From: Labilithrix sp.
GTDB taxonomy: Bacteria; Myxococcota_A; Polyangia; Polyangiales; Polyangiaceae
Direction of reading: 5' to 3'
Assembly: GCA_046351255.1 (NCBI GenBank)
Contig: JAXLYU010000014.1
Location: forward strand, 251,730 to 315,729
DNA: 64,000 nucleotides
In this document: piece after piece, positions 1 through 64,000 of the stretch
Layout of the letters: every line of letters starts with the position of its first letter
How positions within the stretch are numbered: position 1 is the first letter of the stretch
Program-made: the position numbers and the translations under genes
Notes under the pieces: generated by a model
The model's database searches: none
Seen by the model: only the letters and a program-made list of their open reading frames with translations
Told to the model about the DNA's origin: nothing

Positions 1-119
1 TCTCGATGCGCGGACGGTAGCGCGCGGAACACGCGATAGACGGCGCCGGCCTGGGCGCAGAGCTCCCGATCGGCGGCGCTCCCGGAGGCGATCGCGAGAT
101 CGAAGTCCTCTGCGCGATC

Positions 120-1910
120 GTGGCTCGTGAGCTCCTCGAAGCGGTCGAAGAGGCGCTCGCGGACGTCCGCCGCGAGGTCCCGATCGTCCTCGATCGTGTC
201 GACGATCCGGCAGAGGAGATACGCGACGCCGACCGTCTCGCGCAGCGACTCCGGCAGCGCCGCGATCGAGAGCGCGAACGTCCGCGAGACGCGGGGCAAG
301 ACGCTGGCGCAAAATTCGCGTTCGGGCTCGAGGGGCACGGGTCGCCCATGATGCCTCATCGGGCCGTCGTCGTCGGCCCGGAGCTTGCTCCCGGCGCGGG
401 CGTGCATCTGGCGCTCCTCGAAGTCCTGCCCGACGCGCTCTTCGTCGTTCGCGACGAGCGGATCGCCTGGGCGAATGCGGCCGCCCTTCGCCTCCTGGGT
501 GCGAGGCTCGTCGGCCGGCCGCTCGATGACGTGCTCGCCCCCGAGCAGCGCCTGCGCCTCGATCTACAGCTCAAGCAGCGCGCCGACGGATGGCCGCTGC
601 CAGCCACGTTCCGGGTGCGGTTCGTGCACCTGGACAAACCCGATGCCATCGTCGTCGCGGACGTGCGCGTCGGCGCCGACGAGCACGGCCTTCTCCTCAG
701 CGCGCGGGATATCACGGAGCAGACGCGAGCCGAGGCGCTGATGGGCCGCCTGGCGGACGTCGCCGCCAGCGGCGATGCATTACTCGACGCCGAGACCCTG
801 CTCACGGCCGCGAGCCCGGTCTTCCTGGCGCTCGGCTGGGTGGTCGCTTTCACCGAGCTCGTCCCGGGCGGATCGATCACCCGCCGCATCATCGCGGCGG
901 AGGGAGATCCGGTCGGTGAGTACGGCCGCTCGCTCATCGGCGTCGAGATGCCGATGACGAAGACGCCGATCCTCGAGCAGGCGGTCTCGAGCGGGGCGGC
1001 GCTCTTCCTCGACAACGTCCCGAGCCTCCTCGCCGGGATGGTGAGCGGCGCGACCCGGCTCGGCGCGAGCATGGAGCGCGCGCAGGTCATCCGTAGCGTT
1101 TGGTGTCCGATCCGCAACAGCGGGGTCGTGACCCATCACCTCGCCGTGACCGGTCGCGATCTCACCGAGCACGACTTCGTCGCCCTCCAGCTCTTCGCCG
1201 CGCAGCTCGGCGCCGCGCTCCACCTGGCGACGCTGAGGAGCGAGCTCGTCCACAAGGAGCGCCTCGCCGCGGTCGGCGAGATGGCGGCGGTGATGGCGCA
1301 CGAGGTTCGTAATCCGCTCAGCGTCATGTTCAACGCGGTGGCGGGGCTGCGGAAGATGGAGGTCGATGGCCCCCTCCTCGAGATCATCCAGGAGGAGGCC
1401 GAGCGACTGCAGCGACTCGTGACCGATCTCCTCGACTACTCGCGACCGGCAGCCGTGGAGCGGCAGGTCGAGGACGTGGGGACGCTGCTCCGGCACGCGA
1501 TTCGTGCCGCGCAGACCGAGTCGATGGTCGACGAAGGCGCGCATCCGATTCACCTCGACGGACCCGACGAGCCGTTCTCGATCGAGACCGATCCGCGCCT
1601 GCTCCATCGGGCGCTCGTGAACCTCCTCGTCAACGCGCTTCAGAACGTGTCCCCGAACGGACGGGTGTCGATCGCGGCGCGCTCGAAGGACGGTCAGCTC
1701 GAGCTCGTCGTTCACAACGACGGCGGCGTCGTCGATCGCGACCTCGCGGAGCGCATCTTCGAGCCGTTCTTCACGACGCGGCCATCCGGCACGGGTCTTG
1801 GCCTCGCGGTGGTTCGCCGGATCGCGGGTGACCTCGGCGGGGCGGTGAGCCTGGACGTGGCGGTCGAGGATGGCACGAGCTTCGTCCTCCGGCTCCCGCT
1901 CGTCCCGTGA
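120..1910 (+). CDS. Sensor histidine kinase (PAS/GAF sensory region, HisKA, HATPase_c)
   Basis: H-box AAVGEMAAVMAHEVRNPLSV. N-box LVNLLVNALQN. G-boxes HNDGGVVD and GTGLGLAVVRRI. The start is uncertain (GTG at 120; the first ~75 aa are low-complexity and an alternative start near 348 is possible). Confidence 0.85.
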   Translation: MARELLEAVEEALADVRREVPIVLDRVDDPAEEIRDADRLAQRLRQRRDRERERPRDAGQDAGAKFAFGLEGHGSPMMPHRAVVVGPELAPGAGVHLALLEVLPDALFVVRDERIAWANAAALRLLGARLVGRPLDDVLAPEQRLRLDLQLKQRADGWPLPATFRVRFVHLDKPDAIVVADVRVGADEHGLLLSARDITEQTRAEALMGRLADVAASGDALLDAETLLTAASPVFLALGWVVAFTELVPGGSITRRIIAAEGDPVGEYGRSLIGVEMPMTKTPILEQAVSSGAALFLDNVPSLLAGMVSGATRLGASMERAQVIRSVWCPIRNSGVVTHHLAVTGRDLTEHDFVALQLFAAQLGAALHLATLRSELVHKERLAAVGEMAAVMAHEVRNPLSVMFNAVAGLRKMEVDGPLLEIIQEEAERLQRLVTDLLDYSRPAAVERQVEDVGTLLRHAIRAAQTESMVDEGAHPIHLDGPDEPFSIETDPRLLHRALVNLLVNALQNVSPNGRVSIAARSKDGQLELVVHNDGGVVDRDLAERIFEPFFTTRPSGTGLGLAVVRRIAGDLGGAVSLDVAVEDGTSFVLRLPLVP

Positions 1911-1991
1911 CGCAAGCGGCGCAGGCCGGCGCAAGCCCTGCGCACCGGCCCGATTGCGTCCGACCTCGCGCCCGACTACCCGTCGCGGCCG

Positions 1992-2579
1992 ATGAGGACC
2001 CTATCCATTCTTTCGTGTCTGCTGCTCACGGGTGTGCTCGGAGCCGGCTGCGGCCAGAAGGCGACGCCGCCCGAGGCCGATGCCGCGAGCGCGCCGCTGG
2101 TCTCGGCCAGCGCGCCGGTCGCGTCGGCGGCGCCCTCCGCGGCCGCGAGCCATGCCGCGGCACCGGCCGTCTCCGCGGCCTCGTCCGACGGCGCCGCGAA
2201 GGCGGGTGCGTATGACTGGACGGAGGAGGTGACGCTCAGCGGAACGATGACGAAGAAGGAGGTCGAGAGCTCGCGTGGCGGATCGATCCAGACCCCGTTC
2301 CTCGTCCTCGACAAGCCGATCTCCCTGCGCAAAGGCCGGCCCAACACGAACGAGACCGAGGTGAGCGGGGTCCGCGAGATCTGGCTCGGCAACCTCCGTG
2401 ACGACAAGGGGAAGTACGTGAAGGCCGATCCGTTCTACGGGAAGAAGGTCTCCGTCCAGGGGCACTTCCAGACCTCGGACACCGGGCATCATCACTCGCA
2501 CCCCTGGTTCGACGGAAAGCTCGTGAGCGGCGCCGCCGCCGCGGGCGCAAGTGCGGGCGCGGACGCGGGAAAGAAGTGA
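1992..2579 (+). CDS. Hypothetical lipoprotein (Ala-rich linker, His-rich C-terminus)
   Basis: Signal peptide with lipobox LGAGC. Low-complexity A/S-rich segment. No recognisable catalytic motif. Confidence 0.55.
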   Translation: MRTLSILSCLLLTGVLGAGCGQKATPPEADAASAPLVSASAPVASAAPSAAASHAAAPAVSAASSDGAAKAGAYDWTEEVTLSGTMTKKEVESSRGGSIQTPFLVLDKPISLRKGRPNTNETEVSGVREIWLGNLRDDKGKYVKADPFYGKKVSVQGHFQTSDTGHHHSHPWFDGKLVSGAAAAGASAGADAGKK

Positions 2580-2629
2580 CCGCGGAGCGCCGGCTTGCGC
2601 GATCCTCGCGGCACGGTGATCATGAGGTG

Positions 2630-3403
2630 ATGCGGCGCGTCTCCGTCACGCTCGCTCTGGCCGCGATCGGATGTTCCTCGTTCGGCGCGATGGAGACGTC
2701 CACGCGAGACGCGGGCATCGCGGAGGCCGGCGACGGCGGTCTTCTCTCCGATGCCGATGCCGAGGTCGAGTCCGGCGCCGATCCGTCGCCGGAGGGCGGG
2801 ATCGGCCCTGCGAATCGTTGCGGCGCGCTCTATCGGGAGACCTTCGAGAAGGCCTCGTTCGATGCGGGCACGTCGAACGAGCTCACCCTCGTGTCGAACG
2901 ATGGGAGCGGCACGTTCTCGCTCGAGTCGGACAGCTCACGTGGCAACTCGCGCGTCGCGCGCTTCACGGCGAAAGCCGGAGGCCACTCACCGCATCTCTC
3001 CCTCGGCGTCGGCCGGCCCTGCCGGACCCGCGTGCACTTCTGGATGTCGGCGAACGGCGCGCTCACGGGCGACAACGTCCTTCGTGTCTTCGACGCCGCC
3101 ATCCGGCGTCCCGAAGGGGAGGACAACGGCCTCGCGCTCCTCGTGACGTCCCAGGGCGTGCGGCTGGACGGCGCGGGCGCGTCTCAGATGATCCCCGCGT
3201 CGACGAACGGCTGGCACGAGGTCACGATCATCCTCGAGGTCGACGGCCGCTTCAGCCTCCAGTTCGACGCGGAGAGGGTGGATGAGGGGACCGCGGACAG
3301 CCGTACCATCAGGACGCCGCTCATCGGGTTCGACATCGGCATCATGGTGAGCGAGGCGAATGGCGCGTCGGACTTCTCGATTGACGATCTCGAGATCTAC
3401 TGA
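2630..3403 (+). CDS. Hypothetical secreted lipoprotein
   Basis: Internal ATG gives MRRVSVTLALAAIGCSS, a lipoprotein signal. Consistent coding frame. Function unknown. Confidence 0.5.
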   Translation: MRRVSVTLALAAIGCSSFGAMETSTRDAGIAEAGDGGLLSDADAEVESGADPSPEGGIGPANRCGALYRETFEKASFDAGTSNELTLVSNDGSGTFSLESDSSRGNSRVARFTAKAGGHSPHLSLGVGRPCRTRVHFWMSANGALTGDNVLRVFDAAIRRPEGEDNGLALLVTSQGVRLDGAGASQMIPASTNGWHEVTIILEVDGRFSLQFDAERVDEGTADSRTIRTPLIGFDIGIMVSEANGASDFSIDDLEIY

Positions 3404-3418
3404 CGCGCCCGTGCACGC

Positions 3419-4297
3419 CTACTTCGTTCCGGGGACGGCGACGAGCTCATCGATGTTCGGCTGGAGCGTGATCTCGATGCGACGGTTTCGCTGGCGCGCG
3501 GCGTCGTCGGTGTTGGGATTGACGGGATCGAACTCGCCGTAGCCCGCCGCGCTGAGCAGCTCGGGACGCATCCCTTCCTTCACCAGGAAGTGCACCACCT
3601 CGACCGCGCGCCCGTTCGAGAGCTCCCAGTTCGAAGGAAACCGAGGCGTGTGGATGGGCACGCTGTCGGTGTGGCCGGCCACCTGATAGCGCCGCTCGGA
3701 GATGGTCTTCAGCACGCCGGCGATCTGCTTGAGCGCCGTCATACCGGCAGGCTTGATGTCCGTCTTCGCGGTGTCGAAGAGGACGTCGTTCGCGAGCCGG
3801 AGCACCATGCGGCCCTCGCGGAGGACGATCTGGAGCTCGCCGGCGTCGATCATCTTCTGCAGCTTCAGCGCGAGCTGGCGGAAGAGCGCCGCTCGCGCGT
3901 CGGCCGCGGCCTGCGCCCTCCGCAGCTCCTCGAGGCGCGCCTTCGCCTCCTCGAGCGCGCTCGAGAGGAGCCCCTTCTCCTGGAGGAGCTTGTCCGCGTT
4001 CTTGCCGAGGCTCTCGAGCTCCTTGCGGAGCTGCGCGTCCTCCGCCGTCGCGCCGTCGAGCCGTCGCTGGAGCTCCTTCGCGTCGCCCTTCGCCGACGCG
4101 AGCTCCTGATCGCGCGCCGCGAGCTTCGCCGCGAGCTCCTTCGTGGCCGCGTTCAGCTCCGCGATGGTCGCGTCGCGCGCCGCGATTGACTTCGTCGAGC
4201 GGGCGACTGCCTCGTCGTACTTGCCCTGGGGGACGCACGCGCCGAGCAGGAGGAGGAGCGTGAGAGCGGCTTTCGAGAGGGAGCGCATGGCGAGCAC
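3419..4297 (-). CDS. OmpA/MotB-domain lipoprotein with N-terminal coiled coil
   Basis: Lipobox LLGAC. Coiled-coil, E/K/A-rich N-terminal half. C-terminal OmpA-like peptidoglycan-binding motifs (YQVAGHTDSVP...NRRIEITL). Confidence 0.85.
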   Translation of the reverse strand: MLAMRSLSKAALTLLLLLGACVPQGKYDEAVARSTKSIAARDATIAELNAATKELAAKLAARDQELASAKGDAKELQRRLDGATAEDAQLRKELESLGKNADKLLQEKGLLSSALEEAKARLEELRRAQAAADARAALFRQLALKLQKMIDAGELQIVLREGRMVLRLANDVLFDTAKTDIKPAGMTALKQIAGVLKTISERRYQVAGHTDSVPIHTPRFPSNWELSNGRAVEVVHFLVKEGMRPELLSAAGYGEFDPVNPNTDDAARQRNRRIEITLQPNIDELVAVPGTK

Positions 4298-4361
4298 GGA
4301 TGCAGGTTCGATGCCGCCGCGCCCCGGTCGAGGTATACCGTCGCGCGTGAACGAAGCGCCG

Positions 4362-5258
4362 ATGTCGCGACCGCGCGCGCATGCGCTCCTTCACTTCACG
4401 GTGCTCCTGTGGGGGACGACGGCGATCCTCGGCAAGAGCATCCACATCGCGGCGCTCCCGCTCGTGTTCTAGCGGGTCGTCCTCGTCACCGCGCTCATGG
4501 CCGGCGTCCTCGTCGCGCGGAAGGTGCCCTTCCGGGTGCCGCGCGCCCGGCTCGCGGAGCTCGGGGCGGCGGGGGTCCTCGTCGCGCTCCACTGGGTGCT
4601 CTTCTACGGCACGATCAAGCGCGCGGGCGTCACCGTCGCCGTGCTCTGCCTCTCGACGATCACGTTCTTCACCGCGCTCCTCGAGCCGCTCGTGTTCCGG
4701 CGTCGCGTTCGGCGGCACGAGCTGGCGCTCGGAGCGCTCGTGGTCGTCGGTGTGGTGCTGCTCCTTCGCCTCGAGGCCCACGCCGACACGACCGGCTACG
4801 CGATGGGGCTCGGGTCGGCCTTCTTCTCCGCCGCGTTCGGGACCTGGAACGGCAGCCTCGTCGCTCGCGAGCGGGCCGAGCGCGTGACGCTCTACGAGCT
4901 CGGCGCGGCCGCGGTCGCGTGCGGGGTGGCGTTCCCCCTGCTCGGAGGATTCGTCGCGCCGTGGGAGATCGACGCCCACGACTGGGCGCTCGTCTCGGTG
5001 CTCGCGGTCGCCTGCACGCTCCTGCCGTGGCTCTGGTCGCTCCGCGTGCTGAAGACGTTGTCTCCGTACACGGTCGCGATCTCGGTCTCGCTCGAGCCCG
5101 TCTACAGCATCGCTTTCGCCTATGCGCTCTGGCCGGCGGAGGAGCGCCTCCACCCGCGTTTCTACGCGGGCGCGAGCCTGCTCGTCGCGCTCATCGTCGC
5201 GAACGGAGCGCGGAAGGGCAGCGCCACGCCGGACCCCGTCGCGAGCTCGGGTCAGTAG
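4362..5258 (+). pseudogene. EamA/DMT-family transporter interrupted by an in-frame TAG at 4470-4472
   Basis: Track ORFs 4143..4472 and 4497..5258 are in the same frame, separated by a single stop. The N-terminal piece (LLHFTVLLWGTTAILGKS...ALPLVF*) and the C-terminal piece (RVVLVTAL...) together give a ~298-aa, 10-TM EamA-like protein. The stop sits where EamA proteins usually have Trp, so TGG->TAG is likely. Confidence 0.7.
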
Positions 5259-6463
5259 GTCTCGATGTGCAGGCGGCCTCCGCGCAGCATGTCCTGGCGG
5301 AGCGCGGCCCAGCGATCCGGGCCGCAGATGTCGCGGAACGCGTCGAGCACGCCCGCCTCCATCCGCTTGTGGCCGCAGACGTAGACGAAGGTGTCCTCGT
5401 CGCGGAGCCACTCCTCGACCTCCGCCCCGCGCGCGCGGATCCGGTCCTGCACGTACACCTTCGCCTGATCGGGGGCGCGAGAGAACGCGAGCTCGACATC
5501 GATGAGCTCGCGCGGAAGCTTCATGAGCGGGCCGAAGTACGGCAGCTCCTCTTTTCGCCGTGCGCCGAAGAAGAGGAGGATGCGCCCGCCCTCGCGGAGC
5601 GCTAGCCGCCGGCGCCGGCGCTCGGTCATCGCGCGCATCGGCGCGGACCCGGTGCCGGTGCACACCATCAGGAGCCGCGCGCCAGGGTGGTTCGGCATGA
5701 GGAAGCTCGTGCCCCACGGCCCCGTGAGCTCCACGCGATCGCCGCGCTGGAGATCGCAGAGGTAGCTCGACGCGACGCCTTTCACGGGGCGGCCCTCGTG
5801 ATCCGTCGTCACGCGCTTCACCGTGAGCGCGAGGTTGTTGTGGTTCGGACGCTCGCCGTTGCGCGGGCTCGCGACGGAGTAGAGGCGAACGTGATGCGGG
5901 CGCCCGTCCGCGTCCACCCCAGGCGGGATCACGCCCACGCTCTGCCCTTCGAGCACGGGGAGGGCGGTCCGGCCGAGGTCGAGCACGATATGCCGGATAT
6001 CCGCCTCCGAGTCGTCGCTCGTCAGCCGGTGATTGCCGGCCACGGTGGCGATGGCGGGACGCTCGCGTCCGTAGAGCCCGACGTACGGATGCGCGGCGGA
6101 CCACGGCGGAGGGACGCGCCCGCCTTCGGCGCGACCGGCCTCCTCGACCAGCGCCGCGATGTCGGCCGGTACCGCCGCCGAGGTCCCGCCCGCGTCCGCC
6201 GGCGGCTGGACGATCTCGGGAATGGAGTCCCACAAAAGCTGCGCCTCGCGTGACCACGGTGCCGGCACGTCACGCCACGTATCGATCGCGCCCGTGGGGC
6301 ACGGCGGGAGACAGTCACCGCAGGCGTTGCACTTCTCGAAATCGACGACGTAATTGCGCCGATCGTGCGTGATCGCCTTTGGCTTGCAGGTCTCCTCGCA
6401 CGTGTTGCACCGGATGCAGATCTCGGGATCGATGAGGTGCTGGCGAAAGAGCGTCGCGGCCAT
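5252..6463 (-). CDS. boxA: Benzoyl-CoA 2,3-epoxidase reductase component BoxA (2x[4Fe-4S] ferredoxin plus FNR-like domain)
   Basis: [11 protein letters not shown] and [12 protein letters not shown] cluster motifs. FNR-type RLYSVAS FAD motif and [13 protein letters not shown](P) motif. The start ATG overlaps the boxB stop (TGATG). Confidence 0.85.
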
Positions 6464-7887
6464 CAGTGAAAGCGCACGTACTCGAAATTCTCGGGGCGCG
6501 CGTCGATGCCACGCGCCGGCGGGGCGATCCAGTGCGCGTATTTCCCCGGCTCCGCCACGCGGCCCATGATGGCGGTGAGGAACGCGTGGTCCTCGTCCGT
6601 GGGGAGATACTCGCGCTCCTTGGCCTTCCACGCCGCCTCGGTCGTGACCTCGCCCTCGGGGGTGATGAACGCCTTTGCGAAGTTGCCAATCTTGCGGTGA
6701 AAGCTCTTGTGGGGGAGCCGGAGCTTGGTAGCGATACCCGCCTTCGCGAGGACGCGATTCCAGCGATCGACGCCCGCCTGACAGTCGGTGATGTAGTCGT
6801 CGCGGAGGCGCTCGTTCAAGGCGAGGATCGCGCTCTCCGGCCGGCTCACGATGCGCTGGCCGTCGAGATATGGCACTTCGTAATGAGCATTCGACAGGAC
6901 GTGATCGTCGGTGATGGAGGGCTCCTCGAAGCGGCCCTTGAGGCCCATCGAGAAGAAGGTCGACGCGTTGGACGAGATCTCCGAGCCGTAGAGGTCGAGC
7001 GTCACGCTGAAGTGGAAATCGAGATAGCGCTGGATGGTCGGCAGATCGATCGCGCCCGCGGCGCGGATCTTCGCGGGGTCCTCCGTCTTCTCCTGCTTCA
7101 TCACCTCCGCCGTGCGCTGGAGGATCCGGGCGATGCCGCTCTCGCCGACGAAGAGGTGATGGGCCTCCTCCGTGAGCATGAAGCGCGTCGACCGTGCGAG
7201 CGGATCGAAGCCGCTCTCCGCGAGCGCCGCGAGCTGGTACTTGCCGTCGCGGTCGGTCAGGAACGTGAACATGAAGAAGGAGAGCCAGTCTGGCGTCTTC
7301 TCGTTGAACGCACCGAGGATGCGCGGCTTCTCCGCGTCACCGGAGCGGCGCTGGAGCATCTCGTCGGCCTCTTCGCGCCCGTCGCGGCCGAAGTAGGCGT
7401 GGAGCAGGTAGACCATCGCCCAGAGGTGGCGGCCCTCCTCGACGTTCACCTGATAGAGGTTCCGGAGATCGTAGAGAGACGGGCAGGTCGCGCCGAGGTG
7501 GCGCTGCTGCTCGACGCTCGCGGGCTCCGTGTCGCCCTGCGTGACGATGATGCGCCGGAGATGCGTGCGGTACTCGCCGGGGACCTCGTTCCACACGTCC
7601 TCGCCCTTGTGCCGGCCGAACGCGTGCTTCCGTCCCGGCTCGGGCGGCGTGAGGAAGATGCCCCAGCGATAGTCGGGCATCTTCACGTAGTCGAAGTGCG
7701 CCCAGCCCTTCGGGTCGACGCTGACGGCGGTGCGGAGATACACGTCGTACGCGACGCTCCCCTCGGGCCCCATCTCCTTCCACCAATCGAGGTAGCGCGG
7801 CTGCCAGTGCTCGAGCGCACGCTGCAGTGTCTTGTTGGAGCCGAGGTCGACGTTGTTGGGGATTTTGCTCGCGTAGTCGATGCCCAT
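6463..7887 (-). CDS. boxB: Benzoyl-CoA 2,3-epoxidase oxygenase component BoxB (di-iron)
   Basis: N-terminus [43 protein letters not shown] matches the BoxB N-terminal signature. ~474 aa. Translationally coupled to boxA. Confidence 0.85.
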
Positions 7888-7994
7888 CGGCGGGCGGCAA
7901 GCAACTTGCGTACTCGCCCGCCAAAACGCACAACGACGCTCGCGCCGTGGCGCAACCCTTGCGCGGACGTGCAAAGGCGGCGCTCGCGACTAAG

Positions 7995-9347
7995 ATGAGG
8001 GCGTCGATGGCCGCGAAGAAGCTCGGGCCCAGCCTCACCGCCGCCGCTCGCGCGGCGTTCACCGCCATCAAGGCGGACGCGCCGAAGGATCGGTTCTACT
8101 TCTACGCCCTCTACACGACCGAGAACGGCAGCTACGTCGGTGCCACCGCGTGGTCCGAGGAGGCGCTCGCGCGGGTCGTGAAGGCGAGCGCCTCGAGCGG
8201 CAAGCGCACGCCCGAAGAGCTGGCTCGCGCGCTCCGCTTCTCGGCGCCAGACTCCCCATTCCACGACACCCACGACGAGCCTTTCGCCGGTCTCGCGCCG
8301 GGCAAGAAGCTGCATGACGCATGTTTCGATACGATGCGCGAGCTCGACTTCGAGGGTTTCTTCGGGAGCGGCGCGCCGCGGTCGAAGGTGCTCATCAACG
8401 TCGTCTACGGGGACATGAGCGACGAGCGCTGGCTCGAGCATGCGAACCGCCTCAACTCTCGGGCCGCGATCGCGCGCGTGATGCCCTATCTGCGCCTCCA
8501 TCGCCCGACGGGGAAGGTCGAGGCGTGGGGCGCCAAGGCCTATCAGGTCAATGCGCTCTCGCTCTCGGCCGATCGCTCGCGCGTCGCGTACTCCGGATCC
8601 GGCGGCGAAGTTGGCATTCTCGAGACGGCCACGCGAATACCGATTTACGAAGGAAAGCGTGCCGGCGAGCACTGGGCGTGCGCGCTCGATCCGGACGGAG
8701 CACGGCTCTTTCTCGGTGATCGCGACGCCATCGTCGTCCTCGATCCGAGGAGCCCGAATACCCCTCCCGTCCGGTTTGCGAGGATGGGGAAGCCCTCGGC
8801 CCTCGCCATCACGGACGCCCACCTCGCCGCCTCCTCGTGGAGCGCGGCCCTCCGCGTCTTCGACAAGGCGGACGGGAAGAAGCTCTGGGAGGACGGCTCC
8901 TTTCGTAGAGCGGCCATCGCCTTCTCCCCAGACGGCGCGTGGCTGGCGGCGGCGGACGACTCCAAGGTGGCGTGCTTCGAGAGCGCGACGGGCGCGCTCC
9001 GCTGGTCGGGCGCGCACGAGGGCACCGATCGGCACGGGCTCGCGTGGGCGAGCGACGAGCGGCTCGTCGCAGGCGGCGACCTCCTCGCCGCGACCACCGG
9101 CAAGCGCCTCCGCGCGCTCTCCTGGTCGGGCCCCATCGGCGCCGTCGCCGTCTCGCCCGGCGGAGATCGCCTGGCGCTGACCTCCAAGGAGGTGCTCGTC
9201 GTCCTCGACGAGGACGGCCGCGAGCTCGCGCGCGGGACGGGCACGCAAGAGCAGCTCATCGCCTGCGCCTTCCTCGACGACGCGACCGCCGTCGCGGCCG
9301 GTCGCGACGTGAACCGCGGCCCGGCGCTCGTCACGCTCCGCGTCTGA
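7995..9347 (+). CDS. Uncharacterised N-terminal domain fused to a WD40/PQQ-like beta-propeller
   Basis: Repeated ...SPDGxxLAxxxDxxVxxxDxxTG... blades in the C-terminal half. Divergently arranged from boxB. The ATG at 7995 was chosen over the track's longer extension. Confidence 0.65.
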   Translation: MRASMAAKKLGPSLTAAARAAFTAIKADAPKDRFYFYALYTTENGSYVGATAWSEEALARVVKASASSGKRTPEELARALRFSAPDSPFHDTHDEPFAGLAPGKKLHDACFDTMRELDFEGFFGSGAPRSKVLINVVYGDMSDERWLEHANRLNSRAAIARVMPYLRLHRPTGKVEAWGAKAYQVNALSLSADRSRVAYSGSGGEVGILETATRIPIYEGKRAGEHWACALDPDGARLFLGDRDAIVVLDPRSPNTPPVRFARMGKPSALAITDAHLAASSWSAALRVFDKADGKKLWEDGSFRRAAIAFSPDGAWLAAADDSKVACFESATGALRWSGAHEGTDRHGLAWASDERLVAGGDLLAATTGKRLRALSWSGPIGAVAVSPGGDRLALTSKEVLVVLDEDGRELARGTGTQEQLIACAFLDDATAVAAGRDVNRGPALVTLRV

Positions 9348-9448
9348 CCACCCGCGGCGCCGGCCGCTGGTACGCCTAACTCACGCGAGGGGGGCGGCTC
9401 GAGTTGGACGTCGCCACGACACGATGAGGCGAATTTCGTTTCGAAAGC

Positions 9449-9473
9449 GGCTGGGCTGGGCTGGGCTGGGCTG
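9449..9473. repeat. Pentanucleotide microsatellite (GGCTG)x5
   Basis: Read directly: ggctgggctgggctgggctgggctg. It lies in a lower-GC non-coding stretch between the WD40 gene and the transposase remnant. Confidence 0.9.
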
Positions 9474-9747
9474 ATTGGACCGGGTGCGAGTGAGGCTCGT
9501 GCGAGCTTCACTCCGATAAGGTGCCCCAGTACAAGTGGTGCTTCCGGGACAACGCTAACGTATCTGTTCAGTAGCGTCGAAACCGTACAGCAGCTTCGAT
9601 GCACGCCAAGTCCTGGCTATGTGTGCCCGCGCTACTCCAATACGCTGAACTCCTCGCGCCGCTTGCTCACGAACAGGTACGTGCAAGAGAGTTGGCTTTA
9701 ACCTGAACTCGTTTGGGTGCGGCTCCCATGGAACGCATCGATTCTCG

Positions 9748-10869
9748 TCATTCCACGCGCCGCAGGATGGGCTTGAGCGCCGGAATGGGTAGCGGCGGAG
9801 TCTCCGAGGCGTAGCGGGTGCGATGGTGGCGGGCATGTTCGCGGTCGAGGTGAAATGCCCAGTACGCGTCGAAGTCTCCGCTCGCGCGGAGAGCGCGGAG
9901 GCGAAGTACGGCCTCGGCTCCTGGAGTCGACCAGCGTGCGCCGGTCTTCTCCATGCGGTCTTTGACGAGGTAGCGACACACCCCCTCGATCACGCCGGTG
10001 GCGATCGGAAAGCCGGCCGCGAGCGCGCTGTTATAGGCGAGGAAACGCCTCACTCCGCGGAGGTAGCGCAGACACTTTCGTACCGGCTCGAGCTTCGTCG
10101 AATCGAGACTTCGTGCGGTGGCGTTGCGGCGAATATTCGTGCGCACTTTCGTGTGCTCGCCGCGGAGGAGCCACGCCAGGCGCTGCTGGACCCAGCTCTC
10201 GGCCTCCTTCGAACCGTCGGGATGGAACGCGTATGACGCTTTCCAGAGATATTCGAGCACGTGGATGAGGTCGACGATGATCGTGATCCGCACGTCGCGC
10301 TTTTTGGCGGCCTTCTTCACGAGACGAAGTTGATCGCGATTCCCGTCGACGAGCACGATCCAGGGACGGGCCTTCTGCGGATCGCGACGCAGAGCCTCGT
10401 CGAAGGCGTCGCTGATGACCTCCTCCGGCTCCTTCTCGAGACTCGCCCACACGAGCTTGTTCGTCGGTCGAGGTCGCTGGCGCTCCTTGGCTGCATCGCG
10501 AACGGGCCGCAGCTCGGTGAGGAGGTCTTGCAGCGTCCGGACATGCGGAGCGACGGTGTACACGGCCGCGACCTGCGCCATCCACTTGCGATGACGCTTC
10601 TCGCCCTTCGTCAGTCGTGTCTGAAGCCTGCGCGGGGTGGTCTCGGCCGCCTTCCGCGTTTCGGGACGCAGGTGCTCGCGCCGCATCGGAACGCCCTTGC
10701 CATCGAAGGTGAGGACCAAAAGGTCCGTCGTCTTCTCCGCGGCGAGCTCGCGTGCCGCGTAGAAGTCGTCGAAGTCCTGCGCTGCTCGAGCCGCGAGTTC
10801 CTCGACCTGCCGCTTGCCAATGCGCGCACCGGTTGTCGCGCTCAACGTCGCGGCGACCTCCTCGAACGC
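9748..10869 (-). pseudogene. 5'-truncated ISKra4-like (DDE) transposase gene, interrupted by the IS66 element
   Basis: C-terminal signature ...FPIATGVIEGVCRYLVKDRMEKTGARWS...DFDAYWAFH is typical of ISKra4-family transposases. The track ORF 9748..10980 owes its first 37 codons to IS66 sequence (12 codons from the 36-bp IR, 25 from IS66 interior). The native part starts at AFEEVAAT (about 10869). Confidence 0.6.
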
Positions 10870-10905
10870 GTACGCGCTGCGTTGACCCCGTCCTGGTGCG
10901 GGTGA
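10870..10905. repeat. IS66 terminal inverted repeat (left, 36 bp)
   Basis: Perfect inverted match to 13721-13756. Confidence 0.9.
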
Positions 10906-11151
10906 GGATCCGCGCGCAAGCTCCTGGTCATGAAGACGCAGGAGATCACGGAGTGGGTCACGGAGCTCGATCGCGCGCACGGGCTCGTTCGTGCCGTGGC
11001 CGATGCCGAGTCCGGGGAAGGCGCGAGTGCTGTCGCGCGCGAGGCGCTGGCGCTACTGTCTGCGCTGCACGCGCGGATGCTTCGCGCGGAGGTGCGGTCG
11101 GTCGTCTCGAGTTCGGCAGCGAGGACGTGAGCGGTGGCGTCGCGAATGCCG

Positions 11152-12960
11152 TCAGTCCGGAGAGATCTCTTGTTTCGCGGCGCGCGGGAGCGGCGCCGGG
11201 ACGGCGATGTCTCCGAGCTCGGGCTCGAGCTGCTTCGGGTCGAGCCGGCCGAGCGTGAGCGACCAGTACTTGGGAGCGAGCTCGAGGTACCGGTCTCGCG
11301 GCCAGTAAGGGAGGACGCGGATAATGTCGCGGAGGTAGAGTTCGGCGTCGATGCCGTGCAGCTGGCACGACGCGATGAGGGAAAAGAGGTTCGCGGCCGC
11401 GGTGGCGTGGTCGTCAGAGCCGAAGAAGAACCACGCGCGACGCCCGACCGCGATCGGCCTGACGGCGCGCTCGGAGTGGTTATTGGTCATTCGGAGCCGC
11501 CCGTCGTCGAGATAGCGGCGCAGCGCCTGCTCCTGCCGAACGACATATCCGAACGCGGTCGCGGCGAGGCCGCGCACGGCCTTGAGCCCTTCGTATCGAG
11601 TCTTCGCCCACGCGAAGAAGTCGTCGAGGAGCGGACGCGCGAGAAGCTGTCGGAGCTCGTGACGCCGTCGCGGCGGAAGAGCTGCCCACTGCGCCTCGAG
11701 CTCGAAGAGCTTGTGCATCCGGAGGAGCGCCTCTCGCGCCGCGGGGTCCTTTGCGACGGTGGCGGCCTCCCAGGCCCGCCGGCGCGCGTGCGACCAACAG
11801 CCAACTTCCTTCGGCGGAGTCTCGCCGGGGTCGCGCGCCTCACCGCGATAGAGAGCGTCGTAGATGCAGTGAGCGTCGGCTTGGATGTAGCCGCCGAATC
11901 CCCGAAACATCTCGCAGACCGCCTTGCTCGTGTGCTTCGGCTGGTACTCGAAGAAGATGTGGTCCTGGTCGGCAAGCACGACGAAGAAGTGCCCTTTGCG
12001 ACAGGCCCCCCGCGGACCACCCTTCACCGGCTCGGGCTGGATGCAGACGCCCGTCGCGTCGGTCGAGAGGCAGAAGGCGTCCTCCTTCGCCTCCTTCGCC
12101 ATCGCGTCGACGATGCATCCGAACGTGTTGCCCGCGTCCTCGGCGTACCGGCACATCACGCTGTCGTCGACCGGGCAGCCGTCCGCCCGCAGCATCTCCG
12201 AGAGGCGGTGGAACGGGATCCCGAACCGATACTTCGACGCCAGAATGTGCGCGATCAACGAGGGCGCGAGCAGCCCGCGCTTGAACAGCTCCTTCGGCAT
12301 CGGTGCCGTGATGATCTGGAAGCCGGTCTTCCGCCCGTGCTCGTCGACCTCGTCGACGACGTCTCCGCTTGCTCGCTCTGTCACGACCTCATTCTTGTAC
12401 TTCACGCGCGCGACGACCAGACGGATCGCGCCACCGCGACGATACGAGCGCCGACAACTCTCCTCGAAGCCGATCCGTTTCGCCTTTCCCTCGAGCGCGG
12501 GGTCGGGAATCTCGATGCGCTCCTCTGGAAGGTCCTCGTCGCGCAGATCTCGGCGTCCGGAACGATTTGGGCGCGGTCGACGGCCGCTCTCCGGCGGATC
12601 GTTGTCCGGCAGAAGCTCCGACAGCCCCGCGGTCTCGGCGACTTGCTGGACGATCGCGTCGAGCTTCTGCTTCGTCTCCGCGAACTCGATCTCGAGCTGC
12701 GTGACGTCGACGCGCTCGGCCCTCGCCTGGAAGATCCGCCGGCGGAGCAGCTCGACCTGCTCCTTCAGCTGCTCGTAGGCACGACGCAGCTTGTCGCGCT
12801 CGACCTTGACCACCGCGAGCTCCGACTCCTTGGTCGCGAGCGCGGTCCGGAGGAGTTCGACCTCGCGGCGGAGCGCTGACGCCTCGTCGCGGTGACCGCC
12901 GGCAAGCACGACGTTTCTCGTAGCGCGCGAAGATCGAGCTGTCGACCGACGACTGCGCAA
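11152..12960 (-). CDS. tnpC: IS66-family transposase TnpC
   Basis: 601 aa. N-terminal coiled coil / leucine zipper. Central ...CWSHARR... and C-terminal ...MTNNHSERAVRP...WFFFGSDDHA...LYLRDII... IS66 hallmarks. Confidence 0.9.
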   Translation of the reverse strand: MRSRRSTARSSRATRNVVLAGGHRDEASALRREVELLRTALATKESELAVVKVERDKLRRAYEQLKEQVELLRRRIFQARAERVDVTQLEIEFAETKQKLDAIVQQVAETAGLSELLPDNDPPESGRRPRPNRSGRRDLRDEDLPEERIEIPDPALEGKAKRIGFEESCRRSYRRGGAIRLVVARVKYKNEVVTERASGDVVDEVDEHGRKTGFQIITAPMPKELFKRGLLAPSLIAHILASKYRFGIPFHRLSEMLRADGCPVDDSVMCRYAEDAGNTFGCIVDAMAKEAKEDAFCLSTDATGVCIQPEPVKGGPRGACRKGHFFVVLADQDHIFFEYQPKHTSKAVCEMFRGFGGYIQADAHCIYDALYRGEARDPGETPPKEVGCWSHARRRAWEAATVAKDPAAREALLRMHKLFELEAQWAALPPRRRHELRQLLARPLLDDFFAWAKTRYEGLKAVRGLAATAFGYVVRQEQALRRYLDDGRLRMTNNHSERAVRPIAVGRRAWFFFGSDDHATAAANLFSLIASCQLHGIDAELYLRDIIRVLPYWPRDRYLELAPKYWSLTLGRLDPKQLEPELGDIAVPAPLPRAAKQEISPD

Positions 12961-12995
12961 TACACGATTATCGATCGCACCTTGTGCGCGAGCGC

Positions 12996-13346
12996 TCAGT
13001 GAATGCGTGGCCTTCGCGGGCGACGCGGAGCAGCGTCAACGTCGACGCCATCGAGGAGCGCCTCGAGCGTCGCGTCGTCGATCTCCACATGCCGTACTCC
13101 CTCGGCGGCACCTTCGGGAAGTCGGAAGGTGCCGCGGTCAAGTCGCTTGTAGAACTGGCACATTCCCGAGCCGTCGAAGAAGAGAATCTTCAGCGCGTCG
13201 CGGCGGCGCGAGTAGAAGAGAAAGAGCGCGCCGCTGCGGGCGTCGTACCCAATCTGCTCCTGCGCAATCCCCGATAGTCGGTCGAAGGAATACCGAAGAT
13301 CGATCGGCTCGAGCGCGACGAAGACCTGGACGCCGGAGGGGATCAC
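12996..13346 (-). CDS. tnpB: IS66 Orf2 (TnpB) accessory protein
   Basis: ~115 aa. ...LRYSFDRLSGIAQEQIGYDARSGALFLFYSRRRDALKILFFDGSGMCQFYKRLDRGTFRLP... IS66 Orf2 signature. Overlaps the tnpA stop by 4 nt. Confidence 0.9.
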   Translation of the reverse strand: MIPSGVQVFVALEPIDLRYSFDRLSGIAQEQIGYDARSGALFLFYSRRRDALKILFFDGSGMCQFYKRLDRGTFRLPEGAAEGVRHVEIDDATLEALLDGVDVDAAPRRPRRPRIH

Positions 13347-13696
13347 TTCTCGCCCCCGAGCGCGGCTACGACTTCGCGGAGGAGGCCGGGGTCGAAGCCC
13401 CGGCTCAGCGCGATGCGCGCCGTCCCGATCACGACGACGAGCTCGTCGTCTTCGCGACGACGTGCGACCGCGCTCGCCGCGTGGTCGTGTCGCCGGACGA
13501 CGCGGGCCATCGCCACTGTCGACTTCGGTGGCGCGCCGGCGATGGGGGGCTCTGCCTTCCGGCTCTTAAGCCGGCTCGCCCAGTAGCGGAGAGTCGACGC
13601 CTCGAAGTCGCCGTCTGCCGCGAAAGCATCCGCCGTCTTGCCGCTGGCGCGCCACGCCGTGACCCGATCCTTCCACCTCGCTTCGGTCGCTGTCAT
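13343..13696 (-). CDS. tnpA: IS66 Orf1 (TnpA) accessory protein
   Basis: ~117 aa first ORF of an IS66 unit (...ASGKTADAFAADGDFEASTLRYWASRLK...). Position and order (tnpA-tnpB-tnpC) are canonical. Confidence 0.8.
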   Translation of the reverse strand: MTATEARWKDRVTAWRASGKTADAFAADGDFEASTLRYWASRLKSRKAEPPIAGAPPKSTVAMARVVRRHDHAASAVARRREDDELVVVIGTARIALSRGFDPGLLREVVAALGGEK

Positions 13697-13720
13697 GCGC
13701 CTGACAATGACGCTCCAGCG

Positions 13721-13756
13721 TCACCCGCACCAGGACGGGGTCAACGCAGCGCGTAC
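13721..13756. repeat. IS66 terminal inverted repeat (right, 36 bp); contains the stop codon of the adjacent protease gene
   Basis: Reverse complement is identical to 10870-10905. Minus-strand reading ...CCG TAC GCG CTG CGT TGA gives P-Y-A-L-R-stop. Confidence 0.9.
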
Positions 13757-14556
13757 GGCGTTGGGGTCGGCGTGGGCGTGGGCGTGGGCGTGGGTGTCGG
13801 GGCGGGCGTGGGCGTCGGCGCGGGGGGCGGGGCCGGCGTCTGGGCCGCGATCTTTGCCTGGATCCAGCCGTAGAGCAGATCGACGCGCGCCGTGACCTGC
13901 GTGGACGCGCCCGCGCCCGAGTTGACCGCGACGAGCGTGTGCGTGCCGGTGAGGAACACCGGCCCGCCCGAGTCGCCGTGCTGGATGACGACCCCCGACG
14001 AATAGTCGTACGGATAGCCGATGCTCGCGCCGTCCGTCAGCGTGATGGGCGCGTCGTAGAGGCTATTCGTGACCGTGCCGTTGAGCACGCGACCGACGGA
14101 GAGCGCCTTCGCGCCGTTGGGCTGCTTCGCCTGTGCAAGCACCGGATACGACGCGAGCGTGATGGCCTCGGTGAGATAGACGAGACCGATGTCGTGATGC
14201 GCCGGATTGACAGTCGTGGCGCCGTTCTCCGCCCAGTCGTACGTCTCGCCCCTCGACGACTTCCGGTAGTTCGTACCGGCATAGACCTCCCACGAGACCA
14301 TGCCATCCACGCAATGCCCCGCCGTGAGCACGACCTTGGGCGCGATCAGGGTGGCCGAGCAGCTGTAACCCAGGCCACCGGTGCTCTTCATGTTCAGGAG
14401 CACCGCCTCTGGGTACGTCGCCGACGCCGGCACGCCTCCGATGATCGCCTCCATCACGGCCGAGGTGTTCTCCTCGTCTCTGGAATCGGTGACCTCGCCG
14501 GAACACGCCAGGAGGGATGCAAGAGCGACGATTCCGAGGCAGCGGTTTGGCTTCAT
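13741..14556 (-). CDS. Secreted trypsin-like (S1) serine protease lipoprotein with a C-terminal Pro-Thr linker; native C-terminus replaced by the IS66 IR
   Basis: Signal plus lipobox LLACSG. Catalytic His (TAGHC), Asp (HDIGL) and Ser (GDSGGP). (PT)n linker. The last residues YALR and the stop are encoded by the IS66 IR. Confidence 0.8.
   Translation of the reverse strand: MKPNRCLGIVALASLLACSGEVTDSRDEENTSAVMEAIIGGVPASATYPEAVLLNMKSTGGLGYSCSATLIAPKVVLTAGHCVDGMVSWEVYAGTNYRKSSRGETYDWAENGATTVNPAHHDIGLVYLTEAITLASYPVLAQAKQPNGAKALSVGRVLNGTVTNSLYDAPITLTDGASIGYPYDYSSGVVIQHGDSGGPVFLTGTHTLVAVNSGAGASTQVTARVDLLYGWIQAKIAAQTPAPPPAPTPTPAPTPTPTPTPTPTPTPYALR
13764..13822. repeat. Imperfect hexanucleotide repeat (GGCGTG)n encoding the (Pro-Thr)n linker on the minus strand
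   Basis: cgtgggcgtgggcgtgggcgtgggtgtcggggcgggcgtgggcgtcgg. This is coding repeat DNA, not a CRISPR array. Confidence 0.7.
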
Positions 14557-14660
14557 GCGGGTATGGGTCTCCGTCCCCAGAAACGGCTCGCCGCTGGACA
14601 TCTTCAACTCGAGCGTGAGACGCGGCGCGCCGCGCTCGGGAGGAGCCTCGCCCCGCGACG

Positions 14661-15542
14661 CTATCGCGCGTCGGTGAGCCAGAGCACGACCGCCGCGCCC
14701 ACCGCCACGACCCCGACGATGCTCACGACGGTCGAGACATCGGCCGCGCGCTGGGCATCGCGCGCGTGCTCGAGGCCGACGGGATCGGTGCATCGCAGGT
14801 CGCCGTCGCCGGCGCAGGTCTCCTTCGCGGCGCTCCAGTCCGACGCCGCGCGGATCCCGAAGAAGCCGCCCACGCCAAGACCGACGATGCCAAGAGCCCC
14901 GAGCCCCAGCGCGACCTTTCGGCGTGTGCCCATCGCCGGTCGCTCTTCGTTCGGCGTCGCGGGCGGAGGTGGCTTGATCGTCGGGACGAGCGCGAGCGCG
15001 GGCACCGTGATCGCGACCGTTCCTGGCTCCTTCAGCTCCACCTTCGAGCGCCAGTCGACGCGGCCGGACGCCGTCGCCTCGAGCGAATAGACCGAGGGGT
15101 CGAGCGGAACCGGCACACCGTAGAGCGACGGCTCGACCACCGCTCCGTCGCGACGCACCGTCACCGCTGCGTCCGAGGGAGTGACATCGATCTTCAAATA
15201 CGAGACTCGGGGACCGAGGGCGAGCGCACGATCCATCGCCGCTTGCGCGCGCTTGGCGTCGCCGATCCGGCGCGCGAACTCGCTGGCCTCCTTGAAGGTG
15301 CGTACCGCGCTCGCGGCGCGGCCGGCTTTGGCCTGGCAGTCTCCGAGGGCGAGGAGGGTGCCTGGCGCGGGCTCGACCTTGTGGCTCGCCTCGAGCTTGG
15401 CGCATGCCTCATCGAACTTGCCGGCATCGAGCGCCGTGAGCCCCTCATCGAAGAGCCGATCCGCCTCGCTCACGGGCCTCCCCTGCGCCGCTGCCGTGCC
15501 GCTGGTCGCGAGCAAGAGGAGGAGAAGACGTATGCGTTTCAC
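14661..15542 (-). CDS. Secreted TPR-like protein with a C-terminal transmembrane anchor
   Basis: Signal peptide MKRIRLLLLLLATSGTAAAQG. Helical TPR-like N-terminal region. Hydrophobic C-terminal segment. Its start overlaps the STK stop by 4 nt. Confidence 0.55.
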   Translation of the reverse strand: MKRIRLLLLLLATSGTAAAQGRPVSEADRLFDEGLTALDAGKFDEACAKLEASHKVEPAPGTLLALGDCQAKAGRAASAVRTFKEASEFARRIGDAKRAQAAMDRALALGPRVSYLKIDVTPSDAAVTVRRDGAVVEPSLYGVPVPLDPSVYSLEATASGRVDWRSKVELKEPGTVAITVPALALVPTIKPPPPATPNEERPAMGTRRKVALGLGALGIVGLGVGGFFGIRAASDWSAAKETCAGDGDLRCTDPVGLEHARDAQRAADVSTVVSIVGVVAVGAAVVLWLTDAR

Positions 15543-17080
15543 CAGCGCCTCCGATACATGTCCTCACCGCTCGACGCCGAGGGGGCGGGCGGCGCCGCGG
15601 GCCTCGGCGCCGCGACGGCTCTCGGCTTCGCGCTCGCAGCGATGGGCGATATGGGGGAGCTGGGGGATACGGGCGAGACGGGCGGAGGCACCGCGCTCGG
15701 CGGCGGCTCGAGCGATGTCTCGGGGACCGGCGCGCCGCTCCGCTCCGGCTCCGGCACGACGGCCGGGATCTCGTTCGCGGGCGAGGTCGCGCTCTGCGCG
15801 AGAGCCTGCGGTGCAGGACGCTTGACCGCGAGCGCGAAGATCACGGCACCGCTGACGAGGACCCCGCCGAGCACGGCGCCGGCCAGCGCGACGGCGAGCC
15901 CCGTTCGCGACTTCGGGGTCGGGGCGGGGAGGACTCCGCCCATCGACACGGGCGTGATCGCGTGCGTGACGGGCATGCCGGTCTGGCCCGAAGGCGACTC
16001 GCGCATGGGCTTCGTTCGATCGATCTCCCGTTCGATGGTGCGCGTGCGCTCTTGCTCGGCGAGGGACGGTGGGGTCGCCGCGGGGGTACGCGGCTGGGAT
16101 TCGCTGCCCGTGAAGCTCTCGAGCTCCTTCACGTAGCTCGCCCGATCGCGAAGGGCGCTCTGCGCGACCACCGCGACCCACTCGCCCACCTCGCTCGCGA
16201 GCGCGGGGCGCACCACGGCCTCGATCGCTCGTGCGGCGTCGCGGGCGGTGGGATATCGATCGCCGGGCTCCTTCGAGAGGAGCTTCAGGACGATCGCGTC
16301 GAGCTCCGGCGGCACGTGGGGCGCGACCGTGCTCGGCGCAGAGACGACGTTCTCCAGGACGAGGCCGATGAGCGAGCCCTCGTCCTCCGCCGAGAAGAGG
16401 CGCTTGCGAGTCAGGGTCTCCCAGAGGACGACGCCGGCGGCGTATACGTCGATGAGGCGAGTCGAAGGCTTCGCCCGGAGCTGCTCCGGGGACATGTAAG
16501 CGAGCTTGCCCTTGATCTGTCCGGAGCGCGTCGACTGAAGCCGATTCGATGCCTTCGCGACGCCGAAGTCGAGCACGCGCGCGACGCCATCGACGCCGAC
16601 CACCACGTTCTGCGGGGACACGTCGCGATGCACGATGCCGAGCGGCTCGCCCGTGTCGCTGGTCGCTTCGTGCGCCGCGTGCAGACCGTGGAGCATGCCC
16701 GTGATCACGGCGCTGACGATCGGGAGCGGGATCGGCGCATCGCGCGGGAGCATGTCCCGCACGAGTCGAGAGAGCGACTGCCCGTGCACGTACTCCATGA
16801 CGAGCAGGAGCTCGCCTGGCGCCGCGACGACATCGAGCGTCTGGACCACGTTCGGATGCTGAATGCGGGCCGCGATCCGCGCCTCGTCGACGAGCATCGC
16901 GACGAAGTCGGGGTCGCTCGAGAACTGAGCGTGGAGTCGCTTGATGGCGACGGTGCGCGCGAAGCCGACCGCGCCGAGCAGGCGGCCGAGATGGACGGTC
17001 GCCATGCCGCCGGCGGCGAGCGGGCGGTGGATCGCGTAGCGGCCCACGGTGATGGGCGTCGACGCCTCAGGGCCCATGTC
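15539..17080 (-). CDS. Ser/Thr protein kinase with a Pro-rich linker and a TM segment
   Basis: GxGxxG-like AAGGMATVHLG. VAIK. HRDVSPQN. DFG. SPEQ. C-terminal hydrophobic helix and P/A-rich tail. The start was chosen at MGPEAS. Confidence 0.85.
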   Translation of the reverse strand, partial: DMGPEASTPITVGRYAIHRPLAAGGMATVHLGRLLGAVGFARTVAIKRLHAQFSSDPDFVAMLVDEARIAARIQHPNVVQTLDVVAAPGELLLVMEYVHGQSLSRLVRDMLPRDAPIPLPIVSAVITGMLHGLHAAHEATSDTGEPLGIVHRDVSPQNVVVGVDGVARVLDFGVAKASNRLQSTRSGQIKGKLAYMSPEQLRAKPSTRLIDVYAAGVVLWETLTRKRLFSAEDEGSLIGLVLENVVSAPSTVAPHVPPELDAIVLKLLSKEPGDRYPTARDAARAIEAVVRPALASEVGEWVAVVAQSALRDRASYVKELESFTGSESQPRTPAATPPSLAEQERTRTIEREIDRTKPMRESPSGQTGMPVTHAITPVSMGGVLPAPTPKSRTGLAVALAGAVLGGVLVSGAVIFALAVKRPAPQALAQSATSPANEIPAVVPEPERSGAPVPETSLEPPPSAVPPPVSPVSPSSPISPIAASAKPRAVAAPRPAAPPAPSASSGEDMYRRRW

Positions 17081-19040
17081 GCAAGATCGCTCCTTCCGCG
17101 CCGGCTCCCCAGAGGACGCCGTCGCGATCGAACACGAGCATGGCGAGGTTCGGGGCACCGTCGAGCCGCGCCCACTCCTGCCCGTCCCAGCGTCGCGGTC
17201 CGGCGTTCGGCCCGTTGACCCACACGTCGTTGCCGTGCACCGCGACCGAGGACCAGGTCACGTTTGGCTGGCCCGACGGCGGCACCGGCGTGTGCGGCTC
17301 CCACTTCTCTCCGTTCCAGCGCGCCACGAGGTCTGGTCCCGCGACCCACACGCTCTTGTTCGAGCTCCCGCCGATCGCGAGGAGCTGCGTGACGGGCGAT
17401 GGCGACGGATCGATCCGGTGCCATCCGCTCCCGTCGTGCTGGAGCACGATGCTGCCGGGGGCGACGGCCCACGCGTCCCGCGTCTCGGGATCGATCCAGA
17501 CCGCGCTGAGCTCCTTGCCGTCGGTCGGCGAGTCCACGACGAACGTCTTCCCGTCGAAGCGAGCGGCGAAGGGCCTCGTGTTGCTTCCGCCTTCGGTCTG
17601 CTCGAGCCCGACCGCCCAGATCGTCTTCGACGCCGCGTCACCTCGGATCTGCCTCAGCAAGACCGAGGGAGGTGCGTCGTAGACGGTCTCGAAGTCCTTT
17701 CCGTTCGAGCGAATGATGTCCTGCGCGACGAGCCATTGCTCCGTCGCGCTGGCGAGCCAGCACGACTGCGTGGTCCCGAGCTCGTTGCCGTACGAGGTCT
17801 CCGTGTAGGCGCCGTCGCGCTTTCGCAGCACGACGGCGGTCTGTCCCGCCGTCGCCACGCCGACCGCCAGCGCGAGGCCGTCGGCGATGCAGACGTCGGC
17901 GAGGTTCGAGTACACGCCGCCGGTCTCGGGCCATCGTCGCCAGCCATCGCCTTCGACGCGTGCGATCGCGCCATGGGCGCCGACCGCGATCACCTCGTGG
18001 TCGCCATAGGGAGCGAGCGCGTTGTACTGGACGTTGTCGGGGAGGGTCATCGGCGCGGACAGCTCGGTGCCGCGAAGGCGCACCGCCGTCGCGGGCAAGG
18101 TCTGGCCCATCACCCAGACCTCGGAGCTCGTGGCCGCGGCCGCCGCGACTCCACCCGCAAAGGGCTGCGTGACGACATGGCCCCAGCTGCCGTTGAGCAG
18201 CCGCGAGAAGGAGAGGCTCGTCCCGTCCTGACCCACGAGCCAGAGGATCGATGACGGTCCCGGTCCCTCGGCGATGAGGCCGATCTGGGAGTTGCACGAC
18301 CCTGCTCCAAACGTCTCGCAGCTCCCCGACACCCACGACCCCTGCCAGTGTGCGAGGCGATTGCCGCTCGAGGCCCAGACATCATTCGGCCCGGTTCCGC
18401 GAATCGACTGCAGCATGGGAGGGCCGGCGGCCGCGTCCCAGGGCGCGCCGATATCGTCCCAGGTCGATCCGCCGCTGGGGAGACGCAGCGCGACCGCGCT
18501 CGGTGTTGGTGGGCTCGTGGCGCTTCCGACGACCCAGACATCGCCACCGGTCCCCCACACGTCGGAGAGCTGGAGGGCGCTTGGAGTGGTCGCGCGCAGG
18601 CTCTCTGCCCACGAGCCGCCATCGTGCCGGAGGACGGCGATATTCGTTCCGGGCTCCGGGAGCGAGAAGGCCTCCACGCCGCTCGACGCCCACACCTTTC
18701 GCAGGCCGAAGCGCTCCTCCGTCAGCACCTTGAACGAGGTGCCGTCCCAGTGGAGCGTCGCGCCGTCTCGTCCGACGGCCCAGATGTCCGTCGGCGACGA
18801 CGCCCACACGCTGACGAGGTCGCTGCCCTGAGGAAGAGGGTTCTCCCAGCACCATCCCTTGCAAGGCGAGAGCGCGGAGCCGCCGCCCTCGGCGCCGCCG
18901 TCGCCTCCCGGCGCGACGACATCAGGCCCACCGTCCGTCGTGCGTGCATCCTCGGCCGCGTCGCCGATGCCGAGGATCAGGCGGCACCCGTAGCTCGAGA
19001 CCGCCAATGCGATCGCGGCCGTGATCACGCGGCGCTGCAT
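17067..19040 (-). CDS. Secreted beta-propeller-like repeat protein
   Basis: Signal peptide MQRRVITAAIALAVSSYGC. Many ...DVWAVG.../...VWVVG... W/G-rich blade-like repeats. Function unknown. Confidence 0.6.
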   Translation of the reverse strand: MQRRVITAAIALAVSSYGCRLILGIGDAAEDARTTDGGPDVVAPGGDGGAEGGGSALSPCKGWCWENPLPQGSDLVSVWASSPTDIWAVGRDGATLHWDGTSFKVLTEERFGLRKVWASSGVEAFSLPEPGTNIAVLRHDGGSWAESLRATTPSALQLSDVWGTGGDVWVVGSATSPPTPSAVALRLPSGGSTWDDIGAPWDAAAGPPMLQSIRGTGPNDVWASSGNRLAHWQGSWVSGSCETFGAGSCNSQIGLIAEGPGPSSILWLVGQDGTSLSFSRLLNGSWGHVVTQPFAGGVAAAAATSSEVWVMGQTLPATAVRLRGTELSAPMTLPDNVQYNALAPYGDHEVIAVGAHGAIARVEGDGWRRWPETGGVYSNLADVCIADGLALAVGVATAGQTAVVLRKRDGAYTETSYGNELGTTQSCWLASATEQWLVAQDIIRSNGKDFETVYDAPPSVLLRQIRGDAASKTIWAVGLEQTEGGSNTRPFAARFDGKTFVVDSPTDGKELSAVWIDPETRDAWAVAPGSIVLQHDGSGWHRIDPSPSPVTQLLAIGGSSNKSVWVAGPDLVARWNGEKWEPHTPVPPSGQPNVTWSSVAVHGNDVWVNGPNAGPRRWDGQEWARLDGAPNLAMLVFDRDGVLWGAGAEGAILRHGP

Positions 19041-19264
19041 GGGTCTAGACGTCCCCCATGCGTATGACGATACCTCGCCGCCGCCATCCCAAGGGCCGAA
19101 AAGCTCGGCCGTGAGAAGAGCCGAGAAAGGCGGCAAGAGCGTGAGGTCGAGCGACTGACCAGGGAAAAGCTTCGAGCTCGTCCGTTCTGTCGAATTGCGT
19201 CGAGTCTTCGATCGCCGATATCTGTGGACGATCCCCCCTCTCGACCCTTGGTCGAAGAACGGCA

Positions 19265-20386
19265 TTGCCCATGAAGATGTACTCGATTGGTGTCGGTTTA
19301 CTCGTAGCTCTGATCGTCGCCCCTGGCTGTGGGTCCGATCCCGAGCCCAAGACGAAGGTGCGAATCGGTCAGAATCCCTGGGCGGGGTGGGCAGCGATCG
19401 ACGTCGCGAAGGCGAAGGGCTTCTTCGACGAGGAGGGGCTCGACGTCGAAGTCGTTCACGTCACCACGGATCAAGAAGAGGCCACGTTGCTCCAGGGGGG
19501 ACGCATCGACATCGGCATCGGAATGATCGGTACGTGGATCGGCTACGCGAACGTCGGCGACACCGAGCCGCTCACGATCGTCGCCGAGACGGACTGGTCG
19601 TATGGAGGGGATCAGATCATCACCAAGCGCACCGTCGACACGACGAAGCTCGCCGGAAAGCCCATCGCGGTTTACCTCGAGCAGCCGAGCGTCTCGTTCT
19701 TCCTCCAGCAGTATCTGTCGGAGCTCCCGACCCCGCTCAAGCTCTCGGACATCAAGCTCGTCGAGCTCGAGGCGTCTGCGATCGCCGACGAGTTCGAGAA
19801 GGGGACGTACGAGGTCACGGTCAACTACGAGCCAGACTCCCTCCGGCAGCTATCGGCGACCGCGGGCGGAGCTCGCGTGAAGACGAGCCGCTCGTATCCG
19901 GGAGTCATCCCGGAGGGCTTCGCGGTCCGCACGTCCGCGCTCGGCAAGTCGCTCTCGCGCGACACCGTCACGAAGGCCCTCCGCGGTTGGCTCAAGGCGG
20001 TCGACTGGGCTTACGGCCCGAACGGCAATGGTCAGACGGCGGATCCGGCACACTACGAGGAGTTCAAGTCGATCCTGCGCAATCAGACGTTCGCAGAGAG
20101 CGGCACGCCCGCCGAGCTGACGGACGCCGAGATCGACGGCATCATCCGCGGCGTGCACGTCCACCCTCGCGCGCTCTGGACCAAGGTGAACGGACCTTCC
20201 ACGGGCGCGAAGGTCGGTCGCTTCGACGCGGCAGACAACGACGTCCCCCAGCCCCAGACGGACGGTCAGCCGCTGGCGGACTTCTTCGTGGAGATGAGGG
20301 ACTTCATGAATACGGACACGTCGACGCCCCTCGTCGAAGGGCGCATCACCATCGACACGTCGCTCGCCCTTGACGCTGCGAAGTGA
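19265..20386 (+). CDS. ABC-transporter substrate-binding lipoprotein (NMT1/THI5 / SsuA-TauA-like), orphan
   Basis: Lipobox VAPGCGS. NMT1-like fold features (GQNPWAGWAAIDVAKAKGFFDEEGLDVEV). No permease or ATPase is adjacent. Confidence 0.75.
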   Translation: MPMKMYSIGVGLLVALIVAPGCGSDPEPKTKVRIGQNPWAGWAAIDVAKAKGFFDEEGLDVEVVHVTTDQEEATLLQGGRIDIGIGMIGTWIGYANVGDTEPLTIVAETDWSYGGDQIITKRTVDTTKLAGKPIAVYLEQPSVSFFLQQYLSELPTPLKLSDIKLVELEASAIADEFEKGTYEVTVNYEPDSLRQLSATAGGARVKTSRSYPGVIPEGFAVRTSALGKSLSRDTVTKALRGWLKAVDWAYGPNGNGQTADPAHYEEFKSILRNQTFAESGTPAELTDAEIDGIIRGVHVHPRALWTKVNGPSTGAKVGRFDAADNDVPQPQTDGQPLADFFVEMRDFMNTDTSTPLVEGRITIDTSLALDAAK

Positions 20387-20398
20387 ACGATTCGGCCC

Positions 20399-21451
20399 TC
20401 ATCTCGAGAGCCAGCTCGTGACGTGATCCCATACGGACGTGTCGGTCAGGAGATCGATGTGCCCGCAGCTCGGCGCCACGTAGCGATGTGACTCCGGGAA
20501 TTCCAGGCCGTGGGTGCCGTGCTCACCGAGCGCGCTGGAGCGTGGAACGAGCGGGTCACGGTCGGCGGCGACCGCGTAACAAGCGACCTCGGGGGGGAGC
20601 GGGACGGGAGTCCGGGCATCGCTCGCGAGCTCGAAGCGGTCGCGATCTTGCCAGTCCTCGTCGACGACGTTGCCAAAACGAAGATCGGTGACCCCCGCGC
20701 TTCGCAAGCGGCCGAGGCCCGCGATCGGGGCGCTGTAGCGGGTCACGCCGAGCAGCGTCTCGAGCCAGTTGCCGACCCGCTCGAGCGGGGCGCCGTGATG
20801 CGGAGTTCCGAGGAACACGATCGTGCGGAGCTTGCTCCGCCAGAGCGCGTCCGCGCCGGCGTAGTGGCACGCGCTCCGCGTGACGAGCCCGCCCATGCTG
20901 TGCGCGACGATGGAGACCTCCTCCACCGGCACGGGCCAGTCGGCGACGAGCTTCTCCAGCATCGCAGAGAGCCGGCGCCCATTCACCGAGACGTGGAGTC
21001 CCGAGTTGTAGTCGAAATGAACGCGCGTGAACCCGTCGGCACGGGCGCTCTGCCAGGACCGCGCATTCATCGAGGAGCCGTGTACGAGGACCAGGATCTT
21101 CCCCGTCGCGGGAGCCTCGTCGGCGCGTTGCAGGCGCTCCGCGATCGCGAGTGGATTTCCGGTCGCGGCGAGATGATCGCCGAGCACGCCATTGAGCGCG
21201 GCCAGGAACAGCTCTCGCTCTGGTCCCTCGGCGAGCTCGCCGAGCACGGGCGTCGCCAGCGAGAGGCCGGCCTCGAGCGCGCCGCCGACGAGCGACGTGA
21301 TCCCGCGAATGCTCGCGTATACGGGGGCGCTGAAGAGCCGCGCCGGCGCGCCCCCGATCGCGCCATGCGTGGCCTGCACGACGTCCGTGACTCCCTTGGT
21401 CGCGGTGACCGCGAGCCGCACCATTCCTCGGAGCCCATCGCCGCGCTTCAT
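20399..21451 (-). CDS. Alpha/beta hydrolase (lipase/esterase-like, PGAP1/DUF676-type)
   Basis: GxSxG nucleophile elbow VAHSMGGL. LVHG... oxyanion region. The start at MKRGDGL overlaps the upstream stop (ATGA). Confidence 0.75.
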   Translation of the reverse strand: MKRGDGLRGMVRLAVTATKGVTDVVQATHGAIGGAPARLFSAPVYASIRGITSLVGGALEAGLSLATPVLGELAEGPERELFLAALNGVLGDHLAATGNPLAIAERLQRADEAPATGKILVLVHGSSMNARSWQSARADGFTRVHFDYNSGLHVSVNGRRLSAMLEKLVADWPVPVEEVSIVAHSMGGLVTRSACHYAGADALWRSKLRTIVFLGTPHHGAPLERVGNWLETLLGVTRYSAPIAGLGRLRSAGVTDLRFGNVVDEDWQDRDRFELASDARTPVPLPPEVACYAVAADRDPLVPRSSALGEHGTHGLEFPESHRYVAPSCGHIDLLTDTSVWDHVTSWLSR

Positions 21452-22362
21452 CAGGGGGTGAGCGCCGAGAGGTAGCTCGTGACGAGGGCCCGCCCGCTCG
21501 TGAAGTCGGTGTAGTCGTTCTTCAGGTCGTACATGCGAGGATTGTGCGGCCGCGTATTGATGAGTGCATCGTGCATGCACCAGAGGCCGCCGTTGACGGA
21601 GCGGTCGCAGCCGCTGCGGTCGGCGATGACCTGGAAGCCGCCGCCGAGCGAGGCGTAGCTCGCGCCGAGGGATTTCATCCCGCCGGCGTTGTGCGACTCG
21701 AGACGGATGACGCGGTCGTAGGCCCAGACGAAATACGCATGGGCGAAGCGGCGCACGAACGCGGAGTCGCCGGGGCCGCCGCCGTCGAGATCGAAATACG
21801 AGATCTTCGACGGCGTGGCGGCGGGGAGGCCGCCGGTGCCGATCTTCACGTAGCGAAAGAGCTCGTCCGCGACGTATGTCCCGCTCGAGTGGGCGATGAC
21901 CGCGATCGAAGACGCGGCCGCCGCGATGCCGTTCGCGCCGAGGTGGGCGGCGAGCCGGCTATTTTCGATCTCGTGATTCTGATATCCCGATTGATTCGGG
22001 CCCTTCACCGCGTAGAGATGCCCGAGGCCGAGCGCGGCGCCCTTCACGCGATAGAGCTCGTTGCACCAGCGCTCGACCCACTCGAGCTGCGCGGTGTAGC
22101 CGCCGTAGATGATGACGACGTTCGAACCCGCGCCGATGCGCTTGTACGCGACGCCCGCGCCCACGCTCGTCCACGGGGCGTTCGCCACCGCGTCATCGGC
22201 CTCCTCGACGAGCGGCGTGTCTGCCTCTTGCGGCTCGGGCTCCGGGATCTCGAAGGCTGCGCTCGCCGTCGCGCTCGACGTCGCCGCCTCGTCTTCCTCG
22301 GCGGGCGCCATGCAGGCCGCGAGGAAGAGCGCACCGGCGAGGGTGAGCGACCGCCGTTTCAT
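21451..22362 (-). CDS. Secreted lipase-like hydrolase
   Basis: Signal peptide MKRRSLTLAGALFLAACMA. Nucleophile-elbow-like IAHSSGTYV. Acidic pro-region. Confidence 0.6.
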   Translation of the reverse strand: MKRRSLTLAGALFLAACMAPAEEDEAATSSATASAAFEIPEPEPQEADTPLVEEADDAVANAPWTSVGAGVAYKRIGAGSNVVIIYGGYTAQLEWVERWCNELYRVKGAALGLGHLYAVKGPNQSGYQNHEIENSRLAAHLGANGIAAAASSIAVIAHSSGTYVADELFRYVKIGTGGLPAATPSKISYFDLDGGGPGDSAFVRRFAHAYFVWAYDRVIRLESHNAGGMKSLGASYASLGGGFQVIADRSGCDRSVNGGLWCMHDALINTRPHNPRMYDLKNDYTDFTSGRALVTSYLSALTP

Positions 22363-22440
22363 CGCGCGGGAGTCTCGGCGGCGCGTCCGACGGCCGCAAG
22401 ATGATCCGATCGAGCATGCGCGTCTCACGCGCATCTCGCC

Positions 22441-23385
22441 TCAGGAGGGCGGATCGTCCTTGCGGTCGAGGAAGGCCTGCAGCGCGTCGACGAAGGTGCC
22501 CGGGCGCTCGCGGTGCGGGTAATGACCACAACGCGCGAAGCACGCGAGCGTCGCGCCGGGGATGGTGCGCTCGGCTTCGATGCCGTGCTCGATCGGGATG
22601 ATCGGGTCCGAGTCGCCCCAGAAGAGGCCGATGGGCGGGATCTCGGGGATCTCGTGCGCGTGCTGGTGGAAGCCGCGGCGCTGGCCCTTGAGATCGATGA
22701 CGTCCCGCACGGTGCGGGCGAACGCGCGCGCGGTGCCGAGGCGGCCGTTCTGCAGCGAGAGCTTCACGAGCTCGCGCGTCGAGTACACGCCGCGGATGGC
22801 GGTCTGCAGGGCCACGAACGTGCCCGTCGCCATGAAGGGCTGGCCGAGACGCTCCACCAAGAACGGCGTCGACGCGAGGCGAAGCGCCATCGTGACCTCG
22901 CGGCCGAGACCGCCCGCCGAGACGAGGCCGACCTTGCGCACGCGATGCCACGGGTAGAGCAGCATCCACTGCGCGACGCCACCGCCATAGGAGTGACCCA
23001 CCACGTCGACCTGCGGGACACGCAGCTCCTCGAGCCAGCGCGCGATGGTGCGCGCGTGGAAGTCGAGCGAGTAGTCGACATCGGGGCGGCTCGACAGACC
23101 GTGGCCGCAGAGATCCGGCACGAGGACGCGGCGGCTCCGCGCGAGCGACGGGAGGATCTTCGACCACGTGAGGTGCGAGTCGCCGAGGCCATGCAGGAGG
23201 ACGAGCGGCGTGCCCGGACCATCGCCCGCTTCGACCCAGTGCACCTTCACGCCGTTGGCGCGAACCGTTCGTCCGGTCGGGGAGAGGAGACGGGTCAGCA
23301 CGGGGAGCTGGGTCCCATACGCGCGATCGGCGAGCGCGTAAATCGTGGATGTTCCTGGTGGAAGGGAGCGTAAAACCCCATCCAC
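22441..23385 (-). CDS. Alpha/beta-fold hydrolase (epoxide hydrolase / haloalkane dehalogenase-like)
   Basis: LVLLHGLGDS (HGxG region). Nucleophile elbow VGHSYGGGVA. C-terminal ...GHYPHRE... catalytic His region. Confidence 0.8.
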   Translation of the reverse strand: MDGVLRSLPPGTSTIYALADRAYGTQLPVLTRLLSPTGRTVRANGVKVHWVEAGDGPGTPLVLLHGLGDSHLTWSKILPSLARSRRVLVPDLCGHGLSSRPDVDYSLDFHARTIARWLEELRVPQVDVVGHSYGGGVAQWMLLYPWHRVRKVGLVSAGGLGREVTMALRLASTPFLVERLGQPFMATGTFVALQTAIRGVYSTRELVKLSLQNGRLGTARAFARTVRDVIDLKGQRRGFHQHAHEIPEIPPIGLFWGDSDPIIPIEHGIEAERTIPGATLACFARCGHYPHRERPGTFVDALQAFLDRKDDPPS

Positions 23386-23743
23386 CGCCGCTGCAGTGCG
23401 CTACGGAATACGCACCAAAATGGCTCGTATTTTCGTGACTGGCTCGGCCGACGGGGAGCGAAGAGCGCGCCGCGGCGACCCGCCGTCGTCTCCCGCGCGC
23501 CGAGCACGTGGTCGTGGGCGACGTCGCGAGCGTCGCGATCATGCACGACGTCGCCATCGGGCAGGACCCGCTGATCGCGCTCTGCGCGGAGCTTTCGGGG
23601 CTCCCGCTCTCTCCCTAGTTGCCATATCGAAGATTCCTTCGGGTTCAGCGAACTGCGGCCTGGAAGAGCTTCCGGCCATCGCACTTCGGACATACCCTGG
23701 AGGTCTTCATGGACCCCAGCGTATCCGAGCGGGTGAGCGAGAG

Positions 23744-24355
23744 ATGAAGCGGTATGTCGCCGTCGCCGGCACCATCGGGTCGGGCAAGAGCTCGCTCGTC
23801 GGGTGGCTCGTCAAGCGCTACGGCCTCACGCCTTACTACGAGCCCAACGACGAGAATCCATACCTCGCCGACTTCTATGCCGACATGAAGGCGTGGGCCT
23901 TCCACTCGCAGCTCTTCTTCCTCTCGCACAAGCTCACGCTGCATCAGGAGCTGCTCGCGAGCTCGAAGCCCGCCGTCATCGATCGCACCATCTACGAGGA
24001 CGCCGAGATCTTCGCGCGCAACGCGCGGAGCCAGCGGTACATCTCCGCGCGCGACTGGAGGGTGTACGAGCGCCTCTACGAGGGCATCAAGAAGACGCTC
24101 CCGCCGCCCGACGTGCTCATCGCCGTCACGTGCAGCCTCCCGGCCACCCGGAAGCGCATCGCGCGTCGCGGTCGTGACATGGAACAGGCGATCCCGGCCG
24201 CGTATCTCCGCCGGCTCCACAGGCTCTACGAGGAGTGGTTCGCCAGCTACGACCTCGGACCGATCGTCCGGATCGACACGACGAATCTGGATTACGTCGA
24301 GAACCTCATCGATCTCATCGAATTGCAACGCACCCTCGACAAGGTCCTCGCGTAG
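23744..24355 (+). CDS. Deoxynucleoside kinase (dNK/dCK/dGK family)
   Basis: P-loop AGTIGSGKSS. ERS-like ...DRTIYED... and LID region RIARRGRDMEQ, typical of the dNK family. ATG at 23744 preceded by a gagcgagag RBS-like stretch. Confidence 0.8.
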   Translation: MKRYVAVAGTIGSGKSSLVGWLVKRYGLTPYYEPNDENPYLADFYADMKAWAFHSQLFFLSHKLTLHQELLASSKPAVIDRTIYEDAEIFARNARSQRYISARDWRVYERLYEGIKKTLPPPDVLIAVTCSLPATRKRIARRGRDMEQAIPAAYLRRLHRLYEEWFASYDLGPIVRIDTTNLDYVENLIDLIELQRTLDKVLA

Positions 24356-24367
24356 TACGATCCGAGC

Positions 24368-26710
24368 ATGCGCGGATGGCCCGTGTGCGTGCTCTCGATC
24401 TTGATGGCCTTCGCCGCCTGCGGCGACGACGACAGCGGCGGCTCGAATGGCTCGAGCGGCGGCCCCAACGCCGACGGCGGACCTGGCGGTAGCAGCGGAG
24501 GCACGCCCGGCCCGCAGTGCACCGACTGCACGCCGGCGGGAGCGATGACGTTCAAGCTGCCGTCGCCCGCCGGAGCCACGCTGTGGACGACCCCGACGAT
24601 GGAGAAGGTCGTCCGCGAGGCCGCGCCGCCCACCGACCCCGGGGACGCGATCCAGATCTACGCCGCGAAGAACGAGCTCGAGCCCTTTCAGCTCGTCGTG
24701 CACGCGGACGCCGACTCGAGCGTGACCCTCGCGATGCCCGCGTTCGGAGGTCCGGGGAGCATTCCGCGCCTCGAGATGAAGCGCGTGGAGTACGTCACCA
24801 TCGCGAAGCCCTCCGACGCGAGCTCGATCCCGAGCGGACAGATCCCGGATCCGCTCTGGCCGAGCGCCTTTGGAAAATCCGAGCCGGTGAAGGGCGGTCA
24901 GAACCAGCCGTTCTGGGTCACCGTCTACGTTCCCCGGGATGCAAAGGCGGGCGATTACACGACCACGCTCACGGTCACGGTGGGCGGCACGGCGCAGGAT
25001 ATCCCAGTCAAGCTCCACGTCTTCGATTTCGCATTGCCGGACAAGATCGGATTCGACTCGAACTGGAACCTGAGCTTCGAGGCGCTGGGCGGCTCCGCGA
25101 GCCTCGACGCCGTGCAAAAGCTGAAGACGTGGCTCTTCGAGCACCGCCTCGTCCCGGGGAGCGTCGCGTGGCCCGCGGGCCTCAATTACACCGGCGGGAT
25201 CGAGTACGACTGCGCGACCGGGAAATTCAAGTCCAAGGCCAACGACTACGACTTCTCGCGACTCGGTCCGAAGTACATCGATGGGACGGGCTGGAACGGC
25301 GTCGGCTATCCGTCCTTCCAGGTCATGCAGTTCGTGAACAACTCGACCCCGCGGCCCGCGAATTTCTGCGGCGTGGATCGCGGACCGGACCACTTCGGAA
25401 CTGCGGCGTACAACGCGGAGTGGTCGAAGCTCCTCGCCGCGATCGACGCGGAGGTGGTCGCGCACCACTGGGAGGACAAGGCCTATTACTACGTCCAGAA
25501 CGAGCCGCAGGGCCCGCCCGATTACGATGTGGCGGCCGCGCTCGCCGCGCTGACGAAGAAGGCGGCGCCCCACCTGCGTATCGCGATCAGCGAGGAGCCG
25601 AAGAAGGAGATCGTCGAGAACGCGAAGGCGGAAGGGAAGAGCTACGACCTGTGGTGGGCGGACCTCTCCGCGTTCGACCCAGCGTACGCGAAGACGCGCC
25701 AGGCGGCGGGCGAGTCGGTGTGGTGGTATTTCCTTTACGGAGATCGGCCTCCGCATTTCAATCCGATCACGATCGACCACTCCGGCGTCGAGTCGCGCGC
25801 GGCTTACTTCGCGGCTTACAAATATCGCATCAAGGGCTTTGCCTATTACTCCGTCACCCAGTGGGGCGACGACCCGTACACGAACCCGCGCCCCCAGGGC
25901 ACCGACCAGAACGGCGACGGGTTTCTCCTCTATCCACCGCGGGACGGCGAGATCGTCTCGAGCATTCGCTGGGAGCTCCTCCGCGAGGGCGAAGAGGACT
26001 TCGAATATCTCCTCCTCCTCGCGGGCGGCAGCCTCCCGAAGACGCCGGACGACGCGGCCGGCTGCGACGCGAGCGCGACGAGCGTGGCCTCGTCCACGAC
26101 GAGCTTCACCCGCGACGCGAGCGCGCTCCAGCACCTTCGCGATCAGCTCGGCCTCCGCCTCGAAGGAAAGGTGAACGGCTGCCCCACGCTGACCAGCACG
26201 GGCCCGGGCGCGCATCCGAAGGGTGAGGTGTACATCAATTTCCAGGACCCGAAGGGCGAGCCGAAGGCGGAGCCGCTCGTCGTCAGCGGTCACACCTGGC
26301 AGAAGATCGGCTGGGACGCGTACGACGCGAAGAAGGGCTACGGCTGGGCGGGGCCGTTCATCGGTCAGCCCGAGATCATGAAGTACCAGTACGTCTCGGA
26401 CGCGCCGGTCGACGAGCTCCAGAAGAGCATCATCTTCGACGACTACGGACGCACCGACACGTTCAACTACGACATCGAGAGCGGCAAGTACGACGTCACG
26501 GTGTCGATCGGCTGGGCGGGCAAGACGTACTCCAAGAACCGCATCGTCGTCGAAGGCAACCTCGTCTTCGACAACGTCGAGACCAACCCGGCCACGCCGT
26601 ACGTCGTGAAGACGATCACGGTCGACGTGACCGACGGCAACGTCACCCTCGAGGCCGGACAGAAGGACGAGTACACGATGCTCAACTGGATGAGCATCGT
26701 CCCGAAGTAG
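24368..26710 (+). CDS. Secreted lipoprotein, putative glycoside hydrolase (DUF4091/GH123-like)
   Basis: Lipobox AFAACGDD. 780 aa with W/Y-rich TIM-barrel-like central region (WWADLSAFDP, FLLYPPRDG). The family assignment is from memory, not a search. Confidence 0.55.
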   Translation: MRGWPVCVLSILMAFAACGDDDSGGSNGSSGGPNADGGPGGSSGGTPGPQCTDCTPAGAMTFKLPSPAGATLWTTPTMEKVVREAAPPTDPGDAIQIYAAKNELEPFQLVVHADADSSVTLAMPAFGGPGSIPRLEMKRVEYVTIAKPSDASSIPSGQIPDPLWPSAFGKSEPVKGGQNQPFWVTVYVPRDAKAGDYTTTLTVTVGGTAQDIPVKLHVFDFALPDKIGFDSNWNLSFEALGGSASLDAVQKLKTWLFEHRLVPGSVAWPAGLNYTGGIEYDCATGKFKSKANDYDFSRLGPKYIDGTGWNGVGYPSFQVMQFVNNSTPRPANFCGVDRGPDHFGTAAYNAEWSKLLAAIDAEVVAHHWEDKAYYYVQNEPQGPPDYDVAAALAALTKKAAPHLRIAISEEPKKEIVENAKAEGKSYDLWWADLSAFDPAYAKTRQAAGESVWWYFLYGDRPPHFNPITIDHSGVESRAAYFAAYKYRIKGFAYYSVTQWGDDPYTNPRPQGTDQNGDGFLLYPPRDGEIVSSIRWELLREGEEDFEYLLLLAGGSLPKTPDDAAGCDASATSVASSTTSFTRDASALQHLRDQLGLRLEGKVNGCPTLTSTGPGAHPKGEVYINFQDPKGEPKAEPLVVSGHTWQKIGWDAYDAKKGYGWAGPFIGQPEIMKYQYVSDAPVDELQKSIIFDDYGRTDTFNYDIESGKYDVTVSIGWAGKTYSKNRIVVEGNLVFDNVETNPATPYVVKTITVDVTDGNVTLEAGQKDEYTMLNWMSIVPK

Positions 26711-26808
26711 CGCGGTCGTCGCGCTCAAGTACGCGTCTTCATTGCGCCGGAGCGGGGCCGCGAGAATGTTCGCAACCGGTGGACGGCGCGGGCCGACGGA
26801 GGGGCATC

Positions 26809-28089
26809 ATGCGTTTCCACGTCGCCGTCGCCGCTTCGCTCCTCGCTCTCACCGGCTGCTCGTTTCGGCCCGCCGCCAGCGCCGTCGCCTCCTCCCCCGA
26901 ATGGGGCCCAGGGACGACCGACGTTCGCCGCGCGACCGCGCTCGTTCGCGTGAGCCCGCCCGCTCGCCTCAAGGCCGCCTTCGAGACCACCGCCGCGCGG
27001 AGCGACGATCCGGACTTCTCCGACTTCCTCCGCATGCACGCGGGCGGCGGCTTCGGCAGTGGCTTCCTCGTGACGCACACGAGCGCGGAGGGGACCGCCG
27101 CCTTCGTCGTCACGAACCGTCACGTGGTCGCGGAGTCGACGGAGGCCGAGGTCTCCTTCTCGGACGGCACGACGTACAAGAGCTGCGACGTCATCTACGC
27201 GAGCACGAAGCACGATCTCGCCGTCCTCGCGCTGCCGGAGTCCGCGCTCCGCGCCCTCGGCGCCGGGCTTCGTCCCGCGGCAGAGGACGCCACCGATCGC
27301 CTCCCCATCGTCGCCACCGGATATCCGGGGATCGGCGGCAAACCGAGCTATCAGGTCACGGACGGCAAGGTGTCGAATGCCAGGTTCGCGATGCCCGAGC
27401 TCGGCCTGGAGGGCTCCTTCATCCAGCACACCGCCGCCATCGATCCGGGGTCGAGCGGCGGTCCGCTCACCAGCGAGAGCGGCGCGCTCGTCGGCGTGAA
27501 CACGATGCTCATTCGCCAGCGCTCCTCGATGTTCTTCGCGGTGCCCTCCTCCGCCGTCGTCGACACGGTCCGCTACGCCCACGCGCTCGACGCGCACAAG
27601 CGCTCGGCCCAGTGGATGACGGCCGAGCTCGACAAGGCATGCACGACGCTCTCCTCCGAGCTCGCCGCCACCACGAAGTCGGGGGAGCGCCTCACCTCCT
27701 TCGTCTCGAACGTGGCGGTCGCGGACCGCGGCCTCGAGAGCTTCGTGCAGCTCGCGCGCACGCCGATCGGCGCCGATATCCGGATGCACTTTTATCAGGA
27801 CCCCATGTCCGCCATGCGCCGCAGCGTCCTCATTCGCCTCGGCGCCCGCTCCTCCGCCGCTGGCGGCGCGAACGGCAGCTGCGCGAGCCTGAGCCCGGGC
27901 GACGCGGCGGCGATCGCGGAAGGCAAGCCGGTGCGCCGCGCGGTCATGACCAACAGCGGTCACGCCATGGAGCTCACGTGGACCTTCGAGCATGGCGCCT
28001 GGCGCGTCGCGAACGGAGAGATGATCGAGATCGCCGCGGAGCCGCCCCCCGCGAAGACCGCGAAGACCGCGAAGAGGGCGGGGAAGTGA
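26809..28089 (+). CDS. Trypsin-like serine protease lipoprotein (S1C/DegP-like core, no obvious PDZ domain)
   Basis: Lipobox LTGCS. Catalytic triad context TNRHVV (His), HDLAVL (Asp), GSSGGPL (Ser). Confidence 0.8.
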   Translation: MRFHVAVAASLLALTGCSFRPAASAVASSPEWGPGTTDVRRATALVRVSPPARLKAAFETTAARSDDPDFSDFLRMHAGGGFGSGFLVTHTSAEGTAAFVVTNRHVVAESTEAEVSFSDGTTYKSCDVIYASTKHDLAVLALPESALRALGAGLRPAAEDATDRLPIVATGYPGIGGKPSYQVTDGKVSNARFAMPELGLEGSFIQHTAAIDPGSSGGPLTSESGALVGVNTMLIRQRSSMFFAVPSSAVVDTVRYAHALDAHKRSAQWMTAELDKACTTLSSELAATTKSGERLTSFVSNVAVADRGLESFVQLARTPIGADIRMHFYQDPMSAMRRSVLIRLGARSSAAGGANGSCASLSPGDAAAIAEGKPVRRAVMTNSGHAMELTWTFEHGAWRVANGEMIEIAAEPPPAKTAKTAKRAGK

Positions 28090-28538
28090 TGTACCTCCTC
28101 AGCGCCGCCGCCGTGCTCCTCGCCGCCGTGCTCGCGCCGCGCCCGGCGCGCCCCGTCCCCCTCCGTCACCCGTCGCGCGCGGAGGTCGTCGCGGCCCGCG
28201 AGCTCGCCGTCGAGCCCGCGCCGAGCACCGTCGCGAAGGCGAGCTCCGCACCTCCGCCCGTTCGCGTCGAGGCACCGAAGCCGGCCGCCGAGACACCGGA
28301 CTTCCGCGCCGTCGTCGCGGTGCAGCTCGAGAGCCTCCCCATCTGCCGGCGCGCCGGCGGTCCCGAAGGGCCCGGCCTCGCCGAGGTCACGTACCGGCCC
28401 GACGGCACGGCGAGCATCTCGCTCTCGCGCAACTACGCGGGCTCGTCGGTCGGCGCGTGCGTCGCGCGGCGCTTCGGCAATGCGGCTCGCCCGTTCGACG
28501 GGGAGCCCGTCACGATCAAGTTTCGCTTCGCCGTATGA
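28089..28538 (+). CDS. Small secreted hypothetical protein translationally coupled to the protease (TGATG overlap)
   Basis: Signal-like MYLLSAAAVLLAAVLA. 149 aa. Its start overlaps the upstream stop. Confidence 0.5.
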   Translation: MYLLSAAAVLLAAVLAPRPARPVPLRHPSRAEVVAARELAVEPAPSTVAKASSAPPPVRVEAPKPAAETPDFRAVVAVQLESLPICRRAGGPEGPGLAEVTYRPDGTASISLSRNYAGSSVGACVARRFGNAARPFDGEPVTIKFRFAV

Positions 28539-28747
28539 CCCTCCGAGCGCTCGGCTCGGTCTCCCGGCAACGTCGCTTTAGCGCTGATCCCGCGCCGCGC
28601 CACCAGAAACGAATTATTTCGTGCCAGTCCTCTATGAGGACTCGAGTTAGCGGTGATCTGAGGGCAGCTGGGTGAGGTGCGTTCGAGCTTTCGCGGTCTT
28701 GCGGCAGCGGTCAGGGTGGTCCGCTGATTGCTCATGCCGCAGCGCCG

Positions 28748-29185
28748 ATGCTGAAACGTCATGCCGCTCTCTTCGCCGTGATGGCCGCCGTGACGCTGGC
28801 GTCCAACACAGGCATCGCTGCTCCGAATGAGGAGAAGGGCACGATCACGGTGTCGACCGTCGCCGAGCCGCCCGCCGAGGCGGGCATCGATCGCCCGACC
28901 CTCCGCGAGGCGACGGAAGAGGCCGCGCGCGGCGTCGACACGAAGGACCTCCATCGCTCGATCTCGGTCGCGCTCTCGCTCATCCAGACGAGCAACGACC
29001 CGACCCCGTCGTGCGTCATCAACCTCGCCGTGCACGACAAGAAGAAGGGCATCATCCTCGGCACCGCGACCGGCTCAGCGCAGGCCTCGGCCTCCGCGAA
29101 GGGCGACCAGCGCGAGCGCATCGCCCGTCTCGCCCTCTCGAATGCGATGAGCCGCGTGCCCGACGTCGTCGTCGCCGCCAAGTAA
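28748..29185 (+). CDS. Hypothetical secreted protein
   Basis: Signal peptide MLKRHAALFAVMAAVTLASNTGIAA. 145 aa. Confidence 0.45.
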   Translation: MLKRHAALFAVMAAVTLASNTGIAAPNEEKGTITVSTVAEPPAEAGIDRPTLREATEEAARGVDTKDLHRSISVALSLIQTSNDPTPSCVINLAVHDKKKGIILGTATGSAQASASAKGDQRERIARLALSNAMSRVPDVVVAAK

Positions 29186-29206
29186 GGAATTCGCCGAGGA
29201 AGAGCT

Positions 29207-29971
29207 ATGCTCGGGGACGTGCGTTGGTTCGCCGTCCTTGCGTTCGTGCCGGTCATCGCTTGCGCCGCCTCACCGCCGCCCGAGCCCGTGATCACACCGC
29301 TGCCGCCAGCACCGATCGAGGTCGCCCTGGTGCCGGCCCCGCCCGCGCCCGACACGACCGCGCTGAAGGCGAAGGCGGAGGAGGCGGTCGACGCCGCCGC
29401 GAGGAAGCTCGAGCTGATCGGACAGACCTGCGCGAAGGACTGGCTCGAGACGGAGGTCGCGTGCCCCGCGTCCGAGTTCACGCAGATCGCGACGGACTAC
29501 CAGGCCTATTACGCCGAGCGCCCGGATCTCCGTAAAGAGAGCGGCAGCTACTACTCCCTGCCTCGCCTCGGCGGACCGACGCGCACGGTGGAGCAGGTGA
29601 CGAACGATCTCGTGATGGGCTGCGAAGACGGCTGCCGCGCGCAGCGGAGCGCGTCGATCGGCTCCGCTCTCGACGACGCGGTCGAGGCCTGCCAGAAGGC
29701 GAAGAGCGGTCACGCGTCGTGCAAGGAGCTCGAGAAGCGCCTCTCGAAGAACGTGCGCGCGAGCGAGGTCGAGCGCTGGGAGGGCACGTGCGAGAGCCGT
29801 TGCGACTCGCACCGCGCCCAGATCGCGTACGCGGCGGAGGTCGATCGCAAGCGCCCGAAGACGCCCGCCGAGCGCGCGCAGTGCGAGGCCGCCTGCCACC
29901 GGCAGCACGACGGCGGCTGGTGCGGGACGGGGATCATGGCCTGCCTCGGGCGCTGCGTGCCCAAGAAGTAG
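29207..29971 (+). CDS. Cys-rich secreted hypothetical protein
   Basis: Signal peptide, Pro-rich linker, and a helical Cys-rich C-terminal half (14 Cys). Confidence 0.5.
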   Translation: MLGDVRWFAVLAFVPVIACAASPPPEPVITPLPPAPIEVALVPAPPAPDTTALKAKAEEAVDAAARKLELIGQTCAKDWLETEVACPASEFTQIATDYQAYYAERPDLRKESGSYYSLPRLGGPTRTVEQVTNDLVMGCEDGCRAQRSASIGSALDDAVEACQKAKSGHASCKELEKRLSKNVRASEVERWEGTCESRCDSHRAQIAYAAEVDRKRPKTPAERAQCEAACHRQHDGGWCGTGIMACLGRCVPKK

Positions 29972-30036
29972 AACGACCGCGCAAGCTTGAAACAGCGCCG
30001 CGCTCCCTTCACCCGGCGTGTTAAGAACCCGAAGAC

Positions 30037-30579
30037 ATGAAGACGCGCTGTCGCTGGGCGGAGAGTGATGACCTCATGCGCGCCTATCACGACAAGGAAT
30101 GGGGCCGTCCCGTCCGCGACTCGCGCGCGCTCTGGGAGATGCTCAATCTCGAGGGATTCCAGGCCGGCCTTTCCTGGTCCGTGATCCTCAGGAAGCGCGA
30201 GGGATTCCGGAAGGCGTTCAAGGACTGGGATCCCGTCGCGGTCTCGCGCCTGACGCAGCGTGATGTCGAGCGCCTGATGAAGGACGAAGGCATCGTGCGC
30301 GCCCACGCGAAGATCGTGGCCATGATCGGGAATGCGAAGGCCTTCCTCGCGATGCCGGAGGCAGGCGAGGATCTCTCGAAGCTCGTCTGGGGCATGGCCG
30401 GCGGGAAGCCCATCCGCGGCGGTACCAAGCGCCTGACCGAGTCGCCGCTCTCGGCCGAGATCTCGAAGGCGCTCAAGAAGCGCGGCTTCAAGTTCTGCGG
30501 GCCGGTCATCGTTTATGCGTGGATGCAGGCGGTCGGGATCGTCGATGATCACGAGCCCACGTGCTTCCGTCACCGCTGA
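30037..30579 (+). CDS. tag: DNA-3-methyladenine glycosylase I
   Basis: YHDKEWGRP...[10 protein letters not shown]...GNAKAF...[22 protein letters not shown]. Canonical Tag sequence and length (180 aa). Confidence 0.9.
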
Positions 30580-31376
30580 ATTCTTCGGACGTCCAGCGCA
30601 GCGAGCGCATCCAGTCGCTCTGGAGCGGCTATGGGGAGATCCGGCGCGTGTGGCTCCCGGAACGCACGTTGATCGTCAAGCACGTGCACCCGCCGGCGAA
30701 GAAGAGCGACGCGAGCCATGCTCGCAAGTGCCGCTCGTACGACGTCGAGACCCACTTCTATCGCCATTATTCGGGCCGCTGCTCCGATGATTGCCGCGTC
30801 CCGGCCCTCGTGGCGAGCGAGGTGAGGAGCGGCGAATGGCTGCTCGCGCTCGAGGACCTCGATGCGCTCGGGTTCTCGGCTCGCCGGCATCGATTGAGCC
30901 GCAACGAGACCGAGCAATGCCTCTCCTGGCTCGCCGCCTTTCACGCCACGTTCATGGGGACGAGGCCCGACGGTCTCTGGAAGGTCGGTACGTACTGGCA
31001 TCTTGCGACGCGGCCGGACGAGCTCCGAGCGATGAAGAACGCCGAGCTCCGCGCCGCGGCCCCCGAGCTCGATCGACGGCTGTCGTCGGCGAAATTCCAG
31101 ACCCTCGTGCACGGCGACGCGAAGCCTGCCAATTTCTGTTTTGGCAAATACGCGGTCGCCGCCGTCGATTTTCAGTATGTCGGTGGCGGCTGCGGGATGA
31201 AGGACGTCGCCTATCTGCTCGATGAAGAGCGATATCTCGATCTCTATTTCGCGGAGCTCCGCGCGCGGCTCTCTCCCGATCTCGACGCCGATGCGCTGGA
31301 GCGGGAGTGGCGCGAGCTATTTCCGATTGCCCGTCTGGACTACGAGCGATTCCTGGACGGCTGGCGACGGATCTGA
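30561..31376 (+). CDS. Phosphotransferase-fold kinase (APH/ChoK/ecdysteroid-kinase-like)
   Basis: Catalytic-loop HGDAKPANF and DFQYVGGG motifs. Overlaps the tag 3' end by 19 nt. Confidence 0.65.
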
Positions 31377-31379
31377 CCA

Positions 31380-32450
31380 TCAGGCCAGGATGATGCCGTC
31401 CCAGTCGAGCTCGAGATCGAGCTGCCAGCGATTGCGCCGGAGGTCGAGGACCTCGAGGGTGCGCGCGAGCGGTGACTGAACGAGCGCGCGGACCTTCTCG
31501 TTCGTCGTGAGCCCGGGGCCGACACGCAGGACGCGTAGCCTCTGGAAATATTCCCCCGTGAGGAGCGGCCCGAAGTCGACCTCGTCTTCGTTTCCGAAGA
31601 ACGAAATGGTCAGCTCTTCGACGTTACCGAGGTCCGTCGGGGCGGTGGCGAGCGAGAGCGGGGTGGCGGCGAGGCCCATCGGCAGGCGCAGGCGTCGGAG
31701 TCGACCGAAGAGCGCGGCCGAGCCCTGGACGAAGACGTTCGGGCGCACGAACCACTCGAGCTCGAGGTCCTCGAGGCGCGCGAAGAATCCCGCATGTGCG
31801 AGCGAGTCGATCTCGACGGTCTGCCGCTGCTGCGACGGGCTCTGCAGGCGGAGGCGGCGCGGCGCGAGCGAGGTCGCCTCCTCCATGCGCGCCGAGAACG
31901 GATCCCAGAGATTGGTGAGGGTGAGATCTTCGATGTGCCCGAGCGCGTCGTTACGCATCACCATGCCGAGCGAGAGCCCCTGCAGCTCGATCTGGCGGAG
32001 GCGCGGCAAGCACCCCGACGCGGCGAGCTCGACGAGCAGCGCGGGATCCTCGGGCGTCCCGAGGGCGAGGCCGTCGATGCGCTCGTCCTCGAGCACCTCC
32101 TCGAGGAGCGACGCCGTCTCGTGCGGATCGTCCGGGAAACCGACGAGCTGCAGGCGATGCAGGAACGGCGCGTGCTCGAAGAGCTCCTCGCGACGCTGCA
32201 AGAAGACATCGGCGTCGATGGAGATCCACTCGATGGCGCCGCGCGTCCACGTCCAGGAGAACGCGAGCCCGTCGAGCCCCTTCACCTGCTCGAGGAGCTC
32301 CGCCTCTCGGCGGCGTAGGCGGAGCGAGGCGTCGCGTGCGAGGTCACCGCGGTCGAGCGCGCACTGGATGGTGATCAGCTCGCCGCGGGGATCCCCGCTC
32401 TCGCTGAGCTGATCGGCCCAGACGAGGCGTCGCGCTTCATCCGGCGGCAT
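31380..32450 (-). CDS. TIGR02996-type N-terminal domain plus leucine-rich repeat protein
   Basis: N-terminus RRLVWADQLSESGDPRGELITIQ matches the TIGR02996 repeat-companion motif. LRR-like L-rich repeats follow. Confidence 0.6.
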   Translation of the reverse strand: MPPDEARRLVWADQLSESGDPRGELITIQCALDRGDLARDASLRLRRREAELLEQVKGLDGLAFSWTWTRGAIEWISIDADVFLQRREELFEHAPFLHRLQLVGFPDDPHETASLLEEVLEDERIDGLALGTPEDPALLVELAASGCLPRLRQIELQGLSLGMVMRNDALGHIEDLTLTNLWDPFSARMEEATSLAPRRLRLQSPSQQRQTVEIDSLAHAGFFARLEDLELEWFVRPNVFVQGSAALFGRLRRLRLPMGLAATPLSLATAPTDLGNVEELTISFFGNEDEVDFGPLLTGEYFQRLRVLRVGPGLTTNEKVRALVQSPLARTLEVLDLRRNRWQLDLELDWDGIILA

Positions 32451-33378
32451 TCCGCTGCGCCTCGACTTCCGCTTCGGCGATGGCCTCGGTAGCGTCCTCC
32501 GGGACCCGGTAGCCGCCGCTAGCGGTGGCCTCCGTCCCGATGCGCACCGCGACGCGGTTCTCGTGGGCGAGGATCTTCTCGCGCATGTCGATGAGGAGAT
32601 CGCGGATGAAGGCGGCGAGCTCGGGTGTGATCTCGCCCGGCCAGCGGAGCGCGAGCCCGCGATTCGTCATCACGATGCCCATGCCGCCCACCCCCATGTC
32701 GGTGCTCACGCTGGCCACCTGCCCCTGGAGGGAGGTCAGACGCTTCTTGATCGAGTCGTCGAAGACGGCACGGGCCAGCTTCTCGTCGGTGTCGATGACG
32801 AAGAGATCGTCGAACGCCTGGTCGCCCGTCTTCACGTCGTTCGTCGCGCCGAGCGCCTTGCCGAGCTTCGAGCTCACGCGCTCGCGCGTCACGCGGAACG
32901 TCTTGTTCAGGCCGAGCATGTCGACCAGGACATGGGAATACGTGTGATGAAACTCGCCGATCTGGCGGCCCATCATGGAGACATGGCTCGCGACGGAGAT
33001 CTTCACGTCGCCGCGCCGGCCCTGCGTCGTGAAGGCGGCGTCGTTGTTCGCCTCCCGGGCGAATCCGGCCATGAGCTGGTTCGTCGTGGTCGCGTCGAGG
33101 TCGTAGCCCTCGGCGATCGTCGATGGCTCGTCGAAGACCGTCTTCGCGCAGGCCTCGATGCTGCTCTTCACGGCGAGCCCGGCGCGCGCGAAGCTCCGGA
33201 TCTGCACCTCGAAGATGCCATAGAAGATGCCCGCCATGACGAGCGGTACGACGGCGGCGCCTGCCGCGCCGGCTCCGCCGTGCCCGGCGACGAGCGCGGT
33301 CACGAGAAGCGCGAGGCCGAAGAGCCCGAAGACACCCGTGAAGAAGAGCTGGAGCAGACGCTTCGTACGGGTGCTCAT
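32437..33378 (-). CDS. Membrane-anchored protein of unknown function, paralog A (313 aa)
   Basis: Two N-terminal TM helices then a conserved soluble domain (HHTYSHVLVDMLGLNKTFRVT...NRGLALRWPGEITPELAAFIRDLLIDMREKILAHENR). ATGA overlap with paralog B. Confidence 0.65.
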   Translation of the reverse strand: MSTRTKRLLQLFFTGVFGLFGLALLVTALVAGHGGAGAAGAAVVPLVMAGIFYGIFEVQIRSFARAGLAVKSSIEACAKTVFDEPSTIAEGYDLDATTTNQLMAGFAREANNDAAFTTQGRRGDVKISVASHVSMMGRQIGEFHHTYSHVLVDMLGLNKTFRVTRERVSSKLGKALGATNDVKTGDQAFDDLFVIDTDEKLARAVFDDSIKKRLTSLQGQVASVSTDMGVGGMGIVMTNRGLALRWPGEITPELAAFIRDLLIDMREKILAHENRVAVRIGTEATASGGYRVPEDATEAIAEAEVEAQRNAAG

Positions 33379-34316
33379 TCCTGGATGGTACGCGTCCTTG
33401 CCTCCGCTTCGCCATCCTCGTCGGCCGCGGTTTCTCGGGCCTCCTCGGCCGCGATTCGATAGCCGCCCGCCCCCGCATCCGCCGCGAGGCGCATGGCGGC
33501 GCGGTTCTGGTGCGCGAGCATGTTGGCGCGCATATCGACGAGGAGATCGCGTATCTCCACTGCGCGCTCCGGGGTCAACTCGCCGGGCCAGTGGAGCGCG
33601 AGCCCTCGCTTCGAGAGGAGCACGCTCAGGCTTCCGACGCCCATCTGGACGCTCACCTTCTTCGCGTCTGCCTGCAGAGACAGGAGGCGCTTGCGAATCG
33701 GCTCGTCCAGGACGGCTCGGCAAAACTCATCGTCGCTCGCCAAGAGGAAGGCGGCGTCGAACTCGGCGTCTCCGAGGTCGATGTCCTGCAGCGTGCCGAG
33801 GTGCTTTCCGAGCCTCGCGGTCACGAACTCATGAGTCAGGCGAAATGGCTTGTCGAGTCCGAGCACGTCGACGATGACTTGCGAGTACGTGTGGTGGGAC
33901 TCGTCGTTCTGCCGGCCGAGGATCGAGACGTGACTGCCGACGGCGACGTTGATGTCGCCGAAGCGACCCACGGCCGTGAACGCCGTCTCTGGATCGTCCG
34001 TCTTCATGCGCATCATGAGCGGACCCGTGTTGGTCGCCTCGTGGTCGTAGCCAGTTCGCACCTCCGCGGGCGCGTCGAACGCCGCCTTCGCCGAGGCGGC
34101 GACCCCCTCGCGTGCGAGCCGGGCGGCCTCACGGGCGGTCTTGACGAGCGTTGTGAGCCGGGCCCATACGACGAGGCCAACCACCGCAGGACCCAGCGCG
34201 GCAAGCGCCGCCTCCGGCTCGCTCAACACCATGCACCCGACCGCGACCGCCACGGCCACGAGCGCGAAGGCGACCGCGTAGACGCGGCCGAGCTTCTCGC
34301 GGGTCGCGAGGGTCAC
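33375..34316 (-). CDS. Membrane-anchored protein of unknown function, paralog B (313 aa)
   Basis: Same architecture and motifs as paralog A (HHTYSQVIVDVLGLDKPFRLT...KRGLALHWPGELTPERAVEIRDLLVDMRANMLAHQNR). Likely GTG start overlapping the pssA stop. Confidence 0.6.
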   Translation of the reverse strand: MTLATREKLGRVYAVAFALVAVAVAVGCMVLSEPEAALAALGPAVVGLVVWARLTTLVKTAREAARLAREGVAASAKAAFDAPAEVRTGYDHEATNTGPLMMRMKTDDPETAFTAVGRFGDINVAVGSHVSILGRQNDESHHTYSQVIVDVLGLDKPFRLTHEFVTARLGKHLGTLQDIDLGDAEFDAAFLLASDDEFCRAVLDEPIRKRLLSLQADAKKVSVQMGVGSLSVLLSKRGLALHWPGELTPERAVEIRDLLVDMRANMLAHQNRAAMRLAADAGAGGYRIAAEEARETAADEDGEAEARTRTIQE

Positions 34317-34969
34317 GGCTTGGGGATCTTGATCGTGCTGATCATGAACGAGCCGCTCACGGCGTACATGATCGAGAGCGGGTGCAGCGCCCACGGGCCG
34401 AGCTCGATCGAGCCGAGCCAGAGCCGAGGTCCGACCGCGTCCGTGCCGAACGCGATCCCTAGAATGAGCACGAGCAGCAGGCTCGAGGGGATGGGTGTGC
34501 CCTCGTAGTACTTCACCTTGCCGCGCTCGTCGGAGAGGGAGGCGGCGGTCACGTTGTAGCGTGCGAGACGGCCGATGCCGCACGCGACGAAGTAGCAGAG
34601 AATGACGGTGTCCCAGACGCCACGCAGGCCGAGCGCAAAGCCGAGCGCAGCGGGCGCGACACCGAACGAGACGATATCCGCGAGGGAGTCGAGGTCGGCG
34701 CCGAGCGGCGAGGAGCGCCGGCGCCAGCGCGCGACCGCGCCGTCCATCGCATCGCAGACGAGCGCGACGGGTAGGAGCACGAGCGCCGTCCAGATGAGCG
34801 CGCGGTCGCCGCTCGCGACGTAGCTCATCGACGCGAGGATCGCGCCCGTCCCCGAGAACGCGTTACCGAGCGTGATCACGTCCGCCAGGACGAACGTGCG
34901 GATGAGAGAGAAAGGCTTCTTCTTCGCGGGCGGCGACGCGGGCGGCGTTTCGGTGCTCTCCATGGTCAT
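34313..34969 (-). CDS. pssA: CDP-diacylglycerol--serine O-phosphatidyltransferase (CDP-alcohol phosphatidyltransferase family)
   Basis: DAMDGAVAR...GADLDSLAD matches the CDP-OH phosphotransferase signature. Multiple TM helices. Confidence 0.85.
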   Translation of the reverse strand: MTMESTETPPASPPAKKKPFSLIRTFVLADVITLGNAFSGTGAILASMSYVASGDRALIWTALVLLPVALVCDAMDGAVARWRRRSSPLGADLDSLADIVSFGVAPAALGFALGLRGVWDTVILCYFVACGIGRLARYNVTAASLSDERGKVKYYEGTPIPSSLLLVLILGIAFGTDAVGPRLWLGSIELGPWALHPLSIMYAVSGSFMISTIKIPKP

Positions 34970-35802
34970 CCGCGCCTCCGTTCGAGATATGCCTTGAAGG
35001 CTTCACCGTAGTCCGGGTGCCATCGGGACAGCGGCGGTCGATTCTCGACGATGTCGCCGGCCGCCCAAAGAATTCGCTTTTCGTCGAGCTCGCGCGGTAC
35101 TTCGTTATCGGGGCAGAGGACGTAGAAATCCCCCTTTTCGATGTGCTGGAGCATGAAGTCGACCGTCTGCTCGGCGGTCCACGCGCCATCGGGTTTGTCC
35201 GTCCGACCCCGCGAGGTCATCCCGGTGAAGACGAAGCCCGGAATGAGGAGATGCGCGCGCACCTTCGCGTCCTTCGTATTCCGGAGCTCGTGCTCGAGCG
35301 CCTCCGTGAACGCCTTCACGCCCGCCTTCGAGACGTTGTACGCAGGGTTGCCCGGCGGCGTCGTGATGCCCTGCTTGGAGCCCGTGTTGATGACGAGCCC
35401 CGGCCTCCCGCGCCGGAGCATGTCCGGGAGAAAGACCTGCGTGCCGTGGATGACGCCCCACAGGTTCACGTCGAGGAGAGCCTGCCAGTCGGCGAGCGGC
35501 CCGGTGATGTTCGTCGCGGGCGAGATGCCGGCGTTGTTCATCAGCACGTCGGTGCCGCCGAAGCGATCGAGCACGAGCGCGTTGAGCGTCTGGAGCTGAT
35601 CGCGCTTCGAGACGTCGCACTCGTGCGCGAGGACCTCACCGCCGATCTCCTTGCGCGCGGCCTCGAGCCTCTCTCCGCCGCGGTCGGCGATGACGATGCG
35701 CATCTCCATCCCGGCGAGCTTCTTCGCGGCGGCGAGACCGATTCCGGATGCGCCGCCGGTGATCACGGCGACGCCGCCCGGGACGAGAGCGGGATGGGAC
35801 AT
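34966..35802 (-). CDS. Short-chain dehydrogenase/reductase (SDR)
   Basis: TGGASGIG Rossmann motif, NNAG, and catalytic YNVSK (YxxxK). Confidence 0.9.
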   Translation of the reverse strand: MSHPALVPGGVAVITGGASGIGLAAAKKLAGMEMRIVIADRGGERLEAARKEIGGEVLAHECDVSKRDQLQTLNALVLDRFGGTDVLMNNAGISPATNITGPLADWQALLDVNLWGVIHGTQVFLPDMLRRGRPGLVINTGSKQGITTPPGNPAYNVSKAGVKAFTEALEHELRNTKDAKVRAHLLIPGFVFTGMTSRGRTDKPDGAWTAEQTVDFMLQHIEKGDFYVLCPDNEVPRELDEKRILWAAGDIVENRPPLSRWHPDYGEAFKAYLERRRG

Positions 35803-35940
35803 GGAGGCGAGACTACCCTTGTCGGGAACGGCCGCACCAGAGCGGCGACCTCGTTCGCCGAACCGTGCGGCAGGAGAGACGCGATCCGGGCCATCATCTG
35901 ACGACCGAAGGAGTGACCGGCACCAGCTAAGTGCGGGCGA

Positions 35941-37320
35941 TCATGGGGACGCCAGGCGCTTCACGGCGAGATCGTTCAAATAGCACTCCAGCGGCGTGTA
36001 GCCTGCGGCGCAGCTCGGCGGCGGCTTCCAGCCCTCCGGGAGGCCGGGGGCTTTCGTGGCCGGGATCGTGAAGCCGTCGCCGACGTCCACGCCATTCTCA
36101 TTTTTCCACGCGGGCGGTCGCGCGTCGATGGATTGCCCGAGATATCCGATCAGCCGTTTATCCATCTTGTCGCGCGGGAAGGCGCCCGCGAGCTTCACTG
36201 CCTCCGCCACGACGCTCGCCGATGGCGTGTAGCTCACGCCAGGGAACGGATGGCGCGCGGCGATTCCCGTCTTCGGCTGGACGCGCGCCGCGCCGCGGAG
36301 CTGCACGTTGTCGCTCGCGTAGATCGCGCTGTTCGGGCTGGCGAACGCGGCCGGCTCGATGAAGGGCAGGTCCGCTTCCGCGCTGCTGCGCCGGGCCATC
36401 ACGTTGCCGACGAGGTTCAATTTCACGCCGAAGTTCTTCGCGCTCGGCGGGCAGTCGTTTCCCTCGTTCGTGCCGGTGCAGCGGTTGAACCAGATTGGAT
36501 CGCTGACGTCCCAGAGGACGTTGTTCGAGAGCTCGATCGAGAGCGCGCGACCGCTGCAGTTCGTCTTGCCGGGGCCGTCGCCGTTCTCCTCGCAGCTCAT
36601 CTCGGGGAGGCGCCCGCTCACGCCGTTCCAGACCGAGTGATGGATCGTGATCGCGTCGAGCGGCATCACGTCCTTCGAGTAGTTGATGAGAACGCCGCCC
36701 CACTTGTAGTGCTCGCCGCGGGGCTCGGCGATGATCGAGTGCTGGATGGTGATGTTTCGCGACCGCGTGATCTCGATGTTCTCGTCCTCCGCGCCGGCGA
36801 AGGAGCAGTGGTCGAGGATGACGTCGTGGGCGCCACCGATGCGGAACGAGTCGGGCGCGCCCCCCCGGAAGCGAACGTGGCGCACGATGAGGTCGTTGCA
36901 GTCGTTGGGGTCGTAGACGTTGTCGCAGACGACGCCGCCCTTGATGGTGACGCCGCCTGCGGAGGTCTGGCCGGCGATCGTGAGCTGGCCATGCTTGATC
37001 TCGAGCGGACCCTCGATGACGCCCGAGACGTCGAACACGACCGTGCGCCGGCCGGTCTGATCGAGGCACTCCTGAAGCGAGCCGGGGCCTGCCTTCGCGA
37101 GCGTCGTCACGCGGCAGATGGCACCGCCGCGCCCGCCGACGGCCCGCGCCCCGAACCCCTCCGCCCCTGGAAAGGCGGGGACCGTGCCTGGAACGAACGG
37201 CGACGGGGTGAGGGGCTGGGCGACGACCGTGCTCCCGGAGGTGGCCGCATCGGTATCGGCCGGAGCGCGATTTCGCGTGCAGGCCACGACACATACGAGC
37301 GTCAGGAACCCTCGTTTCAT
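35941..37320 (-). CDS. Pectate-lyase-like right-handed beta-helix lipoprotein
   Basis: Lipobox VVACT. N-terminal FPGAEGFGARAVGGRGG, common in pectate lyases. Beta-helix repeat pattern. Confidence 0.65.
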   Translation of the reverse strand: MKRGFLTLVCVVACTRNRAPADTDAATSGSTVVAQPLTPSPFVPGTVPAFPGAEGFGARAVGGRGGAICRVTTLAKAGPGSLQECLDQTGRRTVVFDVSGVIEGPLEIKHGQLTIAGQTSAGGVTIKGGVVCDNVYDPNDCNDLIVRHVRFRGGAPDSFRIGGAHDVILDHCSFAGAEDENIEITRSRNITIQHSIIAEPRGEHYKWGGVLINYSKDVMPLDAITIHHSVWNGVSGRLPEMSCEENGDGPGKTNCSGRALSIELSNNVLWDVSDPIWFNRCTGTNEGNDCPPSAKNFGVKLNLVGNVMARRSSAEADLPFIEPAAFASPNSAIYASDNVQLRGAARVQPKTGIAARHPFPGVSYTPSASVVAEAVKLAGAFPRDKMDKRLIGYLGQSIDARPPAWKNENGVDVGDGFTIPATKAPGLPEGWKPPPSCAAGYTPLECYLNDLAVKRLASP

Positions 37321-37402
37321 CCCTGCAGGATACGGCTTAACTCGGCCGGCGCTTCAGATAGGTGAGAGGTTTTGGCGAAGGGAGTACGCTCTTCCGCGAG
37401 CG

Positions 37403-38806
37403 ATGGGTGGGCCGGACGCGGAGTACCGAGAGTGGGCGAAGCGCCGCGTCGGGTCGACGATCAAGGACACCTACCGCATCGATGACCTGATCGGCCTCGG
37501 CGGCATGGCCGCCGTCTTCGCCGCGACGCGTCGGGACGGGCGACGGGTCGCGCTGAAGATCCTCCATCCGGACCTCAACCAGCGTCCCGATCTGCGCACG
37601 CGCTTCCACCGCGAGGCGATGGCGGCGAACGCGGTGAAGCACCCCGGAGCGGTGGAGATCCTCGCCGACGACTTCACCGAGGACGGCGTCGCGTTCATCG
37701 TGATGGAGCTGCTCGACGGGCAGGTGGTCGAGTACCTGTGGCAAGCGCAGGGCAAGCGTCTACCGGCCCCCCTCGTGCTGGGGATCGCGCGTGAAGTGTG
37801 CGAGGTGCTCGTCGCAGCGCACCGCGCGGGCATCGTCCATCGCGACATCAAGCCCGAGAACCTCCTCCTCACGAACGACGGCCGCGTGAAGGTGCTCGAC
37901 TTCGGGCTCGCGCGCTTCCGCGACGCGGCCACGCCGAGCGACACGCACACCGGCATGGTCTTCGGGACGCCCGCCTTCATGCCGCCCGAGCAAGCGGCCG
38001 GGCGCACGAGCCAGATCGACGAGCGCACGGACCTCTGGGCGCTCGGGGCGACGATGTTCACGCTCCTCTCGGGCGAGGTCGTGCACGAAGGCGAGTCGCT
38101 GCAGCACATCGTCATGCTCGCCGCGTCGCTCCCCGCGCGCCCGCTCTCCGACGTCTTGCCCGACGCACATCCGGTGCTGGCGAACCTCATCGACCGCTCG
38201 CTCACGTGGGACAAGGACCTGCGCTGGCCGAACGCAGCTGCGATGCGCGACGCGATCTGCTCGGCGTGCCTCACGCTCTTCGGGGAGGAGCGTCCCGACC
38301 TCATGGGCGCGGACGATTTGACGATGTCGGCGCCGAAGCCGCGAGGCGCGGACGAGCACGAGGACGACGCGACCGGCAAGGATCAGACGCTCGCGACGAT
38401 CGAGCCGCCCGTCAGCGAGGAGGTCACCCAGCAGCATCGTTCGCATCCCATCATGCCGGTCGGGGATCAGACCGAGGCCACCGTCCTCGACGACGATCGG
38501 ACCGACGTGAACGTCCCTGCTGCGCCATCACCGGCGGAGGACGCGACCTCCGTGATGAACATCGACCTCCGCGGCTCCGCGTCCCGGGTGGAGGTCCGCT
38601 CCGACCTCGAGCGGAAGTCGGATCTGGACGCGGAGGCGGATATCCGTACCACCTCCATGCGGGCGCTGGCCCCGCGCGCGCCGAACCCGGCGATCCAGGT
38701 GAATCCCTCGAGGACCGTGATCTTGCCCTGGGTCCTCGCCGGGGTCGCCACGCTGGTGGCGCTGATCGCCGTCTACTTCGCCGTCACCGGTCGCCAGGCG
38801 CACTGA
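37403..38806 (+). CDS. Ser/Thr protein kinase with a C-terminal TM anchor
   Basis: LGGMAAVF, VALK, HRDIKPEN, DFG, PPE motifs. C-terminal hydrophobic helix ILPWVLAGVATLVALIAVYFAV. Confidence 0.85.
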   Translation: MGGPDAEYREWAKRRVGSTIKDTYRIDDLIGLGGMAAVFAATRRDGRRVALKILHPDLNQRPDLRTRFHREAMAANAVKHPGAVEILADDFTEDGVAFIVMELLDGQVVEYLWQAQGKRLPAPLVLGIAREVCEVLVAAHRAGIVHRDIKPENLLLTNDGRVKVLDFGLARFRDAATPSDTHTGMVFGTPAFMPPEQAAGRTSQIDERTDLWALGATMFTLLSGEVVHEGESLQHIVMLAASLPARPLSDVLPDAHPVLANLIDRSLTWDKDLRWPNAAAMRDAICSACLTLFGEERPDLMGADDLTMSAPKPRGADEHEDDATGKDQTLATIEPPVSEEVTQQHRSHPIMPVGDQTEATVLDDDRTDVNVPAAPSPAEDATSVMNIDLRGSASRVEVRSDLERKSDLDAEADIRTTSMRALAPRAPNPAIQVNPSRTVILPWVLAGVATLVALIAVYFAVTGRQAH

Positions 38807-38885
38807 CCGCTCGCCGCGCCTCGGCGACCGTTCACCGAACGAGTCGAGCACGGCCGCTCCGGCGGCCCTATCGATCAGGTGAGAG

Positions 38886-39986
38886 ATGGGAAGGTTCTTC
38901 TTGCGCGTCGGTGCCTGGCTGCTGGCCGTGCCCTACTTGCTGGCAGTGACGCTCGTCGTCACGGGCTCGCCGACCTGGTCCGCGATCGCCTACCTCCTCG
39001 CGCTTGGCCTGCTGATGGCCGGCCTCATGACGCTGCCCAGCGAGAAGGACGGGGCGCGCACCGTGTTCGGGAAGAAATGGCCGCGCGGCGTCTCGCGCGC
39101 GGGCCTGATCGCGATCTTCGCGGTCGTGTTCGTGCGGTGCTGCTCTGCCGGCTCGGGGGAGTCGCTCCACATGGCGACGTCGGCGCGTCTCGTCGATCGC
39201 CTCGTCGACGAGCAGGACGTCGCGCTCTCTGGGATGCGGGTCCTCTCGGGCGGACGCCTGCTCCAGGACGACAAGAAGGAGCTGCCGGGCGCGATGCGCG
39301 AGGCGTACGCGCAGATGCGCGACGAGCAGGGTGACGCGCCTTCGCCGTTCGTCGCGACCTACCTCGGCCTGCAGCGGCCGAGCGCGTACGACATGATCCT
39401 GGTCGATCCGCCGGGCCAGACACCGCCGACGACGGCGGTCGTGTTCCTCCACGGCTATGCGGGCAACTTCTCGCTGCCGTGCTGGCAGATCGCGCAAGCG
39501 GTGAAGGGGCTCGGCGTGCTCACGGCGTGTCCTTCGACGACCTTCGTCGGCGCCTGGGGCTCTGCGGATGGCGAAGAGACGGTGCGCGACGTGGTGAAGG
39601 TGCTGCGCGAGCGTGGCATCACGAAGATGGTGCTCGCGGGTCTCTCGAACGGCGGGTACGGCGCGTCGATGCTCGCGCCGAAGCTCGGGAGCACGTTTGC
39701 GGGCTACGTCTTCATCTCCGGTGTGGAAGACGACGCTGGTGTGGCGGGCGCCCCGGTGCTGCTCGTCCACGGCGCGCACGACTCGATGGCGGGTTACGGC
39801 GAGGCGGTCAGCTACCGGAGCAAGCACGCGAACGCGAAGCTCGTCACGCTGAACGCCGGCCACTTCGCGATGCTCGTCAAGCGCCCCGAGTTCGACAAGG
39901 CGCTGCGCGACTTCGTCGTTCACACCACGGGCGCTCGCGAGACGCTCGTGAGCGACTCGCGCATCAGGGCTGATCGGAGTCTTTGA
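38886..39986 (+). CDS. Membrane-anchored alpha/beta hydrolase (esterase-like)
   Basis: Three N-terminal TM helices. VVFLHGYAGN. Nucleophile elbow GLSNGG. C-terminal LVHGAHD His region. Confidence 0.7.
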   Translation: MGRFFLRVGAWLLAVPYLLAVTLVVTGSPTWSAIAYLLALGLLMAGLMTLPSEKDGARTVFGKKWPRGVSRAGLIAIFAVVFVRCCSAGSGESLHMATSARLVDRLVDEQDVALSGMRVLSGGRLLQDDKKELPGAMREAYAQMRDEQGDAPSPFVATYLGLQRPSAYDMILVDPPGQTPPTTAVVFLHGYAGNFSLPCWQIAQAVKGLGVLTACPSTTFVGAWGSADGEETVRDVVKVLRERGITKMVLAGLSNGGYGASMLAPKLGSTFAGYVFISGVEDDAGVAGAPVLLVHGAHDSMAGYGEAVSYRSKHANAKLVTLNAGHFAMLVKRPEFDKALRDFVVHTTGARETLVSDSRIRADRSL

Positions 39987-41115
39987 ACAGGTCGTCGTTG
40001 TCCGACGCGAACGGGATCGTCTGCGGCTCCGTGCAGTGTGCATCCGTCGTCACCACGTGGGCGCGACCTTCCGTGCTCGCCGTCCACTTCGTCTCGAGGG
40101 CGTCGGCGGAGCCCTTGGCGGTGGCCTCTTCCCAGACCTTCTGCGCCCAGTCGTGCATGCGCATCGGGTCGTAGATCGTGAACGGGACCTGGAACTCGTC
40201 GTCGTCGCCGCTCCAGGTCTTGAGCTTCTCGGTGCCCATGAGGATCGGCCAGCTGCTCGCGGGGATGGTCTCGCCGCCGGTCCAGAAGACGCTCTTGCCG
40301 TCGGGGCCGGGTGCGACGAGGTTCGAGCCCGTCGGATACGGATCGCCGTGGAACGCGTTCGCGATGCGCTTCGAGCCCGCGATCACGCTCTGCGTCCAGA
40401 GCGGCGTGAACTGCGAGCGGCGAAGCATGCCGGAGACGTCGACGACGTCCGCGCCGAAGATCGCGCAGCCGCCACCTTCGAAGCGGCGCGAGCGGAAGTC
40501 GCCGCCGTAGCGCTTGTACGCGCCGCTCTTCTCGTACGCCTGGTAGAACGACTTGACGCGCTTGCAGGTCGCGCCGTTGACGAGGATCGACATCTTCGCG
40601 AGGAGGCCGTTCTTCACGCGCAGGCGAATGTCCTCGAGCGCCGCGTCGCGCCCGCCCTCGGGCTGATCGTTGAGGTGACCGGGGAAGTCGCGGAGCAGGA
40701 GGCCGAAGCCGTCGACGGCCGCCTTCCACGACGTGGTCTCGCCGGTCTGACCGGTGAGGGGGATGCTCTCGCCTCCGCACTCGAGCTCGACGTTGACGTG
40801 ACCGATCGAGTGTCCGAGCTCGACGAGGCCCATCGCCTTCAGGGCGGACTCGCTGATCTCGCTCCGGATGGCCGTGTTGATGAGCGTGTTCGGCGTCGAC
40901 CAGTCGAGCGGCGTCGACGGCGGGATCAGGTAGAGGTTCAACTTGCCCGCGACGGGCTCGCTGCAGGAGGTCGGGTCGGCGGGACGATGCGGCGTCCACG
41001 CCGGTTCATTGAGCGCACTCTCGGACGTGATCGACTCCTCGGCCGGCGCGGAACAGGCGACCGCGAGACCGGCGACGGAGAGGCAGGCGATCAAGGTGGG
41101 GAAACGGGGGCTCAT
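39964..41115 (-). CDS. Hypothetical secreted lipoprotein
   Basis: Lipobox LAVACSA. 383 aa. No recognisable motif. Confidence 0.55.
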   Translation of the reverse strand: MSPRFPTLIACLSVAGLAVACSAPAEESITSESALNEPAWTPHRPADPTSCSEPVAGKLNLYLIPPSTPLDWSTPNTLINTAIRSEISESALKAMGLVELGHSIGHVNVELECGGESIPLTGQTGETTSWKAAVDGFGLLLRDFPGHLNDQPEGGRDAALEDIRLRVKNGLLAKMSILVNGATCKRVKSFYQAYEKSGAYKRYGGDFRSRRFEGGGCAIFGADVVDVSGMLRRSQFTPLWTQSVIAGSKRIANAFHGDPYPTGSNLVAPGPDGKSVFWTGGETIPASSWPILMGTEKLKTWSGDDDEFQVPFTIYDPMRMHDWAQKVWEEATAKGSADALETKWTASTEGRAHVVTTDAHCTEPQTIPFASDNDDLFKDSDQP

Positions 41116-41277
41116 GTGGGTGGGCAATGTCCCACTGATCCCGATCCGGTCAAGGAACTGCGCAGATAGAGACCTGAAATTTCTCCATTTGCGTCATTTT
41201 CGACACAACGCGTCGGGCGCAGCGACCCTTGCCGATTTTTCGCCCGTTTTTGGGACTGCGGGCGAGGATCCGCCTCC

Positions 41278-41775
41278 ATGAAACGGATCTCGATCCCCGC
41301 TCTTGCTGCCATTGCCATGCTTCTCGTTGCCTGCCCGAAGAAAGGCGGCGGCGCGGATGGCGGAATGGACGCTGACATTCCGACCGCAGATACGGCCGCC
41401 ACCACCGTCGATGCGGCCACCGGGACCGCCCCGACCCTCGCGACCGCCGCCAAGAAGGTCGTGAAGCCCGACGCCGGTGCGGACGGCGGCGCGGCGGGCG
41501 ACGCGGGCGCGGTGGCTGCGGGTGACGCGGGCGCGACCGCCGCCGACGCGGGGGCCACGGCGCAGACCTGCTGCTGCAAGGTCGGCGATGCGTACTCGAG
41601 CGGTGTCACGCAGAGCAACTGCGCCGGCACCATGAAGGGCGCGTGCGTCGCCAAGGAAGAGTGCGAGAAGCGCCAGTGCTGCTGCGATGCGGGCGGCAAG
41701 AAGTCGATCGCGATGCAGTCCGAGTGCACCAAGGCGATGAAGGGCAAGTGCGTTGCCAAAGACCAGTGCAAGTGA
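41278..41775 (+). CDS. Small lipoprotein with two CCC-containing Cys-rich repeats
   Basis: Lipobox LLVACP. G/A/D low-complexity linker. Internal repeat CCCKVGDAYSSGVTQSNCAGTMKGACVAKEECEK / CCCDAGGKKSIAMQSECTKAMKGKCVAKDQCK. Confidence 0.6.
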   Translation: MKRISIPALAAIAMLLVACPKKGGGADGGMDADIPTADTAATTVDAATGTAPTLATAAKKVVKPDAGADGGAAGDAGAVAAGDAGATAADAGATAQTCCCKVGDAYSSGVTQSNCAGTMKGACVAKEECEKRQCCCDAGGKKSIAMQSECTKAMKGKCVAKDQCK

Positions 41776-41816
41776 CGCTTACATAAGCGTGTAGACCGCG
41801 GCTGCGCGTCGGCGAC

Positions 41817-42944
41817 GTGGTAGGATCGGTCATGACGCCGACGCTGCCGCTCGAGACGATCGAGAAGCTTCCAAAGACCGATCTCCACGTCCATCTCGAC
41901 GGCTCGCTTCGTCTCTCGACGATCCTCGAGCTGGCCGAGAAAGCCCGCATCGAGCTCCCCGCCACGAACGAGGATGGCCTGCGCAAGGCCATGAACCTCG
42001 GTGAGAACTGCGGGTCACTCGTCGAGTACCTCAAGGCGTTCGACGTCACGCTCCGCGTCCTGCAAGACGCGGAGTCGCTGACGCGTGCGGCTTACGAGCT
42101 CGCCGAGGACGAGGCGAGAGAGAATGTAAGGTACATGGAAGTGCGCTACTCGCCGATGCTGCACACGCGGCGTGGCCTGAAGCTCACGACCGTCGTCGAG
42201 GCCGTGCTCGAGGGCCTTCGCGCCGCGCACGATCGCTACGGCATCGAGTCGAACGTCATCCTTTGCGGCATTCGCAACGTGTCACCGGAGAGCTCGCTCG
42301 AGATGGCGGAGCTCTGCGTCGCGTACAAGAACCGCGGCGTCGTCGGGTTCGATCTCGCGGGCGCCGAGTACGACCACCCCGCGAAGCACCACAAGGCGGC
42401 GTTCCAGCTCGTGCGCGACAACAACATCAACGTGACGATCCACGCCGGCGAAGCGTACGGCCCGGAGTCGATTCACCAGGCCATTCACCAGTGCGGCGCG
42501 CACCGCATCGGCCACGGCTGCCGTCTCCGCGAGGACGGTGACCTCCTCCACTACGTGAACGACCACCGCATCAGCCTCGAGTGCTGCCCCTCGTCGAACG
42601 TGCAGACGGGCGCCATTCGCGACCTCGCTAGCCACCCGATCAAGCTGTACAAAAACCTCGGCCTCCGCGTCACCGTGAACACGGACAACCGCCTCGTGAC
42701 CGACACGACCGTGTCGAAGGAGCTCTGGCTCTGTCACAAGGTGCTCGGCTTCACGCTCACGGATCTCAAGCAGGTCATCATGAGCGGCTTCAAGAGCGCG
42801 TTCCTGCCGTTCCACGTGAAGCAGCAATACGTGCGTCGCATCAGCGAGGAGCTGAAGTCCTTCGCAGATCCGGACAGCCCGATCGCGAGCGAGCTCGCCG
42901 CACCGATGCCGACCCCGAGCGCACCCGTGCCCTCGACGAACTGA
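41817..42944 (+). CDS. add: Adenosine deaminase
   Basis: HVHLDGS, HAGE and TVNTDN(R) metal/catalytic motifs of the ADA family. Its stop lies 1 nt before the rSAM start. Confidence 0.9.
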   Translation: MVGSVMTPTLPLETIEKLPKTDLHVHLDGSLRLSTILELAEKARIELPATNEDGLRKAMNLGENCGSLVEYLKAFDVTLRVLQDAESLTRAAYELAEDEARENVRYMEVRYSPMLHTRRGLKLTTVVEAVLEGLRAAHDRYGIESNVILCGIRNVSPESSLEMAELCVAYKNRGVVGFDLAGAEYDHPAKHHKAAFQLVRDNNINVTIHAGEAYGPESIHQAIHQCGAHRIGHGCRLREDGDLLHYVNDHRISLECCPSSNVQTGAIRDLASHPIKLYKNLGLRVTVNTDNRLVTDTTVSKELWLCHKVLGFTLTDLKQVIMSGFKSAFLPFHVKQQYVRRISEELKSFADPDSPIASELAAPMPTPSAPVPSTN

Positions 42945-42945
42945 G

Positions 42946-44229
42946 ATGAAGGATCCGCTCGAGGCCTCGGAGCGCGCCGCGATCCTCGCGCGGCCGCGGC
43001 CACGCCACGCGCTGCCCATCCTCGACGGTCCGCCGGAGCCCGGCGCGCCGAAGCGGCGGTACCTGCCGCTCGCCACGCCGCGCGAGTCGGATCGCGGGTT
43101 CGAGCCGCTCTTCGCGGTGTGGGAGGTGACGCTCCGCTGTGACCTCGCCTGCCGTCACTGTGGCTCGCGCGCCGGACGCGCGCGGCACGACGAGCTCTCC
43201 ACGGAGGAATGCGTCGATCTCGTTCGCCAGCTCGCCGGCATCGGCACCCGAGAGGTCGCGATCATCGGCGGCGAGGCGTACCTGCGCGACGACTGGACCA
43301 CGATCATTCGCGCCATCCGCGACCACGGCATGCGCGCCGTCATGACGACCGGCGGGCGCGGGCTGACCCCGGAGCGCGCGCGCGCGGCGAAGGAAGCTGG
43401 CCTCCAGGGGGTCAGCGTCTCGATCGATGGCGAGCGCGAGACGCACGATCGCCTGCGCGGCGTGAGCGGCTCCTACGACGCCGCGTTCGATGCGCTGCGG
43501 GCGCTGCGCGACGCGGGCATCAACGTCGCCACCAACACACAAATCAACCGGCTCACGATGCCGGAGATGCCACGCATGGTCGATCGGCTCGGCGACGCAG
43601 GCGTCCAGAGCTGGCAGATCCAGCTCACGGTGCCGATGGGCCGCGCCGCCGACGAGCCGGATGTGCTCCTCCAGCCGTACGACATGCTCGATCTCCATCC
43701 CATGCTCGCCGAGCTCGTCCCCGCCGCGAAGGCGCGTGGCATCGACGTCGTCGCCGGCAACAACGTCGGGTACTTCGGCCCGCACGAGTCGGCGCTCCGC
43801 GGGCGCACCCACTCGGGACACTCCGGGGGATGCGGCGCGGGTCGCGTCACGATCGGGATCGAGGCCGACGGGACGATCAAGGGCTGCCCGAGCCTCTCCA
43901 CCTCGACGTGGTCGGGAGGCAACGTGCGCGAGACCTCGCTCCAGGACATCTGGGAGCGCTCCACGGCCCTTCGCTACACGCGCGACCGGACCACGGAGGC
44001 GCTCTGGGGTTACTGCGCGTCTTGCTACTACGCCGACGAGTGCCGCGCGGGCTGCACGTGGACCGCCGACGTCATCTTCGGGAAGCCCGGGAACAATCCC
44101 TACTGCCACCATCGGGCGCTCGAGATGAAGAAGGCGGGCAAGCGAGAGCGGGTGGTCCAGGTCGAGGCCGCCCCGGGGCTGCCGTTCGACCACGGGCGAT
44201 TCGAATTGATCGAGGAGCCGATTGGATGA
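42946..44229 (+). CDS. Radical SAM / SPASM-domain enzyme (peptide-maturase-like)
   Basis: CxxxCxxC (CDLACRHC). Glycine-rich SAM motif region. C-terminal SPASM-type auxiliary-cluster cysteines (GGCGAGRVTIGIEADGTIKGCP ... CASCYYADECRAGC ... YCHH). Confidence 0.85.
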   Translation: MKDPLEASERAAILARPRPRHALPILDGPPEPGAPKRRYLPLATPRESDRGFEPLFAVWEVTLRCDLACRHCGSRAGRARHDELSTEECVDLVRQLAGIGTREVAIIGGEAYLRDDWTTIIRAIRDHGMRAVMTTGGRGLTPERARAAKEAGLQGVSVSIDGERETHDRLRGVSGSYDAAFDALRALRDAGINVATNTQINRLTMPEMPRMVDRLGDAGVQSWQIQLTVPMGRAADEPDVLLQPYDMLDLHPMLAELVPAAKARGIDVVAGNNVGYFGPHESALRGRTHSGHSGGCGAGRVTIGIEADGTIKGCPSLSTSTWSGGNVRETSLQDIWERSTALRYTRDRTTEALWGYCASCYYADECRAGCTWTADVIFGKPGNNPYCHHRALEMKKAGKRERVVQVEAAPGLPFDHGRFELIEEPIG

Positions 44230-44624
44230 ACACTCGAAGGATGGCGAAGCTTCACCCCTGCTCGGCGTGCGCACGGCACTTCAGGATCGCCGAGGCGATC
44301 TGCCCGTTTTGTGGCGCGGCCGCGGCCTCGTCGGTCTCGGGCGGAAAGCCGCTGCCGGTCGGGTCCGCCCTCACGCGCGCCGCGGTCGTCTTTGCGGTCA
44401 GCGCTGCGGCGGCGGCCTGCACGGGCGGCGGCGACGAGAACACGAGCTCCTCGGGCGGCTCGTCGACCAGCGGCGGCACCTCGACGTCGAGCGGCGGCTC
44501 GTCTTCGTCCTCGAGCGGCAACACGAGCGGCGCGGTCCCGGCCTACGGCGTCCCTGCGTTCGATGCCGGGACGAGCAGCGGCAACGCGCCGGCCTACGGC
44601 GTGCCGCCCACCGACGGCGGCTGA
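44226..44624 (+). CDS. Small protein: N-terminal CxxC...CxxC zinc-ribbon-like motif, hydrophobic segment, Ser/Gly-rich tail
   Basis: Start overlaps the rSAM stop (ATGA). CSAC-x12-CPFC. AAVVFAVSAAAAAC. SSSGGSSTSGG... tail with two PAYGVP repeats. The coding call rests on the coupling and frame. Confidence 0.5.
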   Translation: MNTRRMAKLHPCSACARHFRIAEAICPFCGAAAASSVSGGKPLPVGSALTRAAVVFAVSAAAAACTGGGDENTSSSGGSSTSGGTSTSSGGSSSSSSGNTSGAVPAYGVPAFDAGTSSGNAPAYGVPPTDGG

Positions 44625-44628
44625 GCGG

Positions 44629-45942
44629 CTACTGGCACTGGCCGCTGCACCGGGCGGCCTTGCACGTCGTGAGACGCTTGTAGAGTGCATCCGTATCGCA
44701 GCCCGCGGTCTCCGGGTTGCGCGTGCAGCGGTAGCAGTGACCGTCGCGCCCGCACGCGTCCTGCTCCGCGCAGCAGCCGCCGTTCATACAAGTGTTGCAC
44801 GCGCTGGGACCGGCATCGCCGGACGTCGCCTGCATCACCATTCCGCACTCCGGGACCGCGGCGCACGTCGTGTCGCCCGCGCACTGCGTCTCGCACGCGT
44901 TGCACGCGCAGTAGACGAGGGAGTGGTTGTACTTCGCGGCGCCGAACGGGAACTGGACTCCGCACTGCTTCTTGCAGTCGTCGCTCGCGCCCGCGTCGCC
45001 GCCGGCGCTGACGCACGCGGAGAGGCAGGTGCGGAGGCCGTTGCACTGCGCGTCGTTGTAGCAAGCGCGGCGGGCCTCGCCGCACGCGTTGGCGCCCGAG
45101 GTCGCCGTCTTCTTGCAAAGATCGCAGCTCGGCGCGGGGGCCGGCTTCGACATGATGCCCTGGAAGAACGCCTTGTGTGCGCTCGCGCGGACGCTGTAGC
45201 CGACGCCGACGCACGGCTCGTAGACGTACGAGTGGACCGCCGCGACGTACTCCTTGCCGCCGACCGTGACGAGGACGGGGCCGCCGCTGTCGCCGTGGCA
45301 GATGTCGCCGTTGTTGTCGTAACGGACGCCGACCGCGGTCGCGGAGAGGCTCGCGACGGTGCCGTCGATGCGATTCTTCAGCATGTTCGGACCCGCGTCC
45401 GTCTGGACGTCGGGACGGATGGTCATGCCCCAGCCGACGGACGTGACGCGCGTCTGGCCCTGCACCAGGTTGTCCGGGCTCAGCATCGGCACGACGGGCG
45501 TGTTCGCGTCGACTCCGATGACGCGGATCATCGCCACGTCGTACGGCGAGGTGGTCGCGCCGTTGTAGCTCGGGTGCTCGTAGTGATCGATGAACCCGTA
45601 CGAGACGAGCGTGGCGCTCGCCTTCTTGTCGTTGCCCTGCGTGATGGAGACGGAGGTCGCCTTGATCGTGCAGTGCGCAGCGGTGAGGACGTAGCCGATC
45701 TTCGTCGCCGGATCGACCGACACCATCGTGCCCGTGCAGCCCGAGTACTCGTCCTTGCCGCCGGGGCCTGGCTTCGTCATCGTGAGCGCCACGACCGCCG
45801 GGTGCCCCGTGTCACGCGAGCCGTTGATGATCGGCTCCGTCGTGTCCACGACGGGCACGTCGTCCTCGCTCGTGCTGACGGAGCACGCGACGGCGAGTGG
45901 GACAGCGGAGATGGCGATGAAGGCGAGGAGGCGGGCGAGCAC
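44629..45942 (-). CDS. Secreted S1 serine protease with a Cys-rich C-terminal domain (paralog 1)
   Basis: Signal/lipobox LAVACS. Catalytic TAAHC, DVAM, GDSGGPV. About 160-aa C-terminal domain with ~28 Cys after an APAPS linker. Confidence 0.8.
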   Translation of the reverse strand: MLARLLAFIAISAVPLAVACSVSTSEDDVPVVDTTEPIINGSRDTGHPAVVALTMTKPGPGGKDEYSGCTGTMVSVDPATKIGYVLTAAHCTIKATSVSITQGNDKKASATLVSYGFIDHYEHPSYNGATTSPYDVAMIRVIGVDANTPVVPMLSPDNLVQGQTRVTSVGWGMTIRPDVQTDAGPNMLKNRIDGTVASLSATAVGVRYDNNGDICHGDSGGPVLVTVGGKEYVAAVHSYVYEPCVGVGYSVRASAHKAFFQGIMSKPAPAPSCDLCKKTATSGANACGEARRACYNDAQCNGLRTCLSACVSAGGDAGASDDCKKQCGVQFPFGAAKYNHSLVYCACNACETQCAGDTTCAAVPECGMVMQATSGDAGPSACNTCMNGGCCAEQDACGRDGHCYRCTRNPETAGCDTDALYKRLTTCKAARCSGQCQ

Positions 45943-46039
45943 GAGGGGCGCTCTCTCTACACTCTGGAATGCGCTCGGGCCCTGAACTTTCCGAATGAGA
46001 CGCGGTCGAAAGGTGGGGGAACTGTGTCCGCCTCGCGAC

Positions 46040-47371
46040 TCAGTTCGTCGGACACTCCGTCGCGCACTTGGTCGCCCGACACGAGCGAACCGCGTCGAGC
46101 ATCGCGTTCGATGCGCATTCTGCGGCGCCCGGATTTTTCATGCAGAACGAGCAGTGACCGTCCGACGCGCACGCTGACTCCTCTGCACAGCAACCACCCT
46201 CCATGCAACCGTTGCAGGTTGCATCGGCGAACTTCATCCCGCACCGGGGAGCCGCCGCGCACTGCGTGTCGCCGCTGCACGCGGAGTCGCACTCGTTGCA
46301 GGAGCAGAACGCGATCTGGCTCTGGTATGGACCGACGCCGTACGGGAACTGCGCGACGCACGCCTTTTGACAGTCGGCGGAGGCGCCCGCGTCGCCGCCC
46401 GTCGTCGACGAGCAACGACCGAGGCACTTGGCGAGGCCACCACACTGCTCGTCGTCCAGGCACTTGCCACGCGCGACGGCGCAGGTCTGCGTGCCGGAGA
46501 GGCTCTTCTTCCGGCAGAGCTCGCACGTCTCGGCGGGCGCCGGCGCGTTGATGATCGACCTGTAGAACGCGATCTGCGCGCTCGCGCGGACGCTGTAGCC
46601 TTGGCCCACGCAGTCGCCCGTGACGAAAGAGTGCACGCCCGCGACGTACTCCTGGCCGTTGACGACCGTGAGCACGGGACCGCCGCTGTCACCATGGCAG
46701 ATGTCGCCGTGGTTGTCGTAGGTGACGCCCATCTGCTGCGAGGTGAGGCGCGTGACGGTGCCGCTGATGCGGTTCTTCGCCGTGTTCATGCCGGCGTCGA
46801 CGTGCGAGTTGGGGCGTGTCGTCTGGCCGAAGCCGACCGACGTGACGCGCGTCTGGTTCTGGCTCATCTGGTCGGGCGAGAGCACGGGCACCACGGGCGT
46901 GGTGGCGTCGACGCCGAGGATGCGGACCATCGCGACGTCGTACGGCGACGACGTCTGGCCGTCGTATTGCGGATGTGCCTTCGCGTCGAGGAACGCGTAG
47001 GAGGCGATGCCGGTGGCGGACGAGAAGTCGTTCCCCGAGAGCACCTGGATCGTCGTCGCGTTGCGGACGCAGTGACCGGCCGTGAGCACGTAGCCGACCT
47101 TCGTGGTGGGGTTCGTGCTGATGATGGTCCCCGTGCAGAGGGCGAAGTTCGGGCGCGTCGAGCCTGGGTCGGGCGGGAGCGTCATCTGGAGGAGGACGAC
47201 GGCGGGATGCCCCGTGTCCTTCGAGCCCGTGATGATCGGCTGGTCCTGACCCACCGCGACCTCGGGGACGAGGCCATCGTGCGAGTCGCCGCTCCCCACC
47301 GAGCACGCCAGCGGGAGAGCAAAGAGAGAAGCCAGCGCCAGAGCACGCTTGGTGGATCGGGGTAGGACCAT
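46040..47371 (-). CDS. Secreted S1 serine protease with a Cys-rich C-terminal domain (paralog 2)
   Basis: Signal/lipobox LPLACS. TAGHC, DVAM, GDSGGPV. Same Cys-rich C-terminal architecture as paralog 1 (e.g. GGDAGASxDCxKxC conserved). Confidence 0.8.
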   Translation of the reverse strand: MVLPRSTKRALALASLFALPLACSVGSGDSHDGLVPEVAVGQDQPIITGSKDTGHPAVVLLQMTLPPDPGSTRPNFALCTGTIISTNPTTKVGYVLTAGHCVRNATTIQVLSGNDFSSATGIASYAFLDAKAHPQYDGQTSSPYDVAMVRILGVDATTPVVPVLSPDQMSQNQTRVTSVGFGQTTRPNSHVDAGMNTAKNRISGTVTRLTSQQMGVTYDNHGDICHGDSGGPVLTVVNGQEYVAGVHSFVTGDCVGQGYSVRASAQIAFYRSIINAPAPAETCELCRKKSLSGTQTCAVARGKCLDDEQCGGLAKCLGRCSSTTGGDAGASADCQKACVAQFPYGVGPYQSQIAFCSCNECDSACSGDTQCAAAPRCGMKFADATCNGCMEGGCCAEESACASDGHCSFCMKNPGAAECASNAMLDAVRSCRATKCATECPTN

Positions 47372-47613
47372 GGGGTCCGATGTACTGACGCATAATGCAA
47401 CATGCGGCAAGTGCCCCGCAGCACCTACACCCTTTCCAAAGTGGAAAAGCGCGCGGTGCGATCGAATGGCCGGCCCGGGGAGGGCACGATCGGCTTCGAC
47501 ATGCTTCTTCCCCGGGAAGAAATCCGCTAGGTAGCTCGTTCGCCGCGGGCCAGGGGTCACTTTGGCTCACGGCACTTAGGGTTTTTACGGAGGATTCAGT
47601 GTCCACCGACGTG

Positions 47614-48711
47614 ATGATCTACGCGAGTGGCCTGTCGAAGCGTTACGGCTCGTACAAGGCGCTCGATGACGTCAGCTTCGAAGTCAACAAGGGAGAGGTC
47701 GTGGGATTCCTCGGGCCGAACGGCGCCGGGAAATCGACGACGATGCGCATCCTCACGTGCTTCATCTCGCCGACGGGCGGGACGGCCAAGGTGCGCGGTC
47801 ACGATGTCTTCGATGACACCCTCGCGGTCCGCGCCTCGCTCGGCTACCTGCCCCAGCGCGCTCCCCTCTACCTCGAGATGACGGTGCTGGAGTACCTCCA
47901 GTTCGCCGCGCGCATCCGCAACATCGATGCGTCGAAGTTCAAGGAGCGCGCCCGCGCCGTCGTCGAGATCTGCGGCCTCGCGCAGTCGCTGTCGAAGGAG
48001 ATCCGCCAGCTCTCTCACGGCTATCGCCAGCGCGTCGGCCTCGCGCAGGCCCTCATCCACGATCCGCCCATCCTCATCCTGGACGAGCCCACGTCGGACC
48101 TCGACCCGAACGAGCGCACCGAGTTTCTCAACTACCTCAAGCAGATCGGCAAGGACCGCACCGTCCTCCTGTCGACCCACAACTTGAAGGAAGTCGAAGC
48201 GGCCTGCGCGCGCGCGATCATCGTCTCTCGAGGTCGCGTCGTCGCCGACGGTCCGCTCGACGAGATCCGCGCCAAGTCCGGCCGCGTTCGCTACGTCGTC
48301 TCCGTTCAGGAGTCGACCGGCGAGTCGCCGTACCGCGGCCGCGGCCAGCTCCCGCGCCAGGCCGAGGTCGAGTCCGCGCTGAACAACCTCGCCGGCGTGA
48401 AGAAGGTCACCGAGCTCCCCACCGACGAGCGCGCGCACTCGTACGAGCTGTCCGGTGACGACGCCATCGATCTCCGCCCCGAGCTCTTCCGCCTCATCGC
48501 GGACAAGGGGTGGGTCCTCCTCGAGCTTCACCGCGATACGCAGACCCTCGAAGACGTGTTCCGCCACCTCACGATCGGTGACGAGCGCCGCAACCGCCAG
48601 CTCGGCGGCAAGGAAGCGCCTGCGCCCGTCGAGGACGAGGAAGACGAGGACGAGGAAGAAGACGAAGAGGACGAAGAAGAAGAGTCCGACGACGACGAGG
48701 AAGAAAAATGA
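47614..48711 (+). CDS. ABC-transporter ATP-binding protein (GldA-like, ABC-2 type) with a poly-acidic C-terminal tail
   Basis: Walker A GPNGAGKST. Signature LSHGYRQR. Walker B ILILDEPT. C-terminal EDEEDEDEEEDEEDEEEESDDDEEEK. The start was chosen at MIYASGL (a GTG at 47599 is also possible). Confidence 0.85.
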   Translation: MIYASGLSKRYGSYKALDDVSFEVNKGEVVGFLGPNGAGKSTTMRILTCFISPTGGTAKVRGHDVFDDTLAVRASLGYLPQRAPLYLEMTVLEYLQFAARIRNIDASKFKERARAVVEICGLAQSLSKEIRQLSHGYRQRVGLAQALIHDPPILILDEPTSDLDPNERTEFLNYLKQIGKDRTVLLSTHNLKEVEAACARAIIVSRGRVVADGPLDEIRAKSGRVRYVVSVQESTGESPYRGRGQLPRQAEVESALNNLAGVKKVTELPTDERAHSYELSGDDAIDLRPELFRLIADKGWVLLELHRDTQTLEDVFRHLTIGDERRNRQLGGKEAPAPVEDEEDEDEEEDEEDEEEESDDDEEEK

Positions 48712-49673
48712 GCTCCGAGACGATCGAGAAGGACGAGAAGAAGAAGAAGGCGCTCGCCGCGGCGGCGCGCGAAGAAGAGGAAGACGAAGAGGAGTCGGAC
48801 GAGGAAGAGTCCGACGACGACGAGTCGGACGAGGACGACGACGACGCGGCCACGCGGCCGATGAAGTCGAGCGACGTCGCCAGCGGATCGACCGGATCGA
48901 AGGAGAAGGTCGTCATCGACCGTCCGTCATCGCTCTCGATGATCTGGACGATCGCGCGGCGCGAGCTCGACGGCTACTTCAACTCCGTCATCACGTACAT
49001 CGTCATCTCGGCGAGCATGGTCGGTCTCGGCCTGTTCTTCTACATGTACAAGGGCGGCTTCTGGCAGGTCGACCGCGTCACCATGCAGCGCATGTTCGAC
49101 TTCCTGCCGTTCGCGCTCTGCGCCCTCGTGATCCCGCTGTTCACGATGCGCGCCCTCTCGGACGAGAAGCGCGTCGGTACGATCGAGCTCCTCATCACGA
49201 TGCCGGTGAAGGACTCCGAGGTCATCCTCGGCAAGTACGTCGCCGCGCTCGCCATCCTCACGGTGCAGCTGTTCCTCGTCGTGCTCTACCCGCTCGCGAT
49301 GTTCAAGTGGCCGTGGCACCTCGGCGAGCTCGACTGGGGCGCCTTCTGGGTCGGCATGCTCGGCTTGTTCTGCCTCTCCGCGACGGGCGTCGCGATGGGC
49401 CTGATGTACTCGAGCTTCACCGACAGCCAGATCCTCTCGTTCTTCGCGACGATGCTGACCCTGACCCTGCTCTACGCGATCGGTCAGGTCTCCGCCGTCG
49501 AATCTCTCCAGGGCTGGCCGGGCGACGCGATCGCCTTCATCAGCCTCCAGTCGCGCTTCGAGCCCTTCGCGCGCGGCCTCATCGATTCACGTGCGATCGT
49601 CTACTTCGTATCGATCGCCGTGCTTTGCCTGCTCGTCGCGTTCCACGCGCTCGAGCGCCGGAAGTGGAGCTGA
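48708..49673 (+). CDS. ABC-2 family permease (GldF-like) with a poly-acidic N-terminal extension
   Basis: Six predicted TM helices. N-terminal EEEEDEEESDEEESDDDESDEDDDD. Overlaps the ATPase stop. Confidence 0.8.
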   Translation: MSSETIEKDEKKKKALAAAAREEEEDEEESDEEESDDDESDEDDDDAATRPMKSSDVASGSTGSKEKVVIDRPSSLSMIWTIARRELDGYFNSVITYIVISASMVGLGLFFYMYKGGFWQVDRVTMQRMFDFLPFALCALVIPLFTMRALSDEKRVGTIELLITMPVKDSEVILGKYVAALAILTVQLFLVVLYPLAMFKWPWHLGELDWGAFWVGMLGLFCLSATGVAMGLMYSSFTDSQILSFFATMLTLTLLYAIGQVSAVESLQGWPGDAIAFISLQSRFEPFARGLIDSRAIVYFVSIAVLCLLVAFHALERRKWS

Positions 49674-49679
49674 TCCGCC

Positions 49680-51539
49680 ATGGCCATGGAACGTAAGAAG
49701 AAGGCCGCCACCGAGAGCGGCGCCCTCCTGTTCATCATCGCCGCGATCGTCGTCGGCGTGAACACGCTCAGCTACTTCATGTACGTCCGCAAGGACATGA
49801 CGAAGGCCGAGAAGTACACGCTGTCCGAGGGCAGCGGTCGCCTCATCCGCTCGATCAAAGACGGCGAGCAGATCAAGGTCGACGCCTACGTCACGAAGGG
49901 TCTGCCGAAGCTCGACGCCTTCGTGCGCGACCTTCGCGACCTCCTCCAGCAGTACAAGGACGCGGGCAAGGGCAAGTTCGACTACACGATCATCGAGCCC
50001 AAGACCGAAGAGGAGCGCAAGAAGGCGGAAGAAGCCGGCCTCCAGAAGCTCCAGCGCGTCGAAGGCTCGGACACGGAAGACAAGGCGGAAGTGGCCCAGG
50101 GCTACATGGGCCTCGTCTTCACCTACAAGACCCAGCGCGAGAAGATCCCGGTCCTCTCGCCCGACAACAACACGGGCCTCGAGTTCTGGATCACGAACAA
50201 GATCCGCGAGCTCAAGGACGCGGGCGACAAGACGAAGCACAAGCTCGGCGTCATGACCGGCCACGAGGAGATCAAGCTCTCCGAGCCGAACCTCGTCCCG
50301 GGCCAGGGCCGTCAGGGTGGTCCGACCATCCAGGCCATCATCGGCCAGTACTTCCCGTTCTACGAGATCAAGGACGTCGATCTGAAGAACGGCGACGCCG
50401 AGATCGACGAGTCGCTCGACGGCCTACTCATCACGCAGCCGAACAAGGAGTTCACCGAGAAGGAGCTCCGCCGCATCGACCAGTTCGTGATGCGCGGCAA
50501 GTCGCTCGCGATCCTCGCCTCCGCCGTCAACACGAAGGCGGGCGACGCGACGATGAACGCGAAGCTCGACACGCACGGCCTCGAGAAGCTCACCGAGGGC
50601 TACGGCATCATCATGCACAAGGACGTCGTCCTCGACTTCGGGCGCTCCTTCCGCGTCCGCGTCGACACGATGACGGGCCCGCGCACGATGATCTTCCCGC
50701 AGATCCTCGACGTCCGCGAGGACTCGCGCTTCACGGGTGACGAGGTCCTCCTCGACACGAGCTTCGCCGCGTTCTTCCGCATCCCGCAGGCGTCGTTCCC
50801 GTTCGCTTCGTCCCTCGAGATCAAGAAGGACAAGCAGCCCCAGCTCGGCGACAAGCTCCGCGCGATCGCGCACTCGACGCCGGCCGCCATCGTCGAGACT
50901 GGCGACACGGTCGACCTCAAGCCCGCGCGCCAGTGGCGTCCGAAGGGCAACTTCCAGCAGTTCACGCTCGCCGCGGCCGCGGAGGGCAAGCTCAAGACGG
51001 CGTTCCCGACGGGCGACAAGATGGGCGTCGAGACGCCGGCCGAGGCGGCGAACAACGCGCGCGTACTCGTCCTCTCGTCCGCGCAGTTCTTCGCCAATCC
51101 GTTCGTTCGCTCGGGCCAGGGCCCGGACATGGGCGGTCAGATGGCGATGATGATGGGCAACGCAGGCGGCGACGAGTTCCTCAACTCGGTCGCAGGCCCG
51201 TACGTTCAGCTCATCGGCACCACGTTCATCCTCCAGACGAAGAACCTCCTCGACTGGATGACGGGTGACGTCGACCTGCTCGCCGCTTCCGCCAAGATCC
51301 TCCAGGAGCCGAACCTCGCGTACGGCGACGTCGTGAAGCCGAAGGCCGGCGAGGAGATGACGGAAGAGCAGCTCAAGAAGGAAGAAGACCGCATCAAGAA
51401 GGAGCGCAAGACGAAGCAGTACTGGATCGAGGGCACCATGACCCTCGGCATCCCGCTGCTCTTCATCGCCGTCGGCGTCCTCCTCTGGCAGGTCCGCGAA
51501 GGCCGCCGCAAGAACGCGGTCGCACTCCTCCAAGCGTAA
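49680..51539 (+). CDS. GldG-family ABC-associated auxiliary protein
   Basis: N- and C-terminal TM anchors flanking a large periplasmic domain, as in GldG. Follows the ABC-2 permease. Confidence 0.75.
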   Translation: MAMERKKKAATESGALLFIIAAIVVGVNTLSYFMYVRKDMTKAEKYTLSEGSGRLIRSIKDGEQIKVDAYVTKGLPKLDAFVRDLRDLLQQYKDAGKGKFDYTIIEPKTEEERKKAEEAGLQKLQRVEGSDTEDKAEVAQGYMGLVFTYKTQREKIPVLSPDNNTGLEFWITNKIRELKDAGDKTKHKLGVMTGHEEIKLSEPNLVPGQGRQGGPTIQAIIGQYFPFYEIKDVDLKNGDAEIDESLDGLLITQPNKEFTEKELRRIDQFVMRGKSLAILASAVNTKAGDATMNAKLDTHGLEKLTEGYGIIMHKDVVLDFGRSFRVRVDTMTGPRTMIFPQILDVREDSRFTGDEVLLDTSFAAFFRIPQASFPFASSLEIKKDKQPQLGDKLRAIAHSTPAAIVETGDTVDLKPARQWRPKGNFQQFTLAAAAEGKLKTAFPTGDKMGVETPAEAANNARVLVLSSAQFFANPFVRSGQGPDMGGQMAMMMGNAGGDEFLNSVAGPYVQLIGTTFILQTKNLLDWMTGDVDLLAASAKILQEPNLAYGDVVKPKAGEEMTEEQLKKEEDRIKKERKTKQYWIEGTMTLGIPLLFIAVGVLLWQVREGRRKNAVALLQA

Positions 51540-51549
51540 GGAAAACGAG

Positions 51550-52599
51550 ATGAGCTCCAGCACGAAGCTTTACGTGGGCGTGATCGTCCTCGCCGGTCTC
51601 GGCGGGGCGATCTACATGGCGCAGAAGAAGGACAAGGAGATCGGCTCGACGACGACGTCGGCGGCCGAGCTCCCCGAGATCAAGGCGCCTGACGACATCG
51701 ACAAGGTCGTCATCCAGAACGGCGAGAAGACCGAGGTCACCCTCGAGAAGAAGGGCGACAAGTGGGAGATGACGAAGCCCGTCAACGCTCCCGCGAATCA
51801 GTCCAACGTCGACTCGGTGGTGAAGAACCTGAAGGAGCTGAAGGCGAAGGAGGTCATCCTTCCGACGCCGACGGAGGACTCCAAGAAGGACTACGACTTC
51901 ACCAAGGAGAAGCAGGTCCACGTCCAGGCCTTCAAGGGCTCGGAGAAGAAGACCGACATCACCTTCGGTGGCTCGGGTCAGCGCGGTCAGATGGCGACGA
52001 TCGACGGCAAGCAGCCGATCTACGGCGTCACCGGCTACTCGTCCTACCTCTACACGCGCGACGTGAAGGGCTTCCGCGAGACGGAGATCTTCAAGTTCGA
52101 CGACGCGAACGCGAACTCCCTCGTGATCGAGAAGAAGGGTGAGAAGAAGCCCGAGGTCCTCTCGTTCACGAAGGACGGCGATCACTGGGCCGGTACGTTC
52201 AACGGCAAGGCGATCGAGCGCTTCGACGAAGACAAGGTGAAGGACGCGGTCCGCGCGTTCAAGTCGCTCACCGCGGACGACTTCGGCGACGGCAAGACGG
52301 AGGCCGAGACGGGCCTCGACGAGCCGGACGCGAAGGTCACGATCAAGCTGAAGGACGGCGCGGGTCAGTACGCGTTCCGCGTGGGCAAGGTGGCGAACGG
52401 CACCACGCGCTACGCGAAGCGCGAGGACTCGCCGACGATCTACACGCTCCCCGCGTTCACCGCCGACTGGGCGGTCGCGCCCGAGTCGAAGTTCCAGAAG
52501 GCGGCCGACGCCGGCGCGCCGAAGGACGGCGGCGCCAAGAAGGCGGGCGGCGACGACCACGGCGATCCGCACGGTCACGGCGATCCGCACGGTCACTGA
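51550..52599 (+). CDS. DUF4340-like periplasmic protein with a His-rich C-terminus
   Basis: N-terminal TM helix. K/E-rich beta-domain repeats. C-terminal DDHGDPHGHGDPHGH. DUF4340 proteins commonly follow GldG homologs. Confidence 0.65.
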   Translation: MSSSTKLYVGVIVLAGLGGAIYMAQKKDKEIGSTTTSAAELPEIKAPDDIDKVVIQNGEKTEVTLEKKGDKWEMTKPVNAPANQSNVDSVVKNLKELKAKEVILPTPTEDSKKDYDFTKEKQVHVQAFKGSEKKTDITFGGSGQRGQMATIDGKQPIYGVTGYSSYLYTRDVKGFRETEIFKFDDANANSLVIEKKGEKKPEVLSFTKDGDHWAGTFNGKAIERFDEDKVKDAVRAFKSLTADDFGDGKTEAETGLDEPDAKVTIKLKDGAGQYAFRVGKVANGTTRYAKREDSPTIYTLPAFTADWAVAPESKFQKAADAGAPKDGGAKKAGGDDHGDPHGHGDPHGH

Positions 52600-52632
52600 G
52601 GCGCGAGCCAGAGCGGGATCAGGGATCAGCCT

Positions 52633-53295
52633 CTACGGCGCTTCCGGGTCCTGCTGGCAGCACGAGCCTGGCAACGGCGGCGGGGTCGTGCGGGTACAGA
52701 CGGTGTGACAGCGGTCCTCGCCGCAGCTGGCCGAGGACTCGCTGGCAGACGCGAGCGCGCCGCTCGAGCAGTGAATCACGATGTCGCGCGCCTCGACGGC
52801 GAATCCGATGTCCTTGCCGCAGTACCAGATGTCGGTCGCCGTTTTGTCCGGGCAGTTCGCGCACTGGCTCGGCGTCGACCCGTTGACCGACGCGCACCCC
52901 ATCGCGCAGTGACGAACACAGGTCGCCGTCCCTTCGGAATCGCATTCGATGAGGTCGGTGGGCTCGAGCCCTTTGGGAACGGACGGAAGCTCGCTCGCGC
53001 AGATCGATCGCTTGGAGGTGGTGCAGTCGAGGTTGTTGAAGTCGACCTGCGGGTCGCAGGGGGGTGGATACGCCGTGGACGAGCCGCTGCTGCTCGAGCT
53101 CGTCGAGCTGGTAGCCGCATCGCCGCTCGAGGAGGAACCGCTCGCACCGCTCGTGCTCGATGCGCCGCTGCTCGAGCCGTCGGGGGCAGCGGCATCGGCG
53201 ACGGGATCCTCCGTGGAGCCGTAATCGGTGCAGTGAAGCAACGTCGCGAACGCGAACGCGAACCCGAGCGGTACGATGACGGTCGAGCGAATCAT
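52633..53295 (-). CDS. Cys-rich secreted protein, tandem family member 1
   Basis: Signal peptide. S/G-rich linker. ~115-aa domain with 16 Cys including CVRHCAMGCA...WYCGKD...SCC. Confidence 0.65.
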   Translation of the reverse strand: MIRSTVIVPLGFAFAFATLLHCTDYGSTEDPVADAAAPDGSSSGASSTSGASGSSSSGDAATSSTSSSSSGSSTAYPPPCDPQVDFNNLDCTTSKRSICASELPSVPKGLEPTDLIECDSEGTATCVRHCAMGCASVNGSTPSQCANCPDKTATDIWYCGKDIGFAVEARDIVIHCSSGALASASESSASCGEDRCHTVCTRTTPPPLPGSCCQQDPEAP

Positions 53296-53984
53296 GGAAC
53301 GCAGCACGCGGGGCGGGCGGAGTTGACCTCGATCGGCGTCGGGCACTGGGACGCGCACTTGTTGGCGCCGCACTTGGCGGACTCGACCTGCTTGTGCTTG
53401 TCGCAGTGGACGGCCATGCCGTTGTCGAGGCCCTTCCAGTCACCCTTGAGGTCCTTCGTGCAGTACCAGCCGTCTTCCTTGTCGAAGCACTCGTCGCACG
53501 AGTCGTTGTAGCCGGCGGGCATCTCTGCGCAGCCGTGCGGGCAATGGCGCACGCAGATGGGCGTGCCCGAGCCGGTGCAATCGATGAGGTCCGACGCCTT
53601 GGCCGCGCCCTGGAGGAGCCCGGGCTCCGAGCCGCAGTTCGGACGCGTGTACTTGCCGTTCGCGGGCGTGGTGCAGTTGATCTGCGTTCGATCGAACGCC
53701 TCGTCGCACGGCGGCGGGATGACGGTCGCGGCGCCGCTGCTCGACGAGGCGCCGCCGGTGCTCGAGGAGCTCGAGTCGCCGCTCGAGGAGCTCGACGAGC
53801 TCGAGTCACCGCTCGAGGAGCCCGAGGTCGGTCTGCGGCCGCCGCCGTCCGGCTTCGCGTCGTCGTCATCGTCGCCGATCGCGCCTGCACCCGGCGCATC
53901 GTCGAAGCTGACGAGGAACGTGCAGCCCGCCACGAACGCGATCGTGGCCGCCGTGCCGAGCACCAGCGGGAGCTTCGGGCGCAT
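53292..53984 (-). CDS. Cys-rich lipoprotein, tandem family member 2
   Basis: Lipobox VAGC followed by the conserved TFLVSFDD. Poly-Ser acidic linker. CVRHCPHGCAEMPAGYNDSCDECF...WYCTKD...ACC. Confidence 0.7.
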   Translation of the reverse strand: MRPKLPLVLGTAATIAFVAGCTFLVSFDDAPGAGAIGDDDDDAKPDGGGRRPTSGSSSGDSSSSSSSSGDSSSSSTGGASSSSGAATVIPPPCDEAFDRTQINCTTPANGKYTRPNCGSEPGLLQGAAKASDLIDCTGSGTPICVRHCPHGCAEMPAGYNDSCDECFDKEDGWYCTKDLKGDWKGLDNGMAVHCDKHKQVESAKCGANKCASQCPTPIEVNSARPACCVP

Positions 53985-54054
53985 AGGTGGGCAAGCCTAG
54001 CTCCATCCGCCAGAACCGCACGTTCTGGCTGGCGATTGCGCCGCTAACGCAGAA

Positions 54055-54681
54055 TTACTGGCAGCACGCAGGCGAGGCGCTGCCCGTCGTGCACTTCGTG
54101 GCGCAGGCGGTGGCGGTGTCCGAGCAGTTGGTGTGCTCCGCCTTTCGGCCGTCCGCGCAGCGGATCGCGAAGACCGCGTTCTTTGGATCCCAGTTGCGGA
54201 AGTCCTTCGCGCAGTACGTCCCGTTCGGCTTTCCGAAGCAGTCGTCGCACTGATCTGGAAAGCCGCTCGGCATCTCCGCGCAGCCATTCGGGCAGTGTCG
54301 CACGCACTGCGGTTGCTTCTCGGCGTCGCACTCGACGAGATCGTCCGGCTCGATGCCAGTGACCCCGGGCTCGCTCCCGCACTCCGCCCGCGTGTAATTC
54401 CCGCAGCTGATGTCGCCGAGCGTGACGGTGCCATCGCAGTCGGGCGGGAACTTCTCGACCGTGCCGCTGCTGCTCGACGAGGAGGAGCTCGACGACGTGT
54501 CACCGCTGCTTCCCGAGCTGGTGCTCGAGCTCGACGAGCTCGACGACGAGCGTCCGCGTCCCGCGTCGACCGTGCCCTCGTCCGCGGGCTCACCCGCGCT
54601 CGGCACATCGTCGAACGACACGAGGAACGTGCAGCCCGCGGCACACGCCGCGACGACGGTCGCGAGCACGAGCGACTTCAT
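54055..54681 (-). CDS. Cys-rich lipoprotein, tandem family member 3
   Basis: Lipobox AAGC plus TFLVSFDD. Poly-Ser linker. CVRHCPNGCAEMPSGFPDQCDDCF...YCAKD...ACCQ. Confidence 0.7.
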   Translation of the reverse strand: MKSLVLATVVAACAAGCTFLVSFDDVPSAGEPADEGTVDAGRGRSSSSSSSSSTSSGSSGDTSSSSSSSSSSGTVEKFPPDCDGTVTLGDISCGNYTRAECGSEPGVTGIEPDDLVECDAEKQPQCVRHCPNGCAEMPSGFPDQCDDCFGKPNGTYCAKDFRNWDPKNAVFAIRCADGRKAEHTNCSDTATACATKCTTGSASPACCQ

Positions 54682-55346
54682 TCTTTGGTGTTCTGGCAAC
54701 ACGAGCCCTTCAGCGGGGGCGGGCTCGTGCGCGTGCACTTGGTGTGGCAGTAGCCGACGCCGCAGGCGCCGGGTGAGGAGTTGCCGCTCTCAGCCAGGCC
54801 GTTGACGACCCTGCCGTTTTTGCACGCATACGCGATGTCGTGCGCCTTGGTCTCCCACTGCGTGTCTTTCCCGCAGTACCAGATCTCGACTTCCGCGGGG
54901 TCCTTGCAGTTTGCACATTGATCCGGAAAGCCGGATGGGTTCCGCGCGCAGCCCATCGTGCAGTGGAAGATGCAGACGGGCGCCTCCCCCTGGCACTGCG
55001 TGAGGTCGTCTTCGGCCCCGGCCAGGTCGCAATAGAAGCCGTCCGCCTTGCCCGCGCAGTTGGCGGCGCCGAGGTTCGACTTGTCGCACGCGGGCGGGTA
55101 GACCGCGCCGCTCGAGGAGCTCGACGACGAGCTGCTGCTCGAGGACTCGCCGCTGCTGCTGCTCGAGGACTCGCCGCTGCTGCTGCTGCTCGAGCTGCTC
55201 GGCTTGCGGCCCGAGTCGACGGTGTCGTCGTCGTCGTCCGGCGCCGCGCCCGCATCGGGCACGTCATCGAACGAGACGAGCAACGTGCAGCCGACCGCGC
55301 CCAGGGTGAAGGCGGCGCTGAGGGTGAGCGCGAGCACGGGACGCAT
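54678..55346 (-). CDS. Cys-rich lipoprotein, tandem family member 4
   Basis: Lipobox AVGC plus TLLVSFDD. Poly-Ser linker. CIFHCTMGCARNPSGFPDQCANC...WYCGKD...SCCQ. Confidence 0.65.
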   Translation of the reverse strand: MRPVLALTLSAAFTLGAVGCTLLVSFDDVPDAGAAPDDDDDTVDSGRKPSSSSSSSSGESSSSSSGESSSSSSSSSSSSGAVYPPACDKSNLGAANCAGKADGFYCDLAGAEDDLTQCQGEAPVCIFHCTMGCARNPSGFPDQCANCKDPAEVEIWYCGKDTQWETKAHDIAYACKNGRVVNGLAESGNSSPGACGVGYCHTKCTRTSPPPLKGSCCQNTKE

Positions 55347-55643
55347 CGACTCGAATTCTAGCGTACGGGAGGGGTCGTCGCTCATTTCCCGAGGTCGAGA
55401 ATCAGGTGGGCCGTTTCGCGGCCATTTCCTCGACAAAGCACGTGAATCTCGTTGTCGCGGCTCAGGCCCGCGACACGCCTCGAGGACGACCGCGTCGACC
55501 TCATCGAGGGCGCAGGCGCAGCCGCCGAGCCGGTCGCACGCCCAGCGTCTCATCTATCCACATGAGAATGGCGTGTATCGGTCGCGGCGCACGACATCTG
55601 TGCGGGTTCTCCGTCCCCTTGGGTGTGCTAACTAGGCGTATCG

Positions 55644-56705
55644 ATGGATCTCTTCGGACACCTCAAGGCCTACGACTACGGTGAAGTTCACTTCAAGCAC
55701 GACAAGGCGTCGGGGCTGAAGGCCATCATCGCGATCCACGACTCGCGGCTCGGCCCCGCGCTCGGCGGCTGCCGCTTCCTCCCGTACGACACCGACGAGC
55801 AGGCGGTCATCGACGCGCTCCGCCTCGCGCGCGGCATGACGTACAAGGCGGCCATCACCGGCCTCGCGCACGGCGGCGGCAAGAGCGTGCTCATCCGCCC
55901 GAAGCAGCATTTCGACCGCGTCGCGATGTTCCGCGCGTTCGGCAAGTTCGTCGACGACCTCGGAGGCCACTACATCACCGCGGAAGACAGCGGCACCGGC
56001 CTCGAGGACATGGACGTGATGCGCACGGTGACGAAGCACGTCACCGGCGTCGGCCCGCAGTACGGCGGCTCGGGCGACCCGTCGCCGTTCACCGCGCTCG
56101 GCGTTCGTCGCGGCATCGAGGCGTGCGTGAAGTTCCTCCTCAAGAAGGACTCGCTCCAGGGCGTGCACGTCGCGGTGCAGGGCGTCGGCCATGTCGGCTA
56201 CCACCTCTGCAAGGAGCTGCATGCTTCCGGCGCCACCATCTCCGTCGCCGACGTCGACCCGCTGAAGAGCGAGCGCGCGCAGCGCGAGTTCGGCGCGAAG
56301 ATCGTCCCCCTCGACGACATCTTCTCCATCGACTGCGACGTCGTCGCCCCGTGCGCGCTCGGCTCGGCGATGAACGATGTCTCCATCCCGAAGATCCGCG
56401 CGAAGATCGTCGCGGGCGCCGCGAACAACCAGCTCGCGGAGCCGCGCCACGGCGACGACCTCCACGCGCGCGGCATCCTCTACGCGCCGGACTACGCCAT
56501 CAACGCGGGCGGCCTCGTCAACGTGGCCCAGGAGGTCCTCGGGTACGACGCGGGGAAGAGCCGCGAGAAGACGATGCAGATCTTCGACACCATCTTCGAG
56601 ATCGCGGACCGCAGCGCCAAGACGGGCACCCCGACCTACCGCATCGCGGACATGATCGTCGAAGAGAAGCTCGCCAAGCACGGCCACGACCCCGCCTCGA
56701 AGTAG
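55644..56705 (+). CDS. ldh: Leucine dehydrogenase (Glu/Leu/Phe/Val dehydrogenase family)
   Basis: Near full-length similarity to Bacillus leucine dehydrogenase (KAIIAIHDSRLGPALGGCRF...GGGKSV...VQGVGHVGYHL...GAANNQL). Confidence 0.9.
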   Translation: MDLFGHLKAYDYGEVHFKHDKASGLKAIIAIHDSRLGPALGGCRFLPYDTDEQAVIDALRLARGMTYKAAITGLAHGGGKSVLIRPKQHFDRVAMFRAFGKFVDDLGGHYITAEDSGTGLEDMDVMRTVTKHVTGVGPQYGGSGDPSPFTALGVRRGIEACVKFLLKKDSLQGVHVAVQGVGHVGYHLCKELHASGATISVADVDPLKSERAQREFGAKIVPLDDIFSIDCDVVAPCALGSAMNDVSIPKIRAKIVAGAANNQLAEPRHGDDLHARGILYAPDYAINAGGLVNVAQEVLGYDAGKSREKTMQIFDTIFEIADRSAKTGTPTYRIADMIVEEKLAKHGHDPASK

Positions 56706-56725
56706 TCCACCGAACACGGCGAGGG

Positions 56726-56750
56726 CCACCTACTCGAAGAGGTGGCCTAG
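56726..56750. terminator. Possible bidirectional hairpin between convergent ldh and the downstream minus-strand gene
   Basis: GGCCACCT-actcgaag-AGGTGGCC, an 8-bp stem. It overlaps the last codons of the minus-strand gene. No clear U-tract. Confidence 0.3.
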
Positions 56751-57473
56751 CCCGAAGTAGACGAGGGCGTTCCCGAGCCTCATGCGCACGTCGTAGATCC
56801 CGCGCGTGCTCTTGCCGCGCCGGATGTAGGTGAACGCGAACGTGATGCGCTCTTCTCCTTCGCCGAGGGGCGTGACCCGGTGATAGGCGCGCGTCCCGCA
56901 GAAGAACGCGAACGTTCCCGGCACCGTATGGATGCTCTTTCGCAGCGGCTTCTCGCCCGGGCGATCGCGCTTCGTCTCGATCTCGAGGCGGCTCGAGCTG
57001 TCGTCGACGAGGCCGATGATGGTCGAGAACGAGTCGTCGGGCGGGCAGCCGCACTCGTCGTAGTGCCAGTCCATCCAGTCGCCCGGGCGCGTGTACGTGT
57101 AGAGCGCAGACTGATGTGCCTCGTCCGGATCGCGGTGCTCGAGCGGGACGCCCGTGACGCGCTCGAACATCGCCATGAGCGACGGCGAGCGATGCAGGGC
57201 GGTGAGCGCGGGCGCCTCGCGCGCGATGGCGGCATGATGGACGGCGCCCGCCTTACGCAGGAAGGGCACGCGCTTGCGCACGGCCCGCCTCGAGAGCGCG
57301 CGCGCCTCGGCGATCATCTCTCCGAGGAGCGGCTCGGGCAGGAGGCGCGGCAGGAGCACGACGCCGTCGTCGTCGCGGTACGCCCGGGCCATCGCGTCCT
57401 CGTCGAAGCTCTCGACGAGCTCGCGGATGATGTCCTCCCGGGGCCTCGCGACGCCGTCGAGCATTCCGGGCAT
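56730..57473 (-). CDS. Hypothetical protein, possibly a 2OG-Fe(II)/PhyH-like oxygenase fold
   Basis: H-x-D (WHYDE) and distal His (AYHRV) spaced as in cupin/2OG oxygenases. The assignment is weak. Confidence 0.45.
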   Translation of the reverse strand: MPGMLDGVARPREDIIRELVESFDEDAMARAYRDDDGVVLLPRLLPEPLLGEMIAEARALSRRAVRKRVPFLRKAGAVHHAAIAREAPALTALHRSPSLMAMFERVTGVPLEHRDPDEAHQSALYTYTRPGDWMDWHYDECGCPPDDSFSTIIGLVDDSSSRLEIETKRDRPGEKPLRKSIHTVPGTFAFFCGTRAYHRVTPLGEGEERITFAFTYIRRGKSTRGIYDVRMRLGNALVYFGLGHLFE

Positions 57474-57529
57474 TCTCGCACTCCCCGAGGGTTGATGCGG
57501 ACAAAGAGCTCGCGTACTCCCGTCTCGCG

Positions 57530-58738
57530 ATGCCCGATCTCGACACGGCCGCCTGGTACGCGCTCGGCGTTCCTGCGTACCTGCTCTACATCGGCGCCGA
57601 GGTCTTCATCGCGTGGCGCCGGCGCGAGCGAGAGAAGGTGTTCGGCTTCGCGGAGACGCTCTCGAACCTGACCGCGGGCTTCGGCACGCTCGTCATCGGG
57701 CTCTTCGTCGGGCCGTTCGTGCTGCGCGCATGGGACCTCGCGCACGATCATCTCGCCCCGGTGCGCTGGCCCACGCAGGGCGCGTGGCGCCTGCCCGCGG
57801 CGCTGATCCTCGCCGACTTCTGCTACTACGCGTACCACCGCGCCGGCCACCGCTTCGCGCTGTTCTGGTCCATTCACGGGATCCATCACCAGCACGAGTA
57901 CCTGAACTCGTCGGTCGGGTTTCGCCTCGAGTGGCTGGCGGATCCGTACGCCGCGCTCTTCTTCGGGCTCATGCCGCTCGCGGGCATCGACTCGACGACG
58001 GGCTTCGCCGCGCTGATGATTCTCTCGATCTACGCGCTGACCGCGCACACCACCGTGCTCGGTCGTCCGTCGTTCGGGTTCCTCGTCACCCCCGCGATCC
58101 ACGGCGCTCATCACTCGCGCGACGCGCGGTTCGCGGACAAGAACTTCGGGGCGATGCTCGGGATCTGGGATCGGCTGTTCGGCACGTGGCTCGAGCCTCG
58201 CGCGGGCGAGAGGCTCTGCGCGGACGTGCCGTCGATCGCGCGCACGCACGACGGCGTACGAACGCAGTGGGGCCTCGTCCGTGAGCTCGCGCGCGAGGTC
58301 GCGAGCGCCGGAGGCCTCCGCGCGAAGCTCCGCGTGCTCCTCTCTCCGCCCGTGGTGGCGGGCCCGCCCGCTCCGCTGCGCGAGGACGCGGAGATCGCGT
58401 GGAAGGCTCGCATCTACGTGCTCGTTCAGTTCGCGGGCATGGCGCTCCTCGGGACGTGGCTCTTGCTCGCGCCGGTCGCGCGCCCGCTCCACGTGCAGGT
58501 CGCGGCAGCGGTGACGGTCCTCGTCGGGCTCTCTGCGCTCGGAGGGCTGCTCGACGGACGAAGCGGCGCGCTCCGCTTCGAGCGGGCGCGCCTCGTCGCG
58601 CTCGCGGCGGCCGGCGGAGCGCTCGCGACCCACGAGCGCGTGTATCTCGCGCTCATCGCGCTCGCCGCCTTCGGGCTCGTGCATTCTCTCTCTCTCGAGA
58701 CGGCGGAGGCTCGGTCGGCCGGGCCGGCGGGGACGTGA
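57530..58738 (+). CDS. Fatty acid hydroxylase / sterol desaturase family membrane protein
   Basis: His boxes HRAGH, HGIHHQHE, HGAHH. Multiple TM helices. Extra C-terminal hydrophobic region. Confidence 0.8.
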   Translation: MPDLDTAAWYALGVPAYLLYIGAEVFIAWRRREREKVFGFAETLSNLTAGFGTLVIGLFVGPFVLRAWDLAHDHLAPVRWPTQGAWRLPAALILADFCYYAYHRAGHRFALFWSIHGIHHQHEYLNSSVGFRLEWLADPYAALFFGLMPLAGIDSTTGFAALMILSIYALTAHTTVLGRPSFGFLVTPAIHGAHHSRDARFADKNFGAMLGIWDRLFGTWLEPRAGERLCADVPSIARTHDGVRTQWGLVRELAREVASAGGLRAKLRVLLSPPVVAGPPAPLREDAEIAWKARIYVLVQFAGMALLGTWLLLAPVARPLHVQVAAAVTVLVGLSALGGLLDGRSGALRFERARLVALAAAGGALATHERVYLALIALAAFGLVHSLSLETAEARSAGPAGT

Positions 58739-59592
58739 GGCGACTCCTCTCCTGGCTCGTCTACCCGGGGCTCGTCGCGAGCGCGCTCGCGGCGGTTCAT
58801 GTCGCGATGGCGCGCGGGGTCCCGCCCGCCCTCGTCCTCGGCGGCGTGCAGGTCGTGTCGGTCGTGGTGATCGCGCTCCTCGAGCGCTGGATGCCGGAGC
58901 ATGCGTCGTGGAACGTCGCGCGCGGCGACGTGCGAACCGACGCGATCTATCTCGTGGTGTCGGGCCTGCTCGTCACGTCCTTGATCCGCGCGGCGGTCCT
59001 GGGCGGGCTCCCTTCGCTCGGGCTCTGGCCGACCCGCTGGCCGCTCGCGCTCCAGGTCTTCGCGGCGATCGCGATCGCCGACCTGCCGTCGTATCTCACC
59101 CACCTCGTCGATCACCGGGTCCCCTGGCTGTGGCCCATCCACGCGCCGCACCACTCGGCGCCACGGCTCTACTGGCTCAACGCGACCCGCATGCACCCGC
59201 TCGATCAGGGGAGCACGGTCGTCCTCTCGCTCCTGCCGCTCGCGCTCCTCGGGGCGCCTCCGGCGACGCTCGCGCTCTTCGACGCGTTCGCCATCGTCCA
59301 CCTCCTGCTCCAGCACTCCAACATCCGGCTGCGCCAGGGGCCGCTCAGCCTCGTGATCGCAACGGCGGAGTTTCACCGCTGGCATCACTCGAGGAAGCGC
59401 GAGGAGAGCGAGTGCAACTATGCGTCCTTCCTCTCCCTCTGGGATCTGCTCTTCCGCACCTTCCGGATGCCGGCGGGCGAGAGCGCGCCCGAGGAGGTCG
59501 GCCTCTACGAGGAGGCGCCTTTCCCGGACGGGTTTCTCGGGCAGCTCCGCGCTCCGTTCACGGCGTGGCACGCCCTCCTCCGCCGCCCGTGA
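58735..59592 (+). CDS. Fatty acid hydroxylase / sterol desaturase family membrane protein (tandem paralog)
   Basis: His boxes HLVDH, HAPHH, HRWHH. Likely GTG start overlapping the upstream stop (GTGA). Confidence 0.7.
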   Translation: MRRLLSWLVYPGLVASALAAVHVAMARGVPPALVLGGVQVVSVVVIALLERWMPEHASWNVARGDVRTDAIYLVVSGLLVTSLIRAAVLGGLPSLGLWPTRWPLALQVFAAIAIADLPSYLTHLVDHRVPWLWPIHAPHHSAPRLYWLNATRMHPLDQGSTVVLSLLPLALLGAPPATLALFDAFAIVHLLLQHSNIRLRQGPLSLVIATAEFHRWHHSRKREESECNYASFLSLWDLLFRTFRMPAGESAPEEVGLYEEAPFPDGFLGQLRAPFTAWHALLRRP

Positions 59593-59631
59593 TCGCGGCA
59601 GATCCTGCGCGGACGCGAGTCTTTTGCGCGT

Positions 59632-60102
59632 TCAGGGGCTCGGCCGGGAGGCCTCGTCGATCGTGCAATCGCGCGCGATGACGGGACCGTCGATGGCGCC
59701 TCGGCCCTCGACGCGGCAGGTCGTCGTGATGGTCATGCCCTCGGCGAGCCGGCCGGCGCGGACCCGCTGATCGGCGCGGACGTACGCCCTCACGTGCCCT
59801 CGTGCGAGGCCGAGGTAGGCGCCCGCCTCGTCGCTGCCAACGGACGCCACGTGTCCGAGGATCGTGGCTCGTTTTCCCTTGGTCTCGCTCGTGGCTTCGC
59901 TCTCCGCGAAGCGATACGAGAGCGCGAGCTCGCTGTCCGTCACGGTCGTGGGGAGCGGCTCTTCGTGCGTCCAGCGTATGGCGGCGGCGACGACGGCGCC
60001 CACGAGGAGACCGATCAGGAGGACACCAGCGGCGTTACGACCGAACCTCGTCGCCGAGGAGGACGGCGGCGGCGCCATCGGAAGCGGCTGCGAGCTTTGC
60101 AT
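59632..60102 (-). CDS. Membrane-anchored OB-fold-like hypothetical protein
   Basis: N-terminal TM helix. C-terminal domain resembling the tRNA_anti-like OB-fold family (...KGKRATILGHVASV...). Confidence 0.45.
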   Translation of the reverse strand: MQSSQPLPMAPPPSSSATRFGRNAAGVLLIGLLVGAVVAAAIRWTHEEPLPTTVTDSELALSYRFAESEATSETKGKRATILGHVASVGSDEAGAYLGLARGHVRAYVRADQRVRAGRLAEGMTITTTCRVEGRGAIDGPVIARDCTIDEASRPSP

Positions 60103-60134
60103 GCCGGGGATGCCAGCATCAATCGGGCCAACGC

Positions 60135-60929
60135 TCAGCGCGCGTGGCCGAAGATGCCGTCGGTGGCGCAGCTCACCGCGTGCCAGTCGAACGACAGCTT
60201 GCCGTGGCGGGTGGCGACGAGCGGCGACGTCATGAGACGCCGCAACGACTCCGCCAGGTCGGCCGCGGTCTCCGCGGCGCCGGGCCGGAGGATCACGATG
60301 AGGTCATGCGTGGAGTCGGCGAGCGACGTGAGCCTCATCTCGGGCGGCAGGTTGGCGAAGCTCGCAACCCGGGCGGTCGCCATGATGACGTGGCAGCCGT
60401 TCCCCGCGACCCACTCCGACACCTCGTGGCCTCCGTCCTCGGGCGCCGTCACCTCGATCACGTCGACGGGTCCGGCGCTCGACGGCGCGAGATCGAGCTC
60501 GGGCCCGCCGTCGAGCTTCGCGTGGAGGAACCCCGCCTCTGCGAGGACGCGCAGGCTGGCGAGCGCGAGGTCCGCGGGGAGCTTCGGCTCGAGCGCGAGC
60601 GCCGGCGCGCCCGTGAACGCGCGTCCGGGGTGGATCTTCGTCCAGTGCTCGCGGAGCGCGTCGAGATGCGCGCGCAGCATGTCCAGCCGCGCGAGCGTGA
60701 TCGGGCCCGTCGCCACGCTCTCGTCGTTCACCGTCAGGTTCGCGGCGCCGACGGCGATCGCCGGCGCGCGGAGCTTCGCGCCGACGTCCTCGCCGTGCGC
60801 CACTCGCGCGCGCTCGTCCTCGAGCTGCGACTCGGACGGGCGCGTCGACGAGGTGGGGGTCGTCCGGCACGCGAGGAGCGAGCAGATCGACGCGAGGACG
60901 ATGGCGCGTCGTGCGTTGAGCGTCTCCAT
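60135..60929 (-). CDS. Hypothetical lipoprotein
   Basis: Lipobox SLLACRT. 264 aa. No recognisable motif. Confidence 0.5.
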   Translation of the reverse strand: METLNARRAIVLASICSLLACRTTPTSSTRPSESQLEDERARVAHGEDVGAKLRAPAIAVGAANLTVNDESVATGPITLARLDMLRAHLDALREHWTKIHPGRAFTGAPALALEPKLPADLALASLRVLAEAGFLHAKLDGGPELDLAPSSAGPVDVIEVTAPEDGGHEVSEWVAGNGCHVIMATARVASFANLPPEMRLTSLADSTHDLIVILRPGAAETAADLAESLRRLMTSPLVATRHGKLSFDWHAVSCATDGIFGHAR

Positions 60930-60947
60930 GTGGCGGGACGCTATCAG

Positions 60948-62027
60948 CTATTGCGAGGCCGCGAAGCGCGGGAGCGAGGTCATGCCCCAGCGATGCTCGA
61001 GGATCGTGATCGGATGCAGGAGCGCGCCGCCGATCGGTACGCGATAGTGCCCTCGCACGGCGACGAACGCGCTGCGCCTGCGCTCGGTCGCGGGCGGCGC
61101 CGTGAACCGGAGATCGACGTGCCCCGCCGCGGGGACCTCTGCGCGCGTCTCCGGTCGCGCCTCGAGCGTCCGGGCCGGGATCTCGTCGCTCTCGGCCGCG
61201 AGCGAGATCGCATCGATCTCCCAGAATCCCGGCGCGGCCTCGAGGCGGAGCGTGATCGTGTCCCCATCGGCCGGGAGCTCGATCGGGAGGGGGAACCGTC
61301 GCCCGAGCGCCGGACTGATCGGGGCGACGGTGCTCGCCGAGCCGCGATCCACCGTCACCCGCAGCGGGAGCCCCAGCCGATCGAGCTCGTCCTCCATCAC
61401 CTCGCGGGCGCAGGCGGTCCCGCAGTCGGTCCGCACCGCGTGCTCCATCAAGGGCGAGACTCCGCGACCCATCGTGGCGAGGTACTCGAAGAAGGCGCGC
61501 TCCGCGAACGGCGTGCTGCGTCCGCCCAGGACGAGGAGCGCCCGGCGCGAGGCGGCGAGCGCGGCGGGTCGCTCGAGCTCCACGGTCCACGTCTCGGTGA
61601 GCCTCGCGCGATCGACGTCGTGCGCCTGCCTCCGCGGCGCGACGGCGTCACGCACCGCGACGAGCCGTCCGGCCGGGGTCGCGAGGACCTCGGACGCATC
61701 GTCGTGATCGACGATCAGGATCGCGACGTGCTCGATCAGATCCGTGGTGTCTTCGCCGTCGTTCGCGAGCCGGAGCCGATACTCGTCGTTCGTCGGCCGA
61801 AGCTCCGGGAGCGGCGCCACGTCGGTGCGCGCCGCCCACGGATAGAGCGCGCCGGCGAGCACGCTCGCGCCGAGGCGCGCGCCTCCGTCGCCGTCGATCA
61901 GGAGCACGCTCGGGCAAGTCCCCTTCGCCACCCGGCGCGATGGCACGAGGAGATTGACGAGATTGCAGGCGACCACCGCGGCCACGAGGCCCGCAGCGAT
62001 GCGCGAGCGTCTCGTCCAGCGCCTCAT
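60948..62027 (-). CDS. Hypothetical secreted/membrane-anchored protein
   Basis: Signal-anchor MRRWTRRSRIAAGLVAAVVAC. ATGA overlap with the upstream aminotransferase stop. Confidence 0.5.
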   Translation of the reverse strand: MRRWTRRSRIAAGLVAAVVACNLVNLLVPSRRVAKGTCPSVLLIDGDGGARLGASVLAGALYPWAARTDVAPLPELRPTNDEYRLRLANDGEDTTDLIEHVAILIVDHDDASEVLATPAGRLVAVRDAVAPRRQAHDVDRARLTETWTVELERPAALAASRRALLVLGGRSTPFAERAFFEYLATMGRGVSPLMEHAVRTDCGTACAREVMEDELDRLGLPLRVTVDRGSASTVAPISPALGRRFPLPIELPADGDTITLRLEAAPGFWEIDAISLAAESDEIPARTLEARPETRAEVPAAGHVDLRFTAPPATERRRSAFVAVRGHYRVPIGGALLHPITILEHRWGMTSLPRFAASQ

Positions 62028-63418
62028 GGCTCGTCGCGGGAGTCGTCGTGGAGGCCGAGCTGCCGCGAGAGGAGCCGTCCGCCCGCGCTCCGCACGAACG
62101 TGAAGAAGCCCTCGTTCTCGAGGAGCGTCTCGTGGAGCGCGTCGACGAACGCGTCGACCTCCTCCCGCTCGACGACGAGCACGGGCTCGATGCGAAGGAC
62201 GTTCTGATCGTGCGCCGGCACCTGCGTGAGGAACCCTCGCTCGAGCATCCGCTGCGCGACCCAGAACGCGTAGAGCTCGCGCGCGACGAGGTTCGGGAGC
62301 CCGAGCGTGAGCACGGTGAGGGCCCCTGCGGTCGGCGAGCCGCACTCGATGGCCCAGAGCAGCCCCTTGCCGCGAGCGTCCTTGACCATCGCGTGCTCAC
62401 GCGCGAGCGCGGTCAGGCGCCCGCCGAGGTGCTCGCCCGTCGCACGCACGCGAGCAAGGAGCGCGTCGTCGATCAGCTCGAGCGTCTTCCTCGCCACGAC
62501 GCACGCGAGCGCGCCGCCGCCGAACGTGTTCGCGACGAGCTCGCAGTCCTGCATGCCGCCGTAGGCGCGCCGCTGGAGCTCGGGGCTCGTCGAGTAGCCG
62601 CCGATCGGGACGAGGCCGCCGCTCAGCGCCTTCGCGTAGCAGAGGACGTCCGGCACCATGCCGAGCCACTCGAAGGCGAAGAGGGTCCCGGTCCGTCCGA
62701 GCCCCGTCTGCGCCTCGTCGAACACGAGCAGCGTGCCGTGCCTCCGGCAGAGGGCGTGGAGCTCGACGAAGTAGCTCGGATCGGTGAGCCGGACGCCGCC
62801 CTCGAACTGGATCGGCTCGACGATGAAGGCGGCGAAGCGGCCCGTCTTCAGCTTGGTCTCCGCCGCTCCCAGGTCGCCAAACGGGACGTGCTCGCGATCG
62901 GGCACGACGGGGAACGGTGCGCGCATCCGCGCCGAGCCCATGACCGAGAGCGCCCCGAGCGAGACACCGTGATAGCTCCGCTCGCAGTGGAGGACGCCGG
63001 GCCGGCGCGTGGCCGCGAGCGCGAGCTTCAGCGCGCCGTCGACCGCCTCGGAGCCGCTGCTCACGAAGTGCGCGCGCGAGAGCTGCGGCGGGAGCCGCGC
63101 CGCGAGCGCCTCCGCGAGGAGCCCTGCCTCGCGAGGTGGTGCGAGCTGGACGAAGGAGGGGAGGCAAGCACGGAGCGACTCCTCCGCCGCACGAACGAGC
63201 TCGGGATGGTTGTAGCCGAGCGGGACCGAGCCGCAGCCGGCGAGAAAGTCGACGTACGCTCTTCCCTCGGCGTCCCACATCCGCGAGCCGAGTGCGCGCG
63301 TGAAGACGCGACCGTATCCGAGGAGGTCGAGGACCTTGATCCACGCCGGGTTGATGTACCGCGCGTGACGATCGAACGCGCGAGCGGTCTCGCCCGCCTC
63401 GGTCGGCGCGGCGCTCAC
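62024..63418 (-). CDS. Class-III (omega) aminotransferase, PLP-dependent
   Basis: DEAQTGLGRTG and PLP-lysine context CYAKALSGG. Acetylornithine/GABA-aminotransferase family length and layout. Confidence 0.85.
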   Translation of the reverse strand: MSAAPTEAGETARAFDRHARYINPAWIKVLDLLGYGRVFTRALGSRMWDAEGRAYVDFLAGCGSVPLGYNHPELVRAAEESLRACLPSFVQLAPPREAGLLAEALAARLPPQLSRAHFVSSGSEAVDGALKLALAATRRPGVLHCERSYHGVSLGALSVMGSARMRAPFPVVPDREHVPFGDLGAAETKLKTGRFAAFIVEPIQFEGGVRLTDPSYFVELHALCRRHGTLLVFDEAQTGLGRTGTLFAFEWLGMVPDVLCYAKALSGGLVPIGGYSTSPELQRRAYGGMQDCELVANTFGGGALACVVARKTLELIDDALLARVRATGEHLGGRLTALAREHAMVKDARGKGLLWAIECGSPTAGALTVLTLGLPNLVARELYAFWVAQRMLERGFLTQVPAHDQNVLRIEPVLVVEREEVDAFVDALHETLLENEGFFTFVRSAGGRLLSRQLGLHDDSRDEP

Positions 63419-64000
63419 GCGAGGAGGGGCGCGGCGACGGGGAAGGGGCGCGAGCTCCGGTGGGCCTCGGCCTCCGCGAAGGCAGCGCGCACCGCGGGGA
63501 GCCTGCGCTCGGCGGCGGCGCGGCCAGCCGCGATGTCGCGCGCGCGACGCGCGGGCGAGAAGAAGCCCGCGAACGCGCTCCCGAGCGGAGCCTCCGGACG
63601 GATGGGCACGATCTCGAGGCGGCGGAGATCGATCTCGTCGGCGAGCGCCTCGGCGTCGACCTCCGGCGCGAGCACGGCGAGCCTCGTGATCAGCTTCGCG
63701 CGCCGATCGTTGGCCGACGCGGCGACCGCGAGGTCGCGGCTCAGGCGCTCGTTGATCATCGTCTCGACGAGGCGCGACGGGAGCGTCGGAATGGGGAAGA
63801 AGCGGAGCGTGCCGCGCTCGTCGGGGACGTTGGGCTCCGCCGAGACGACCACGATCGCGTTCGCGTTCGTGTCGCGATCGATGGCGTACGCGATCGGGGC
63901 GTTGTTCACGACGCCGCCGTCGACGTGCTGCGTCCGATCGGCGCCCATGCGCGGCGGGATGAAGAGGCCAGGGAACGCGGCGGACGTCGCCGCCACGCGC
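63415..64000 (-). CDS. Patatin-like phospholipase, C-terminal part (gene continues beyond the window end)
   Basis: Catalytic Asp motif DGGVVNNAPI. The ORF is open to the window edge. Confidence 0.65.
   Translation of the reverse strand, partial: RVAATSAAFPGLFIPPRMGADRTQHVDGGVVNNAPIAYAIDRDTNANAIVVVSAEPNVPDERGTLRFFPIPTLPSRLVETMINERLSRDLAVAASANDRRAKLITRLAVLAPEVDAEALADEIDLRRLEIVPIRPEAPLGSAFAGFFSPARRARDIAAGRAAAERRLPAVRAAFAEAEAHRSSRPFPVAAPLLA

Follow-up and report, generated by a model that had tools for sequence, protein, structure and literature searches.

The window (the whole 64-kb stretch of DNA that was analysed) belongs to the MAG of a Labilithrix sp. In the part considered here, an insertion sequence (IS) of the IS66 family lies between the remnant of an ISKra4-family element and a gene for a trypsin-like (S1) protease, with the following features:

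9715 to 10869, minus strand: ISKra4-family remnant, the 3' 1155 bp of the element, which retains an intact outer terminal repeat, GGGTGCGGCTCCCAT, at 9715 and encodes transposase residues ~144–516.
9748 to 10980, minus strand: chimeric 410-aa ORF, made of 37 IS66 codons (10870–10980) followed in frame by 373 native ISKra4 codons.
10862 to 10869, no strand: TCGAACGC, the one remaining copy of an 8-bp target duplication ascribed to the entry of IS66 into ISKra4.
10870 to 13756, minus strand: IS66-family insertion sequence of 2887 bp.
10870 to 10905, plus strand: IRR, the tnpC-side terminal inverted repeat, which begins GTACGCGCTGCG.
10930 to 11130, plus strand: 66-aa ORF between tnpC and IRR, on the opposite strand, called and deposited as MFO0740240.1.
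11152 to 12909, minus strand: tnpC, DDE transposase, 585 aa as deposited (MFO0740241.1).
12996 to 13346, minus strand: tnpB, 116 aa (MFO0740242.1).
13343 to 13696, minus strand: tnpA, 117 aa (MFO0740243.1).
13721 to 13756, minus strand: IRL, the tnpA-side terminal inverted repeat, which gives YALR and TGA to the protease ORF.
13741 to 14556, minus strand: truncated trypsin-like (S1) protease ORF, 271 aa, with 267 native residues followed by the IS-encoded YALR and stop.
13757 to 13839, minus strand: region coding for the Pro-Thr/Pro-Ala linker of the protease, broken at 13756/13757.

The two arms of the inverted repeat (10870–10905 and 13721–13756) are 36 nt long and 100% complementary; the 37 nt returned by repeat detection include one flanking base. 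The repeat sequence has two matches in the window, both of them the arms, where none is expected from 100 shuffles, and the IRR terminus is also present in the related IS66 elements L040 and L041. Between the arms, tnpA, tnpB and tnpC are all full length. The tnpA product, deposited as "hypothetical protein", scores 40.8 bits against the IS66 TnpA profile NF047593 (NCBIfam; cut-off 28), while TnpB matches PF05717 (E value 5e-28) and NF033819 (89.5 bits), its GTG start overlapping the tnpA stop (GTGA). TnpC matches PF03050 (profile positions 2–283 of 284; E value 7e-58), PF13817, PF13007 and the NCBIfam IS66 transposase NF033517 (247.6 bits; cut-off 180). The element thus combines an IS66-type DDE TnpC, tnpA and tnpB upstream of tnpC, and inverted repeats bounding a unit of ~2.5–3 kb; the 8-bp target duplication of the family is found for this element in the related contigs L014 and L016, though not at the window copy. 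The 66-aa antisense ORF had no family match in profile searches, related IS66 elements have no homologue of it, and it is probably not a conserved gene.

At least 20 metagenome contigs carry copies of this IS that are 99.7–100% identical. Because the tnpA end has at least eight different flanks in the community, and some contigs consist of the IS alone, the element is mobile there; it is active, and near-identical Labilithrix strains are polymorphic for it. Among species-representative genomes an exact search with the inverted repeat gave no match, and the nearest TnpC is 75% identical. The element is an unnamed member of the IS66 family and not IS66 itself.

The 410-aa ORF, deposited from the Labilithrix sp. 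MAG as an "ISKra4 family transposase" (MFO0740239.1), starts 111 nt (37 codons) within the IS. It scores 263 bits against the ISKra4 equivalog NF033572 (NCBIfam; cut-off 205), with the match limited to residues 38–369, i.e., profile positions 130–421 of 422. Full-length ISKra4 relatives have 515–516 aa, and in tblastn residues 144–515 of one of them (P0125) align to 10869–9751. The ends of the ISKra4 element were defined from the complete elements L027 and L029, and the match of the related strains L006–L010 to the window ends at 9714. Despite the above-cut-off score, the copy lacks a full-length transposase as well as one of the two terminal repeats, the end at 9715 alone being present in the window, and it is not a functional element. 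Damage to this ISKra4 copy upstream of residue 63 was present even in the parental contig.

The protease ORF, read from the ATG at 14556 (with 14601 as another possible ATG start), matches PF00089 (E value 1e-14; 55 bits, cut-off 20.6), and the S1 triad of His81, Asp122 and Ser196 (in GDSGGP) is invariant in the protease alignment. Ahead of the trypsin domain and the Pro-Thr linker is a signal peptide that contains an LLAC lipobox-like motif. On the minus strand the junction reads ...ACG CC/G TAC GCG CTG CGT TGA, so that the IS supplies the third position of the final Pro codon, Y-A-L-R and the stop. Since the junction lies exactly at the IS terminus, the IS66 end must truly adjoin the linker in some DNA molecule. 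In contigs L025 and L003, the linker goes on ...ccaacgcc/gacgccgcc... and both contigs run through the junction into an intact protease gene. The intact allele encodes 394 aa, reads through for 112 further residues, and is the same as the truncated protease up to the junction, bar one residue. An exact-protein look-up matched no record to the truncated protease (six alternative starts) or to the protein of the intact allele. L001 was also considered as an orthologous uninterrupted protease locus; because its neighbours map to window positions 21451–23400, with no protease between them, it is a paralogue or a relocated copy and did not serve as reference allele.

The 112 lost residues comprise the remainder of the linker and a beta-sandwich domain of ~100 aa, which is present after the linker in the intact allele and absent from the window ORF. 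Profile comparison relates this domain to the collagen-binding domains of ColG/ColH (E value 2e-5), its match to Pfam PPC not being significant, and the predicted model (pLDDT 96.5) matches 1nqd at a TM of 0.77 as well as the PPC domain 5sv5. On sequence and model, the lost part thus matches a putative collagen-binding/PPC-like beta-sandwich. The domain was not found in the 64-kb window.

These results agree with the initial annotation of the locus, in which a perfect 36-bp repeat delimited a 2.89-kb IS66 unit with intact tnpA, tnpB and tnpC, the first 37 codons of a 5'-truncated ISKra4-like gene were IS66 sequence, and the protease took its last four codons (YALR) and TGA from the inverted repeat. 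The unit measures 2887 bp with its three genes complete, the ISKra4 profile begins at residue 38, the gene aligns with its relatives from residue 144, and YALR and TGA are read at the minus-strand junction. The native C-terminal domain, whose loss had been suspected from the linker, is the one encoded in L025 and L003.

The 8-bp flanks of the IS in the window differ (tcgaacgc and ggcgttgg), as had been noted from the start, and moving either boundary of the window IS by as much as 4 nt brings out no direct repeat of at least 5 nt. In L014 and L016 the same IS66 (100% identical) lies inside the same ISKra4 relic, flanked by a perfect 8-bp duplication, GCGTTCGA. Identity to the window is 100% along 2999 nt of L014, of which 112 nt are ISKra4, and along 3181 nt of L016, of which 294 nt are ISKra4; on the tnpA side the two contigs continue with ISKra4 residues 63–146 (positions 1–318 of L016) and GCGTTCGA. 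In silico removal of the IS and one copy of the duplication restores the ISKra4 reading frame. The surviving TCGAACGC of the window is the reverse complement of GCGTTCGA, which stands on both sides of the IS in these contigs. L025, which shares its sample of origin with L016, matches the window at 99.95% DNA identity along 3809 nt, and L003, a long-read-style contig, is collinear with window positions 13751–24843. Positions 3809–5321 of L025 hold the C-terminal domain of the protease and a second trypsin gene. Related contigs thus hold other IS66 copies, an uninterrupted protease and an ISKra4 interrupted by IS66 with its target-site duplication; the contention that the window does not hold a simple insertion is borne out by these alleles, which show what the simple insertion looks like. 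Three other short-read contigs of this IS (L005, L017 and L018) also have mismatched flanks, reflecting either frequent rearrangement or frequent assembler mis-joins. The L005 flank has weak similarity to the ISKra4 flank, which was unsupported at the protein level. A further copy of the IS, on the noisy long-read contig L024, has CTGTG on both sides, in sequence with too many errors for a duplication to be scored.

A single IS66 insertion without duplication, with the ISKra4 stump in place and the protease gene truncated beforehand, would explain why the window has no duplication and nothing else. The same element makes an 8-bp duplication in L014 and L016, and tested members of the IS66 family also duplicate 8 bp (PMC3281130, Table 2; PMC6778807). 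Moreover, the ISKra4 side retains one copy of the duplication, and in near-identical strains each flank continues into its own gene and not into the other flank. We regard this explanation as very improbable.

Because both "before" alleles occur on related contigs, the window probably represents the derived state, in which the tnpA end of an IS66 nested in ISKra4 now adjoins the protease linker. The simple insertion exists in L014 and L016 with its duplication, and thus the tnpA-side flank alone would have been replaced in the window. That an IS66 nested in ISKra4 later had its tnpA-side DNA replaced and its end joined to the protease linker is, in our judgement, quite probable. The active, multicopy element would first have entered an already decaying ISKra4-family element in a Labilithrix genome, with an 8-bp duplication. 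Later, in the lineage of this MAG, the DNA beside the tnpA end would have been replaced, and this end joined to the Pro-Thr linker of the secreted protease gene. Two routes may be envisaged: a second IS66 copy could have entered the linker and undergone homologous recombination with the ISKra4-borne copy, or the resident copy could have transposed intramolecularly into the linker, giving an adjacent deletion or inversion. Both routes give the same product, and the sequence does not separate them. The outcome is one hybrid IS with unrelated 8-bp flanks, an ISKra4 fragment without its first 143 codons that is read through from IS sequence, and a protease that keeps its predicted signal peptide and catalytic domain, lacks 112 C-terminal residues and ends YALR-stop. 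The order of events, and the location of both junctions on one DNA molecule, we infer.

An IS66 copy in the protease linker, i.e., the second parental copy, was not observed among the contigs. Neither the sequence lost on the protease side nor the N-terminal part of ISKra4 was found anywhere in the 64-kb window, and therefore a deletion is indistinguishable from an inversion of more than 50 kb. The DNA beyond the left flank (L006) and that beyond the protease (L003) do not overlap within ~9.5 kb on either side, and therefore give no size for a deletion. Possible, if doubtful, is the more specific proposal that the window and L014, L016 and L025 form a natural before-and-after pair, in which one resident IS66 copy made a one-ended attack on its own chromosome and the intervening DNA was deleted or inverted. 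To our knowledge, how IS66-family elements move is still poorly defined; if true, the proposal would provide sequence-level evidence on this point, and the attack would have yielded a still-secreted protease devoid of its substrate-binding or pre-peptidase domain.

Alternatively, the assembler may have collapsed two ordinary IS66 insertions into one path through both. One of them would lie in ISKra4 and the other in the protease linker, and both would have 8-bp duplications of their own. The two copies could reside in one genome or in two co-occurring strains. The window comes from a MAG, and the IS is multicopy with 100% identical copies, therefore short reads cannot resolve the 2.9-kb repeat. 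Mismatched flanks are found in three of the five complete short-read contigs of this IS and likewise in the related L040, and the parental junction of the ISKra4 N-terminal part with IS66 is present in public samples holding the same strain. However, two copies of equal depth normally break a contig, and this contig is bridged, at 367 kb; the MAG has one deposited accession per IS66 protein; and the reciprocal junction, in which the tnpC end of IS66 leads into the C-terminal part of the protease (...CGCAGCGCGTAC joined to CCAACGCCGACGCCGCC), is in none of the retrieved contigs. A search for it via the 66-aa ORF returned contigs of the IS alone. Rfam and repeat scans of the whole window gave no clue to the assembly type. 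None of the points against a collapse is decisive, and we consider it unlikely. Under a collapse both chimeric ORFs would stay real, and solely the step from the missing duplication to a rearrangement would be false. An insertion of IS66 between the N- and C-terminal parts of the protease, with the duplication CCAACGCC, is what a collapse predicts.

For annotation, MFO0740239.1 is a chimera with a false N-terminus and the protease a chimera with a false C-terminus, and neither is recognisable as such without comparison of alleles. In MAG quality control, a hybrid-flanked IS within a long contig denotes a real rearrangement or a mis-join and is a useful checkpoint. An IS66-family element appears to have deprived one of a large family of secreted proteases of its binding or pre-peptidase domain, a small and ordinary case of IS-driven gene decay whose value lies mainly in annotation.

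Secreted S1 proteases of the Polyangiales with a C-terminal PPC/collagen-binding-like domain have homologues of 350–460 aa and a layout like that of the window protease, which differs in ending within the linker, without the ~100-aa domain of its own intact allele. The remnant resembles the ISKra4 family (NF033572) in a strong equivalog match, which spans the C-terminal three quarters, and in an intact terminal repeat at one end, common to it and the complete L027 and L029; unlike them, it lacks its other end as well as the first ~143 codons, its apparent start being IS66 sequence. Termini of IS66-family elements typically start GTAAGCG, whereas those of the window element start GTACGCG, and the extra, non-conserved 66-aa antisense ORF is a further difference. 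With IS66 (Agrobacterium), IS679 and ISPpa5/ISPpa7 it has in common the order tnpA-tnpB-tnpC, an IS66-type DDE TnpC, a size of ~2.7–2.9 kb, long inverted repeats, the 8-bp duplication and the multicopy state. Captured members of the family measure 2731–2829 bp, with inverted repeats of 22–35 nt (PMC3281130). In Agrobacterium tumefaciens, a 270-kb deletion of pAt15955 via IS66 left a single IS66 with two different flanking 8-bp duplications, and was ascribed by the authors to homologous recombination between directly oriented IS66 copies (PMC6778807). There, as proposed for the window, a single IS66 with distinct flanks marks the site of rearrangement; experiments in one strain demonstrated the two parental copies as well as the product, whereas here the product comes from a metagenome assembly and the linker-borne parent is unobserved. 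By analogy with this direct IS66 precedent, the event proposed for the window would be of a known kind and part of ordinary mobile-element biology.

The IS66 element, carried by a 367,415-bp contig of the Labilithrix sp. MAG, is a unit of 2887 bp delimited by a perfect 36-nt inverted repeat (10870–10905 and 13721–13756), which has only these two matches across the 64-kb window and none in 100 shuffles. Its termini start GTACGCGCTGC, as in related elements of other Myxococcota MAGs. The element and its neighbors comprise the following features.

9715–10869, minus strand, ISKra4 remnant with its outer terminal repeat at 9715 intact
9748–10980, minus strand, chimeric ISKra4-like ORF of 410 aa, starting 111 nt within IS66
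11152–12909, minus strand, tnpC, 585 aa
12996–13346, minus strand, tnpB, its GTG start codon overlapping the stop codon of tnpA
13343–13696, minus strand, tnpA
13741–14556, minus strand, trypsin-like S1 protease ORF with a signal peptide, the invariant triad His81/Asp122/Ser196, and a Pro-Thr linker

The three genes, all on the minus strand, each give a full-length match to an IS66-family model above the curated cut-off, and the repeat arms are 100% complementary, which bears out the intact element described in the initial annotation. All testable defining features of the IS66 family are present, including the 8-bp target-site duplication observed in sister contigs. Among species-representative genomes, the nearest copy has a TnpC approximately 75% identical to this one, and the element is an unnamed member of the family. 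The deposited proteins MFO0740238–245 (without MFO0740244) map one to one onto ORFs of the window. The tnpA product is on deposit as a 'hypothetical protein' (MFO0740243.1) despite passing the NCBIfam cut-off for IS66 TnpA. In all copies, gene finders also predict a 66-aa ORF (10930–11130, plus strand) that runs antisense to the 3' region of tnpC and is likewise deposited as hypothetical; it matches no family and lacks a counterpart in IS66 relatives whose TnpC is 45–75% identical.

On the left, the ISKra4 model covers only residues 38–369 of the 410-aa ORF, corresponding to profile positions 130–421 of 422. Full-length relatives have 515–516 aa, and their alignment with the window copy begins at residue 144. 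The first 37 codons thus belong to IS66 and the gene is 5'-truncated, as first proposed. The ISKra4 ends were defined from two complete elements (L027 and L029), and in related strains lacking ISKra4 the match to the window ends at 9714. The ISKra4 piece is not a functional element. Related strains (L006–L010) have an additional 209 bp between 9362 and 9363 (L006 1668–1876), a candidate small repeat or MITE; a 77-bp stretch of it recurs at 87% identity 4 kb away (L006 5862–5938). The approximately 350 bp leading up to the ISKra4 end (9363–9714) share about 95% identity with these contigs, versus 99.5% for the preceding gene.

On the right, the protease frame enters IS66 at 13756, and the element completes the last Pro codon with its third base and then adds Tyr-Ala-Leu-Arg and the TGA, in agreement with the initial annotation. 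The uninterrupted allele sought there was found in two contigs. L025, from a sample shared with L016, corresponds to window 17559–13751 at 99.95% and reads on past the junction (...ccaacgcc/gacgccgcc..., the stroke marking the junction) into an intact protease of 394 aa, followed by a second trypsin-like gene. L003, a noisy contig of long-read style, is collinear with window 13751–24843 and contains the same gene intact. Up to the junction the window protease differs from the intact allele by one residue; the 112 residues missing from it comprise the linker end and a four-cysteine domain of approximately 100 aa conserved among homologues, so that the suspected loss of a native C-terminal domain is confirmed. 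The lost domain is not recognized by Pfam. A profile built from it matches the collagen-binding domains of clostridial collagenases (5iku, E 2e-5), and its AlphaFold model (pLDDT 96.5) has as best structural matches the ColG collagen-binding domain (1nqd; TM 0.77, E 2e-5) and a pre-peptidase C-terminal domain (5sv5). The window protease is a genuine S1 peptidase minus the C-terminal domain usual in its family. Because the catalytic domain and export signal are retained, the truncated protein is plausibly still produced and active, without a binding or pre-peptidase module.

The second, divergent trypsin-like gene (L025 4282–5202) is missing from the window, so the same event would have removed or relocated it. 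In L001 (4737–7905), the closest protease homologue that is not allelic (81% aa identity) is flanked by an alpha/beta-hydrolase gene and a gene of 293 aa; in the window (21451–23400), the homologues of these two genes adjoin directly, without an intervening protease. Relocation or duplication between loci seems to occur in this protease family. In L003 (about 15700–18400), a different IS66-family element follows the intact protease at a distance of about 5 kb; it has about 40–55% aa identity to that of the window in tblastx segments and gene calls fragmented by sequencing errors.

A search for other IS66 copies, also suggested initially, recovered the same element in the same ISKra4 in two MEGAHIT contigs, L014 (ERZ27248705) and L016 (ERZ27248706). 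The window is 100% identical to them across 2999 and 3181 nt, respectively, including 112 and 294 nt of the ISKra4 remnant. On the tnpA side of these copies lie ISKra4 residues 63–146, and both borders of the element carry the 8-bp duplication GCGTTCGA without mismatch; window 10862–10869 is its reverse complement. Removal in silico of IS66 and one duplicate yields a single open ISKra4 frame aligning to residues 44–515 of a full-length relative. This arrangement is an ordinary nested insertion of IS66 into ISKra4. In L014 (1–1365), the left terminal repeat of ISKra4 (about position 935) and the 5' leader are kept, while codons 1–62 are replaced by approximately 300 bp of unrelated sequence, so ISKra4 was dead before the IS66 events. 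The L014 flank past this repeat, of markedly lower G+C as judged by eye, has no match to the empty-site continuation of L006.

In the window, the 8-bp flanks are unlike (tcgaacgc versus ggcgttgg), and shifting either boundary by up to 4 nt gives no direct repeat of at least 5 nt; the reported absence of a duplication therefore stands. The tnpC-side flank is original, with its own duplication copy still present, and the tnpA-side flank alone has probably been replaced, the N-terminal part of ISKra4 giving way to the protease linker. An unlikely alternative is an assembly collapse of two copies, one in ISKra4 and one in the linker, with the left flank taken from the former and the right flank from the latter. 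These communities harbor multiple copies of this active element (at least eight different tnpA-end flanks), the copies are all identical, IS-only unitigs occur in many runs, and flanks are mismatched in three of the five complete short-read contigs of this element (L005, L017, L018) and likewise in the related L040. However, the junction falls exactly at the IS terminus, so genuine DNA must have an IS66 end directly at the linker; two copies of equal depth normally break a contig rather than being bridged inside one of 367 kb; and the reciprocal junction was not found in the retrieved contigs. Under such a collapse both chimeric ORFs would stay real, and the rearrangement alone would drop out.

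The IS66 copies in L017, L018, and L023 adjoin a common palindromic repeat, GCCGCTGATCGGGATCAGCGG, and in L004 (223–1149, minus strand) a further copy lies next to or within an ORF with IS66-TnpC-like motifs, as seen by eye; from these settings, IS66 tends to occur in repeat- and IS-rich DNA. Elsewhere in the window, GAG/GAC-rich imperfect repeats within a gene (48609–48848) encode a highly acidic Asp/Glu stretch.

For a true rearrangement, two known routes lead to this structure. A second IS66 copy may have entered the linker and then undergone homologous recombination with the resident one, or the resident copy may have transposed intramolecularly into the linker. Either would leave one IS with unrelated flanks and a deletion or inversion of the intervening DNA. 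The lost protease and ISKra4 sequences were found nowhere in the 64-kb window, and in related strains the native continuations of the two flanks show no overlap out to about 9.5 kb in each direction.

The finding is correct, well documented, and ordinary; its practical use is to flag a pair of chimeric proteins here and, in the MAG, a junction meriting a read-level check. Nested insertions, IS copies with hybrid flanks, and start or stop codons contributed by an IS are well known. The route by recombination between copies has a direct precedent for IS66 itself, a deletion of 270 kb in Agrobacterium after which one IS66 remained "with distinct flanking duplications" (PMC6778807).

Follow-up and report, generated by a model that had tools for sequence, protein, structure and literature searches.

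Peptidases of the S1A type (MEROPS S1A, PF00089), of which bacterial trypsins are an example, share the order of their catalytic triad, a GDSGGP active-site motif, two conserved disulfides in the catalytic domain and a mature N-terminus of the IVGG type. In some of them the catalytic unit is combined with further domains. In VesB of Vibrio cholerae (4lk4), a protease exported by type II secretion, an accessory domain of beta-rich, Ig-like fold is placed between the protease and a C-terminal GlyGly-CTERM tag. VesB is classed as a GlyGly-CTERM surface protease (PMC11980579). The window considered here, the whole stretch of 64,000 nucleotides of Labilithrix sp. DNA that was analysed, contains two adjacent genes whose products, P1 and P2, agree with the S1A scheme in all of these features. 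They have the Pfam match, an Asp at position 189 and IING or IITG in place of IVGG, and P1 has the predicted double beta-barrel (TM ~0.8 to solved structures). The differences are a putative lipoprotein-type signal peptide and a C-terminal domain of ~165 aa with 26 cysteines and a predicted all-helical fold. P1 and P2 are likely to be old tandem paralogs within a family of exported serine endopeptidases of Myxococcota, mainly Polyangia, in which a lipoprotein-type signal peptide and a pro-linker precede the S1A domain and a disulfide-held helical domain follows it as a stalk or binding module, the neighbouring rSAM enzyme being a separate matter.

Both genes are complete and are read from the minus strand. 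P1 (44629..45942; 437 aa) starts with GTG and has its stop codon at 44629-44631, while P2 (46040..47371; 443 aa) starts with ATG, in an open frame that continues to 47560, and has its stop codon at 46040-46042. The high GC3 of the two ORFs (0.85-0.89; 0.89 for P1) supports their being real genes, and each translation has an exact NCBI match from a Labilithrix sp. MAG, MFO0740273.1 ('trypsin-like serine protease') for P1 and MFO0740274.1 ('S1 family peptidase') for P2. An alignment of the two proteins over 408 aa shows 53% identity (E 2e-160). Each contains 31 cysteines, distributed between the C-terminal domain (26), the protease domain (four) and the signal peptide (one). The original prediction of two adjacent, same-strand paralogs, both of them exported S1 proteases that carry an unusual Cys-rich appendage, is thus borne out by the ORFs, the sequence identity, the Pfam matches and the catalytic triad, and the three motifs that it quoted (GGDAGASxDCxKxC, CNxCxxxCxGDTxCAAxPxCGM and GGCCAE) recur in both P1 and P2. 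Its description of the appendage as ~160 aa with ~28 cysteines is right as to a Cys-rich domain, here of ~165 aa, and needs correction as to the count, which is 26 in each protein. A promoter and terminator scan of 44100-47700 returned no promoter-like site and four terminator-like sites, every one within coding sequence.

The S1A domain of P1 (aa 38-266; 45145..45831, minus strand) begins with the invariant Ile38 of IING and is supported by Pfam, family invariants, AF2, Foldseek and an S1-pocket tally; that of P2 (aa 46-276; 46544..47236, minus strand) begins with Ile46 and is placed by translation, Pfam and alignment to P1 and the family. Pfam Trypsin (PF00089) recognizes the two with 61.0 and 79.0 bits, respectively, for a gathering cut-off of 20.6. 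The catalytic triad occurs in canonical order, as His90/Asp135/Ser219 in P1 and His100/Asp145/Ser229 in P2, with TAAHC and GDSGGP motifs. In an alignment of 58 family sequences, Cys20 of the signal peptide, Ile38, Gly41 and Asp135 never vary, nor do GD-GG in the active-site motif and most cysteines of the domain; His90 and Ser219 are kept in at least 90%. The AF2 model of full-length P1 has a mean pLDDT of 89.4 and a pTM of 0.86, with block means mostly above 90 for residues 40-270 and one 20-residue stretch near 77. Its protease part is matched by Foldseek to chymase, granzyme, elastase and trypsin (E ~1e-12, target TM 0.72-0.82, ~250 columns), and by sequence P1 has its best PDB match in VesB (E 1.1e-6).

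The S1 pocket sets the two proteins apart from most of their family. An Asp occupies the position of chymotrypsin 189 in P1 (Asp213) and in P2 (in GDICHGDSGGP); among 83 scored homologs it is found only in P0001, P0003 and P0118, and 73 have Gly. Because this position is an Asp that is mostly Gly in relatives, the clade of P1 and P2 probably cleaves after Lys or Arg, as judged from sequence. Immediately before the presumed activation site stands Pro (in P1 and P2) or Ala, so that self-activation would be excluded for a Lys/Arg-specific enzyme and a separate activator would be needed.

The catalytic part is that of an ordinary S1A protease, and the novelty resides in the accessory domain. It covers aa 267-437 of P1 (44632..45144, minus strand) and aa 277-443 of P2 (46043..46543, minus strand), and all 26 cysteines of the one align with those of the other. 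The assignment is based in P1 on Cys positions, the family HMM (E 4.5e-31), AF2 and paired Cys loss, and in P2 on Cys positions, alignment and the family HMM (E 6.4e-34). In P1, an N-subdomain with 15 cysteines (C273-C366) is followed by a C-subdomain, or module, with 11 (C382-C436); an internal duplication relating the two is no more than suggested by hhalign (76% probability over 28 columns, plus a weaker collinear segment). The Cys spacing is C-x2-C-x4-CC-x5-C-x2-D-x2-C-x2-C...C...C...C. Structure prediction and comparison with known modules had both been proposed as checks. The former gives, for the P1 domain alone, a confident all-alpha fold of 12 helices (pLDDT 90.2), and neither the domain nor this model has a match in the PDB. 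The latter revealed no well-known module, since Pfam at E<=10 has no family for the P1 domain and only FRG2 (0.073), which is noise, for that of P2, and no NCBIfam family covers the domain. Alignment with the four Cys-rich lipoproteins at 52633-55553 had also been suggested. These are mutual paralogs and are unrelated to the Cys domain by its HMM, with no match even at E<=10; the same holds at this limit for the 'CCC' lipoprotein at 41278-41775, and in both cases kinship was rejected, BLAST having returned only uncorrected noise.

When clusters of 50% identity were scanned exhaustively for the Cys domain with HMMER, 123 of their representatives matched at E<=1e-3, 40 of them at <=1e-10, and 87 domain matches were full-length. 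This rules out the extreme rarity suggested by a word-indexed homolog search, in which the domain had two matches, one to a fragment (73% identity) and one to a frameshifted version of this very locus. A GDSGGP-type protease motif is present in 85 of 122 matches, the frameshifted window copy being left out. In the protease-free proteins P0012, P0042, P0051 and P0062, the C-subdomain module (the last ~60 residues) occurs as tandem repeats, and no Pfam or NCBIfam domain was matched by these proteins (E limits of 0.1-10 across the domain and module searches).

A genome scan with the P1 protein alone as query gave no match, and loci were found by means of a degenerate DNA pattern for C-x2-C-x4-CC-x5-C-x2-D-x2-C-x2-C followed by confirmation with the domain HMM. 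At least 119 loci fit the pattern, of which at least 64 were confirmed; the 55 of 119 that were not confirmed, among the matches listed, were discarded as mostly chance pattern matches in other phyla. Confirmed loci are labelled Polyangiaceae, Polyangia, Myxococcales/Myxococcota, Labilithrix, Minicystis, Byssovorax or Sandaracinaceae, or only broadly as (delta)proteobacterial MAGs, and none of those among the matches listed is assigned to a phylum other than Myxococcota. The combination of protease and Cys domain is a broad Myxococcota family, chiefly of Polyangia. Among the matches listed, the protease occurs singly at each of the 22 other loci that have it, and the nearest homologs are singletons. 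The duplication must be old, because P1 is as distant from P2 (53% identity) as from the singleton P0003 (54%). The idea of a lineage-specific duplication consequently applies to the tandem pair, which among the matches listed is seen only in this lineage, and not to the architecture, which is widespread in Myxococcota/Polyangia.

The means of attachment would differ within the family. The signal peptide of P1 (45883..45942, minus strand), read from the sequence, ends in a lipobox-like PLAVA-C20 at the invariant family cysteine, with which the end of the P2 signal peptide, LPLA-C23 (47303..47371, minus strand), is aligned. When compared by eye with [LVI][ASTVI][GAS]C and the looser PROSITE pattern, P1 fits the looser one; the Pro at -3 of P2 departs from the usual lipobox and renders lipidation of P2 uncertain. 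At the other end, P1 (...CSGQCQ) and P2 (...CATECPTN) stop directly after the Cys domain, and a MYXO-CTERM tag, with its Cys motif, hydrophobic helix and basic tail, is absent from both C-termini. Their nearest clade (P0001, P0003-P0006) likewise terminates right behind the domain. Of the 85 relatives with a protease motif, 68 have a Cys...TM...RRRR tail, and TIGR03901 (MYXO-CTERM) was the best-scoring sorting-signal model for six of seven tails tested, three of them above its cut-off. Relatives with this tag would remain on the cell surface, while P1, P2 and their closest clade would be released.

With a signal peptide ending at a conserved Cys, a short pro-linker, the S1A domain and the ~165-aa helical domain in succession, a maturation pathway can be proposed. 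P1 and P2 would be exported by the Sec route, possibly with lipidation of the N-terminus, and the Cys domain would fold oxidatively outside the cytoplasm. A cut before the invariant Ile of IING, the IVGG equivalent, would then create a new N-terminus that pairs with Asp218 (chymotrypsin Asp194) and activates the enzyme, as happens in other zymogens of the chymotrypsin family. The same cut would also free the enzyme from its N-terminal anchor.

As for the Cys domain, its most likely role is that of a rigid, protease-resistant stalk or binding module between catalytic domain and anchor, as suggested by its position and by analogy with the C-terminal domain of VesB. A different possibility is a removable pro-domain, or an intramolecular inhibitor or chaperone, that would ensure latency or folding and be clipped from the mature enzyme. 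C-terminal pro-domains are frequent among secreted bacterial proteases, the full-length pTM of P1 suggests fixed packing between the domains, and the clade of the window ends right after the Cys domain with no anchor. This role is nevertheless rather unlikely, given that in most relatives the domain separates the catalytic domain from the MYXO-CTERM anchor, so that clipping it off there would set the enzyme free and make the anchor useless, and that the tandem modules of protease-free proteins point to an autonomous structural or binding unit. The chemistry of the cysteines raises a second question, the original prediction having left the choice between a disulfide- and a metal-rich appendage. 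A module binding Zn, Cu or Fe-S in the manner of a metallothionein would account for the very high Cys density (26 in ~165 aa) and for the CxxC, CC and CxC motifs, but it is very unlikely in proteins that carry a signal peptide and are exported to an oxidising compartment. The number of cysteines is even, a confident helical fold is predicted with no cofactor, and no column of invariant His, Asp or Glu ligands exists apart from the weakly conserved Asp400. Moreover, a set of 89 family sequences shows three Cys pairs whose members are lost only jointly (C310/C323 in 17 of 17 cases, C397/C403 in 14 of 14 and C382/C436 in three), which is a signature of disulfides and not of metal sites with three or four ligands. 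The disulfide half of the alternative is preferred to the metal half; 13 disulfides are predicted in the Cys domain.

The locus itself had prompted the proposal that the Cys modules are substrates of the rSAM/SPASM enzyme encoded next to them, which would modify P1 and P2 before export, for example by thioether or other cross-links. The convergent arrangement with the rSAM/small-ORF pair is as predicted, the stop of the small ORF (44624) and the stop codon of P1 (44629-44631) being 4 nt apart. Enzymes of the rSAM/SPASM type can act on full-size exported proteins, as anaerobic sulfatase maturases do, and the closest NCBIfam models of this one are the peptide-maturase families TIGR04103 (524 bits) and TIGR03913 (500 bits), both under their cut-offs; a literature search on the two found no paper. 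Co-occurrence, however, fails in both directions. Among 80 loci with an rSAM homolog (identity 56-83%; ~500 kb altogether), an S1 protease was found in none and any match to the Cys domain in just one or two. Conversely, an rSAM gene is missing from all 20 genome loci with a full Cys domain, among the matches listed, and from the neighbourhoods inspected around five of the closest homologs (P0003, P0130, P0004, P0005 and P0006), so that the proteases have no rSAM association elsewhere. The Cys pattern also resembles that of ordinary disulfide pairs. The enzyme has a conserved partner of its own, a small zinc-ribbon/TM/YGxP protein like the product of the window's small ORF, which tblastn located in 68 of the 80 loci, usually immediately downstream, and in the window the two genes are translationally coupled through an ATGA overlap. 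The rSAM/SPASM gene belongs to a separate cassette with this protein as partner, and its position beside the proteases is best read as a local arrangement, not as a functional link. Modification of P1 and P2 by the enzyme is extremely unlikely, even though a Cys-module protein adjoins the cassette, or is fused to its small protein, at three other loci. In L029, a Polyangia MAG, the cassette membrane protein and two Cys-module copies are joined in one ORF, and in L101 and L131 the gene directly beside the cassette carries the module, as in the window. These cases leave a weak residual link between module and cassette. That the Cys-stapled module is functionally tied to the rSAM/zinc-ribbon-TM-'YGxP' system, beyond serving as a generic stalk, is quite unlikely. 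If true, a family of membrane-anchored proteins modified by the rSAM enzyme could have the module as its partner or cargo outside the cell, and P1 and P2 would be proteases recruited to this system. With the separate cassette, a RiPP-style reading of the locus is removed, and the widely conserved zinc-ribbon/TM/YGxP family is arguably the more interesting one.

The Cys domain is new in that it belongs to no curated family and resembles no solved structure, yet it spans well over 100 sequence clusters and, among the genome loci listed, is restricted to Myxococcota, mostly Polyangia. It deserves definition as a domain family and a structure, and may help to explain how extracellular hydrolases are displayed or stabilized in soil bacteria with large genomes. 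Granulin, chitin-binding and other curated Cys-rich models of Pfam and NCBIfam do not match it. The Myxococcus cysteine-rich repeat (myxo_disulf_rpt, Pfam DUF4215; TraA) is likewise Cys-rich, repeated, extracytoplasmic and confined to myxobacteria; it differs in Cys spacing, in the predicted helical fold of the P1/P2 domain and in the lack of any Pfam or NCBIfam match of the latter. With MYXO-CTERM/myxosortase (MrtX) surface proteins the family shares the tail of most protease-bearing relatives and a taxonomic range of Myxococcia and Polyangia; P1, P2 and the clade of P0001 and P0003-P0006 deviate by ending without the tail. The words 'trypsin' and 'cysteine-rich' are absent from the text of two papers on MYXO-CTERM proteins (PMC11980579; bioRxiv 10.1101/2023.06.07.544157), and this protease family with them. 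A further counterpart is VesB, whose succession of pro-peptide, S1 domain, accessory domain and C-terminal tripartite sorting tag is that of most family members. The anchor is of the GlyGly-CTERM/rhombosortase type in VesB, while the tag is MYXO-CTERM in most relatives of P1 and P2, these two having no tag. The accessory domain, Ig-like in VesB and predicted to be helical and disulfide-stapled in P1 and P2, would be functionally comparable in both.

The two neighbouring S1 protease genes, P1 (44629-45942, minus strand, GTG start, 437 aa) and P2 (46040-47371, minus strand, ATG start, 443 aa), are real genes on the basis of codon-position GC (GC3 0.85-0.89), by which genes were told from the many spurious ORFs that the ORF scan yielded because the window is GC-rich (about 68%). 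Their translations are identical to NCBI entries MFO0740273.1 ('MAG: trypsin-like serine protease [Labilithrix sp.]') and MFO0740274.1 ('S1 family peptidase'), encoded on one 367-kb contig; Labilithrix is classified as Myxococcota; Polyangia; Polyangiales; Labilitrichaceae. The proteins share 53% identity across 408 residues (E 2e-160), and each starts with a hydrophobic signal peptide with a terminal Cys (...PLAVAC20S in P1, ...LPLAC23S in P2). Both match Pfam Trypsin (61 and 79 bits, respectively, threshold 20.6) and carry the catalytic triad, formed in P1 by His90, Asp135 and Ser219. The C-terminal segment of ~165 aa contains 26 Cys at positions aligned between P1 and P2, not about 28 as originally counted, and all three motifs quoted in the original prediction occur in both proteins.

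The catalytic parts are ordinary S1A. Full-length P1 was modelled by AlphaFold2 from a 58-sequence alignment (mean pLDDT 89.4, pTM 0.86), and Foldseek aligns the protease part of the model with chymase, granzyme, elastase and trypsin over about 250 columns (E about 1e-12, target TM about 0.8); among solved structures, Vibrio VesB is the nearest by sequence (E 1.1e-6). The Cys-rich domain alone, modelled from 24 sequences (pLDDT 90.2, pTM 0.81), is predicted to form twelve helices and no strands. Disulfide partners show paired loss. When 89 sequences are aligned, 20 of the 26 Cys columns show conservation of 97% or more, and the six variable ones change strictly pairwise: C310 and C323 are both missing in the same 17 sequences, C397 and C403 in the same 14, and C382 and C436 are lost together in 3. 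This paired loss, together with export and the even number of Cys, argues for 13 predicted disulfides and not metal sites. The appendage, first described as disulfide- or metal-rich, is better read as the former, and the view of P1 and P2 as paralogous secreted proteases carrying it is supported. By hhalign, the 15-Cys N-subdomain and the 11-Cys C-subdomain show weak collinear similarity, so the domain may have arisen long ago by doubling of a single module.

The Cys-rich domain, for which neither Pfam nor NCBIfam has a model, is uncatalogued, as the proposed comparison with Pfam confirmed, yet not rare. A word-indexed search of 5.8 billion proteins with the domain as query gave just two matches, a metagenomic fragment (73% identity) and a frameshift-riddled copy of the window locus on ENA contig ERZ1714336:contig_612. 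This contig, from a public long-read metagenome, is 89% identical to window positions 34437-53936, with 1389 gap positions over 20 kb; frameshifts fragment its gene calls, and its protein P0002 is a garbled P1. An exhaustive HMMER scan with a three-sequence profile against 1.84 billion cluster representatives retrieved 123 representatives at E<=1e-3, of which 40 also pass E<=1e-10; most of the 123 are 450-600 aa long with the domain at about residues 255-420. Leaving out the frameshifted window copy, 85 of 122 matches have a GDSGGP-type motif, and 68 of these 85 end with a Cys motif, a hydrophobic helix and an Arg-rich tail. TIGR03901 (MYXO-CTERM) was the top sorting-signal model for six of seven tails tested and scored above its cut-off in three. 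A tail of this type is absent from P1, P2 and the sequences closest to them (P0001, P0003-P0006), all of which share a 'GGDAGAS'-type insert.

The last ~60 residues, or Cys module, have the spacing C-x2-C-x4-CC-x5-C-x2-D-x2-C-x2-C...C...C...C, and two to five tandem modules occur in protease-free, lipoprotein-like proteins (P0012, P0042, P0051, P0062) in which neither Pfam nor NCBIfam finds a domain. As a DNA pattern, this spacing matched both window genes and 0 of 100 shuffles; it occurs at no fewer than 119 loci in one-genome-per-species contigs, and the family HMM confirmed 64 among those listed. The confirmed loci are labelled Polyangiaceae, Polyangia, Myxococcales/Myxococcota, Labilithrix luteola, Minicystis rosea, Byssovorax and Sandaracinaceae, or more broadly as (delta)proteobacterial MAGs; among the matches listed, none of the 64 is assigned to any other phylum. 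Unconfirmed loci, mostly from other phyla, were rejected as chance matches. The full two-subdomain domain is found at 20 loci among the matches listed, preceded by an S1 protease in 19. With 123 representatives and loci across Myxococcota, the architecture is not specific to the window lineage. The appended domain appears, from confident models, to be an undescribed, Myxococcota-restricted fold; it merits domain-family definition and structure determination and is not mechanistically surprising.

The tandem arrangement itself is specific to the window lineage, the protease being single-copy in all 22 other loci that have one, so that the lineage-specific duplication originally proposed holds for the pair and not for the architecture. 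The duplication is not recent, because P1 is about equally distant from P2 (53% identity) and from the singleton P0003 (54%); its identity to the ortholog fragment P0001 is 78%, and P2 is basal in this clade.

Within the window, P1 and P2 are the only matches to the family HMM. The four tandem, Cys-rich lipoprotein paralogs at 52633-55553 (minus strand, 35-46% identity), which the original prediction had set beside the Cys-rich domain, are unrelated to it and undetected at E<=10; all four carry a Ser-rich linker, their C-terminal regions hold about 12-14 Cys apiece, and none matches Pfam or NCBIfam. Equally undetected is a 165-aa 'CCC' lipoprotein (41278-41775, plus strand), just upstream of the adenosine deaminase and radical-SAM genes, whose C-terminal part is made up of a pair of ~33-aa repeats that both open with CCC (TCCCKVGD.../QCCCDAGG...); it matches no family. 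A predicted lipoprotein of 387 aa at 39964-41127 (minus strand) has no Pfam or NCBIfam match. Divergent from P2 lies a four-gene operon (47395-52599, plus strand) encoding an ABC ATPase, an ABC-2 permease, ABC_transp_aux (GldG-like) with DUF7088, and DUF4340. Only 23 nt separate the annotated ABC and P2 starts, so one of the two true starts is probably further in.

A radical-SAM/SPASM (rSAM) gene, assigned by Pfam, lies at 42946-44229 (plus strand). Its closest peptide-maturase families are TIGR04103 (524 bits) and TIGR03913 (500 bits), both below cut-off, and no literature was found under these names. The start codon of a 132-aa small ORF (44226-44624, plus strand) overlaps the rSAM stop codon in the sequence ATGA; the small protein has a zinc ribbon (CxxC...CPFC) at its N-terminus, a single TM helix, a linker rich in Ser and Gly, and two 'PAYGVP' motifs. 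The small ORF and P1 converge with their ends 4 nt apart (44624-44631), too close for an intergenic terminator, and a terminator scan found none between them.

The idea that the Cys-rich domains are rSAM substrates, drawn from position, is not borne out, since co-occurrence is absent from both sides. A metagenome scan gave 80 loci (about 500 kb in all) with rSAM genes 56-83% identical, and none has an S1 protease; the closest, L123 (83%), has neither protease nor Cys domain within 6 kb. Conversely, the rSAM is absent from all 20 genome loci, among the matches listed, where the full domain occurs, and no Radical_SAM gene lies near the closest protease homologs, P0003/P0130 (±8 kb), P0004, P0005 and P0006, whose single protease copies have unrelated neighbours. 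The positional inference therefore fails. For the module only, and not the proteases, there may be an association with the cassette, or else chance plus ascertainment. The cassette is present in 2 of 64 Cys-module genome loci among the matches listed: in L029, from a Polyangia MAG, a zinc-ribbon/TM/'AAYGPPP' protein (3903-4712, minus strand) itself has two C-terminal modules, and in L101 (81-2093, minus strand) a zinc-ribbon gene is followed by a Cys-module lipoprotein gene. Over the 80 rSAM loci, the Cys-domain HMM matched L131 clearly, in an N-subdomain-like lipoprotein (5702-6190, minus strand) convergent with the cassette in the same layout as the window, and L127 weakly. As these loci (L029, L101, L131) were partly ascertained through the module, which is abundant in these genomes, the association is held to be weak.

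The conserved partner of the rSAM is the small zinc-ribbon protein. By tblastn, 68 of the 80 rSAM loci have a homolog, mostly directly downstream; tandem arrays of two to four are frequent, and every copy has the zinc ribbon, a TM helix and repeated xYGxP(P) motifs. There is a weak match (E 0.002-0.16) between the ribbon and the C-terminal extension of TIGR03913. The cassette (42946-44624, plus strand; L123-L202) has 1-4 tandem small genes with ribbon motif CxxCxRHV...CPFC and a low-complexity linker. These proteins are a candidate undescribed rSAM substrate or partner family, and the cassette is probably a more promising lead than the proteases. Just 1 nt separates the end of an adenosine deaminase gene (PF00962, 328 bits) from the annotated start of the rSAM gene (41817-44229, plus strand); since none of the 80 related loci has a deaminase adjoining the rSAM, this coupling is also local. 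The 'CCC' lipoprotein is likewise beside none of the 80 rSAM homologs.

As for the proteases, export would proceed through Sec by a lipoprotein-type signal, whose Cys is invariant in 58 relatives; lipidation of P2 is uncertain because of Pro at -3. The helical Cys domain would fold oxidatively, and an activating cut in the I-[IV]-x-G motif, before invariant Ile38 in P1 and Ile46 in P2, would create an N-terminus able to pair with the Asp that precedes the catalytic Ser, in the manner of chymotrypsin-family zymogens. As the residue before the cut is Pro or Ala, another protease would have to make it. A myxosortase/T2SS surface-display pathway has been described (PMC11980579). The enzyme would be released, since the P1/P2 clade is without the MYXO-CTERM anchor of most relatives, and would cleave after Lys/Arg. 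The chymotrypsin-189 position is Asp in P1 and P2 and, among 83 scored homologs, only in P0001, P0003 and P0118, with Gly in 73. Activation, release and Lys/Arg cleavage are inferred by analogy with established S1A and MYXO-CTERM biology. In most relatives the Cys domain stands between the catalytic domain and the anchor, and elsewhere its C-module forms repeats on its own; the most plausible role is therefore that of a rigid, protease-resistant stalk or of a binding module. VesB has an accessory domain in a position analogous to that of the Cys domain in the P1/P2 family.
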